A stretch of 63,259 nt of DNA, counting the filler, from Choristocarpus tenellus KU-1152 (taxonomy: Eukaryota; Protista; Phaeophyceae): assembly GCA_964200185.2 (NCBI GenBank). It is 12 parts of 12 records of this genome, joined end to end, with 100 filler letters (N's around TTAATTAATTAA, not from the genome) between each part and the next. Parts side by side here need not be neighbours in the genome. Positions count along the whole stretch, not along the records: positions 23,380 to 26,579 come from CAXNAD020021591.1; 11 more parts are not named here. The stretch is one strand, 5' to 3'. The notes beneath the pieces were generated by a model. The model saw only the letters and a program-made list of their open reading frames with translations, was not told the DNA's origin and did no database searches. Made by a program: the position numbers and the translations under genes. Below are positions 1-63,259 of this stretch, one piece after another. How positions within the stretch are numbered: position 1 is the first letter of the stretch; each line of letters begins with the position of its first letter.

Positions 1-7
1 CGGTGCC

Positions 8-170
8 CTCCACAAGCATCGAAATATTTTTGACCAAAAATATATCCCATTCGTAGCGGGACCCTTCAAAAGTGTCGCAACATTTACAACAAAAAACATA
101 TGGGCACTTTCCGTACACCATTCCGGGTCTCGCTCATCCTCCATAAAAAGCTCCATCCTCAATTTTTTGT
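8..170 (+). repeat. Dispersed repeat fragment; reverse-complement homolog at ~19010-19173
   Basis: Shared blocks such as TATATCCCATTCGTAGCGGG and GCTCCATCCTCAATTTT. Confidence 0.8.
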
Positions 171-1025
171 GATCAGCTGTTATTCACAGTAAATTTATGT
201 GTAATTCAGTTGGGGGTACCCATTATTGCTCGTCTACAATAATATGCGAACAAGAACGGTACTCCATCTCAACCCAGAAGAAATGAGGTCTTTAAGCTAT
301 TGTAGAAGCGTCCCTTTACTCCGCACAAAGGTGTTGGGAAAACAACATGCTACTCCTTCAACAGACAAAAGGTTTGTTCTGACTGAATAATGCTCGATCA
401 TAAGTCACGACATCAAAGATTAAGACTTATCTGGAGCAGTAATGGTAAACTAGATCTTTGACTAATCAAAGAGAACTTGAACGATCTCAGTCGTTTGCAC
501 AGATACTGTTCAAAATCACTGACTGAGGACACCTCAACTACAACTTGTGGTTTATGGACTTGGGGATAGGCAGGCAATGCTCTTGCCAGCCCAGTGGAAA
601 CCTCCTCGTGCTTGTTATGGCATGATGAAAGGGCAAGGCCTGCCCGGTTGAGACATTAATCATTACTACTCTCTCGTGGTCATGGTAGCATCAAAACCAG
701 TCAGGTCTTCCACCAACTCGAGTGCTTAGCCTTCTCATCCAACTTGTTGTGCCTGACTTGATAATCAAATCTCTCTGGCATGATCCATATCCATAATAGC
801 AAGTTACGCCACAGAATGAATGGCCACCCTCTCCCTGGACTCTTGATCACTACATTACAGTATGAAAAATACAATGTATCCATTGAGGGCAAATGCCACA
901 CGCGACTGTATCTTTTACTTGCCGTCCAAGGCCCAACAAACTATATTTTGGCACGTGATTCACAGTACTGCTGTTGTGTATCACGTGGATGAAGGTAGCA
1001 TGTGCGAGGTCTAGAAGAAAGGCAA

Positions 1026-3170
1026 TTATGAGCCCGAGGCGGCCTCATTCAACAGTACTGTTGTTCCTTTTTGTCTCCTTCCTCCCTCTCCCTCGAGTAG
1101 GTTCACCCTGTCCCTCAGTTGCGACAGCTCCTCGCACATGAGGAGTAGCGCCTTGTGCATGATCCCCCTGCAAAAGAAAGCACATACAAGAAAAACACAA
1201 AAAGTGAAATAAAATAGCACCAACTACACATTTAATATCCTCATCTCTTGAATAATGATGCCTTTGAAAGTAGAAAAATATTAAAAAACAAAACAGAACA
1301 CACACACGCCTCATATATTTGTTGTGGGTTCTGAGTCACATCTTCTCATGAAGTAAGTGTAATGCCTCACCAGAAACAATAATACTTCACTCAAATAGAT
1401 TACAGAAACACATTATAAGTTGACCCCTTAATGTACCCGATCTTCTCAAGCCCAACCCTACCCCATGGCAACCATGACTGTGTCATACTTCCAAGAAGCT
1501 CACATGCACGAAGAAAAATGTAGCAGCAATCCCTTCAACCCCATCCGCCTCCAAACCCAGCATCACCGTGTAACTTCCACTGCCCGAGCAGGTCTAAGTC
1601 TCTCACCTTTTGTCTTCACTGTCAACAAGTGCAAGGCGCAGGTCTTCAACCTGCTGAGACATGTGACACTTCCTCTCGAGCGCGGCTGTTTCAGAATGGA
1701 AGTCTCCATCTCCACGTACTTCAATTTTTTCTCTAACCTGCTGCCCTTCGTCTGGTTTCAATGGACATAGCAACATCTTTTGTCCCTTGCTCGTGGGGAG
1801 GGAACGGAGGCTGGAGGGACTTTGGGATGGCGAGAACAGCTCCTGTCGGCGGACAATCCATCCACGAACCACAGCCTGGAGGTGGAACAAATACAGAACA
1901 TTAAATTCAAAATGTGTTTGTGCACATCATTGGCGGAGGGATGGTATGGGGTTGACTTGAGCACATTACATGACTGGAGTAGTGAGAACATGGAACTGAT
2001 GCTGCCCTCCGGAGTGGTCATGACATACTACACATGAAGTTAATAAACAACCCCTGAATGAGTCATGACGGACACAGTCAGTGGGGAGGAAAATTCAGAA
2101 AAGTAAGCAAAGATATGATGCAATGATGTGTGGGGTCATGAGGACAGGTAGTGTTTTATCTCTGAGGAACAATCTCCTTTTTCTTTCATCCCAGGTATGG
2201 TACATACACTGTGTAAGTTGAGCTGATGATGGAATGTGTGTATCGCTAGATGGAGGGATTGAGCAAAATACAGGGACATCGCATTCAAAGTACCCACTAA
2301 TTGGTAGAGGATACTAGTGATGATCGGAGGTTCGGACATGTCTCTATTTCGTACAGTATATGGGGTAGTCAATGCTGCAGCAATTTACTATCCGATGACA
2401 TGCACCACATTCAAAAATTGCATCGATCTGATCAATCCCCATCAATACAAGGAGGAATAAGTTTGAGTACCCCAAACTTGTGACCACTCCTGCATAGGAG
2501 TTGTGTGCAGTACTGTTCAGTAGTAGTAGGGTGTTGTGCAGGTTGCAGTGCAGGATAGACTTTCATAATCACACACTAAAATGTTGGACCTGCGCTGTTT
2601 CTGAATGTAACACTTACCTGAGCCTTGACAGCTGCATTATGGCGTTCCCCAGTAACTCTCGCCTCCTTCCTCACTAGAAAACCCCTTACAACTGCCTGAG
2701 TTCTGGCTAACCCTTTCCCCAATGCCCCCACACTCAACCCCACGACACGCTCATCATTCAGCGCCTGACCAAGACCCCTCCTCCTAGTCACCCTTTCGCT
2801 GAAAAGAGACTCAACCACTGACCCCGCCTTCAAGTCTCCCTCTTGGCTCCTCACAACTCCAGGGGAAGGGGGAGATAGCATCCCCACCTGGCCTCCTGGG
2901 CAAGCGGAAACCCTGTTAGAATCCCCGACTTCCGAGTCAGTCAGTGTACATTTGGCAGTGTGGGCTGCAGATGTGAGAGCTCTCCCACCCTTGGTATCTT
3001 CTGTGACTATCAGTTCTTGACTGGGATCCTGATTGCTATTCTGAGTCAAACCCCTAGATTGGTTGTTATTTTCGTGTTGATGGGGCAAGGCCTGGTCTGA
3101 TAGGCTGGAGACACATCTTGTTGTGTATTGGACTGCTGGATTGCTCGTCACACTATCCTTGAAGCGGCTG
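1026..3170 (-). CDS. IQ calmodulin-binding motif protein, 3' part (exons 3170-2618, 1875-1607, 1167-1026; upstream exons unresolved)
   Basis: Phase-compatible GT-AG junctions (CAG|GTAAGT at 2618, CAG|GCT at 1875, AAG|GTGAGA at 1607, CAG|GGG at 1167). Two IQ-like motifs: TQAVVRGFLVRK and AQ|AVVRGWIVRR, the second formed only by splicing. Coiled-coil-like C-terminus. Confidence 0.75.
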
Positions 3171-4059
3171 CTAGGGGAATGAGGTAGAATGGGGGTAGTG
3201 TGACTGGGGGTTATTGACTGGCGTGGGAATCATAATCACTGTGCAGATACTCTCTGCTTGGTCAATGAATTCTACTTGATGCAATAGTAGATGCTATATT
3301 GTTGTGTGTCTTACCACACCCCTTTTCCACGCAGTCATTCCTTGTTGTTTCTTGACAAACAAATACTCAGGTAGGTAGGTAGTTACTCCAGTGGCACAGG
3401 TCCGATTAACCTGTTCCATAGTTCAGGCACTACAGAATGAGTATCTACACTAGCTAAGGTCCAGCAGTCCTGGCACTGTAAGTACAGGCACAGCAGTAAG
3501 GCACAGCACTATGGAGTATATAGTACGAAATATTGTACTATGGTATGGAGTAAGAGTTGAAACCATGTTCCTTACCTATTCTAATCCGCCCATCAAGTGA
3601 CGAAGCTTGTTTATCCCTCTCTCTCTCCTCTCTAATTTTTTTTCTCTGCACACGCTCAGAATACCCCCCTGATCACCAGTCTGCCCACATCCCTCAACAA
3701 AAGTTGAACCTCTGGAGTCTATGCACAAAGGATTCCCTCAATACACGACACTGACACTTGAAACACCGAGACCAAGTGCTCCTACCCGTATAGACATTCC
3801 TCTAGACGGCAACACAATAGTGCGGGTTCACCAACGTTATAGTTCCCAGAATTCGAATGGGCTAGTACTGCTAACATCGTAGAACCTAGCCTATTCTCCA
3901 CCCCCACCCAGTGCTTCTCGCAATTTTCGCACTGAAAAATGCACTACTACAAAAAAAATAATGGACACATTACATGCGGAGATAAAAAGTGCTCAAATTC
4001 CAACTCACTCACTGCTGCTGCTTCCACTTAAACAGATACCCCCCCCCCCCCCCCCCCCC

Positions 4060-4159
4060 NNNNNNNNNNNNNNNNNNNNNNNNNNNNNNNNNNNNNNNNN
4101 NNNTTAATTAATTAANNNNNNNNNNNNNNNNNNNNNNNNNNNNNNNNNNNNNNNNNNNN
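4060..4159. other. Artificial contig spacer N44-TTAATTAATTAA-N44; also at 8800, 13915, 19174, 23280, 26580, 30617, 43271, 47243, 51528, 60553
   Basis: Identical 100-bp layout 11 times; the 12-mer gives stops in all six frames. Confidence 0.97.
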
Positions 4160-6349
4160 GGGACTTGTCAGGAGAGGTGCATGATGTAGAGGACACCACC
4201 CTGCGTCCAGTTTTACTGTGATTGTTTTGTTGTGCCCCTCTCTCCTATGTAGACATTCTACAGTTTCCAGGCCCACCTTCCCTACCATTGTCTCCTTGTC
4301 CTTTGATCTATGCTTGCAAGCAAGGACCCTTCTCTGTTTTTTTAGTTTTTTTTATCCCCTAGGTGGATGAATCAGGGTATGGTTGTTGAGGAATTGAGCA
4401 TATTGAGAGAGAGAGCATGAGAGGAGAATGGATGTAAAGTCATGCATGCAAGAAAAAGAAGAAACAATAAGCTTGTCTCTTGTGCCAACTCATTCTACAC
4501 GAGTTCACTTACTATTGCAGACAACACATTTTTTTCTTCTTTTAATGTAGAGGTTTGAAGACATGTGAATCGGCGTTCAACCAAGTCTCGTCTTGTCTGA
4601 GAGATGTGGCTATGACTTGACCCTCCTGTTGTTGTATGCAATGGGGAACAGGGTATGTTACCTTACACGTACACAGTGCGTTGGTCGTCGTTCTCATTTC
4701 CTTGATCTTGTGGAGGGATGCACAGGACACAAAAAGCAATGGCATCGTAACTGAATGTTGTGCACCTTCCCTTCCACCACATTACAGTACACTTTGCTGA
4801 GGCAGTTTCCATGTTCTGCCTATTATACCACAGATTGTGGCAGTCTGATCCTTGACAGGGAACCCTCATTAGTGTGTGTTCCAGGTGTTTTGACAAAAAT
4901 CTGAGTGTGTGGTCCAGCCTTGAGAGGTGGCTCTTTTGATCTTTTCCATACAATGCACTTCTGTCAAGGATTAGCAAAAGGTGTGCTGACCGGTATATGA
5001 AGTTTTACTGCATTTCATCACATCGGAAGGTACTGTTTTTATTTTATGTAGGTGTTACTTCGGTGAAGATCATAGGTCTGGAGACAACACTGTGCACTTG
5101 TCTCCATGTATGCACATTTTTTTTTGTTTGGTACTATGGTGCGATCTGTTGATGTAAAATAGTGGGGACATACATACGCTTGTACTCCTTGTGCTCTGTT
5201 TCACAATGGTGATACACTTCTCATATAGTTGTAGGGATGAATCTCACCTGTCTCAATTTTCGAGGTGATACATGCTTTGAGTTGGTAAATGTTGCAAGGT
5301 CAGAAAAACTTCCCCGACATTTTGCTCTTATTTTTATTCTGTTAGTAGCAGGAATGGGCCATTCTATGCTTCTCCTCTGAAAAGCCTCTTGAGGGATGTG
5401 TGAAACGCTTATCCTATTTTAGAATATATTTAACATGGTTCGTGGTTTTGGAATATATTTGACATCGTACGTGATTTGTTTTCGTCTGAACTGGATACTT
5501 CAAAAGTTTGTACTATTTGTTTTCGACTGGGCTGAGTACCGCACTTGATGCTGTTATGGAAAAAAAAATAGGTCTCTTCGGATGATTTTCCGTACCAGCA
5601 AGGGTCACTGGGTCAACATTGATTCGTAATTGATCCGGTAGAATAGGTTTGCATGTTGGAAAATGTTTTGGAAATTGTTTCAAGGGCGTGCACCTGTTTA
5701 GGAGGTAGCTTCTTGTCGCAACAACTCACCTACTACTCAAGCAGAAGTAGTGCTTAGGATTTTCTGGGATTGCTGCACCATACAACCACTGCCTGTATCA
5801 GTGCTTTTTTAAAATTTTGTCCTGTCGTCATACATGTAATTTGATCCTAGCAGGAACGAGACTTGAGACAGATACGGATACCTCTAATTATCCTCTTTTA
5901 GATTATAGGAATACTTGGCGTGACCCAGCCAGAGGAAGGTTGAACATTTTCCCCTATCCTTCCTTCCCTTAACCTATTCTGATATTCAGTGCACATGCAG
6001 CCCAAAGTATCGTCGACGACTAGCTGCTCAAGAAGTAAGATACTACTTATCATCCATTTTTTTTGCACTCTCTCCAATGGCATTATCCCAATAGCAGCAG
6101 TGAGGAGAGTTACTCTATTACTATTTTTTAAATATACAATCTTTTCTACTGAACAGACTGCATTGTGCACTGTTCTTTTAACAAGCATGTTGAGGCGTTG
6201 ATGAGGGGTCCTTGAATGTGCTCCTCCTGCTGACGACAAGTAAGTTTCCATCCAGATTTCATCTCTCCTAATAGTAGGGTGAAAGTGATTACTCTGGATA
6301 CAATGAAATTGTTGGTTGTCATGTGCTGGTGGTATCATCTGTTGCAGAA

Positions 6350-6527
6350 GGATCAATGTATCTGGGGGGGGTGACAGCTGTCCATTCGGGGCCAGTTTTT
6401 TCATATCGCGATTTTTGGGTTACTTGGTTCCATGAGTCGGATGGATAATGAAAGTGCACATTTCCTGGTTATGGCCCGAATGGACACCCTGGCGTAGACC
6501 TCCTCCCCCCCCCAGATACTTTTGGTC
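6350..6527 (+). mobile_element. MITE family B (poly-G TIR), complete 178-bp copy
   Basis: Ends GGATCAATGTATCTGGGGGGGG ... CCCCCCCAGATACTTTTGGTC; 4-bp TSD AGAA on both sides. Confidence 0.8.
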
Positions 6528-9027
6528 AGAAGCAAGGGGACGTGCTCTCCTTGATCACGAATCATGACCACATCCCTTCCTGCACACCCAGCAGCACGCT
6601 TACTTCAAGAAAGGGCAGCCTGAAAAATGCGAGGTGTGTGCGCGACTGATCTTACCCCTCACCTCGATAGATTGCCTGGCCTGTTGTTAATTGAAGTAGG
6701 ACAATATAACATTGTCTATCTTATGTCAGAATGTGATATAGAACCACCTTCTGCCTGCATGCTTTTATAGAGCAAATTTACAAGGCCAAGGTTCCTAGCA
6801 GCTAGTTGAGAAAACAAACCCTGTTGTTGGTTGCTTGTCTGGGATCTGACCCATAGCATCCTAGAGGGGAGGTCAGGTGTTCAGTTTGGGTCTGTGCGAC
6901 CCTGTAGTGATTCCCATGTCATTTGAGTGAACGGGTCAGATGTAAGGGCAATCTCCTTCATCTGAACGAATCTTCCTTGTCCATCCCCTTGCCTGAACCA
7001 AGTTCGAACGAAAATCACTCATAAAAATGGCATCAAACCAGGGTATCTTACCACACCTCTTCAAGCCCCAAATGGACAAAATGGGCTAAACTTCCGCCCC
7101 CCCCCTTCTAGGAATACTATGGCCCCCTGACGAGGAGCAAGTTGAAGTCAGCACAGAAAAAAATAAAAGAGGAGATGATGACTGCGGTTGATCATTTGCA
7201 AAGTTCAAAGGAGTTTGTAGAGAAGTGGCATCTCTCCTGTCATTGATGAGGTGATGTGCAGGCTGCAATCCTCTCGATCAATAGTGTGCTAGACTCAGGA
7301 AGAGCCCGCTTTAGCTTGCTTGAATGGCCTGATCTACCCTTGCCATCCTTCTCTTACCTTGTTGGGGATCAGTCGCTGTCACTGGTACCTCATGTTAGAG
7401 GAAGCTAGAGGATAGGAACCACTGCAGCTGCTTGCTGGATAGGGTACAATAGACTCTTGTCCCTTTGCGAATTTCTGCAGCTCTATTACCATACGTATTG
7501 TTTTGTGCACTGGAAGTATATGTAATGTGTAATTAGATTGTAACACTTACAAACAATTGACAAACAAGGGCACTTCACAGCGCATTAAATACTAATATGT
7601 AGCACGATACTTGAATGATTGAATTGATTGAAGTGATTATGGGGCACACAGACTCCTGATGGTTGGGTTGTGTTCACAACACCGGCAGAGTGACACCTGC
7701 TGAGGCTGCTTCAGCTAAGATTTGATGGACCAATCAATATTTTTGCTCCTCTAATTCTGCACAGTGAACAGGCACAACCATTGCATCCAGTCTGCTTGAA
7801 TTGCTTAGCTTCTCCCTGAAAATGATATTTGCTTCTGATTCTAACCGCACAACATATTTTTCAGGAGGTGCACGGGATTTTCTGTGCGATAACGATGATG
7901 ATACTTGCCAATTCTGTGTAGGCAATCTTGCTTGAATCGGACCACAAGGTACACAGAGCATTAGTAGTTGTAACACACCAGTCCACTCATGATTGTGACA
8001 TTGGGGGTACATGATTACTAGCCCAAGGTATGCCCCTAAGTCGGGGTGTGGTACAGGCATTATGCCAGTTCACTGCACCACTACACTTCATTTGCCAGAG
8101 TGAGCAAGTCCTGTCCGTATCCCACCCTTCCCGTGGTTCAGTCGTATCACCTTCGTGGGAGTTAAAGATGGTTCAGTTTCAGAGGATCGATGCCACAAAC
8201 ATATACATCTATCTCCACTGGGTTGTCATTACCCTTTCTTCCTTCTTGTATGGCTAGGAAATGGTTGTGTTAGGCGCAGGCCATCACTTCCCTTCCCCCC
8301 CGACCAAAAAAGGGGAAAAACAAGAACCAGGTGGGTACCTCCTAGATGGGAGGGGGGAGTATAATCTTGTTCAGGCAGGCCGGGGTTTGAACATTTCAGA
8401 CTGATGAGAAGAGTGTTCTGGACACATGTTACTCATGTGATTCAAAACAGCAGATGGTTGACCAACCAGCTCTTTTCGCAAAACCATATTATCTGTCTGC
8501 AAGCTTGAAATACCCTAACCTTCCTGCTTCTTATAACCCCACAACCCCTAAAACCTCAAAGATGTTCCCAGTGGGGACAGCAGTGCTATATTTATCAACT
8601 CTTCTTGCCTATGCACGTTTCAGTTCTGCTCAAGGGTCATGATGTTAGGTGCACCCCCCTGTCCCACCCCAGCATAATCCATGGCCTTAAGGTATGCTTC
8701 ATCCCCGCGCCCCAACCCCCCTATCCCCCCTTCCTCCTCCGCTGCTGCAGCGGCCACCCGACCCTTCACAAGGGCGAGCTTGCACTTCAGGAGAGTGTGN
8801 NNNNNNNNNNNNNNNNNNNNNNNNNNNNNNNNNNNNNNNNNNNTTAATTAATTAANNNNNNNNNNNNNNNNNNNNNNNNNNNNNNNNNNNNNNNNNNNNA
8901 AAAATTTTTTTTAAAAACCCCCGGGTCAAAAAAAAGGCACCCCCCACAAATTACCCACCCTCTGGTGTCCCCCCCCCCCCCCCCCTCCCCCTATCACCTA
9001 ACCGTTTTTCTTCTGGTGCGAGTGCAG

Positions 9028-9146
9028 GAGCTACTTGAGAACACATCCCGCCTCCGTCAACAGATGAATGACTCACATGCAGCTAGGAGTCGCCGGAAAC
9101 AGGAGGAATACTTGGCAGTGAAGCAGATGGAGGCGTGCGAGCGAAT
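9028..9146 (+). CDS. Orphan internal exon, coiled-coil-like protein (ELLENTSRLRQQMNDSHAARSRRKQEEYLAVKQMEACER)
   Basis: TGCAG acceptor after a pyrimidine tract, GTGAGA donor, open frame, protein-like composition. Confidence 0.55.
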
Positions 9147-11924
9147 GTGAGAAGGGCATATAAGGGTACACCTTTATAACAGCTTCTGTTTGGTTTTGGT
9201 TTGGTTTGGTTTGGTTTGGTTTGGTTTGATTACCAAGGTTTTGTTTATGGGAGAACCTGTCCTAAACCACTTTTTTTTTCATCCTAGAGACAAGTTATCA
9301 TTTTTTTTTAAATTTCACTTTACGGTTTTTTATCAATCCATTAGATTTTTTTATGCTTTTAAAAACCGATTTCATCCTTTTTTTTTGTATTTTGGTAAGG
9401 GTAGGGTTAATAACTATTGTGTTCCTACCTTTTGAGAGATTTTTATTTCTTCTTCTCCCAACTCCCTATGAGTATGCACCCCCCTGCCCCTCTCTTCTCA
9501 CATGACACTCATGTGTACTGATATGGTTCAATTCTCTTGCCCTTGTCACACAATAACACTTATTGTCACACAATACAGGCACAAGGACCGACTGCGGAAG
9601 CAGGCTGGGGTGGTTGTTACCCACCATCCCCTGAAACACTCTCAGTGGTATACTTAGTACTGGCTGTGATAGTTCGCCTGATAGAAACTTACACCCCCTA
9701 AGAGAATACACCTGGAATGGGTTGGTGATGATAAAACCACTTGAGATGGTTGTTGTGTCCCCATCTTTGTACTAAAATTGAGGCAGTAGTGGGAGGGGGG
9801 GCGAATCTTACAGGGTGAAGAAGTGAATGTATAAGTCCTATTGGGTCAGTCCAGAGTATATGATGCCGTTACTATCAATTGGAAATAATAATAGTATAAT
9901 TATTATTGTGTGTGTGTTGTGTTACTTGGCATGAATCTTTTCAAAATACGTCTGAGGAGAAAGTGTGTGCATATGCGCACGCGCAAGAGAGAGAAAGAGG
10001 AGGCATGCCAGTGAAATATCTGAGAAACAGTTACACATTGACAGTTACACATTTGTCGTAGCAGAAGGTGTCAAATATTAATGTACTTGAGACATATTTG
10101 GGTGTCTGGGGTGGAAATGAGATATTTCACCTGGTATGTACGTATGTATCTATGTATGTACCTATGGATCAACAGAGGCTGCTAAGTGATGCACACAACC
10201 ATACCATAGAAATGCCGTCTGGGTTGGTGTCGTGCTTCCTTCTACTGGGACAGGATTGCTGTCAGGCAGTAACCTGGTGTACAAGGGATGTAGTGAGGAT
10301 CTCAAAACCTGGCTGATGCACTCGGAAATGATAGGAATATCACCAGCAGAGCATGGTCACAACAAACTAGATAGGTCTCTCATGAAATCCTCACTTTCGG
10401 CTTATGACCTCACCCCCTATCCTGGAGCCAGCAACAGAGTCAGCCACATATTCAAATCTGGTTAAGGAGGTGACATCCTATGCCCAAGAGCTGGCTGCTG
10501 CAGTATGATGGAAAAGTATGGAGCAGTCGCATTGTATTTCTCCTATCTTTAATTGACTCGAAGTTATTTATAGTATACATGCAACACAATGAGGTTGTAC
10601 TATGCTTCGAAGTAATAAATAAAATTTACAGGCACAACCTGCCTCAACTACCATCGCAGGTCCCTCCTTGGGGGTCTTCTGTCCTTTGGTAATATGTAAG
10701 TATAGGTAGTAATTATTTTGTCTTTTGCCAAGGAAGTTGGTAGAAACTCTGACAGAGGCGCACTTGTCCCTCCTGAATATATCATCGCCAGTAAATATTG
10801 TAGCTACCTGTTGGCTCTACCACTGTAGTCCCTCCCAGTCAACAGTATTTAAAACTGTTTTGCATTCATAAATAATGTCCGCAATGAACAACAAAAGGTT
10901 TCTACAAACAAATAGTGGATGGCTTTTGATTCAGGGAAACACATACCTCTCGCTCTCGCTCTCTTTCTGGAGGTATGTTCCAAGAAGCATGATACTTTTT
11001 GTTTTGTACTTTGTCTAAGATTTATCATCACACATACCATATACAAAGCTCCCAGCAACCTACTATTATCGCAAAGCGGAGCGAAGCTGTTTTAAATCGT
11101 GCAAGGTTGACGTTCTTTTGGGTGGGGTGCATCGAAGTGACCGTTTTTGCGCACGTTTTTTTACGCAAGATTTTATGAAATTCAAACGAGGTGACAAAAA
11201 GTGGGATTTTCGGCGATGGTCGTCCTAATCAAAGTACTTTTGTGACCTACTTCCTGACACTGGAAATGGATAGTGTGAGGGTGTAGTTAAGATCTTAGTG
11301 GGCGCATGGGGGTAAGGACTTCCCTTCATTTGGAACTTCTAACATGGGAAAAACAATGGTGATTAGAACCTCAGGATCCCCTCTCTATTCAATGCAACCG
11401 CAGAACCTGCAGACTACAGCCACAGAAATTTACTCTACATTCTTTCAGAGAGGATAGTTGGGGCAGCACAGCTAGTGGCAGAAGGTGCGGGGTAGGCTAG
11501 TATACAGGAGGTGGGATGGTGGAATCATATTATTTCACGGTGTATGGTAGACGTAGTATGGAAGAGGTCAATACGATGTTGAGAGCATCAGATAAGTGAG
11601 GGGCATTTCAACCTGTGGCAACCAGGGCAAGAGATATCATGTATGAGATGGACAAGATGAGCTTCTAAGTGGGGAGAAGGATGGCCAACCCAGTGTGGAA
11701 GAAATGGCCCGGAAACGGCCCAGTTCAACCTTTCTATTTCTATAAGTTGGTTGAAAAATGTGGTTAGTTGTTAGTAGTACGATTGATTGAAAGTGCTCGA
11801 TTCCTGTAGATGAACAGAATGGGGGACAGTATTTGGCCATTGGATGGAGCTAATGAGCCAATCCAGTTGAGAAGTAGGCAGGTTTGGACCCTGTTATATT
11901 TTAAGCCATCTTTGTTACCCTGTG

Positions 11925-12060
11925 CAATGCACCCTATTTCGTTGCTTTATGTGCGCAATAGTGTACCAAATCGATATTCCTCTTTTGCACAAACAAGCGA
12001 CACCACAATTCAGTAAAGGCTCTTTCTACAATTGCACAAAATGGCGTATTTTTTCCCCCT
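11925..12060 (+). repeat. Dispersed repeat; reverse-complement homolog at ~56320-56455
   Basis: Shared TTGCTTTATGTGC(G/A)CAATAGTGTAC and CACAATTCAG(T/C)AAAGGCTC blocks; similar translated peptides in the ORF track. Confidence 0.7.
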
Positions 12061-14254
12061 TTGCTGTGGTTGGCGCATGATGGATCTCGCTTCGTATCCT
12101 TCAACCTTTCCACATGTTTTTATCGCAATTGAGCACAGGAGTGAATTGTTTTCGTTTTAGAAAAAAAGGTTACTCTCCAAATATTCCCATTCAAATGTGT
12201 ACAACAACACTAAAAAGAGTGATGTTTAATAAATCATTATATCAATTCCAAGATTTGAAATGATTTGTGTATTTGATAATTTTATCGATAATATTGTACT
12301 GGCGATGCAGTAGGTCATCGTGCTTTTGAACACAACAAAATCAAATTGCGTCATCCTTCGTAGTACTAACTGAGAGATAGATGATACACGTATTTTGACC
12401 GTTTTGCAACATATTATGATCGTTTTTGACCCTTCTGGCGCAATATTCCCTATTTCATGTTTTACATACACAATGGAAGCCCACAACATTGAAAATGTTG
12501 TTCATTGGTAGTGCTGGTGATGATACACTGTTAGTCTCCACTAGTGAGCCAAGTAAGCGAGAGATACCTAGGTTTTGGCAGTTTAGGAAGGACTTCAGGT
12601 CTGTTTTTCAATCTTTTGCTATTATTCTTTCATGTATCTATGGATGAAGTTCTAAGTTTGACTTGAGATCGTTACTTTCTCTGTAGTTTAAAACTTTTCC
12701 GACGCAATTAAGAAAATATCCTAAAATACACTGGTACAAAGAGCCGAATTTTGAACTTTTTTTATCAGCATCCTTAAAATGCAACCGGCTACCTCTCATT
12801 TTCTTTGACTCAGTGGAAATGGTAATGGGAGGTAGAGCCAGTGACGGATATACCGACCAATAGTTACATTTTATGGACAGTCTGTGTGGCTGATGAGTGA
12901 CATCATGCACCAGGCGCGTTTGTTGATTCACGTTCTATGATTAATGTATTCTGTCCTCCACAACACGCTGTTCATACTGAAGACAATTTAGTGTTAATTC
13001 ATTTTGGGTAGTTAAAAGGTGGATGATCGTAAACCCGACAATATTGGAAAGACACGGGTTGTCTCACCACACCTGTTCCGTCAGTGGAATTGAGACCAAA
13101 ACAACCAACCTTGTGAAATCTAATACATACATATATTCACAGCAGGCTATATTGTCCGGTACCAGCACACCCTATTCACTGCGGACTCAAGGAGGATTGT
13201 TTTGCAGGTGTCACTAAGAACAGTCTTTGGGTGACAAAAAGAAATAACAACAATTGACCAAAGGTTCATTTCGTGATGTACAAAAACATATGTTTTAACG
13301 TTATTTCTGGGATCCTTATTATAGTGCAACCTTGTATAATTCTTGGTTAGTACGACTCATTCATCATCTCACACCTACTGTGCCAAGGGGTGTAATTACT
13401 TCATCAATGCATCAACCTCAACGTAACATACGAAATCTATCACTACATTATTGTTATATCTATGTTTCGAAGTGGATCAGTAAAGTGGAGAATTTTGTGA
13501 TTCCAAAAGGCAGCAGTGTTGGAAGTCATGTGGGAAATCATGGAAGAAAATGATCAACTATGGAAGTGACAGGAACACTCTATTAATCAGTGTTGTCCAT
13601 ACTGTATTGGTACATTTAACGCAGTTGCCCACTACCACTAACCTTGCAGCATTTCCTTTTCTTACTTTCCCTCCAGACATTCCTAACCGTAGCACCCTGT
13701 TATTTTGCCCCCCGGTTCCTCCCCCTCCCCTTGACCTCCACTTTAGCACCAGCAGCAGTACCCCTCCTTTCCACTCTTTCTCAGGGCAGCAACGTGTGTT
13801 GACCTCTCCTCCTCTCCACCAACAATATTGAGGTCATAAAAAAAACCGCACACCCCCCTTCCCCTCCACCTCTCCCCCCACCCCCCCTCCCCCCTCCCTT
13901 TACCCCTTCCTCCCNNNNNNNNNNNNNNNNNNNNNNNNNNNNNNNNNNNNNNNNNNNNTTAATTAATTAANNNNNNNNNNNNNNNNNNNNNNNNNNNNNN
14001 NNNNNNNNNNNNNNGTGATCTGAAGGGCACTTAGTGAACTATATCTTAAATTCATGCCCCTGCCCCCAACCCCCAACCCCTACCCTCCACCAACCACCAA
14101 CCACCCTCCAAAACACACACATAAACAACAAACACTTACCCCCTCTCCCCAGTCAGTCAACATAGCAGTTCAGAAAATGAAATCATGACCTCTCACACGT
14201 TGGTCACCCCTCCATCACACCCAACACGCTTCTATTTATTTTAAAAGAGCACGC

Positions 14255-14535
14255 ACACAATCATTACTTAATAACACTCCACACAATCACTACTTAATAA
14301 CACTCCACACAATCATTACTTAATAACACTCCACACAATCATTACTTAATAACACTCCACACAATCACTACTTAGTAACACTCCACACAATCATTACTTA
14401 ATAACACTCCACACAATCATTACTTACTCCACACAATCATTACCTAATAACACTTTACACAATCATTACTTAATAACACTCCACACAATCATTACTTAAT
14501 AACACTCCACACAATCAGTACTTAATAACACTCCA
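14255..14535. repeat. Minisatellite, 26-bp unit CACACAATCATTACTTAATAACACTC, about 11 copies
   Basis: Direct tandem repeats, one copy with an internal deletion; no spacers. Confidence 0.95.
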
Positions 14536-14641
14536 TTCTAGTATACATACATGTAGAGGTATAGGCTCCCTTAGCAAATTAAGCCAATATATAATGCATG
14601 CACAAACACCAGCAGCGACTTCCAGACACTCTCTTCCCAAC

Positions 14642-17600
14642 CTGGCACACTGTATGTCCCCAGACAGTCTCCGCCAGGACCCCACACCCGGACTGTCCCA
14701 TCATTGGAGGAGCTGCAGAAGGCCACACCCTCATTCCCAGCATCGGCCACAGAGCAGAGGTCACGTATTGAACCAGCATGCTGTGTCAAGCTGCGTACCT
14801 CCTATGTTTGTTTGTTTGTTTGTGTGTGTGTGTATTTGTGTGTGTGTGTGTGTATTTGTGTGTGTGTGTGTGTGGGCACGCGAGTGTGAGTATGAGTAGA
14901 TATAAGCATTACTCAACTTCTCCTTTCAAGAAGTATGCTGACGACAGCATGATATGGTAGTTAAAACAAATGTTCAGATTTTGTTGAGAAAATAATAAGA
15001 TTAGGATTAGTACTTATCCAAGACTTGACATCGTTTTCTTGCATCAAAAATAGCTTGTAACAACTCAACATAAACACGGTAATACTCTGTGATGTATGAG
15101 GGGAGGGGGGAATAGGGATGTGACCATATATAGGCCTGTCATGCATTTATATGAAAGAAGATGGTGAGTAGGTCAGAAAGCAATCAAAAATGAGGGACTA
15201 GAGCAAAAGGGGGGGATCTTTGCAGCGAGCAGATTTAGTGCAAATACCGAATTCGATCACGAAGGAGCAGTCTTGTGAACCTGAATCTGGTACTGGTGAA
15301 ACAAATGGCTGCACTCCAATGACCTATTTTGAAACACCATCACAATATATTGCAGCACTTACAAAGCGGTGTTTTCAATTGCTTTTTGCCACAAAAAAAA
15401 GAATGTGTAAATTGAAAAAAAAGTTTGACCAAAATAGACAACATGATAAAATAGTCGTAAACTGGAATGGAAGGAAGAAAACACATGCACCACTTCAGGT
15501 TTATGGTACAAGCAACATCAGAGCCCCTTGATTCTCATGAATGTCTCAAAAAAAATACCACGAGTGCATCATCAATCAACCTAAATATTGTGTTATTATC
15601 TTCTCTGACAAACCTCCAATAAAACCCGTGGTTGTTCAGCACACTCTGGTTGCTACGGAGCATTCAAGATTTTTCAACATTCCAGGTCGCGCCAATTTGC
15701 AAAGTCAAGCACAACATCAGAACAATATCAAACTGGATAAATGGAAACAACCAGTGGCAGCATTCAACAGAAACCCAACAAAAATGAATCAACACAGAAA
15801 AAAAATTGAAGAAAAACAATGTATAAATACTCTTGGAAAAATAAAAATTGGGACGTCTGTTTCCATCTATAGCTGAAAATGTACCATTTCATAACAGCTG
15901 AAAAACAACCACACAACACAGCAGCACCACACAATGCCACCCTGCGTGGTTTGGGGTGGGGAAGGGGGGGCAGGTATTGATGAATCTTGAAGCATTCACA
16001 CACGGACAGGAGCAGGTGTTTTTGCTATCACATGTGACACAAGGTGTATCAAGACTCAGCAACGTATCAAATCTACCTCATTATCCTCTCCGTGGTTCCA
16101 AGAATACTCTCTCGCCTTAAGCTCGGCCTTTACACTGCAATCTTCTAAATCATGTCCCCATCCCAGTCACCTCCCCAAGGAAATCACAAAAAAAAAAACC
16201 CTGCCCCCACCCCCTCCCTCTCCTTCTCCGTCCCCTTCCCTCAGTGTCAAGCCCGACCCCAAGCCTTTCCAGGTAAAGCCAAATCTAATTTCATGGCTCG
16301 TTTTGACTCAAGTACAAAATCAGACTACTGAAACAACCCCAGGGCGTTTATATTGTATTGTTCGGTTCAAGCAGGGATTCTGGGCTACCTCTCTAAAAAG
16401 AAAAACGCTTTTGTTTCTGCTGACATACCTTCGGCGGCGTTCCCTGCCAAAGTCGGATCTGGTAACCTAAAAGCTTTCCCTCCACCACAATGCCTGTAGA
16501 GCCAGTGGCAATGAGGCTAGAGGCCAACCCAAGGACAGACACATTGTTCTGCACAATTACAATGGGAGAGGCGTGAGAAAAACAATTGGAATGATGGAGA
16601 AGAGTAGTTCCACGAGGTCAAACTAGCTACACCAATGGTTAGCACAACCGATACTGCAGTATGCATGTTTGTTTCACCGCCATATTTTCAACATGTGCAT
16701 TTCACTGCAGTGGATACTTCCTAAGAGCAACAAAGCACAGAGAAAACAATTCACCAAAAAGCAGGAATGACGGCATGACTGGTTGACGGAAAAGATATTT
16801 GAAAATGAAAACAATCAACAGTCTGAAAAACTGCAAAAAGTAGCTGGAGCAATCACACCAGTATTCCGTCCTTCGCTTTGTCTCACAGTCCCTTGCCAAC
16901 ATGATAGCCCCTCATACCACCCCACCCCTCAATCACACCTCTAGGCAAATCTCCCCATACAAGAAATTAAAAGGGCGTAACAATCTCCAGAAACTGTGTA
17001 TGCGTGCACATCCATGACCACAACGCTTACATCGAATACACCAAATGTTCCCCTCCCCACTTCAACACACTACAAGTTCCCCTGGTGCAGATAAATTCAC
17101 TCTAGTGACTCCTCCAGCCTCTTGACCTCACTGTACCTCATGCCCGCCAAGAACCCACGTGCATGATCCAGAGTCGACATCCCAGCCTCTTGCTGTGTCA
17201 TCCCAAGACCCCGAGAGTAGCAGGCCAGAACTGGTCCATGATAGTGAGCAGATCGGTGCTGAGTGCCCCAGAAGAGTCCTACCCACAGAGAAGAGGGTTG
17301 CAAGTATATTGATGCAGAATACATTGATTGGTAAATGAGAAGGGGGAGTAGGAGGGGCAGGCAGTGCAGGGTGGTAATTGAGACTCTGGGTGGATTCTGA
17401 TGAAAGAAGCCCTAAGCGAAATGTTGTGGTACAGAACAGTCCTCACTGACGAAAGTGAGCTGCAAATAACCTGTAAAAAATAAGGAAAATGAATGGGTCT
17501 GCGCCGCCCAGGCAGGTCACAGAACAGTCGCATGAAACTCCTTGAACGCCTCGCTGAACGTGAAAAATATTGGTGCAAGATGAAAAAGTTATGAACATCA

Positions 17601-18515
17601 AACCATCAGATAACGCCCAGTCCTAATATCCGACGTCTCACTTGATGACCAAAGGCTATGGCGGTGACTACCAATTTGGTTGGGCCAGCTTGCAACGCAA
17701 CACGGGTATTCTCACTGTTTGACGTCAAGCGTGGGGGGACTTCTCTGCTCCTCCCACTGGAGGGTGTAAATCCCCCCGTCTTTGCAGCCTGCGACGATTA
17801 AATCGTCATTTGACCCAAATATTCTCATCGACGATGCCGGTTGTGAGAGATGGTGGGACGGGCGAACAGTCATAGCATTAACCCAATCACGCAGCCTAAT
17901 CTCAGTGGTGGGGCAGGAATGCACACCACAAATGTGCCCTGCCTTTTCTCATGCATTGAAGAAACAACGCCCATCGCAAAACATGGGAAAGTTCAGAAGT
18001 TAGGGTTAGACTGACTGCAGAGACGGACGGGAGAAGCTTGGAGGGAAAAATACTAGGATACATGTAGGGGAGTTGACGAGGAACAGGGAACATACACACC
18101 ACTATATAAATGTTTATCAAATGGTTCAACATCAACACTGAGTCCCTAGAAACAATCGGCATGTTGATTGCGAAACTAGCTTGCAAAAGCTGATAAACGG
18201 GCATGAAGTATGACATACAGTTTGCCAGTATGGTAAAACCAAAAACGATGCAATATATTGCCGTTGCTGTAGTAGAACAAAGCTTCACATAAATCGAGAT
18301 GCCAGAAAACTCACCCCATCGAGCGCCCAAGCTTTGACGATGCAGTCCCGAGATCCACTATAGAGATAAGATTTTCCTATGGCCAGGCTCCTCACGTCAT
18401 CTGTGTGACCTACCAGAGCAGCACAGAGGTAGAGAGGTGAAAGTGATCCAGAAGCCAATTCTGGCACTTGGATCTGGTCTGCCATGGGTACCTCACTCTC
18501 CTTCCATTCTTCCAT
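14642..18515 (-). CDS. WD40-repeat protein, PLAA/Doa1/Ufd3-like, 5' part (exons 18515-18315, ~17942-17716, 17278-17137, 16548-16429, 14801-14642)
   Basis: Spliced product has WD repeats LVGHTDDVRSL..SGSRDCIVKAW, LLGHSAPICSLSWTSSGLLLSGSWDDTARGWD, GHENNVSVLGL..IATGST and HAGSIRDL..CSSSNDGTVRVWGPGGDCL, in the order of the PLAA N-terminal propeller. Phases are compatible; the exon-2 acceptor is a weaker AAG. PFU and PUL domains not seen. Confidence 0.82.
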
Positions 18516-19273
18516 TTTCTCCCTCGATTTTCCGTTAAGGCAGGACTGAAAAAATATCCCTTATCGTTGTAATTCCTAAGCTTCACGGTCGATGTCTGGT
18601 GTATGTAGAGGGTCTTCAACAAGAACTAAAAGTTCCAGCCGGACCTACACCTATATTAGTAATAATGAACAAAATTGATTGTTCAACTCTTCAGGACGGG
18701 CGGTGGTTGGGCGGGTGACTCTCATAAATCAAATGAAAGATAAAATAACCCCAACTTTACATTTGTCAAAATATATTCTTAGTATTTGTAGAGAGTTGAA
18801 ATATGGCTATATACTTCATTTATTGTACTCTATCAAATGATTGACATATACAAACGCAAACCTTCAAACATTTTTGTCTTGTATACTTTCACGTACTAAA
18901 CCATTATTTTGTTTTGCTCACAAATTCTAGATTATTATTTGCTTATTCCTTGTTTGCCATTCCTCTATTCTCCATTCCCCATTTCATAACCAACCAGTAA
19001 CAGCCTCTCAGCAAAATTGAGGATGGAGCATACTATGGAGGATGGGTTTCACCCCAAATTGTCGTGGTAAAAGTGTCGGTATGATTTTTTTTTGTAAATG
19101 TTGCGGCACTTTTTAAGAGCCCCGCTACGAATGGGATATATTTTTGTTCAAAACTATTTCGGTGCTTGTGGAGNNNNNNNNNNNNNNNNNNNNNNNNNNN
19201 NNNNNNNNNNNNNNNNNTTAATTAATTAANNNNNNNNNNNNNNNNNNNNNNNNNNNNNNNNNNNNNNNNNNNN

Positions 19274-19366
19274 ATTACGAAACATTTTGGAGTCGGAAAA
19301 TGTCATAAAAAAACCCATGGGAAGCCAAACAGGGAAAAATTCGTACCCTCTAAGATAGTTTCACTC
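19274..19366 (+). mobile_element. MITE family A, partial (right end) at contig edge
   Basis: GGAAAATGTCATAAAAAAACCCATGGGAAGCC...CGTACCCTCTAAGATAGTTTCACTC. Confidence 0.8.
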
Positions 19367-22300
19367 AATTGTGGCTTTCTTCTTGGCAAAAAGGTTTCAT
19401 TTTTACCGTCAGATACAATGGGGCGAAATTAATTAAAATGCTCTCGACACTGTTCCAAATTTGCTAAACAATCAATCGAGTAGCTTGTGAAATATTGAGA
19501 TACCACTGTTAAAATCGGAGGCTAGAAAGCTAACTCAGAACAGTCTGTGGGCCATCACCCTGCTGATCATGTGCCCCTCCCCGAGTGGTCATCTCAACCT
19601 TCATGTTCCCCTTCAGTCCGATCCTGGACCTCTTTCTCACACTATCTTTATCCTCCAGCTGGGATTCGGCCCCACAGCCTCTGATCTTGTGACACATTGA
19701 GGTCGCTCCCAACCAGCAGAGAAACAAGAGTGGTAAGGTTCGGGTGTAAATCGAACTATTTTTCGAACAGTTTGGAATGGGGGATAAGGTCATGTTCGGA
19801 AACTTACTTGGACAGAGTGATGATCACAGTTGGACATCAGGGTAAAAAGGGTTCGGGATAGATTAATACAGAGGTTACACAACTCTGCCTTTTTCCTTTG
19901 TTCTCAAAGTTGTCTTGATAGTAAAATGGAAATTACAGAGTCAGTTTATTTACTCTTCCTTGTGCCTGGCATATGATACCACACTATGCACTGTTTCTTA
20001 CGGGCCCACCGAGTTAAGCCTTGCTAAAACTAAGACCCAATTTGATACCCTAGAGATATTTGTACTGCATGATACGGACACATACAGCAACCCCAATTTT
20101 CTTTAAAATATTGATAAAAAATATATACATTTTGATATTGATACAGCAAAAGACTTTGGACACTGCCAACCAACATCGACAAGTTGGCCAACTGTAGTTT
20201 ACAACACACAGTGTCGCTCGATTTATCAAGTGTAGTGAGTACAGTTTGCTGCTGCTTCTATACCTGTTCACATACAACGTGTGATACCAACCATGTCATT
20301 CTTTTGTTCAGCTTTTTGGATGTTTCATAATTAAAGGATCAAGGTCATGCAATAATATATTGTGCACCGTGACTCAACTCTGTATCGACCCTAATAAATA
20401 CTGTGAAGATTACTCCTAAGTGACCCCACACCCTTCATCCTCATTTTCATTTACTGGGACCTACCGACTCGTGTACATCGAGGATGACAAGTGAGGTGAT
20501 GAAGTACATTTAACACGCAGAGCGTGGGCTGAGGTTGTGTAGGAGTGATCCATGCTTGTACTGCATTTCCTACCACCCTCTCCCTCGACATATAACAAAC
20601 CTTCCATTTCTTACTCTTCTTTTTACCTGTAGCCATCACTGTTAGAGTCGACTGATGTGCTCAAGGATTATGCCTGTTTCATCGACTGCATTAACCAGTA
20701 GTCACCTGACTCACGGTAAGGTAGTGTAAGCCCATCCTTCAGAAGGGGTGTTGGCAGAGCATTGCCGAATATTCTGACAGGCATTAATCCACTCTATCTA
20801 TCTAGACCTGCCCAAGCTACCTACCATAAGTTGCAACTAACTATGCATACTGGAGTCGAGGACATCGCACACCTCACCAAAAAATCTCAGTAGAGTACAG
20901 TTGCACTATTTACTATCTCACAGACTGTCTGTACCAGAACATGTATTGCACCAGATTTGCTGGAGATGTGGAGTTCAGCACGCAACTCTGTCATGAAGAA
21001 GCCCTTGACTTAGGCATACTACACCTAACGAGAAGGATAAGCAGACTGGACTTTGGACTTTGGATTTATCGCATATCTACCAATGAGCACACACTTGTAC
21101 ATGTTCTACCAAAACCAAGGTGTTACACTCCAACGCTTGGGACCAATTGTGTTGCCTGTGTAACGTCAGTTTTCTAGGGCAAAGGCTCAGGGCCCATATT
21201 TCTGGAACACCAGTTGTGAGGGCTGCAGTCACAGTCACTTAGAGTACAAGGTTCGTTATCCGGGACAGCCCCCAGTGCTATACTCTGTAGTATATGTTGT
21301 GCAGGGAACACTCGGGGTCATTTTCTGTGTAACGTCCATTGTCCAAACAAAGACTGAGTCCATTTCCCATGAAACATCTAAGATCAGGACAATGCTTTGT
21401 ATAATGTAACTTTAAAATGTTGAGTTGTGATATGCAAAGCTTAGTTTGTCCGAGGTATGATATATGTGTGCATATATACCATACCTCAGCACTAACAGGA
21501 GCATGACCATCCGTCAGCAAAAGGCAAAGTACTGTTCGAGAACTCTAGAACTCCCCCCCTCCAGCGCACATAGCCAGCACTCACCTCCTCAACAAGTATC
21601 TGAACACTATCTTAGCGGGCATGCTTGTTGCTTCTTACAGGGCTGAGGAGTAGGGAGAGTGACACGCAAGGTTGGTCTGATGAAGAGACGGGGTAGCTCT
21701 GACAATAGCTCCAGGATGAGTACGAAGAAAATGATCTGAAGCGTTAAGTTGACCTCCCTGCAGAATTTGTTCTTGCAACAGATGAGGGTGACTGGAAAGG
21801 CATCCTTGTTCCTTTGCCGATGATAGTGGTGTTGGCAACAGAGAGCGATCGTACAACCTCATATTTGGTGAGATAATCCTCAATCAGTTGTGGGTCTTTA
21901 CAATTATTGAAGCTGCCTTGAAAGTAGAACTCAGTAGTGTACCTCCAACTCCAACAAGATAAATGCTTTTTTTCTTCTTTCCGTTCACAACTGACTCAGA
22001 AACATTTTGTGGGATCCATTTATGTGTGAACTTACAACTATAGAGCATTGCACTTAATCTTGCATATGTTTGTCGCAGGAACAATAATAGTAATGTCCTC
22101 GCTGTGCTCTTTAAGTTAGCAAATAATGTTTATTGTTTAATGTATAATGTCAAAATCTTGAGGTTACAAAGTGCATGACGCTAAGAAACTAGGTCCATGG
22201 CTTCTCTGTCTTTGCCATGTGCTCCGGACCTTGTAGATGGACTTCCTTGATCTCTTGAACCTTGATTTCTGATACTCTACAACAGGCTTGTCTTGATGAT

Positions 22301-22852
22301 AATGAAAGCACCTGATAAGAACTTCTGGGGTGCGTGGGATAGAGTGTGAGAAAATCTGGGCTGTTTTGCTTCTTTAATGTTGATCTTGTCCACATTTCAA
22401 AAAGAAACATTCCTCAAGTAGTGGTGGAAGTATTATCATCACTCGATGTAGAAGCCATAGCTAGCATCTAATTCAAAGTCATAATATTGAACCTTCACCA
22501 CCTCCAGTCTTCCTCTTCCACCTTCTCACTCCATATCCTTAGGTTGATATGTGACTTCTTGTTACTATCTGGTTTAGTGATCCTATGGAGATGACAAACC
22601 CACGTCAATGTGACCTACCCATTTCTGTTTTCGTCTTCGTTGTAATAGTGCGTTTGTCTGCCTGAAATTCTGTTTCTCTAATTCTACTCGGAATACTGTG
22701 TTGGTGTCCTGCACGATTTATGTATGTGATGCGTTTTTCTGAACGTGTCTAGATATTTGGTTGGATCGATGTACACTTTGATAGTAGGACGCTCACTGCA
22801 GTCTCAAGTAGTATTGCAAGTCTATCTTTCTTTTGTTGTTTGAAGTGCTCGT

Positions 22853-23279
22853 TGTTGAAACCTGAATGGAATGCTTCGTACATGTAAGCAAAATGCGTAG
22901 ACTACTAGCGATGAGGAATCATGGCGTTGCGAAGCATTGATGAGTGATATGCGTAGTCTATGTTATGTACAGGTGTGATTGTGCTGCAAAGCACCGATGT
23001 ATTTATTCTGTTGTAACTGAGGTCATTGATCTCTCATTCAAGAATTATGCGATGTGAATTCAGTATTCTTTCATGTGACACTCAACCAAACAAGTCCATG
23101 CTGTGTGGAGAGGCTTGTTACCTTGGCTGGCAAGGGTTTCTGCGGATGTTTTAAACTCTGAGTGTATTACATTCGTGTGTGTGTTTGATACACAGTTTGC
23201 AGAGAGAGAGGCGTTGATGCAATTTGAGAGATCAATGGCAGTCACGAAAGAAATAATAATCAACCATCAAAGTACAACT
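22853..23279 (-). mobile_element. LTR (3' part, truncated by gap), same family as 44479-45245 and 59698-60365
   Basis: Long reverse-complement match to ~44800-45245, ending exactly at ...CAGGTTTCAACA. Confidence 0.8.
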
Positions 23280-23539
23280 NNNNNNNNNNNNNNNNNNNNN
23301 NNNNNNNNNNNNNNNNNNNNNNNTTAATTAATTAANNNNNNNNNNNNNNNNNNNNNNNNNNNNNNNNNNNNNNNNNNNNACCCGAAAATCAATAAGTTGG
23401 TTGACAGGGTATCTAAACGCGGGATAACTATCTCAACTTAGGTTGAATAGTTCGACACAGGGATATCTCGCAACAGCTGTAACCCAACTAGAGGAGGAGT
23501 AGAGCGCGACCATCCCACCAATGTCGACAACTCTCTCAC

Positions 23540-24501
23540 CTTTTGGTACATTCTGCGGATCTCTCCTAGTGACACATCTTTCTTCTTCATCTGTCGCTTG
23601 ATAGCTTCTTTGAGCTTGTGCTGAAAATATATCTTATCGTATAATGTGCGCTCAACCACACTCTCTGTCGCGTCATTGAATGCTAGAAGCATGGCGGTGC
23701 AGTGGGGGAACGGGACAAGGGTTAGGTGGGGAGCGATCGCGGGACACACGCGGCCTGCGGCACCGAGAAACATGTTGCTGTGGACAGGAATACCACGAGG
23801 GATAAAAAAGATGAGCAACGAAAATATCCACAATGGGCTGACTGACAATGAACGTAGCAAAGGAAACTCGACAACTTCGTATATCAGAAAAGTCATCAGG
23901 CGATCACGGAACAACAATAACACTACATTACTTCGGTGCTTAGTTGATCAGAACGGTCAGGCGATTATGGAACAACGAAAACAGTCCATCACCCACCGTT
24001 GGCAATTAGCCTCTCTTCCGAATGCTCGAACTCCACGTAGTTCCGCATGGTCAAAGCGTGCTCGGGATCAAACACTCTCTTCAGCACCGTTACTCTATGG
24101 TTTCCGTCCAATACACTCCCTTCAACGGCAAGCGCAGTTTTGGCGTTTAGCTCATCCATATTACCTAAGCTTACATTATCTGGGGTCATACAAGAAGAAG
24201 CTGGGACATATCACATGCACAGATATGGTGCGTCCTTTAAAGGATGCTGGATGACAACACTCGGGGCAAACTGATCCATCCAGCCTTTCTCCTTTATAGA
24301 CTTATGAACGCGCGCAAGGCCACGCTCGCTTAAAGGACGCACCATATCTGTGCATGTGACGTGTCCTAGTTTCTTGCATGACCCCAGATAATGTTTATCT
24401 AGTAGCTAGGACATGCCAGTAGGGGGTAGGTCCTGCGTTCTGGATTCCAATCTTTTCCCATCGGCGGGTGGGTGGGTTGTTGATCTTGGAATGTTCAACA
24501 T
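23540..24501 (-). pseudogene. Spliced ParB/sulfiredoxin-like N-terminal domain gene (exons ~24501-23997 and 23682-23540), disrupted
   Basis: One frame reads DMVRPLSERGLARVHKSIKEKGWMDQFAPSVV...GSVLDGNHRVTVLKRVF, matching the ParB_N pattern (SI...G then DGxHR). A phase-1 intron (G|GTGGGT...CTAG|CA) joins RLIAN to AFNDATESVVERTLYDKIYFQHKL. In-frame stops at 24406-24408 and inside an inverted duplication. Confidence 0.6.
24173..24394. repeat. Inverted repeat, arms 24173-24240 and 24330-24394, with an ~89-bp loop
   Basis: 30-bp perfect core TCACATGCACAGATATGGTGCGTCCTTTAA (24211-24240) versus 24330-24359. Confidence 0.92.
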
Positions 24502-25219
24502 GGCAAAGATTGGGAGGGTGTGATGGGGATGGGTAAGTAAGATGTTTGCTTGGTATCTATGGAAGGGAATGAAATCGAAATGAAGACTGAGGGATGGGAG
24601 GTGCTGTTTTATGTCGTCTGACCTTTCAATCCTCAATCCTGCACATTTTTTATGAGAATTGCGTTACAAAAATACGAATATCAAACAGCATAGGATTTCA
24701 TATTGAACTGGGACAGAGGGTGTATTTTCATGACCTTTTCGGCCTATCACGTTTTGAACGTATGAGATCAATGAAGGATGTGGTTTGTATCTGTATTTGT
24801 TGGTGTAAAGATTAGAATATCATTCTACTTTTGGAAAAACCCTACCGCACGTGTTCTGAGTGCTCAACGGTAAAAGTGTTTACCAGTAACCAGGAATAAG
24901 ATAGATCCACTTTTTTTATGTTATCTAGTGTTTATTTAAACCCTATAGACGCCAAGAAGTGGATTTAAGGTTTATTTACATAGTGGATACCAGTTGGAAT
25001 GACTTCTTAGGTTTTCTGAAATTGGAAACGTGTGAGACCCCTAAAGCGTGTTCTTGGTATTTAAAAAAATACCTAAGCACGGTTTTCAGTGGATTTAGTA
25101 TTTTTTTAAACCCTAACGCACACGTAAAGTGGTCTAAAGAGAAAAAGTGGATTGTGGTAACCACTCTTTCTCTAAGAGTCACTTATTATCGACTTGTACG
25201 TTTATGGCAATCGCTATGT

Positions 25220-25991
25220 GATTCAAAGTATCTTAGAGGTTAGGGTCGAGTCTGAGTGAAACTATCTTAGAGGGTACGCATTTTGCCCTGTTTCTCCATT
25301 TAAGGCTTGGCTTCCCGTGGGGTTTTTTGTGACACTTTCCTACTCCAAAATGTTTTGGAGTAGTAGGTAAAATATAAATGTTATGAAAAGGTGTGTCCAG
25401 AACAAGGACATTGATACTTCCTAACAATATGACCAAAATTATGTCCAAATCGCAATATTAGATTTTGGCCCCCAAATGGACACAACTCTACCCTCTAAGA
25501 TACTTTGACTCTCTGTTGTCTGTTAGGGCCAAATCCAATGTTGCGATTTTGATTAAATTTTGGCTGTTGTGTATGTTAGGGAGTGTCAATATCCTTGTTC
25601 CATACACACCTTTGCATAACATAAATATTTCACCTACTCTAAAATGTTTCGGAGTCGGAAAATGTCTTTTTTTTAAATGTGGGAAGCCAAGCCCCAAAAC
25701 GGACAAACAAGGCAAAAATCGTACCCTAACCCTAACATACTTTGGCTCTCTGTTGTCTCTTTGGGACAAATTCCAATGTTGCCATTTTGATTCATTTTTG
25801 GGTGTAGTGTATGTTAACAAGTGTCAATATTCTTGTTCCATACACACCTTTTCACAACATAAATATTTCACCTACTACTACTATAAAATATTTCGGAGTA
25901 GGAAAATGTCTTTTAAAAAAACGTGGGAAGTCAAGCCCCAAACGGACAAACAGGGCAAAAAACGTACCCTAACCCTAACATACTTTCACTC
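25220..25991. mobile_element. Nested/tandem cluster of MITE family A: an inverted copy (25254-25511) inside an outer copy, plus a tandem duplicate body
   Basis: Multiple GA(G/T)T(C/G)AAA.TATCTTAGAGG termini and three copies of the internal body. Confidence 0.85.
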
Positions 25992-26129
25992 ATCATGTCC
26001 AATTCGGTAAGTTATGTACTTCAAATACACAGAGGGTTGGGGTTATTTTTTTACTCACCCTGGTTACTGTAAATTGGAAACATACAAACAAAATAAATTA
26101 GGTATGTGATTGATATCTTGAAAAATACA

Positions 26130-26480
26130 AATCACTAGTGATATAACGATATATTTTGTAGAAATAGAAATCACGGATATAATCTGATTTACAATTTCTG
26201 AAAGATGTAACGCAAGGATTTTCAGGATTGATGGGATCGAAAGGGTGGTCCCACCGATCGCCCGAGGATGAAACAAAATTGATTTCTGGACATTGGAAAT
26301 GTACAATAACAATTTATTATGTGATTGGTATCTTATCACTGATATAATTGGAATTTCTAAAAATAGAAATCACGGATATAATCTACCTTACAACTTCTGA
26401 AAAATGTGATGCACAGATTTTCAAGATCGGTGGGATCGAAAAGGTTGTCCCACCGATCATGAAAAGGATAAAACAAAGTT
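26130..26480. repeat. Two diverged ~200-bp tandem units, each ending in a GC-rich hairpin
   Basis: AATAGAAATCACGGATATAATCT occurs twice; perfect 11-bp stem GATCGGTGGGA/TCCCACCGATC at 26425-26458. Confidence 0.8.
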
Positions 26481-27074
26481 CATACGCTCGCCTTCGAATC
26501 TAGTAACTCCTACAACTTTTCACTGCCCAAGACCGCCTGTTGCTCGAAAAGACCATGCCAGTTGCTTCCACAGCAAGAGNNNNNNNNNNNNNNNNNNNNN
26601 NNNNNNNNNNNNNNNNNNNNNNNTTAATTAATTAANNNNNNNNNNNNNNNNNNNNNNNNNNNNNNNNNNNNNNNNNNNNCCCTAACCTAAAAAATATATT
26701 AATAAGTACCCCCCAGTACCCCCACCCCCCCCCCCCCCCCCACAGATACTTTGAGCCCTTTGTAGTAGTGTTCGTAGCGCTTGCTCTGCTGCTCTGTAGC
26801 TGTTGTTGCGCTGGAAGGATAGTAACGTTTAGGGATACAGTTTTTTTGTACACCTAGCTGGGTAAGACATGCTAACTGTAACGCCATGATTCCAACCTCT
26901 CCCAGTGCAAACAAGCACAAAAACGGAACAGCTAAGCACTTCTGTGCAGACCCTAATGGATGCAATTGCATTTTGTAGGCTTGAGTCATTTTCTGGTATA
27001 CCTTTCCACCCCACTCACTCCCTGGCACAACAAACAAAACACCAACTGAATGTTCGCATTTTTTTGTAATGCAG

Positions 27075-30000
27075 TTACCGGTCGCCTGACCCCCCTGGCC
27101 ACTGGAGGGAAGGGCACAACGGAAGAGCCTAAGGTAGTGCCTCATGATCTGATGTGCTACTGGAGGGAAGACCTCCAGGCGGATTGTGCAACGCTCAACA
27201 GGATGCTTATGTGGGTACTCTCATGGGCTGTGTACTTGTGGCTGTATTGAAGTCTCTGAAGTTGGTAGGTGAGGAAAGTACGACAGTGGTACTCCGATGG
27301 TACTTGAAGTAGTTATGCTATCCCTCTAGTTTTTTTAAAATGTATTTTGGAGAAGTAATGTTTACAGTGAGAGAAAGATTGCCTTTCATTTTTTATTTTT
27401 ATTTTTTTTTAGTGTGTACTCTAGAATACGGGGTATTTTTTTTAATTCATTTTGTTGCCTTTGTGTGGTATTTTTTTTTTGTATTTACAACAGTCTTGAA
27501 GTGATGTCGGTGAAATCAACTGCTTGTTATCGATCCATCGTGTCTACCTAGTATATGCATCACCTCTCTCTCACCTACTCACAGGGAAGCTGAACTGGAG
27601 ATTTCATACGCCTTCCTCAATATTGGAGAACTAGACTGTTGGAGAAAAGCGTATCCATTGAGAGGTGCTCTGCATACACCTGTGGTGGATGATACAAACC
27701 ACAACAGGGACAATGGTGTGGTGCACGAGAATGAGGAGAAGGGGGAAAGGATCGTTGAGGCTATAGCCCACATAGGGGTTGAGAAAGGCACGGGTAAGAA
27801 TATGAGCTCCATGTCATCATCTATGTCAAGCAGGGATAACATGGCAAGGGTGCTCTGGAGGTTTACTAATCTCAAGGTAGGAGACGAATGTCTTTGTTTC
27901 TAAGAGATCAGACTGGTAGTTATTCTTGTTCTGATATTTTTGGCAGGAGTAGAAAGAAAAAATATGCATTCAAAGGTAATAATGTTGTTAGTAAGATCGA
28001 TCATGTGTGACTAGTGTTTCGCAGCTACTACTACACATGTAAAATAATGTAGCCTGTATGGGACACAAAGCACACTATCCAGGCTAGGCTGCTGAAAGAC
28101 AAGGGGAGGGAGGGGGAGGAGAGGGACTTTTTTGCATGCAGACCTACCTGCCAACTATGAAGAGTACTCTATTGAATGGCCTTTGTTGTTGTCTATTTTT
28201 TTTACCCCATCAGAGATGGTGTACCAAACTCCATGTGGAATGTGGGTCAATATCTCTAGGTTTGTTGTCATATTAAAAAAAAATGAACTATTTATACCTG
28301 GGTTTTTTTGGATAATAAAGTCAGGGGTGAATTTTGTTCCTACGAGGGTGAGTCAGATTGCTCGCGGAAATCGCGCGCACAGCATAGAGCAGGTGTGATC
28401 CGACTGGTGTGAACTTGTCGTCCAACGAAAGAGAGAGAGAGAACAGCAGCGGTGGGTCCAAAGTCAATTGCATAGTAAGATTATTTTTGCTGATTCTGGT
28501 GCGAATCCTTTGTTCTCTGTGGTGCATAGGTTAGGGCATCTCTCGAATGGTCATGTCAAGGCTCTGTCACACTCCACTACACTGTTAAACATGACCCTCA
28601 GGCACCCCACCCCCCCTGTACATGAGATAATTTAGAAGTAGTGCACAATATTGACTGTCAGGTGATGTTGGAACACACAAGGCACAAAATAGGGAGCAGA
28701 CATATGAGACCAAGCAATGGCAGAAATGAGCTAGATAGAGTTGGTTTGAGCCAGTGCTAGTTTCAGTGAATGGTTTGTGTTGGTGGCATTTGGAATTGAT
28801 CCAAGACTGAAGGCTGGGTATGTATTTTATGCTTGTAATGTAAACATACAAAGTGCGTGATAGCAAACAAACATGGATGCCTTTGCCACAAATATAGTGA
28901 CACATTTAGACCTGGTTGGAGCAGGCACAGTCTACAGCCAAGGAGTCGGATAGTTTCTGAGTTGTGAGAACAGTGAGTAACCGGCCGAATCCCCTCCCTA
29001 AATTGAAGAAAAAGAGCATGCTAAGATTTGTAGTAAAGAGCCATTGGGCTTTGGGTGAGTACACGCATGAGAATGAGAGCTGGTACCGGTAACGCACATA
29101 ATGTGCATTAACAGGCGCTTTTCTTTTTTTTTATCACTCAATATATACTTTTCAACATCGCGTGAATGAACAGCATCCACAACCTCTGTTAGGGTCGCTT
29201 CAAATCTAATGAGCAGTGATGGTTGTGGTAGGACAAAGGAGAACACTTGTGCACAAATTATTTACACTTCTCCTATCTATCAGTTATAGATTAGTGCTGC
29301 CTTGGAAAGTTCACGACTGTATTTTACAGTTTCAAAGTACGTTTTTCTCCCATCTACCTTAATAGTGGTGACTCCAACGTACAAATTAGTTATAATTTTT
29401 TTTCTTATTTTCATCGCGCGTTACTGCATGGACGCGGAAATTGTCCAAACGAAACCTGTTGTTGAGGGGAGGTTTATTGGAGACAATAGCTCGTCCATCC
29501 AAGAAGGTTTTTCAACACTTTAGGAAGCGCTCGTGAGAAGAATATTGTAGCTTAGTTTTATCTCTCGTCTTCCTACTGCACCGATCGAATGAGGGGAACG
29601 TGAACGTATGAAATTTTGCTCTCCTCCTCCTGCCATGAAACCGCTCTGTTGTAATAGAGGTACAGTGGAATGATGCAGTGCGAGCAAAGCATCGGCACCA
29701 GTTGTTTCTATGTATGGAGTATGTGTGCGATCAAGCAAAGCACAGTGTACACCAATGGAGTACTTTTTTGTTTTGTTTTGACACTTGTTATTTTTGGCAT
29801 TTTATCTATTGAAGCTTACCGCCAAGCTATCTTCCAGTTCCCTCTCCAAAATGTAGTGCATGATGAAATACCCACAAAAGCTTGACACAAATTTTCCTTA
29901 ATTCTGATCAAGAACCTTTTTTTACACACGTCTCAATTGATATCCTTGACCTATATACAACTTATCCTCTTTCCTCCATACGCTTTGTGACCTCTTTCTG

Positions 30001-30144
30001 TCACTGTGCGATTGATCTCCAGGTTGCCTTGAAATCACAACGCACCCTTGTCCGTGAGAAGCAAAGGACCCTCACAGCAAGCGTGCGTAGGGCTGTAGAA
30101 AGTCAATGTAGGAGTCTAGACCAGCGGCGTCTTTGCCTCCTCAA
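27075..30144 (+). CDS. Internal part of an unknown gene (exons 27075-27210, 27585-27876, 30023-30144)
   Basis: Three open exons with phase-compatible GT-AG junctions: ...CATLNRMLM|EAELEISYAFLNIGELDCWRKAYP...WRFTNLK|VALKSQRTLVREKQ... Confidence 0.65.
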
Positions 30145-30716
30145 GTAAAGAAATTACTCTTTCTTGTACCTGATTTGGAGGGGGTCAGAGGTGTCGGAAC
30201 TGGACGTATATGTACTAAGAACAGTGTAGTTTTGTACATATCTTTCTGATATTGTGCTTGTGATTGAGGAGTATGTGGAGACTTATCAAATCAGAATTGA
30301 TACTATTGTTTATACTGTTGGATTGTGAGATAGTGGCGATGAGGGATCGAGGAATGTGGGGGAGGTGGTGCCTTCGTGCCTGGAGTAGGTAGTAGAGACA
30401 CCGTTTTTTGAGGCACATAATATGTCTGGTGTGGCAAGAAGAGGAGAGTGGAGAGAGCTCGCCTTACGATGAAGTCGTCAGTGGTGGGAGGTCATTGATA
30501 AAATGTATTGTGGGCTGTGTGTTCATATTCAACGTTCGGGAGGGTACAATTTGTTAAAGTATCCCCAAAATCATCAAAGAGGATAAAGGTGATAAACCCG
30601 GCGAGATTGCTTGGTGNNNNNNNNNNNNNNNNNNNNNNNNNNNNNNNNNNNNNNNNNNNNTTAATTAATTAANNNNNNNNNNNNNNNNNNNNNNNNNNNN
30701 NNNNNNNNNNNNNNNN

Positions 30717-30827
30717 TTTGCTTTCAAGAATTGTATGGATAATGTAAGTGCATATTTCCTGGTCAGGGCCAAATGAACATCCTAGTGTAGTCCCCCCCCC
30801 CCCCCGCACACACACATCCTTTGAGCC
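30717..30827 (+). mobile_element. MITE family B, partial; further termini at ~26730-26758, 43252, 60491 and 63229
   Basis: GGATAATGTAAGTGCA...GGCC.AAT..ACA.CCT.GTGTAG shared with 6350-6527; GGGTCAAAGTATCTGGGG ends. Confidence 0.7.
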
Positions 30828-31048
30828 AAACCTTTGTACTTACGTTTTGGTATTGTGGTAGCATAGTATGAGCAACCAGTCAACAGCTAGTCTATATTAC
30901 TGCAACAATGCAAGGAATCTTTGAGTTGTGAACTAAATTGTTTGGTGATATATTTATACTCATAACATCTGGTATTCCAGAACGTCTCCATTGATTTAAT
31001 GATATTGAACCTGAAAAATCCCAAAAATGTTTTTGGTCTTGTTGGTCA

Positions 31049-31306
31049 GAGTCAAAGTATCTTAGAGGGTAGAGCCACGTCCATTTGGGGGCAAAATTCC
31101 AATGCTGCAATCTCATTGTAATTTTGGCTATCATGTTTGTTAGGAAGTGTCAATATCCTTGTTCCAGACATACCTTTTCATGAAGTATATATTTTACCTA
31201 CTCTGAAATATTTTGAAGTAGGAAAATGTCATAAAACCTCCAAGGGAAGCCAAGCCCCAAATGGATAAACAGGGCAAAACTTGTACCTTCTAAGATACTC
31301 TCACTC
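31049..31306 (+). mobile_element. MITE family A, complete
   Basis: TIR GAGTCAAAGTATCTTAGAGGGTA / TACCTTCTAAGATACTCTCACTC; flanks share TCA. Confidence 0.9.
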
Positions 31307-31683
31307 TCAGAATGTTGGAACTGTATCTCTCCGTAGCAATCAAAATTTTGCCTGGTCATGCCGAGGAATTTTCTGTCTTCTTCATGTGCTCAACAATGGC
31401 ACAAAGCTCCCTGGCATATACACTGTATCCCTCTCATAAATTTCGATCTTTCAATTTGTGATCTCCTTTGAGTATATGCTTACCCCCCCCTAAATGTATT
31501 ACACAGAGCAAAACATTGGACATACTTTGTTAAAGTCTTGAACCTAACTCTCCTTTAAATGATACAAAACTGAAAGTATCAATTTTGGTTCAATTCTAGC
31601 AGTTTGTCATAACTGATCAATCACCTGAAGGTTTTCGGTAAGCTCAGTCTGTTTGGTTGGGTAGGCTAGACATGCTTAAACAA

Positions 31684-31938
31684 AAGCTAAAGTATCGTAG
31701 AGGGTAGAGCCGCGTCCATTTGTGGATGACAATCCAATGTTGCGATTTTGATGTAGTTTTGGCTATCATGTTTGTTAGAAAGTGTCAATATCCTTGTTCC
31801 GGACACACCTTTTCATAACACATTTTACCTACCTGAAATATTTTTGAGTAGGAAAATGTCATTAATAAAACCCATGGAAAGCCAAGCCACAAACGGACAA
31901 ACAGGGAAAAAATTGTACCCTCTAAGATACTTCCACTC
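31684..31938 (+). mobile_element. MITE family A, diverged copy
   Basis: Same TIR and body; no clear TSD. Confidence 0.85.
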
Positions 31939-32329
31939 TCCAAGTGTTTTTGAATCGATTCAGGTTTCACCTCTTCTCTTTTGTCATTTTGATTTGGGAC
32001 TTGGATGTTTGTGCTCTCTTTCGACCTGCTGATTATCATAGCTCACAAAACAGGCGAAAGAGGGGGGTGGTCGTTGTTAGGGCAGGGGGTAACAACGGCA
32101 ACCAACCACTACTCAAGTACGTAAACATACGTTCGTGATGTTTACTGTAATGACATTACTCGAGTATTGTGCATTGTCATCTCCATACATTCCTACATGC
32201 GTACAGAAGATACTGTGGGAGTTTTTTTTTTCGTTTTTGCTGCAGGTGTCAACACGAACAAACATGAACGACCAATGCAATCAACTGCATGGATGCCGTC
32301 TATACAAAACTGCTCATGATCAGGACCAA

Positions 32330-32425
32330 ACCTAGCCCAAATCCTAGCTCTGGCCGTATCCCTAGCCATAGCCCTAGCCCAAACCCTAGCGGTAGGCGTA
32401 GCCCCAGCCGTAGCTCTAGACCTTA
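32330..32425. repeat. Degenerate CCCTAG/CCCTAA-like hexamer array
   Basis: 6-bp periodicity: CCTAGCCCAAATCCTAG...CCCTAGCCATAGCCCTAGCCCAAACCCTAG. Confidence 0.7.
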
Positions 32426-32464
32426 GCTGGAGGTCATCAATCGAATCAAATCCACACTGCAGGG

Positions 32465-32518
32465 GTACTGATATCGATACTGATATCAGTACTGATATCG
32501 ATACTGATATCAGTACTG
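32465..32518. repeat. Quasi-palindromic 12-bp tandem array ACTGATATC(GAT/AGT)
   Basis: Four alternating units; contains the palindrome TACTGATATCAGTA twice. Confidence 0.85.
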
Positions 32519-34072
32519 TTAATGATACTGATAACTATATGTTAATGATAACTATATGTATTGTGCAGGTCTGAGTTTCTACACCGTTCTTGGCTCCCTT
32601 GAGTCACATTATGTGGTAAATAAGAGTTCTAAACAATGCTAGTTAACCTTGGGGACACATCATGGTATACATACCAGTAAGAAGTGTTCTATACCGTGAG
32701 TTAGTAGCTACATGTCTGCCTGGCTCACATGGTGTATATGAGGTAAAGTGTATGCTCCAAAAAAGGCATCATGCTTTGAGTTAGAATTGTATCATAGTGA
32801 ACACCTTACAAGTTTCTTCATTACGATCAAATTGATCACTGTTCTCTGTTCTAAATGATCATGCTGCAAGGTACCCTTTGCAGTGGACTTACCACCTGAC
32901 CAGCTGGCACTTTTGGCGTCCAGTCTGGAGCTACGTGGCTTCTTAAGGCCTGGCGGGTGATATGTCTTGAAGTCCCTACAGCTCTAAGAAATACGAAATG
33001 GAGAGTTGATGATGGGGTCTATTGTTAATCCGCCACATCTTCAGATGTAGCAGGCAAACAAAGTGGCAATAGAGTCAGTATTGGATGCACTCTGCAGGTC
33101 TGCATACATGATGTGATGTTGCACATCGTTATTGTCTTCTTCTGCCAATCAACCCTATATACCCCAAACACATTGTCACTCATGTATCTTGATGCCATGA
33201 CTAGTTCTCCCAACACTAATCAATCAGCCTAATCAAATGACTAAGTGTCAAACCTGAGAAACGCTGTAATATAAACACAACAAGGTATCATTGTAAACAT
33301 TATATGTGACTCTGAACTACACAATAATTCCCAAATCTCATCAACTCCTCCATGACTCACAGGTTTGTATTAAAATAATTCTCTTTCATCTATTAAAAGA
33401 TCCAACAGAACCCTCACTAGGCAAGGCGACACTCTACTTGACAGAAAAGTGTGTCATGAGTGTAATAGACACAAAAAAGACCATTTTGTACATTTCTTAG
33501 TAGAAAAAGAGAAAAATCTATTTTGTATCGTTCCAATCCCTCTATTTCGTTCTTCTTTAGTAACTTCAAACCCCCACAGCCTTGCTACCTTACGGCTAGG
33601 GTTAATCACGCCTCTATCCATATCGTCAAAGGTTTGTTTTTCGCAGGGGTCAAAAGATTTGGGGGGAGGCATACATCATGTTCACGGGATCAGCAGATGA
33701 GACAGGCGAGGAAGACGATGGAGATCGGTTGATAAGGTATGTTCTAGAGCAAGTCGTTGTTGGGGTTGTTGCTGGGGTCTCACAAGAAACTTCAAGGGTC
33801 TGGGTAGGAGCTGAAACCTTTGCTCCTCACTGGTTATTCTCTTGGTTCTTTTGATTACCACTTATTTCATGAGATTGAAATGGCATCATTATGCATCCAT
33901 CAAAGGGCTGAATATTTAAGCTAGGAATTTGAAATGTGCTTGGGCAAGTAATAGTTGCTGGTGATTGACTAGTCGGTTTGCCCTGCTTGTGTTGCCATGA
34001 GAGGCAATAATAGTACGTTTTTCTTATAGAGTTGTTAAGCTTATCCGGTCATGTATCCCTTGCCAGTGTAAT

Positions 34073-34329
34073 GACTCAAAGTATCTTACGGTTAGGGTAG
34101 AGGCGTGTCCGTTTGGGGGCCAAAATCCAATGTTGCAATTTTGATGAGATTATATATATATTGTATTTGTTAGCAAGTGTCAGTATCCTTGTTCCGGACA
34201 CACCTTTTCATAATGAATAAATTAAAACTACTCCAAATCATTTTGGAGTAGATAACTATAAACCCTTGGGAAGCCAAGCCCCGATAAAAAAAACAGGGCA
34301 AACCTTTTACCCTCTAGATACTTTCCCTC
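34073..34329 (+). mobile_element. MITE family A, complete, TSD TAAT
   Basis: TAAT|GACTCAAAGTATCT...AGATACTTTCCCTC|TAAT. Confidence 0.9.
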
Positions 34330-35833
34330 TAATATACGTTTCATTTCTCTTTTTTACAATCAAAACTGAACGGTTTTCTAGAGTGCTCTTAGCATGATGA
34401 ACAGTGAAAGCAATACAACACCAGTGATTATTGTCTGATCTTGATCTCCCTATCGAGTCTGCCAAAGTCAACTCTTATCTGTACAATTTGAGTTCTACTA
34501 CAAGCCACTCGTGTTAGAATATTGTACTCTCCATTTCAATCCTGAGGCAGGGAAGGTGACTTCTTTGGTGAGAGTCCCTTGAGTGTGGAGTCTGGTGAAC
34601 AAGATGGTGTCATGACAACCACAGTAATACTAAGGACTTCCCCCTGTGAAGTCCTGGTCCTTCCCTCGAGGTGATGAGGTACTAGTACGAGGATTGCAAT
34701 GGTAATTGTCGGATTTGATAATGGAGACAATGGTAACACAAAACACTTTCTCTTTGAGTTGCTGTTTTCTACAACCCTTCAACTGAAGTGAGGTGGAAAC
34801 TATATGTAGGTTCCCTCGTAACTTTTAACCTTGGCATATTCTTCTTAAGAATTGATTGGTGTGATTTTGATGTTATCTGTAATGTGTTGGGGGTTCGATT
34901 TTCTGCTACGCTGAGAATAATTAGATTGCAAAAAAATTACTATGAAGTGAAAATAAATGTTCACTTGCGTCAAAATCGACACGTACGTTCGATACAAACA
35001 GGATATTTTGGAGGCGTGTACGCTGTGGGCGTGTGGTGTACAGAGTAACTGAAAATCGATTGTTGAAGCATTCAATACAGAATGTTTTTTTCTAAATTTT
35101 GTTTGTGTGCAATAGATTTTTCTGCACCTCACTTTGTTCCTTTGACATTCCAACATATGATTATCTCTTACTCTTGCCCAAGCTATTTTTTGTGGTCAAG
35201 GCCTTTACACCCTTTCAGATATTGTTCTTTCCACCCCTTAAACCGTAATTTCACAGTGTTTACCAGCGTCTACAAGGATTTTTCAGGGAGAAAACTAAGG
35301 GAAAGGCCTTAGCTATATTCAGGAAGGTGATGCAAAAGCCACTTGTACAGAATGTTTTTGTTGTTCATGCACACAATACAAACAAGTCGGGTAATTGTGC
35401 TTCACAAGAACCCAACCCTTGGGTGGGAACAATACAGTTTGCTGTGATCTAACCCTACTTTGGTGGAATAGAACACACCTGCCGTTTTTATTCACTTTTG
35501 TTGAGATCAGCCCTAGAGGTTATCTCTAGTGTCCATTTAAGCTGTAGTCCTCAGGAGAAAACTATGTTACCAGCAAAAACACGTTTTCCCTATATGGCAC
35601 CACTTTCAAATCAAAATAGATGTGGTGTGTAGATAATTGTATTTTCCATGTAAATTGGAAGCCTAGATGGGATGACCTGGGATCGTGTTGTGCCCCAAAT
35701 ATCTCACTCTTGCCATTTTATTGGACTTGAGGTGATGGCATTGATGTATGAGTTTACAGGATTGGTGGGAAAGAGATGACTGTAGCTGATCGTTTTGTTC
35801 CTTGGCTCGCTCGTTGTGCACTAGTTGTTCCAG

Positions 35834-36541
35834 TGCAGTTGCTCTACGAGGGAACAGAAAAGAGGAAGTGGCATCGTTTTATGTTCAAAAGTGGAGGGTT
35901 GATGATGAGAAAAATAGAGAGGGATTTCAGAAACTTATAGACATGGGACCCTTGTATGGTGTATTGTTTTTCACTGTCCCGTATGAAGTGAGTCATGACC
36001 CCTAATTCTAATCTAACCCAACAACCCTGCGAACAAGAAGATATTCCACAATATGCCAGAGAGCACAAGCGTTGAGCTTGCAGGATTATGCTCCTTCAAG
36101 AAGCTTCACGTCAACCAGCCTTTGGCTTCTAGGGGGAAGATTGCATGCAGCGGATTTTTCGTGGTCAGAGGAGAGTATATGCGTTCTGGAGATGATACAT
36201 CCACACAAAATCTTGACAGAAGAGCACCAAGCTCAGAACACTATGGACCAGGGCACATCATTGGGTGGTAAGTGCATGTGTGGGAAGGGCCACATAATAT
36301 AACTGCATGGTTTTCTTTGTTACAAGTGTGTTAGGGAGAGGGTATTTTAAAATCCCTCCAACTTGACTTGATACGAATGCGGGGATGTGAGGGTACTACT
36401 ATGTATATATTTGCTTAAGACATCATTGTGTCCTCATCCCTTATAGCAGTCACAGCCTGCCTTCTTCTTTTTTATCACCTCCGTATAGGTGATACAATAA
36501 ATGTACTCTTTCCTGCACATGACACAAATCCTCTATCCTGA
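35834..36541 (+). CDS. Unknown spliced gene or pseudogene fragment (exons ~35834-35987, 36084-36267, 36489-36541)
   Basis: Strong donors GTGAGT and GTAAGT with phase-compatible acceptors; no recognisable domain. Confidence 0.45.
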
Positions 36542-37264
36542 ACTGCTGGCTTTCCTCAGGAGGATGTCAATATTGATAATGTAGCTAAGAAAAAAATATC
36601 CAACGATAAAATTTGGAATGTAAAGATTTCAAAATCAATATTGAGGTGGTAGAGATATTGCATAGCAATTTAACCATAGTTGCTTATTGCGACATAGAAG
36701 CCATTCCTATGATGTAGGATGTTACACTGCTTGTTCCTTATCCTGCTGAATCTAAGAGTATTATTCGAAAAAGCAAGACCAGAGCCTGATCTTCTCTCCT
36801 ATTCCCTCGTAGGCAGTACCTTCTCACCGGGGTCAACTCTCCCACGAAGATCTGGTCACCAGCAAGGTCCATTAATTATGAGGTGACACATAATTTAGTC
36901 CTGGGCATGTGATTATGCCTGCTATGCACTTCAAGGTTGGCAGTGGATCTCACCTTGAGAAGAACATTTATTGACTGCGCGGAAACTGTTGAGCAACTAA
37001 CACGGTCTGGAATATCTGGATTGAGACTATTCTGTACAGGGGCAGTCAAGAAATCATGTGGGATACATTATTGAATACATTAGGGTAGAGTACTTCCCAC
37101 AGTGGTAGTGTTATAAGAGGGCGACAACTTCTGTCGTGCACACTAGTTGCAGTGTACTCACTATACAGGCATTCCATAAACAAATGCCAAAATCAAGCTG
37201 GTTGGTCAGACAATAAAAATTGACAAGCCAAACATGTGGGAGCACCTTCACATTAATGATCAGC

Positions 37265-37521
37265 GAGTCAAAGTATCTTAGAGGGTAGGGCCTTGTCCAT
37301 TTGGGGGCCAAAATCCAATGTTGCGATTTTGATGTAATTTTGACTATCGTGTTTGTTGGGAAGTGTCAATATCCTTGTTCCAGACACACCTTTTATATGT
37401 AGTATACATTTTACCTACTCCGAAACATTATGGAGTAGGAAAATGTAATAAATATACTCCATGGGAAGTCAAGCACCAAATGGACAAGCAGGGACTCGTA
37501 CCCTCTAAGATACTTCCACTC
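37265..37521 (+). mobile_element. MITE family A, complete, TSD CAGC
   Basis: CAGC|GAGTCAAAGTATCT...AGATACTTCCACTC|CAGC. Confidence 0.92.
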
Positions 37522-39367
37522 CAGCGTCAAGACCTCATATCAAAGATTGTCATTTCTTAGAATGCAATAAAATCATCTAAAAAAGGTCTGGAGAGAAGGA
37601 TTTGCTGCCATGACTCCCTCATGGGTGTTGGTTGTGCGAAGAGAGTACGTTTTGTACAACATGTCAACCAAGGCCATCTCAGGTTTAAGGTGAGGACAGC
37701 TTTAGCATCCTGGGATTTAGTTGTGTACATGAACAGTTAGTTGAATATTTTTGGCCTTAATTCAAATCAATATGGTTATCAGGAGAGTGATGTAGAGGAT
37801 GTAATACTCTACCATTCTTGTTGAATGATTATCTGTGCTCGTTATACTGGGAAATAAAGAGGGAAACACGACAACCAAGAGAGAAGACTTGCACCTCAAC
37901 TTTTCCCCATATTGGTCATGCAGTTGGTGTTTCCGAAAAGGAATTGAAGTTTTGCTGAACTATTGATCATCCAAGATCTAAGCTTGGTCAAAGTATTGTT
38001 GTCAGCTTTCAACTCTGAAAATTTCATACACGTCCAGTCAATGAAAATTTAGAAATTCCAGCCCAGTGAGATGTACCTGCCTGCAGAAATTTGTCCCACT
38101 TGGTCTTCATATCCAAACATGAAACCAGTGTAACCACCTGGAATATGAGACAGTGTTCCTTTACCATAGCTTGCCCCATTGCCATGCTGTGATGTTCAGT
38201 AAATTTAAAATTCCTAGTCCCCATTTGTTCAATTCCGTTATGCAGGGAATACATCAACTTGATGTATGGGCCTATTCCAGACATGTTATTCACCACCCCC
38301 AACCGTCTTGGTGAGTAGCGAAGGCTCATATCTTTATTTTGTTTTCTTGACCATCTTTTTGTTCTTTGACATGAAACAAATCATGCAAACGAATTGGCAA
38401 TTGTCAACATTAGTAGCGGACTTCTTAAGGCAATTGTCAACATTCCTCCAGTCATATTACTGTAGGATGTGGTTTTATTGTTGTGCACCTGCAGCTTAAC
38501 ATGCATATCTATCCACCTCCATGCGCTCCTCATTATGAGGTGGGGATACACAAAGTCGATTTTCAAGGTTGAAATACTTTCAAGAAGTGTTTTCCCAACT
38601 CTCTTCTCCTTTGAACAACTCTGCAATGTTGATGGAGGATTAAAATTGTCACAGAGTGGAAGTGAACTGATGATGGACTTCTGGAAAATCCCTTATGAAA
38701 TCAAAAGATAAGCATCAAGAGAAATGCAAGGGAATGGAGGGGATGAACCGAGGGGAAACAAGAAATGGTGTACTTGCTGTTTGCAATGATGATGTACTGT
38801 TAATGGCACAGCATCAAAGGGTTCAGGGAGGAGTCAAAAGGTGATGTTGGGGTTTGTATGGAAATGCCAACAATGTATTATCTGGAGTAATGCTTGAGGG
38901 GTTAGAGGGGCTTAGCAGGTGATTGTGGTCTTATTTCTTGTCCAAAAATAGTAGAGTATCTTTTTAGTAGTAAAATACCCCTTCCTCTACTACTCTTTAT
39001 GTAGTCAAGGTTTTGTATCTATCGCAATTATAGAGCGAAAATGTACTCTATAGTTGCAGCAAAGTTGGGTATTGGGTGATGGCTTCAAATTGAGCTTGGT
39101 CCTAGGCAGTATCCACAAGGGTATTTGATTTTCACCCGCAATGAAATATATCTGCTCCTGCGCCACCAAATGTGTCTTCAACATTTGACTATCAACCACA
39201 AAATGGGTGAAGAACAAATAATATGGAATTGAGGTATGGACCTTTAACCATAATTGAACTATGGGCTCTGAAGAAAATTGGCATTATTGCTGGCATTTGA
39301 TAGAGTAGTGGGTTTTTCTAATAGAAAAAATAGGCTTGGCAGTACCTCCCTGAAATTAGAGTCTGGG

Positions 39368-39405
39368 AGGGTTAGGGATAGGGATAGGGTTAGGGTTAGG
39401 GTTAG
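39368..39405 (+). repeat. Interstitial telomere-like (TTAGGG)n/(ATAGGG)n array
   Basis: GGGTTAGGGATAGGGATAGGGTTAGGGTTAGGGTTAGG. Confidence 0.85.
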
Positions 39406-42042
39406 GACTAACTAATTATCCCAGGGGTTCCAGTCAGGATTGCAGGTATTGCTGCTCTCATCCTTGTGGTTGCAGGACAGCAAATTCTAGACAATTACAA
39501 CAGTCTTCTGCCCAATATGGTTCAAGAACAATTATTGACCAGTGATTTGTTGAGACCAGTAACCCTTCCATGATGATATTACATCTTCTATTCTCTATAT
39601 CCGCACTGTTGCCACTCATATTTCAGTAGTTCCTCTAACCTTGGCGAGCATCCTGGTCTTGTACCTTCCCTCTAGCACCAAATTATGCTCAGAGTTCTTG
39701 GTTGTAGAAGTACACACGCCAAAGTTTGGAGCACTCATTTGTAATTCTAAGACCGCTTACTTTGGTATACATTCCCTGCACATCAACATCTGCCAGGGGA
39801 CCTTCTATCTTGCAAGAAAATGTATGCGACACGTCCCTCCTGGGTGGTGCACAGCTCCACAATCTCTCAATTCGCAAGACCTACGCCAAAAATGCGAAGA
39901 TCAAACCAGGTTTTGGTGGGTGTCGTAGCAGTCAAAGTCACCGGTCATCGAAGTACTTGATCCAGAAACGTAAAAGGGAAAAAACAGGATCAATATGTGC
40001 AATAGAGAACGTTTGGGATAAGCATCATCGGGCCACTGATGCTGGTATTGCAAAAACGGTGGAATCTATCTGGCGCGAAGATGTCATCCATCTTCCAGTT
40101 ATGGTTCCTCTTTGCAGGTTGGTGACATCATTAAGCTTAGCACCAATAGTAGACAAGTGGGAAAGGAGCAACCACTATGGGGTGCTGTATGTTTAGGAAG
40201 TGCTATAAATCTTGGACAGAAAATAGGTGTTTGTCCCTTCTGTCGCTTGTACTTGAAATATTTGAATAGAAAACCAGAGCAATGCTAAGATTCAGGATGA
40301 ACCCTGATCCTGACCCTGATTCTGACCCTTACCCTAACCCTGCCCACAACTCTAGGACTAATCGAACATCCAAACATATAGCGCAATGCCAAGAATATAT
40401 CGATATACATAGTAGTCTTAGTACAATATCCTCACCCCTCAATCATATTTGAATTGATGCTCCCCAAGAATTGTGTTGTCCACGACTTCTAAGAAACATG
40501 AGCAAAGTTTCTCGATCTCTTTACATGCAACACCTGCATTATTTTGCCAACTCTCTGCAGATTTGATTCCCTGCTGATCATTTTTGTTGTGGTGAGATTT
40601 TAGTGTATTCAACAGTTTGCTTTTGAACCATCTCTTCCAACGCTCAAGAGCAAGAATAGATTATCCAAGCATACTTGAACATCGCAGCGTGGTGGCCTCT
40701 TCCTACATAGGCTTAATGCACCTATTCCCTTGTTACCAAGAGTGGAAACACTTAGGGCATAAGTTTCATAGATCCTAGCATGGACATTCGACATTGAGCA
40801 GATTGAAGATTGGTTGCTGTCTCCTTGAACATCTTGATTGCCTAAACGAAAGCAGGTACTTGGTGTACTGATTTCTACAACTACATCAACATTTCTCATC
40901 CCCATAATAATGTAATAGGTAGCTAAGGCAAGTGATCCTATTACTAAATGGGCTTGAGAAAGCGGAGTTGCTTCATCCATACAAGTAGCTTAGTTATCAT
41001 TCTTGTAGTAAACTCTCTGTGTCTTGCCAGGCGTGAAATCCTTGATATTATTATTTTTTTGCAAGGTCATTATTGCACACTCTAGTCTCCCAATTTCCTT
41101 TGTTGAAGTACTGGGTTGAAGAGGTTGCCAATAACAAGATTGAATTCAAGTTTAGTGATTGGGTACGTGGCTAAAACTCTCAACGAGAAGAAGCCCCTAT
41201 TAGAAGGATTCCAGTCTTGCATTTCTATGTGAAAATAGCTCTATTATTCTGGTCGAAATGATATAATGCTTGATAATTCCACATGTTCAAAGCCAATAAG
41301 AAGGGGGTGTCATAAGTGTCTGTTGCATGACCCCTTCTGGTTTTCTGCCCGCCATATTCTTGTACATTTTCATATCCATCTGATGCTGCGGATGGTTGAT
41401 CGTGCTCCTGCTGAATGACTTGCATCATAGACGTTTGAAGTCCTCATCCCATCAGAGTCTTAGATTGTAACAAGTGTATTGTAGCAACTTTGCAATGCCT
41501 CTACCACGTTTGAGAACTCTGTGAGAGGAATATTTGGCTTAATCTATGCAAAACCTATGCAGAACCTCCCAATTTGAGTGTTGCCTAGGGCACTCAATTC
41601 CAGTCAACATCATCTGTTGCCCACTCAAGCCTGTCGCATAGGGAAAACAAGGAGATGATTGCTATTTCTCCGACAGATGGAGCAATGCTCACTCCTCAAG
41701 TGTCAAAGAAAAGATTCCATTTTTCAGCAGCACGAACCAAGGCACTGGAAATGAAGTCATTAACAAAGGTGGAAGGATTGGACAGGGCAGGGTGTCAAGA
41801 AAAAAAGAAGATTGAAATTCAAGGTTCTGGTACTCCAAGAGAGAAGTGTGTGAGATCTGAGCACAAATTGTCGGATGAACTAGGGTGAGGAAAACATGGA
41901 CATTGCTCAACCTCTTACCATGGGTAGAAAAATTCTCTATTTATCACCATATGCTTCACCTGTCAATTACTGTTGAGGTCAGATTGGTAGGTTGTGTGGA
42001 GGCGAATATTTATCTCTGAACCACGATTTCAACTCCCAATGT

Positions 42043-42300
42043 GAGTGAAAGTATCTTAGAGGGTACGAGTTTTGCCCTGTTTGTCCATTTGGGGCTTGGC
42101 TTCCCATGGGTTCTTTTATGACATTTTTCGTACTCAAATGTGGTTAGGACCTAGTAAAGTGTATATTTTATAAAAATGTGTCTGGAACATGGATATTGAC
42201 ACTTGCTAACAAACACGATAGATAAAATTACATCAAAATCGCAACATTGGATTTTGGCCCCCAAATGGACGCGGCTCTACCCTCTAAGATACTTTGGCTC
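42043..42300 (-). mobile_element. MITE family A, complete, TSD ATGT
   Basis: ATGT|GAGTGAAAGTATCT...AGATACTTTGGCTC|ATGT. Confidence 0.92.
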
Positions 42301-43499
42301 ATGTGTCATAAGCAATTACAACCAATCTAATTTTTGAGGCCGATGTGTAGTTGATTCATAGTTATCCTCCATAACTGGAGACACTCTAGCCTTCAACATG
42401 TTCTTTGTGACCATACTCTGATGTGTGTAACACTATTGGGTTAATATGCTATAGTGAGTCAAAGCAGGATCATTATGACTAATGCAAATACTCAAATTCT
42501 TTAATTCTTTAATTCTTTGTACTTATCGTGTCTTTGAAAGCACTAAGAACATGAATATTTTTCAAGGGCATGAAAAAACAGGCAAAGAACAACTCAGTCA
42601 TTTTCCTGATCCAAGTCTAATGCATGACATACGAGAAAACTTCTGAATGTGCCAAAAAATATGTTTAGATTCAATACGTTGGTTGTAATGATGAAATCTG
42701 AAATACAAACCCAACCTTTACCAAGTTGGGTGGATGAAGGGTAGATGGTACAGAAGAAGCATGCATATGTCCAATAAGTCTGGGTTTTTCATTGGCTATT
42801 TGTGCCTTGTAATCAACCTGTAGCTTTATTCCAACTTGTAGTGAGGACATTTTGATAGTATTATAGAGGTTTAGGGTGAAAAGAGTTTATTTTTTGTGAC
42901 CTTTTAGCCCAATGAATACGAATACATACATGAAGAGAAGAAGAAATTGAGGTGTCTATATATACATCCCACTGCAGACCCTCTATGGGAACACCTCCTA
43001 ACAATCATCAAGCAATGGATGATGATGCTGCCGAGGACAGGGGATGGGATATGGTGATTGATGTTAATCAGGACAAGCACCACCTTCGACGTGATGAACA
43101 TCATCCATTCAATCTGGCGCAGCTTAGTACTAGGTATGTGGTGGAGTTGGTGATCCGTTTAATCGTCAGGCAGCTCTGCACTAATAACACAATATGGAAA
43201 TTCTTTCTTGACGATCAATCCACCCTTTCATGATGAATCTCTCACAAGACAGACCCAAAGTATCTGGGGGNNNNNNNNNNNNNNNNNNNNNNNNNNNNNN
43301 NNNNNNNNNNNNNNTTAATTAATTAANNNNNNNNNNNNNNNNNNNNNNNNNNNNNNNNNNNNNNNNNNNNTAACGACATGTATATATATAGTTTTCATTG
43401 GTTTCCCCCCTGACACATCTGCAAAATGTCAGAGAACATAAAATAAGAATACATTGTTGGGTGTGTGAGGTGATTTATGATTGGTGTTTTGTGTGAATG

Positions 43500-46400
43500 G
43501 CTTGTAATTCACACTTGTATAACACGTAGTGAACATGGTCCAGACATGCCAGAAAAAATTTGAACTGATGGGCGACCATGGTCTGGACATCACGGGGAAA
43601 CGTTTGACTGACCAGCTGATGGACATGAACCAGGACATGTTAGATAAACTGTGGGACTGGTCTGGACATGGACATGGACCAGCTCGACACTCTATGGACA
43701 TGGACTGGACTGAGACACGTTAAATAACTGTTGGATCGGTCCGGACAGGGACATGGACCGGTTCAATACCTAGTGCACATGGATTGAGACATGTTAAACA
43801 GTTGTGGGACAGGTGCACCCGGTGTGTGGGACTTTTTAATTTGCTGACCCAATGAAAAGCCCTGTATTTAATCAGGTTGAAGTTAGAACAGGGACCCTGC
43901 CAACCCGTTCCGTCAGTTGAAGACGGAGATAGCTGCCGCCCATGAAGAGAGAACCACGGAACCTTTGATGGCCAGAAGACAGGATGTGGTACCACGGTCA
44001 GAGCAGATTAAATGCTACGCATATATATGGTAAAAAGGGACTCTTCAGCAACAAATATCCCACCAACCGCAAGAAGTGCAACGTCTGTGGGCAGACAGGA
44101 CATTTGGCAGTGACCTGCTGCCATGAACGACAAAGGACGTAGCAAGATGGGAGGTTAAGGAGTCCAGGAGATCATGGTTGTGATGCTAGTGGAGGTGTTG
44201 GAAATGGTGGTGACAATGATGGTGCCGATGTGATTGCGATAATACTCAAGGTAATGCCTAACGTGACACAAATGTTGGGATGAGAATGTGAAAGACTGGG
44301 AGGGACCTTTCTAGTTTCTGATGACACAGACTGCGACTTGGTGAGACCAATAGATGCTAAAGAATAGATTTTGACATCGCAGTATGCAGTCAGACGACAG
44401 AGGTTTTGCTGGTGTGCGAGTTTGGATGAAGAATGTACAAGGAGAGACAAGGAGATTGTGGCCGATGGAAAGGAACACTGTTAAAAGATAGGCTACTCAT
44501 CTTGTTCCTTAATACGATACAGTTCCACCAGTCAACACTGACTTTTGATTGGTCTGTTACGTTCTGGACGTTACTTTCACTAGTTCGTGATCACCACATC
44601 AACGACAATCAGAACACCTTAGTACAGAACAGTCACTTTACGTTCCACACAAATAGTATAGTATAGTATAGTATACGTCACTATACTATGCATCACATAC
44701 TGGTTCGATTTTGTTCTCTTGTTCTCTTGTTCTCTTGTTTGTTTTTCTTTCACTCTTTTTCTTCTTATCAGCAGAAGACAGTTGTACGTTGATGGTTGAT
44801 TATTATTTCTTTCGTGACTGCCATTGATCGCTCAAAAAGCACCAAGCTCACTCTGCAAACTGTGTAACAAACACACACATGCATTCAACATCATCGGAGT
44901 TAAAACCATCCGCGGAAGCCCTTGCTAGCCAAGGTAACAAGCCTCTCTACAGAGCGGGGACTTCTTTCGTTGAGTATCACATGAAAGAACTCTGAATCCA
45001 TATCACATCATTCTGGATTGAGCAACCAAGAATACTGAATTCATATCGCATCATTCTTTGCTGAGAGAACAATGACCTCAGTCACAACAGAATAAATACA
45101 TCGGTGCTTTGCAGCACAATCACACCTATCCATAACATAGACTACGCATATCGCTCATCGGTGCTTTGCAACACTATGATTCCTCATCGCTAGTAGTCTG
45201 CGCATTTTGCTTACATGTACGATGCATTCGATTCAGGTTTCAACAAACACCACGTTGCTGGATGGGGCTTGATATAGATGGTGCTTACGCCAGAGAAAGA
45301 GGGAGTAGTATACACAGCCTCCATGAAGAAGTTTGCTGTACTGCTCACATTATATTGCAAATTATCCTCTGTTCAGACTATCTGCAAGACATCAGGGCGA
45401 TGCATTATTGTCGAGACTGACACATTGACGATTGAGGGAAACAATGAACTGGATGATCTTGTGATACCAGTGTTAAATGGCTTTTACATGGGCTACATGT
45501 ACCAGGTTTTACCTCGAGAAACCTGAACTGGATTAGTGGCTATATTAAAAATGTTGGGTTCAATTGCAACGAGTTTCATAGACGGATTGGGCATCCTCAT
45601 GAACTGATAACACGCAAGACTGGAGCAACACCTGGAATTGATATGGTTGGAAGTTGGGAACCATGTGTTGGGTGCTGTCAGTCCAAAGTCATCGTGCTCC
45701 AGAGCCACAAAGAACAGATTCTCGGGCAAGCAGGAAACTGGCTCAGATATTCACTAATCTGAGTGGGCCTAAACTATTCCATGACCATCATCGATGATTG
45801 TACGAAAATGAAACGGATACAATTCCTGGCCAAGAAGGATGGTGCGACTGGTGCACTGGCAGATTTCATCTCAGATATGGTGGTTTCGAGTTCGGAAGTG
45901 AGGCTTTTCAGGATGTGCTGACAAATCACAAGATTCGTTATGAGTTCAAAGGTACTTTTACCCCAGAATATGATGGTATACCAGAATGGGCCTTGGTCCT
46001 GATTTCAGAGAAAGTGATGGCCATAATGGTTTGTGCTGGACTTCAAGGCAGACTCAATTTGTCGGCTGAAGCTCAGAATTATACATGTCATCTCAGTATT
46101 TTTTGTGCCACTCACGCCAATGAAGATTGGATTTCACATACAAGCTGTGGCACGAAGAACAAGGCAAATAGACTGCTGAGTTTTGGGATTGTGGGTTACG
46201 TGCAGATGGCCAAACGCAACAACAAACTAGTGGTACAAGGGTTAAATTGCTTGTTGATGGGGTTAGCTGAGCATCACCGAAGGGGCTCCTGGCAAGTTCT
46301 ACATGAGAGATCACACCAGTTGATCCGACAGTCTGTAACATGGCACGCACTCCCCCCTTCAATGTCTCATGATGATGAGGAGATTATAGCTGAGGAGCCT

Positions 46401-47080
46401 GAATCGTTGTTGGATTTACTCGAGATGTTTGAGGATTTAGAGAAATCTTAGTGAGAAGGCTGCGCACGGGGAGAAATCTCGCGAGTCTCACAGCAGGGGA
46501 AGGGGTCTCGCGGTGTGTCATGTGGTCTAATGCTGCGCGAGTTCGCAGATTTTCTGCCAACACCCAAGTCTCTGAAGCCAGAATCTCAGTGTTCGAAGAG
46601 GGCTCATCAGAGGGCCATCATGAGAGACGACTGAGGGACTTCGAAATGTACAATAGCGGCTACCTTAGCTAAAGCCCTGAGTGTTGGAGAAGTAGTCCAT
46701 GAGGCTGTCTAGATGCCCATGGAGTTCCCTGACGGGCTGGCTAATACCCTGCCACCTGAACCACGATCCGGTCGGTACGCTTTACAGTCACCGGAAGCAC
46801 CATTTTGACTGGATGCCATGGCGAAGGTGTAGGAAAAACTGGTAGAGAATGGACTCTGGGGCGAGGTAAAAAAGCCTTTGGATCGCACAGTGGTGCTCCC
46901 TCGCCAGCACTTTACATTTGGTGATGACAATTGCTGTGCTGGATGGCCTGGAACTAATAGGCTCTGATGTAAGGTAGGCTTTTGTGCAGGCAAATGTCGA
47001 GGAAGGTATCTAACTTCATTGAACTAACAGAGGATGTAGCAACCACACCAGGAGCGGTTGGCAAACTCAAAAGAGGTCTC
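43500..47080 (+). mobile_element. Decayed Ty1/Copia LTR retrotransposon (gag knuckle, protease, integrase, start of RT)
   Basis: CNVCGQTGHLAVTC (CCHC) at ~44077; IVADGKEHHVAGWG protease region once the nested LTR is removed; integrase-like ORF 45798-46451 (GGFEFGSEAF...YEFKGTFTPEYDGIPE...AEAQNY...FGIVGYV); INT before RT as in Copia. Confidence 0.85.
44479..45245 (+). mobile_element. Solo LTR nested in the Copia protease region, TSD AACAC
   Basis: AACAC|TGTT...AACA|AACAC; removing it restores the reading frame. Confidence 0.88.
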
Positions 47081-47103
47081 TCTATATGGTTTGGTTCAGG
47101 GAT

Positions 47104-47230
47104 TGAGTGAAAGTATCTTACAAAATACAAATTTTCCCTGTTTGTCCATTTGGGGCTTGGCTTCCCACGTTTTTTTTTTACATTTTCCTACTCCAAAATG
47201 TTTCGGTGTAGGTAAAATGTATACGTTTTG
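47104..47230 (-). mobile_element. MITE family A, partial at contig edge
   Basis: GAGTGAAAGTATCTTA...CCTGTTTGTCCATTTGGGGCTTGGCTTCCCA. Confidence 0.8.
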
Positions 47231-47364
47231 GAGTAGATATCANNNNNNNNNNNNNNNNNNNNNNNNNNNNNNNNNNNNNNNNNNNNTTAATTAATTAANN
47301 NNNNNNNNNNNNNNNNNNNNNNNNNNNNNNNNNNNNNNNNNNACGCCGCCACAGAATCACACGA

Positions 47365-47399
<35 letters not shown>

Positions 47400-47449
47400 C
47401 TGTATGCTCTGAAAAAGACTACAGGCTATACAACCTAAATATATTACTG

Positions 47450-49700
47450 TATGCGCTAATGTGGGCAGCTTCTTCGTTCCAACTTTTTCCATCCTATGTT
47501 CCTTTCAGTGACTATAACTATCAATGCCTCATTCCCTTGTTCTGGCATGCATCAGCTAATCCTCACCTTGTCCTTCAGACATACAGTTGTCACCTGCTGG
47601 GAGGTCTTCTGGAGGAGCCACTCATCTCTCTCCTGTTGAATTCCTTCTTACCTACATCCTTCAGCCGTGCCCTCCAGTAGGGTGACTTGAAGTCAAAAAT
47701 TGGACCCTGTGCACTACCTGTCTCTTCCGCTTTCATCCTTCCACAACGTTTGACACTAGTACTTACAGGGAAGAGACGCAACACATCCTCTCAGGGCAAG
47801 AGTTGTTCTTGGGTGGGAACAATAGTTGGACATGGTCTTGTGTTAGGATTGTGAAGGTCCTAGGAGGCATGATAAATATCCAACTGTAGTAAGATAAAAC
47901 TGTTCATTACTTATGTTATTGTTACCTAGTATGACTACTATCCATCTTCGAACTTTCCTTTGTACGACAATGTCATTCGCTAAGGTCTGACAAGGGCACA
48001 TTGCTACTGCTCGATCTGAGTGTTGGAATCCTGACAAAAAGTACCCATGATGACAGTGAGGGTGGTTGGAAGTCTTGACCTTCTCTAAATGACAGTATGC
48101 TCTAGTGTTGTCTACAAAATGTTCCTAAAATAATTTCGTAAGGTAGCCCCACCACTATCCTAAAAGCCACATTGTGCACTTTATCCTCTGGGGAAAACGC
48201 TATTGGAAGTTTGCATGACCCCAATACCTGCATTGGTGGAATATTGAACCCTCTGGGGTTTGCTGGACGTAAGGTACCTTTGCCTGCTATGTTGAGCTGT
48301 GGTACATAATTTTCACCCCCCAAAGAGCAGTGCTGCACCAAACAGCAGATGAGACGTAATTCCCCCCTCCTGCACCTGTGTCAAGGAGTACCTGGACCGG
48401 CATTTTCGAGTGGACTTTGCATGGGTGCCATAGCAGGGCAGATGTCGATACTTGATTAGTACAATGGGCCGGTACCATGGCGAATATTATAGAGGTGGGG
48501 ATGGAAGCCTTAATGTCTATATTTGGAATGACATGGATCCCTGGAGCCTCAGACTCCACGGTGCAACTTAAAGACGACTCTGCAGTGTCTGGATCGGTTG
48601 GTAAGGCTACAATCGTACGCGACTCTGCAGTGGATTGAGCACCTGGAGGTCCTTGGTGGGTTCCCCTGGGAACTGTAGAAAATAGGACAGTAGTGAAGTG
48701 TACCTTATTTTGTGCATGTGAGATTATTGCGTTGAATTGAGTCCAAATTATGTCACTAAGAGATAGTACATCCGAACTATCTATGGATTTCTGACTTATC
48801 TATGGAATTCTGACTTATGCATGGAGTTTGATATTGTAGTTAAACTGTTTTAACGCGAATAATAATAAAGAAACAAGCAATAGAAGACCCGCAAAGGTCA
48901 TTCTTCTATTTTCATCCATAATTCTTTTCACTTTCAGCAAAGGGGTTCGTTTTAGGCTCCTCACCTTCTTGTCTTCACTACAGATAAATAGCAATACATT
49001 CCAGGTAAATTGCATAGGAACTACTGAGTCATCTTATGTATACCTACACTCGTCATTTATGGACAGGAAGCAGTCTTGACCATAGGCATGATGAAAGCAA
49101 ACTCAGTGTGGCTTTAGCCATGTATTGACTTCGTCCTGGGAGGCAAATGATGGAGGTAAACCTTTGCCCGAATGGTTCCGAGTTTTATCACTCGCCCTGT
49201 CCGAGGCTAGAGCAAGTGGGGATCAAAGTATAGGCTGGGGAACGGATGTGACTGGTCGAATGGGTTTTGAAGCATTGCTTTTTGGAATGAACGAGGTACC
49301 ATGTTTGCAGGGAATGGAGGAAAGTTGGGTATTTAAGGCGGCACAGACAGAGGACGAGGTGTTCTGGGTAAAAACAGGTTGAAGCATCGGCGCAAGGGCT
49401 GCCAGTACACGGCTGACAACCTCTTGGTATAGCAGTGAAGTTTGGCTTGATATCTCTTCACGCATGGACTTCTGTTGTAGTGATATAGTCCCAGTTTCTG
49501 CCCGACGATCAGGGTTTCAGCTGAGGCAGCGAAAGGGTGTGTCATGCTAGCAAACATAGCAAGCGCATCAACCATGTTACCTGAAGCAGTGTGATTCTTC
49601 TCCTTGTACAATGCAACTATTGCAGCATTTTGATTGGGGGGGATAAATTGGTCGTTTCGATTGGATAACTCTTTTTGAGATCATCAATAATCCGTTATGG
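47450..49700 (-). mobile_element. Decayed Ty3/Gypsy-like retroelement (gag-like region, aspartic protease, possible start of RT)
   Basis: VQVLLDTGAGGGNYVS (DTG active site) followed by AFRIVVGLPYEIILG protease C-terminal motif; many stops and frameshifts; boundaries approximate. Confidence 0.65.
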
Positions 49701-49899
49701 TTTAATTCGACGGTTTACTATCTCGTTCCTCAAAGGATTACTCTGCGGAAATCCTAGTGAGTGAATTTGACTTCTGATTTCTTTGCAAAAGTTTGTGAAG
49801 TAATCTGAGTTTTGTGGGCGGAAGAATTCTGGTTGGTTGAGGGCACAGAAGAAGGGAGGGGACAGAGAGAAGAACAAGAATTAGCAAGAAGGGAACGAA

Positions 49900-51527
49900 T
49901 AGTTAAGTATCGAGGGGCTAAGAGATGGAGGAGAGAAGTTAAAGAAATTAGTGGTAGGTGGAGATACAGGGGAAGAAGCAATGGTCAATATTGAAAAGGT
50001 TGCCAAGGGCTGGGGGTACAAGACAAGGAGGGCGAGAACAAGACAACCTCCGAGCAAGCTCTCATCAGAATGGATCAAGGCAGAACCCGAGCAACCTTTC
50101 CTACAGCTGAAAGAGTGAGAAAGGCCCTGTGGAAAAGGCGGGGATGCTTGAGATCAAGATATACAAATGATAGGGGAAAGCCCACGAGGCAAGGGGGATG
50201 ATGACCGTGACAATGACAAACATTGCAGATAGGTGTATGGTAGGAATGGGACATGTGTGGTGAAGTGGGTAGATTCAGACACAATGCAAGGGGTATCCGG
50301 GGAAATCCATGGAAGAAGAAATAATGGAGGACTGACCATGATGTTATGGTGGAGTGAAACAGGATTGACGCGTAAAAGATGAATCGGGATGATTCCTACA
50401 CTAGTGGTCCTGGCAGAAGTGGGAGTAAATGTTAATACCATAGGTTCTAAACACTAATACTTTATAGGTTGGTATGCACAGCAGGACAGAAAGGGTTGAG
50501 GGTCCCGCCAGAGTTATAGTCTAAGGAGTAGACGGGGATGAGTAGTAGAGTGAGCCGTTTAAGTCACAAACATGGTTTTCCGATGGAGTTCACGATAAAA
50601 AGAAAAGATAATGGGTCAAGGTAGAAGTAGTGTACCTGTGACAATCTTGTAGAGTAAGTGCAATTTAGATATTGCTTGAAATGTAGATCTGGTGCAGATA
50701 TCAGGTCTATATCGATCGGTGATGGAGTGTGTGGGTTGTTTTCCGCTGCCTATATCGTTCACTCCAACCCATATGGCAAGGAAAATCGAACAGCGTGGGC
50801 TCATCATAGAATGATGTAGAGGGGACCACCCCATTCAAGGATCACGCATGAAAAGAAAGTCAGACAAGACGAGTTTTCGAGGAGCTCGATGCGGAAAGGG
50901 TTTAATTTCGGAAAGGGGTTAAGTTATTGCTGTGTGGACACGATGCATGAATGCGTTGAATCGGGGAGGCTTATGAGGGTGTTTTTTGCGCTCTTTGCCA
51001 TGAATGTGGGATTAAACAGGAGTTCACACCTGCAGACGGCCCTCAATTTAATGGGGTCGCTGAAAGCATGGGAGTAAAGTATCTTAGAGTGCGAGTTTGC
51101 CCTGTTTGTCCATTTGGGGCTTGACTTCCCATGTTTTTTTTAGGACATTTTCCTACTCCGAAATGTTTCGGAGTAGGTAAAATGTATACGTTATGAAAAG
51201 GGTGTCCGGAACAAGGATATTGACACTTCCTAACAAACACGATAGCCAAAACTACATCAAAATCGCAACATTGGATTGTGGCCCCCAAATGAACGCGGCT
51301 CTACCCTCTAAGATACTTTAGTTAATGCTGGGTATTATTGATGAAGCTTTATTAGTTGCCCGCCTTCAAGCTCCACTACCATTCCCCCATGTCACTATCC
51401 CCAAAACAGAGTCTCTATGGGCTGAAGCTCAACACTATGTCTGTGACTTGCTCAATTGTACATCGACCACGGCTAACCCGGGTTGTATATCACTGTATGA
51501 AATGTGGTATGGCACCCCTGCACCCCT
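49900..51527 (+). mobile_element. Second decayed Copia element; integrase interrupted by a MITE
   Basis: FCALCHECGIKQEFTPADGPQFNGVAES[MITE]MLGIIDEA...SLWAEAQHYVCDLLNCTSTTANPG..YEMWYG; left boundary approximate. Confidence 0.82.
51071..51324 (-). mobile_element. MITE family A inserted in the Copia integrase
   Basis: Family TIR and body; near-TSD with ATG on both sides. Confidence 0.88.
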
Positions 51528-52506
51528 NNNNNNNNNNNNNNNNNNNNNNNNNNNNNNNNNNNNNNNNNNNNTTAATTAATTAANNNNNNNNNNNNNNNNN
51601 NNNNNNNNNNNNNNNNNNNNNNNNNNNGTGGGGTAGTAGGTAGTCATTTCAGTGACAATGGGGGGGGGGGGGGGGAGTGGGAAGGGAGGGGGAGGGGAGG
51701 TGGAGTGTCGGTACAGGAAAGAGGAGAGTGTAAGGAAGTAGACCAAAGTGCTTAAAAAGCTCTGGAACAAAAGCAAAAAGAAGCACACAGCAAGGAAGAA
51801 CTAAACAGCAAAAAATACTAAAAAATCGTGCAACTTTTTTTTCTTCTTTTAATGAGTGCAAGGAACACAAAAGATCGCACCTGTCTGTTTCGAAATTGAC
51901 CTAGTGATCGCCATTCAGAACACAAATTAGTGGGCCGGCGTGCAACAACCTTGGGCGGAGGCTAATTTTCTGGGTGCTCCAAAACACGTACCTTACTGGC
52001 GAAGTGTGACAGACCATACATAGTGGTAAAAAAACGAATGTTTTATTTCATGTATCGATAGCCTTCTTGAAGATGTCTTTCTGTCACCAAATATGACTAT
52101 GAATATGAATGACATGATAATGATATGACATCACCAAAAAAAGGTCGGTACAATATCCAATACCTAAAATAAAAAACTCGTTGGAAAAACATAAACACAG
52201 GCACAGAGTGATAGATATGAAATACATACACACACACACACACCAACAAGTACAGAGGTGTGCATTTTGGTTGTGTATGACTATCAATGGTATCATTCCT
52301 GTGAACGGATTGTTCCCCCTCCCCCCCTTGTCCACATCAGGAAAAAAGAAACGTACTTGAAGAGTTTCGGGCTTGGAACACGACGGTTTCCCAGAATGAG
52401 GCCATTTCCTCTACACTGGCTCTATGTCCAAAAAGAAAGCATTGTCATGGGGGGGATGGCGGTGTAGCAATGGTCATGGAGAGGGTGGAAGTGTGGGGGG
52501 GTATAC

Positions 52507-53121
52507 CTGAAAGCGATATCTCCTGTCCCTCCTGCTACATCCAGTACACGAGGGGCGCATTCCCCAGCCTCCCAGCCGGCCTTGATCCCCAGCATGCTTA
52601 CAAACTCATCCTTCCACACCCTGTGCATACCTGTGAGAAGATGTATACGAACTTTTTCAAAATACAATTTGCAGTATGTTTGTGATGTGTAACATAAATG
52701 CTGCCACAGTGGGCATGAGAGAGACAAATCATTTTATTTATTTTTTTCACATTGCGAACGAAAACTGTTGCTGCATTGACAGTTGATCCCAATAAAAAGC
52801 ACAGCAGGAGGACACCACATTTGCACGCTAAAACTTGGGGGATGAGTGGCAATATGTAACAGGGGTGCCAAGGCAATCCTCTACGTGTCGTTTCCTTTAT
52901 AAACAAATTATACACACAAGGTAGTCAACAGGCAAAGGACAGGCATATAATATTCAAGGAAGAGAACAGAATGAGAGTTGGTTGATTGCGATGTATTAGG
53001 ATTGTTTGTGGAAGTTAGTCACACTTACATAGTAGAAGCAAAATTTTCAGACCCTGATAACTTCTGTGATAGAAACCAGCATCAAGCAGTCAACATGCGC
53101 GCGCGCACACACACACACACT

Positions 53122-53152
<31 letters not shown>

Positions 53153-53844
53153 ATACACACACCTGGGCTTACTTTCTTCACTCTAGTGGGTCGTTCGAAT
53201 ATCCCCCGATGCACAACTTGAAATTTAGTGCCCCACAATATTTTGACCACATACATTTCAATCCAAACGTCCTCCTTAAAAGTAAACACGTCCCTAACCT
53301 GCACTCATGAGATCGTTCATGACATCATAGTTGTTTGCCACACTGCTGAATACGTCCCTCACCATTCCCTTCTTGTCTTCGGATGGCACCTAAATATGTG
53401 TCGTTGCTTGGAGAAGTTAGATGCAATTTCCCACTGTGAATAGACTCGTCTTCCCCTCTCGACTATGCCTTCACATCTAGACCACAGCTTTCAAGTATAA
53501 CCTAGTGCGCAAAACCTCCCCTGTGGACGTGGCAAAGCTGCTGTATGCTATGGTGAGAGAATGCACTTGGTACAATTAATCAGCGAGAGTTTCGTCTGTC
53601 AAACCCTCTGCTGAAGTGAAACCTCTCAAAGACATCGCTCAGCACCGATAAAAAACAATAACAAAGAATGGGAGAATTGAGAAGATGGGAAGACCGTGGC
53701 AATCTACGCTCAGTCACCACTGTGCCTTCCCGCAAATAGTCCTAAAGTCGCCACCAACACTCCACGAACAGTGGTGGGGGTAACCTTACCTGCTGGAACC
53801 CAAAGTGGGTATCCTTATCTCCGTTTGTGGTAGAGGATCCTAAC
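52507..53844 (-). CDS. COQ5: 2-methoxy-6-polyprenyl-1,4-benzoquinol methylase (COQ5/UbiE), 5' exons 53844-53790, 53389-53299, 52630-52507; start possibly ATG at 54022; 3' exons not resolved
   Basis: Spliced peptide THFGFQQ|[30 protein letters not shown]|[11 protein letters not shown]...[14 protein letters not shown] carries the UbiE/COQ5 signatures and SAM motif I; phases compatible. Confidence 0.93.
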
Positions 53845-54234
53845 CTATGGAGGTGATATAGGAGTAGCACGCAGTAGGTAAAGCAGGGCGTAACAAGGAA
53901 GCAGAGAAAGCAACCTGAGGATACGGCCCTCTAACTTTCGTCCCTCATCAAACATTTGGAGGAAATAAATAGAAAGGAAGCGGCACGTGAAGGCTTACAT
54001 GCGTGAATAACATCGAAGACATCTCCAGGCTAGGCTCCTCGGGGTGGGCTTGGATAGATTCATCTCTGTGCCAATCTGTGTTTGAAAACCTACCAAGACA
54101 TCATATACTCTGGTATTGGGAGGCTTTATGCCGTTTCGTATATTCTCCAACAGAAATCGGTGAGATTTTCATGGTGATACTCCTTCCACCTTCGCTCAAT
54201 CTCAACACTTCCCAGGAAATGGGCCATACGAGAC

Positions 54235-55335
54235 ATGCCCCCAACAACCACACAGCGATATCGCAATGGTGAGCGAGTTCGAGCGCGACCCCAAGGTCTA
54301 CCATCGCTCTCTCCAGAGCGTCCTGAGGTCCGCGTGTTCAATGTCCACTCAACTCGTCTAGGTGGTACTGCCGTGGGAAAACAAAACATCAACGAGGAAG
54401 CAACGGCAAACCCCCCTTCTGTCCCTCACGCCAGTTTCTCCTCTTTTTTTAGTGAAACTGGCTGTGAGGAAAATGTAGGTGAAACGCATCACGGGAAGAG
54501 GAGGGCTATTTCGCGCGCACTACAGAACGGGGACCTTGACCCTTTCTTAGACATATTCTTTGGCACATCGGACGAGTTGAAGTTTGCTCACGCCAAGATA
54601 GAAGCAAGACGAAGGAGGGCTCAAAGTCTCGCGGTTAAGAAAGCTTCGAAAGAAATGGCTTGTAAAAATAAATTCCAATTTTACGAAGGAGTACAAAATA
54701 TCTGGGAGAAGGCACGGGCAGAGGGGATACCTCAACCACCAGTTGGAAGGTATGGTCCGATGCTTGATGAAAACGCTCCAATAGTCGTCACGACCTTTCC
54801 GGGTGCAACCAACGAATCATTTTTCCCTACGAGCACTTCGGGCCTCCCTTTCTTGGATCTAAGATCGGAGGGAAGTGGCGGAGAAAGGGGCATTGGTCAA
54901 GGTAAGGTTGGGCATAGGAATACAACATCGACACAAGGTAACCAACTTGATGAACAACAGAGCAACTATCAACATTTTCTTGATCTTCATTTCGCCGGAC
55001 ACTTCCTTCACCGCGTATCCCAAACATCGGGGAAGATTCCCCATGGATATACGACTGATGAAGTTGTCGTGAGTCCGGAAGAAGACGCAAGTGAGGAACA
55101 ACTCCGAATGCTCAGTCGCAATGTCTTGGTAGTGGAGACTGTGGAGAAGATGCAGAACCTGATGAAGGGTTTTTATTCCATGGTTCATGATATCGGTGGG
55201 CACCGTCCACTCATGGGACAGGAGCTCCGCAAAATCCATACACGCTTCGTAAATCTCTTCGAAGTCCTGCTGCAGGAGGTGCTAAGAATGCAGAGGGTGA
55301 AGTGGAAGGTGAGACTACAAAGGGGTATGGCATAG
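54235..55335 (+). CDS. Uncharacterised 366-aa ORF, probably a long first exon, divergent from COQ5
   Basis: Longest ORF in the window, ATG start, coding-like composition; candidate donors near the 3' end (e.g. AAG|GTGAGA at ~55308). Confidence 0.7.
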   Translation: MPPTTTQRYRNGERVRARPQGLPSLSPERPEVRVFNVHSTRLGGTAVGKQNINEEATANPPSVPHASFSSFFSETGCEENVGETHHGKRRAISRALQNGDLDPFLDIFFGTSDELKFAHAKIEARRRRAQSLAVKKASKEMACKNKFQFYEGVQNIWEKARAEGIPQPPVGRYGPMLDENAPIVVTTFPGATNESFFPTSTSGLPFLDLRSEGSGGERGIGQGKVGHRNTTSTQGNQLDEQQSNYQHFLDLHFAGHFLHRVSQTSGKIPHGYTTDEVVVSPEEDASEEQLRMLSRNVLVVETVEKMQNLMKGFYSMVHDIGGHRPLMGQELRKIHTRFVNLFEVLLQEVLRMQRVKWKVRLQRGMA

Positions 55336-55609
55336 ATTGAGCACAAAGTAAAAGAGGTTAAGGGAAAGCGAAGTATTGATTCCTTCAGCAATTTATTTTA
55401 ATTGAACAATGGTAATGAGGAAGCTCTTGCTCCTACCCATCTAGTCTTAGGCAAGTTATCACTGCAGCGCGAATTGTTGAAGTATTCCACACTGAACCCG
55501 CAGTTAAGATTACCAATTTTTTGTGCCTTGGTAGAGGATATATATGGGTTCGCATGAATAAATAATACTAGAGTTATAAGGGACTTGTAGTCAAAATTCA
55601 TTTGCTGGT

Positions 55610-55770
55610 CTCCTGGGGCTCATAATTCGTGGCTCCCAATACTTTCCTACTGTGTGGGGTGTGCAATTGTCTACACTAACTTGCTATCAATTACTCACTT
55701 ACTTCGAGTACTTGTCAGTATGACATGCATATTTAGAAAAAAATACCAATCACTATACACCAGTGATTCG
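55610..55770 (+). repeat. Dispersed repeat; second copy at ~59670-59697 plus 60371-60490, split by the solo LTR
   Basis: Shared TGCAATTGTCTACACT and CACTATACACCAGTGATTCG. Confidence 0.8.
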
Positions 55771-56979
55771 ATATACCTGGTACATCCACCATTGGCTCTC
55801 CACCCTATTATGTACTGCACCATTGGCATCTACAGTGTATCAGCAGCACTATCCACTAACACCCTCCATTGCTGCGCATACCCTATACGCCCAAGAAAAA
55901 CTACTTCTCCAACCCAAGAGAAAAACTTCTACTAGCACTCTCAAACAATGCTGCTGCGAATACACTCTAACATCCATGTTGATGTTGTGTCTGAATGGGT
56001 TTTGAAATCAGTCATTAATTTACTACTTTCCTATTGTAATCTCCGTGAAAACGTTCTTGGGGTCCTTCCTCCTGTAGGTCCTTGCCAATATCGTGATTCT
56101 TCTCCTACAATCAACGAAATCTCTCTCGAGTATCACTACATACAATCACTGGATGGAAAATAGTAGTTGCTATCAATATGGTGTTAGTTGTTGAAATCAG
56201 TCACCCATATGTCCTATTGCATCCTCGGGTGGAAAGATTATATTGTACTTTCTCCTGCAGGTCCTTGGCAATGAGTCAGACCATCTAAGAGGCAGGGTTG
56301 CATTTTAAGGATCCTGACAAAGGGCAAATAGATGTAATTTTGTACAATTGCAGAAGGAGCCTTTGCTGAATTGTGCTGCCACACTGTGAGTGGAAAGGGG
56401 GAATACCATTTTTACGTACACTATTGTGCACATAAAGCAATGAAATAGAATGATGGCTTAGAATGCAAAAGGATGCAAACCTATAGCAAGTCATTGGAAC
56501 AAAGTACTGTATTGACGCTGTCACTCCCTACCTATCCTAGCACAACCTCTACATAAACACTTCTTTGGTACTTTCTCCTACAGGTCCTTGGCAATAGCAT
56601 GTTACTTCTCCTGAAACACTCCAAGTGAATCTTTGGGAAAGAGTACAACTACCTCACCTACCATACACTGAAAATCTCCTTGGCTTAAATAGCTCTCCTA
56701 TCGAAATTCGGTCTGCACACTACACCACAGCTGTCGTGACTACTGCGGGCATGCTCTAAAATTCACAAGACAAACGGGAAAAAAAGTCATATCAATCAAG
56801 ATACTACCTCTGTGTCATAAGTCTATGCCGCGTTGTCCACAACATTTGGAGGTATTGATGAAATTCATTTCTGAAAGAAGATTTGGAATCCTTCACGAAT
56901 TTCTGGTTAGGGTCAGCTCTTGTTATCATTATTACTCCCCATCCATCACAATTTTATTAGCCAAAGAGAAAGTGTCCAT

Positions 56980-58242
56980 GTCTACCTTGACATGTTTTCA
57001 AGTTCACCAGACAACTGCCTCTTCCTTACCCCTGTGTGCTCCACACTGAAGTCATTCCCCCCTTTGTATCTAAGTACTTCATTGCACAACACAAAAAGGA
57101 GCTGCTAAGCCCTCTCAAGTGTGGTTTCATCATACTCCTCATACGTTTTCTTAATGACCTTCACCATCTCTTCCACGGACCCAAACTGCTTCCCCATCAC
57201 CCACCATTTCAAAGACCTGAAGAAGTACAGGTCCATGATATTGAGGTTGGGGGAGTTGGATGGCTGCGTCACAAGCCTACTCGACCACCCCTCAGTCTTC
57301 CCTGCGCCTGACAAGATTTATGAGTTGCCCTTGCCCATGTGGGAGGTGGCACCATCTTGCTGAACAACAATGTGCTTCCCCTGCAACCAAAGCATCTTGG
57401 TCTTGATCGCAGGCAGTAACTCCTCCGTGTACCACCTCATGTACCACAAATGGTCTAAAGTGCAGTCCTGTTCATACACATCCCCCTTTTTACGGTTCTT
57501 GCTTGTCCTGTCTGCCGTTTTTGGCTCACACACACGCCAAATACCAAGCTTTCCATCAAAGCTGTGAGCCGAATTTGGGCAGGTGTTGACTGCAATGATC
57601 ATGATTTTGGGGACATGATTCTTGTGCTGCGCAGTACGGGACCCGGGAAGGTCGCTATCATCCCCATGCGGACATACCCTAACCCTTTCCCCATCAGCCA
57701 TCACGTAAAACCAGGTTTAATCCACATGGATCGTGTTCACCATAGAGGCTTACATATCACGTTTCTGGTCCACTTGTTCGAAAACCAAGTCCATTCTCCA
57801 TACCTTTTGCCACGATTTAAGCTTGGATTTGATCCAGCTGTGATTCGGCATGGCCCCCATATCATCCAACCACCTGTTTATGGTGCTCATGCTATAATTC
57901 AGCCCCTGACGGCCATCTTCTTCATTGTCACCTGATCGGAGTTGATGCTATGTATTGTGGTCATCTTGGTCAGTGTGAGCTCTGAAGGCCGACCACTACG
58001 TGCCGCACCCCTTGGTCAAGCGTGTGTCCATGGACGAGCTGATCGGTGACGTCCTCCCAGAGCCCTCGCATATAACACTCCGACATTCCAAACTCCGCTG
58101 CGAGGGTCAGCCCAACATATCACGGCAGTTTATGCTCACTAGGGACCATCGCAAGGGCGTGCCACACTGCAAGCGCAATCCTGGTATTCAGGGCCACTTG
58201 GGTACCCTTCCTATGCGGGGGGGTCGACGGGGGGGTTGCCAT
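56980..58242 (-). mobile_element. Pseudogenised Tc1/mariner transposase of DD39D-like type
   Basis: IHVD*TWFY, KIMIIAV, FDGKLGIW, RTSKNR, VVQQDGATSH and QPSNSPNLNIMDLYFF motifs; stops and frameshifts; TIRs not found. Confidence 0.88.
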
Positions 58243-58512
58243 GCCAACATTCTCACCTTCGACGTGACCAGTTCTGCCCTCAAAGTCACCCCAAAAGACC
58301 CCTGCTTTGACAGCTTGAAGCACCTCGAGTTTGTACCTGATGATCCTCGACCCCCACCATTTCTGAAAGCTGAGATTGCCAACCCTTGTTCATTCTTGTG
58401 GGGTTATTGTCCGATTCGGCGCCGTTCTCGCTTGGCGAGCCCAGATGTTTCGCAGCACAAACTTATGGCTCAGAGGTAGTACAGAAGCAACAAATAGGAT
58501 GGAAGACAGTCG

Positions 58513-58691
58513 GGTTCAAAGTGTATGGGGGGGGGTGGCGGTTGCCGATTCAGGGCCCATTTTTGCATGTCACGAATTTTGGGTGATTTTGTTGCATGTG
58601 TTGAGTGGATAATGTAAGTGCACGTCTCTTGTCAGGGTCCGAATAGACACCCTGGTGTAGACTCCCCCCCCCCCCCAAGATATTTTGAGCC
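58513..58691 (+). mobile_element. MITE family B, complete but diverged
   Basis: GGTTCAAAGTGTATGGGGGGGG...CCCCCAAGATATTTTGAGCC; body matches 6350-6527; TSD unclear. Confidence 0.8.
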
Positions 58692-59697
58692 TCACAGGGC
58701 TAAATATTCTACTCCGGAGTACATCACTGAAATAAGAGGTTCTGATAAAGCCTTCCAACATTTCTATCCTTAAGCTGATGCCTTCCACCTGCTGCGATTC
58801 AGATTTATATGGGGGAGGGGGAGTTTCGGTAGATATCAGAATCGATCCCTGCGTAGCTCCCCTGCCAGAAGCTGTTCGTGTTCTCTCCCTGGGTCCCACA
58901 TTCAGGAGGCACTCACTCTCTTTGTGGCCTATCCCCATGCATCTGTCACCTCTTCCTTTCTGGCTATTGCCCTCTCTCAGTCTTGTGCATGCACTTGCGT
59001 GCTTTGCCTGATCAAGGTCGGGGTAGTCCTACTTTGTTTGGCTCTCTCTGTCACACGAGAAATAAACGACACAGTCCCTCCCTCGCCCCTTCCAGCCATA
59101 CTCCTTGGCCTCCCTACAATAACAGCATGATCACTTGGACTTTGTGATCCATGTCCACGATTGGAGGGGTTGGTACTGATGCAGCTGCCGCCCCATCTCC
59201 TGATGTACTATGGCTGCTGGAACACTACTTGTGCACTCTTGGTTGAACTTAGTGCAATTGAACTTGGCGGTTCAGGTGCCTGCCTTGAGTCCACGTCCAA
59301 ATCGAGCCTCCACAGATTATGTTAGGGTCACGGAATGCAAGGTCACAGCCACGGAACTCTAAGGGTGACCAAAGCCCGAAGTGTAAAACCGAAGAAATCC
59401 TCTCTCTACTTCCAGTGAACATGGGAGGTTGGTGACCTTAGTAGGGCTGGTGGTCGTATAGAATACACTGGTACTACTCATCACCCACCTTGTCACTCAG
59501 CACATCTCAGGAATATTTTGTTTGCAATAGTGTGTAGTAGTATTCCACGCTGGACCTACAGTTAAGGTTATCAATTGTGTGCCTTTGTAGAGGATAATAT
59601 GTGGGTTGGTGTGAATATATAATATTGGTGTTCTGAGGGGGTTGTGGTCTTAGTTCTTTTGAATGAACTCATGGGACTTACAACTGGTGGCACCCAT

Positions 59698-60365
59698 TGG
59701 TAAAACATCGGCTACTCGTTTTTTTTCTTGATACAATACATTGCCACCAGTCCATACTGACTGTTGATTGATCCGCTGTACTGGTCTTCACTTTCACTTG
59801 CAGACTAGCTCATCATCACAACACCATCATTATCTTCAGAACACCGTAGTTAATAGGAAGCATAAGAACAGTCGCTACCCATCACACACACAGGCATAAT
59901 ATACGTCACTGGAGTTACCTCAGATATTGATTCAAGATTGTTCTGTTGTTTCTTTGTTCTTCGTTTTTCCATTTCTTCTTCTTCTTAACAGCAGAAGACT
60001 CCAGTTGTATGTCAATTGTTGATTTTTGTTTTTCTTGATTGGCATTGCCCCCTCATAAGACACCAAGCTCACTCTGTGTTAAGTTTACCTGATGCACACC
60101 TGGATGCCCTATATTCAGAGTCAAAACATCCACAAAAACCCTTGTTCGCCAAGGCAACAAGCCTCTTCTTAGATCATGCAATTCTTCCTTTGAGTGTATC
60201 AAGAAAAAACCTCGAATTCACATCATCCATCTTCTTACTGAGAGCAAGTCATGACTTCAGTTTCAACAGAATAAATTCACCGGTGCTTTGCGGCACCATG
60301 ACGCCCCTTCATCACAAACTAGCCATTGCACACAAAAGCACGCTTCATCAATTCAGGTTTCAACA
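59698..60365 (+). mobile_element. Solo LTR, TSD CCCAT/CCCGT
   Basis: TG...CA ends; homologous along its length to 44479-45245; 5-bp TSD with one mismatch. Confidence 0.82.
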
Positions 60366-61504
60366 CCCGTTACTTTTCTTTAGTGTGGGGTTTGCAATTG
60401 TCTACACTTAGTATGAATCACTCGCTTACTTATCTTCAGTATGATATGCACATTTAGAAAATAACACTAACCACTATACACCAGTGATTCGGGGTCAAAG
60501 TATCTGGGGGGGGGGTGTCGGCATCCGTTTTTCACCTTTTTTTCGATTTTATNNNNNNNNNNNNNNNNNNNNNNNNNNNNNNNNNNNNNNNNNNNNTTAA
60601 TTAATTAANNNNNNNNNNNNNNNNNNNNNNNNNNNNNNNNNNNNNNNNNNNNAACAAACGCCAGCCAACCTACATCAGACACCCCCACCCCCCCCCCCCC
60701 CCCCCCCCCCCCCAGCCAAAGTATATCCACAGACATACAAGCCCGCCACAATCCCAGATATATTACCAATGGTAATGCGCACGAACCACAGTTCATGGCC
60801 ATGTACAGCGAGCAGGGGGCAACATCAAGAGCCGTAGGTTATATATATTTATTTATTTTTTGCACCTGTGTGAACCTCAAGTTCTGTGAGGTACTACATT
60901 GCAAGAAGCTCTGCGCAAGGGAGTCTAGCAGTGTGTGTCTGGTACTGTGTGGAGAACAGCAAGGAAATATGTCTTGTTTCAATTGGAAGTGGCGCTTTTT
61001 CACCCACAGATATCTAGTCTGTGCTATTGGATCTAAACGCGAGGGTGTGGCATCAGTATTGTTGAGTGAGATGCATCAACAACATTGGTAAAGGGCGGAG
61101 CGATATTGAACAAGAGATACACACAGTGGTTGCATTGTACATGGAGCCCTAGAAATGATAAAAAGAGAAGAAATGTCTCTTTTTGGACGTTAAAAAAAAA
61201 AGACATTTGCTCAAATCTTTGTGAAACATTGTCAGCATCTCTTCTGCAGTAACATCTTCATTTGCAGGGACCTCTAATGTCTACATTAAAAAAAAAAGAG
61301 GGTGTATTCCATCGGGGTAATAAAACAAGGGCATACAATGAAAAATGGCAAAAATATATCCACACCCTTCAGTAGAACTCACAGAGGAACTCCTTCCTGC
61401 CCAACCCCATGTTAACTCGCATCGTACTGATCATACATAACCCCTAACCCTAACCCACTAATTTATACTCACTGTAATGATGATTGTAAGACCCACTTCC
61501 ATCT

Positions 61505-61544
<40 letters not shown>

Positions 61545-61700
61545 ACCCCCCACAACACCCCCCCCACCCCACCCCCCCCACCCACCCACAACCAATACTA
61601 AAACTCTCCCTCTACCATCACAANNNNNNNNNNCTACTCAACACAAAAAACCCCCACCCCCCCCCCCCCCTTTTTTTTTCCTTTTATAATGTATTTGATA

Positions 61701-61740
<40 letters not shown>

Positions 61741-62284
61741 CCTGTCCCTGAGCAAAAAATAGGCACAAGTCATCTGTCACTGGCATTAACGGTACAACAT
61801 TCTGTTGTAATCTACTGGCTCTGCAAGAAAACTAAACCATGCAACCCTAACCCTAGCCCGATGTTCCCGTTCTATTGTCAAATAAAAAAAATACATTATG
61901 ACGTCATCACCACTCGAAATTACACATTAAAAAAAAAATTGTACCAGCGCCACACATGTTTCCGTCCCCACCAGTAACCGTTCTACTCTTAATAAAAAAA
62001 ACGTAACAAAAAACCACTCACATTTTATTTTATTCTTACAACTCCCTCCCTCCCTCCCTCCCCCCCCCCCCAACAAAAACAAACCTCCTTTTTTATTTTT
62101 TTTTTTTTTAAAAAAATTAACAAGGCGCCCCCTTACAGCAAAACAAATAGTATCATCTTTTTTTTTTCAAAACAACAAGCTTTTTATTTTATTTATAATA
62201 TTCATAATAATAATCATATTTTTTTCATGTGTGTGTGTGTATGTGTGTGTGTGTACGTTTACGTTTACTCACTGACTCACTCAC

Positions 62285-62404
62285 CTTCACCACCAAACAG
62301 ACTGCATGTGCAGCACGCCGCCCACTTGCATGCCTTCCTACAACGGTCCTCATATTCCTCCTCCAATGAAATCATATCGCCCGCCGGTCCTCCTCCCTCC
62401 CCAC
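62285..62404 (-). CDS. Orphan exon GGEGGGPAGDMISLEEEYEDRCRKACKWAACCTCSLFGGE; possibly a diacylglycerol lipase-like Cys-rich linker
   Basis: 120-nt open exon with GTGAGT donor; product guess is from recalled resemblance only. Confidence 0.45.
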
Positions 62405-63259
62405 CTTGGCAGGCGAATTCGAAAACGGTTTTAGGGAGGATGGGATGGGGGGATAGAAACGGGGTGACGTAGGCAGGTTTGGTAAATTAAAAAAAAGGTG
62501 CTGAACTCAAGCGACGAAAGAGGGGTGGGGAAGGGTTAGGGTTTAGTACTATATTCTGTGGGGTTGGAAATTTAGAGCACAAGGGCATATCTTTATTGGT
62601 AGGGGGGGGGGGGATATTATGGTACTACTGTAGGGCTGCCTGATTACACTTTTTTTTCTTTTTTCTTTAGAGGATGCAAGTTTCATGATCACAAATAAGC
62701 CGTCAGAAGTCATCAAAATGCGAATATATTTCAATAATGCATCATTTTGTAAGCCACATTGTGTTCCACAACATGTATTTTTTCAAATCAAGTAATTGAA
62801 TATCAACTGTATCATCACTGCAAATAAACTGTGAGTGGCGCTTGTTCTCCGTATGATGTAGCAGACTTTTCTCTCCCCCCCTCCACCCCACCCCCCCCAC
62901 CCCAATTTCACCCAAATATGTAGTCCTTCACACATCACTGCCAATGCCAAGTATTCCCTTCCATGACAAGAAAAAACTAAAAAGATCAACAGAAGATGAA
63001 GTGTAAATAAGTACAAACCTATAGAAAAAAATGACAATACTATGATACCATGATGGCACTTTCAGGTTTAGGATTAGGGTTTGTAGTACAGAATTCATCA
63101 CTCCGAGCAAAGCTAAAAGCAAGCGCATTGCAGACACGGCAACAACGATCACTTAAAAAAAAAGAAATAGAGTAGCACACGCCTCTTCAACGAAACCTTC
63201 GGCTACATACACCCCCCCATGTCTATACGGGTCAAAGTATCTGGGGGTGGTTTGTGAGG

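What the first reader, a model, noticed from the sequence alone, without database searches (positions are those of the whole stretch)
23540..24501. Intron-containing ParB-like domain gene in a eukaryotic genome
Seen: one minus-strand frame, invisible as a single ORF because of two stops, reads ...YLGSCKKLGHVTCTDMVRPLSERGLARVHKSIKEKGWMDQFAPSVV...VLDGNHRVTVL..., and a GT-AG intron joins it in phase to a basic helical exon (TLYDKIYFQHKLKEAIKRQMKKKDVSLGEIRRMYQK). Established: 'SI...G' followed by 'DGxHR' is the nucleotide-binding signature of the ParB/Srx fold, mainly prokaryotic apart from sulfiredoxin (whose FGGCHR motif is absent here). Inference: a eukaryote-adapted ParB-like family, probably the cargo or accessory gene of a mobile element or endogenous virus. 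The upstream 24840-25200 stretch has repeated ACCCTA-type motifs and a hairpin (AGAGAAAAAGTGG/CCACTCTTTCTCT) that could mark an element end.
Basis: partly seen in the sequence, partly recalled or inferred. Interest (0 to 1): 0.8.

Follow-up and report, generated by a model that had tools for sequence, protein, structure and literature searches.

The report
Broken ParB-fold gene of seaweed transposon
This is a broken copy of a repeated, intron-split gene whose named relatives come from brown seaweeds and are predicted to fold like the bacterial DNA clamp ParB; it likely rides on a giant DNA transposon, a kind of passenger gene already reported in algae.

Summary
The minus-strand frame 24501-23997, the DGNHR motif, the GT-AG intron 23996-23683 and the in-phase second exon are real. 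A profile-free search found 40 hits; the five relatives seen with names are brown-algal, four are spliced models that join at this junction, and 55 of 78 hits run into the intron at the same place. Predicted models of two intact relatives match ParB, Noc and PadC best. The stretch is highly repeated in four sequencing runs of one study. Best reading: the accessory gene of a giant DNA transposon, like the ParB-plus-methyltransferase gene published for Ectocarpus Sola1-1_Ec32; whether it is that same family could not be tested. Element ends, transposase and the protein's C-terminal part lie beyond a 3.2-kb contig and were not found. An endogenous virus is unlikely. New member of a known kind; interest 0.45.

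The parts
23997..24501 (-). Exon 1 of the ParB-fold gene (start codon uncertain), interrupted by two stops and an insertion
   Evidence: relatives align from 24519/24501 to 23995
24406..24408 (-). Stop codon private to this copy
   Evidence: at 24408 the laid contigs carry another letter at 526 of 526, 890 of 916, 99 of 99 and 5 of 5 depth units in X1-X4
24330..24394 (-). Coding stretch that served as template for the inverted copy; one codon shorter than relatives
24173..24246 (.). Insertion in exon 1: 68-nt inverted copy (24173-24240) of 24330-24394 plus a few bases; net 69 nt, in frame; holds the second stop at 24213-24211
   Evidence: inverted repeat; RNA fold z = -13.3; all four runs have contigs that skip it; 37 of 40 protein hits have a best stretch that avoids it, 3 reach a few residues into it
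24094..24108 (-). DGNHR, the Box II (GxxR) phosphate-binding motif of the ParB/Srx fold
   Evidence: D, G, H invariant and N 30, R 28 of 32 in alignment A3; motif defined in PMC12704722
23683..23996 (-). Intron 1, GT-AG, 314 nt, phase 1, position conserved in relatives
   Evidence: spliced models P0002, P0015, P0030, P0070; 55 of 78 hits read through at this site; one X3 contig skips exactly 23683-23996
23540..23682 (-). Exon 2: conserved Asn (likely Box III), long helix and first helix of a predicted helix-turn-helix
   Evidence: 81% identical to P0002; helices in models
23380..23539 (-). Likely start of intron 2, cut by the assembly gap; exon 3 is not in the window
   Evidence: relatives P0002, P0072 lose similarity here; X3 contigs leave the window at 23537 into sequence resembling the next residues of P0015; tblastn finds no exon 3
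24830..25200 (.). Degenerate repeated motifs upstream of the gene (three AAACCCTA, several AGTGGAT in both orientations); candidate binding sites, untested
25138..25173 (.).
25220..25991 (.). Cluster of nested and tandem copies of a separate ~258-nt MITE with GAG...CTC ends
   Evidence: its terminus is joined to 24357 and 24687 in other copies

Best explanation
The locus is a dead copy of a repeated, intron-split gene predicted to encode a ParB/Srx-fold nucleotide-binding protein, and it is likely the accessory gene of a giant DNA transposon of brown algae. Shown here: the exon-intron anatomy, two stops and an inverted insertion that sister copies lack, repetition of the stretch in four runs, conservation of intron and DGNHR in relatives. 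Predicted: the ParB fold, on models of two intact relatives. Inferred: intact copies make a protein of more than 300 residues with the NTP domain first, a helix-turn-helix next and further domains behind; it would recognise repeated motifs in its own element, such as those upstream of the gene, load there in a nucleotide-gated way and bring a DNA-modifying domain (an N4C/N6A methyltransferase in the published Ectocarpus case) to mark the element and blunt host silencing. The inverted insertion likely arose by template switching during replication or repair. I put about 0.75 on transposon accessory gene and about 0.55 on the whole reading including self-targeting.
For: Fold: P0015 model pLDDT 81; all 9 Foldseek PDB matches at E<=0.001 are ParB, Noc or PadC; VIA Z 10.4, rmsd 2.5, 98 aligned to PadC, and the top 8 rows are all ParB/Srx-fold chains; same with P0030 (Z 10.8, rmsd 2.4, 98 aligned; Foldseek 1.3e-5 to a ParB dimer). 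The Atlas model of P0030 aligns over 213-247 residues with clusters of ParB_N plus HTH_ParB and of phage ParB_N plus N6_N4_Mtase (TM 0.52-0.61). Repetition: 1481, 1921, 286 and 111 contigs laid on 1.9 kb, most 90-99% alike; relatives form clusters of 67, 45, 28 and 16 near-identical members on separate large contigs. Decay with intact sisters is what transposon families show (established knowledge). Precedent: a 1104-aa ParB-like plus N4C/N6A methyltransferase gene in the 21.5-kb Sola1-1_Ec32 of Ectocarpus (PMC12477816); ParB plus 2OG-oxygenase PAG3 beside arrays of inverted repeats in red-algal Plavaka elements (10.1101/2025.02.11.637652); a phage ParB-like protein activates a DNA-modifying dioxygenase (PMC13229309).
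Against: No transposase, terminal inverted repeat or target-site duplication of the carrier was found: the contig is 3.2 kb between gaps, no genome is held, and 101 window ORFs gave only WD40 and COQ5 hits. No long or fused relative turned up in two 'longer' searches (weak tests), so the methyltransferase is borrowed from the paper. The helix-turn-helix was not matched on its own: the VIA rows for the C-terminal part are generic helical folds at Z under 8. The two hydrolysis residues of Myxococcus ParB (Q52, E93) appear replaced, by motif spacing, and in the phage system mutating conserved NTP residues did not impair function. Summed contig depth is no copy number, the four runs are one study, and the large clusters may pool several assemblies. 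A conserved intron across distant brown algae also fits a host gene.
Confidence: 0.55

Rival explanations
1. It is transposon cargo, but the ParB domain is no clamp: it is a scaffold or activator for a partner enzyme, or a passenger without a role in transposition.
For: Hydrolysis residues appear replaced; phage ParB-like activators work without the conserved NTP residues (PMC13229309); nucleotide use cannot be predicted from sequence in this fold (PMC12704722); many giant Ectocarpus elements carry genes of unknown function.
Against: R, S, G, GxxR and a downstream Asn that match the binding residues of ParB by spacing are kept across relatives down to about 25% identity, and the region after the domain follows the ParB layout in the Atlas comparison.
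Confidence: 0.22
2. It is a host multigene family of brown algae (a domesticated ParB-fold enzyme, such as a kinase or redox protein in the manner of SerK or sulfiredoxin), with many pseudogenes.
For: Intron position conserved from Choristocarpus and Sphacelaria to Ectocarpus; sulfiredoxin and SerK are among the structural matches (Z 9.1 and 8.5); one X3 contig has the spliced form.
Against: Hundreds to thousands of variant contigs cover introns and upstream DNA as well as exons; dozens of near-identical copies elsewhere; no catalytic cysteine in Box II.
Confidence: 0.12
3. It is a gene of an endogenous giant virus (phaeovirus-like) amplified in the host genome.
For: The nearest Pfam-bearing Atlas cluster for P0070 is a Nucleocytoviricota ParB_N cluster (0.93, family on 18% of members); a Cafeteria roenbergensis virus protein ranks second in the viral fold search (1.7e-5). 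A viral origin of the domain remains open.
Against: Conserved spliceosomal introns; none of the 5 named relatives is viral; three pattern scans of viral contigs confirmed no relative (these reach close relatives only); no viral gene among 101 window ORFs; viral fold matches are only 9-19% identical.
Confidence: 0.1

Closest known systems
ParB-like + N4C/N6A methyltransferase accessory protein of Sola1-1_Ec32 (Ectocarpus; PMC12477816)
   Same: Brown alga, ParB-like domain, repeated element; the family found here has Ectocarpus members (P0054, P0070).
   Different: Identity with it is untested: the paper's FASTA supplements could not be read. No methyltransferase, transposase or AACCG-CGGTT terminus was seen here; the longest relative found is 362 aa against 1104 aa.
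PAG3 of red-algal Plavaka (EnSpm) elements (10.1101/2025.02.11.637652)
   Same: N-terminal ParB-like domain invisible to Pfam and found only by remote methods; repeated inverted motifs beside the gene.
   Different: Red algae; fused to a putative 2OG oxygenase; no sequence comparison was possible.
Bacterial ParB/Spo0J, Noc, PadC, KorB
   Same: Fold (Z 9-11), Box II GxxR, likely Box I and Box III binding residues, helical region behind.
   Different: About 14% identity; DGNHR in place of the GERR type (GERR recalled; E93 and R95); spliceosomal introns; no parA seen.
Sulfiredoxin
   Same: Same fold (Z 9.1, rmsd 3.1, 87 aligned), eukaryotic.
   Different: No cysteine in Box II; long helical extension; highly repeated.
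Phage ParB_N + N6_N4_Mtase proteins and ParB-dependent T-dioxygenase systems
   Same: ParB-fold module tied to DNA modification; nearest Atlas structures include such clusters.
   Different: Prokaryotic, intronless; the modifying partner is not shown here.

Membership tests
ParB/Srx (ParB-CTPase) fold superfamily | [quoted passage not shown] | tested here: met
   On models of intact relatives P0015 and P0030, not of the window copy: VIA Z 10.4 and 10.8 to PadC; Foldseek E 1e-4 and 1e-5
ParB/Srx (ParB-CTPase) fold superfamily | Box II GxxR phosphate-binding motif | tested here: met
   G 32 and R 28 of 32 in A3; DGNHR in 59 of 78 hits by first-match pattern; definition in PMC12704722
ParB/Srx (ParB-CTPase) fold superfamily | Box I arginine, C-motif Ser and Gly, Box III Asn | tested here: inconclusive
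   R60 (28 of 32), S73 (31), G78 (30) in P0015 numbering and an Asn early in exon 2 match the spacing of R54, S68, G73, N127 of Myxococcus ParB; mapped by spacing, not by a residue-level superposition
ParB/Srx (ParB-CTPase) fold superfamily | Curated profile match (Pfam ParB_N or kin) above cut-off | tested here: not met
   No significant hit; only weak GmrSD_N, DndB, DUF6551 (E 0.02-0.2) and PHROG ParB-like (E 0.08-0.29)
Canonical ParABS ParB | CTP-hydrolysis residues (Q52, E93 of Myxococcus ParB) | tested here: not met
   By motif spacing the E93 position is Asn (30 of 32) and the Q52 position is not among the conserved columns
Canonical ParABS ParB | Central helix-turn-helix that binds parS | tested here: inconclusive
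   Helix-loop-helix in the P0030 model and Atlas alignment to HTH_ParB clusters; no separate structural match
Canonical ParABS ParB | Partner parA and parS; CTP binding and clamp closure | not testable with these tools
   Needs the whole element and biochemistry
   The position is Asn in 30 of 32
ParB-like accessory genes of giant algal DNA transposons | Many dispersed copies, many decayed | tested here: met
   dispersal itself is inferred from variant contigs and separate large contigs
ParB-like accessory genes of giant algal DNA transposons | Location between element termini with a target-site duplication, near a transposase | not testable with these tools
   No genome; contig 23380-26579; no related loci retrieved
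ParB-like accessory genes of giant algal DNA transposons | C-terminal DNA-modifying domain (N4C/N6A methyltransferase or 2OG oxygenase) | tested here: inconclusive
   Exon 3 onward is outside the window; 'longer' searches empty; relatives up to 362 aa show none
Sola1-1_Ec32 accessory protein family | Sequence homology to the published 1104-aa protein | not testable with these tools
   FASTA supplements unreadable; the five text supplements hold neither 'ParB' nor the motif
Endogenous giant-virus gene | Close viral relatives and neighbouring viral hallmark genes | tested here: inconclusive
   None found, but the scans reach close relatives only and the contig is short

The most novel reading that the evidence does not exclude
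Brown algae have carried, since before Choristocarpus, Sphacelaria and Ectocarpus parted, a transposon-borne ParB that works as a true nucleotide-gated sliding clamp in the nucleus: it loads at parS-like repeats inside its own element and spreads a DNA mark along tens of kilobases to escape silencing. That would be the first ParB clamp shown on eukaryotic chromatin and would explain how giant algal transposons stay active.
Probability: 0.2. Interest if true: 0.8.

Novelty: new member of a known kind. Interest (0 to 1): 0.45.

Why it matters
ParB-fold proteins are nearly absent from eukaryotes apart from sulfiredoxin (PMC12704722), and the algal transposon cases in print rest on single elements and remote homology. 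This finding adds a family that spans distant brown algae, keeps its intron and nucleotide-binding motif, and has intact members that can be expressed. It makes the published idea that such proteins bind and modify their own transposon directly testable. The window copy itself is a pseudogene and of little interest, apart from a clean example of an inverted self-insertion.

Tried and rejected
No genome held. Pfam on the window peptides: 0 families; on 32 relatives only weak ParB-clan hints; NCBIfam on 8, PHROGs on 8 and Pfam on 9 further relatives: nothing significant for the domain. Sequence search of solved structures with the profile: 3 weak unrelated hits. Searches for longer or fused forms: none. 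Related loci: none confirmed in metagenome contigs, viral contigs or prokaryote genomes; alignment A3 was too diverse for that tool. Homodimer prediction of P0015 residues 25-205: no answer, score 0.00 against a mark of 0.32, no evidence either way. Sequencing runs: no RNA holder listed. No exon 3 or second copy in the window by tblastn with 86 relatives. Hairpin as element end: none of the 24 loose ends listed lies there (467 rows not shown), so untested rather than refuted. The MITE cluster as the carrier's terminus: rejected as less likely, since the MITE end joins other positions of the gene in other copies and complete copies stand alone elsewhere in the window. A long inverted symmetry across the MITE cluster: not convincing. 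An intron or RNA editing that would remove the second stop: rejected, because sister copies simply lack the insertion. A family tree was not built. Earlier findings: three look-ups, nothing. Literature: 'ParB + brown algae + transposon' gave 2 papers; 'ParB + Ectocarpus' 8, of which the two giant-virus papers that I opened matched only a species abbreviation; 'DUF3723 + ParB' 0; the Repbase paper gave no Sola end rules.

Full report
Observation. The minus-strand frame from 24501 to 23997 reads as described, with stops at 24408-24406 and 24213-24211 and DGNHR at 24108-24094. A GT at 23996 and an AG at 23684-23683 bound a 314-nt phase-1 intron, and the frame resumes in the basic helical exon 23682-23540. 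The locus lies in a 3.2-kb contig between assembly gaps (23380-26579), and no genome is held.

Relatives. An exhaustive phmmer search with exon 1 gave 40 hits at E<=0.001, best 4e-38; one, P0034, is a repetitive protein and looks spurious. A profile search with 32 of them gave 42 hits, 38 of them new. I looked up names for 20 of the 78, and one search printed names for its own rows; five carry names, all brown algae: Choristocarpus tenellus (P0002), Sphacelaria rigidula (P0015, P0030) and two Ectocarpus (P0054, P0070). The rest are unnamed. That the window is brown-algal is an inference from P0002 being 76% identical over the matched parts of exon 1 and 39 of 48 in exon 2.

The intron is real and old. 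Four annotated models continue from the end of exon 1 into exon-2-like sequence (P0070 with a few extra residues). By a pattern test, 55 of 78 hits end exon 1 at the same column followed by [GCSR][EK], the translation of a read-through xGT-RAG donor; 8 were 'other' (the four spliced models, one ending at the junction, one deviant, two mis-parsed), 8 lacked the motif and 7 gave no parsable end. Many of the 55 are near-identical copies, so they are not independent. One contig of run X3 (depth 190) skips exactly 23683-23996, with only 22 letters on the short side, and X3 contigs leave the window at 23537 into sequence resembling the next residues of P0015; X1, X2 and X4 show no such joint. The kind of X3 is not on record, so this is a spliced form (transcript or processed copy) and weak support only. 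It suggests a second intron at 23539; exon 3 is not in the window.

Exon 1 contains a 68-nt inverted copy (24173-24240) of its own stretch 24330-24394, 88% alike, folding with z = -13.3. The second stop lies inside it. Protein hits match on either side and skip it, and all four runs hold contigs that join 24168-24172 to 24246-24248: a net 69-nt insertion. At the first stop nearly all laid depth carries another letter. Template switching is the likely cause (inference).

Fold. AlphaFold2 on P0015 with 32 sequences gave pLDDT 81. All 9 Foldseek PDB matches at E<=0.001 are ParB, Noc or PadC; the independent VIA search ranks PadC first (Z 10.4, rmsd 2.5, 98 aligned), then KorB, sulfiredoxin, SerK, pNOB8 ParB, SbnI, well above the histone-fold rows at Z 5.5 and below. 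P0030 repeats this. Viral fold matches are mostly phage ParB-like proteins at 9-19% identity. Curated profiles do not reach significance. Conserved columns R60, S73, G78, D114-G115-N116-H117-R118 and an Asn early in exon 2 match by spacing the binding residues listed for Myxococcus ParB, while its two hydrolysis residues appear replaced (PMC13229309, passages). Nucleotide preference cannot be read from sequence in this fold (PMC12704722, passages). P0030 and P0070 align over about 290 residues, so the protein runs on past exon 2; the Atlas model of P0030 resembles ParB_N plus HTH_ParB and phage ParB_N plus N6_N4_Mtase clusters. The helix-turn-helix is not separately confirmed.

Repetition and surroundings. 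On 23380-25275, 1481, 1921, 286 and 111 contigs were laid from four runs of one study, mostly 90-99% alike and covering introns and upstream DNA. Depth is no copy number, but so many variants imply a repeat family. Relatives elsewhere form clusters of 67, 45, 28 and 16 members at 90% identity on separate large contigs, possibly from several assemblies. Summed depth falls sharply past about 24850 in all four runs, which may mark an end or a subfamily boundary. The stretch 24830-25200 has more self-similar 20-mers than any of 200 shuffles (7 against a maximum of 5), though 13 of 262 window stretches are as repeat-rich by another measure. The strong repeats at 25220-25991 are a separate MITE of about 258 nt with GAG...CTC ends; 3 of 5 copies with both ends have exact 4-nt target duplications and 2 have 3-nt ones. 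Sola elements of Ectocarpus have 4-nt duplications; the Sola label for this MITE is only a lead. No transposase, methylase or viral gene was detected in 101 window ORFs, which were all stop-to-stop frames of 60 aa or more in 19274-30616, those of 105 aa or more elsewhere, and two added by hand.

Mechanism and precedent. Dinatale et al. describe a 1104-aa ParB-like plus N4C/N6A methyltransferase gene in the 21.5-kb Sola1-1_Ec32 and propose that such proteins bind and modify their own transposon (PMC12477816; I saw the abstract, passages, part 2 of section 5, parts 2-3 of supplement 1 and term searches of five supplements). Its FASTA supplements could not be read and bear directly on whether this is the same family. 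Petroll et al. describe ParB plus 2OG-oxygenase genes beside inverted-repeat arrays in red-algal Plavaka elements (10.1101/2025.02.11.637652, passages only, supplements not seen). PMC4738411 (passages) notes a ParB-type HTH fused to chlorophyte Dam methylases; the 2011 review cited for green algae was not read. With these, the best reading is a transposon accessory protein that targets its own element; carrier, ends and modifying domain are inferred, not shown. Rivals: cargo without clamp function (0.22), host family (0.12), endogenous virus (0.10).

Verdict. Observation confirmed; interpretation partly supported. It works like a ParB-fold targeting module, is a member of the ParB/Srx fold superfamily by predicted structure and Box II, and is neither a canonical ParABS ParB nor a sulfiredoxin. 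Seven paper searches showed no description of this family's range across brown algae or of its conserved intron, but the kind is in print and this may be the Sola1-1_Ec32 family itself (my estimate about even). New member of a known kind; interest 0.45.

Noticed in passing
window 24173-24240 versus 24330-24394: The inserted inverted copy keeps family-like residues at the three differences that can be polarised (one codon present, two substitutions), while the coding original has drifted. It may have been copied from a sister element rather than from this one; three cases are too few to tell.
   Followed up: partly
window 25254-25511, 31049-31306, 34073-34329, 37265-37521, 42043-42300, and partial copies at 51072-51319, 31689-31938, 47104-47230, 19280-19367: A very abundant ~258-nt MITE with GAG...CTC ends and mostly 4-nt target duplications; by far the deepest part of the laid stretch.
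   Followed up: partly
window about 24850: Summed contig depth drops 8- to 45-fold in all four runs just past a highly shared stretch (24788-24851) that holds a short palindrome: possible element end or subfamily boundary.
   Followed up: no
window 26060-26485: Two imperfect ~200-nt tandem units, each with an inverted pair around a short spacer; repeated in the runs at a depth like the ParB region, so perhaps part of the same element beyond the MITE cluster.
   Followed up: partly
P0070 Atlas result: A fungal DUF3723 cluster is among the nearest named clusters (0.93). DUF3723 is recalled as a Starship-associated family; no paper in the library holds both 'DUF3723' and 'ParB'. It may be another mobile-element ParB-fold family.
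   Followed up: no
window 52425-52733 (-) and 17131-17442 (-): Host exons: COQ5/UbiE methyltransferase and a WD40 repeat.
   Followed up: no
window 57321-57716 (-), 45798-46448 (+), 54178-55332 (+): Frames that by eye resemble a Tc1/mariner transposase piece and a retroelement piece, and a 385-aa open frame; none had a Pfam hit at E<=0.01.
   Followed up: no
window 22852-23279: Another dispersed repeat across the gap, with copies at 44780-45246 and 60003-60316.
   Followed up: no
window, 12 gaps such as 23280-23379: Each gap is 44 N, a 12-nt all-frame-stop linker and 44 N: an artificial join, so adjacency across gaps is not reliable.
   Followed up: no
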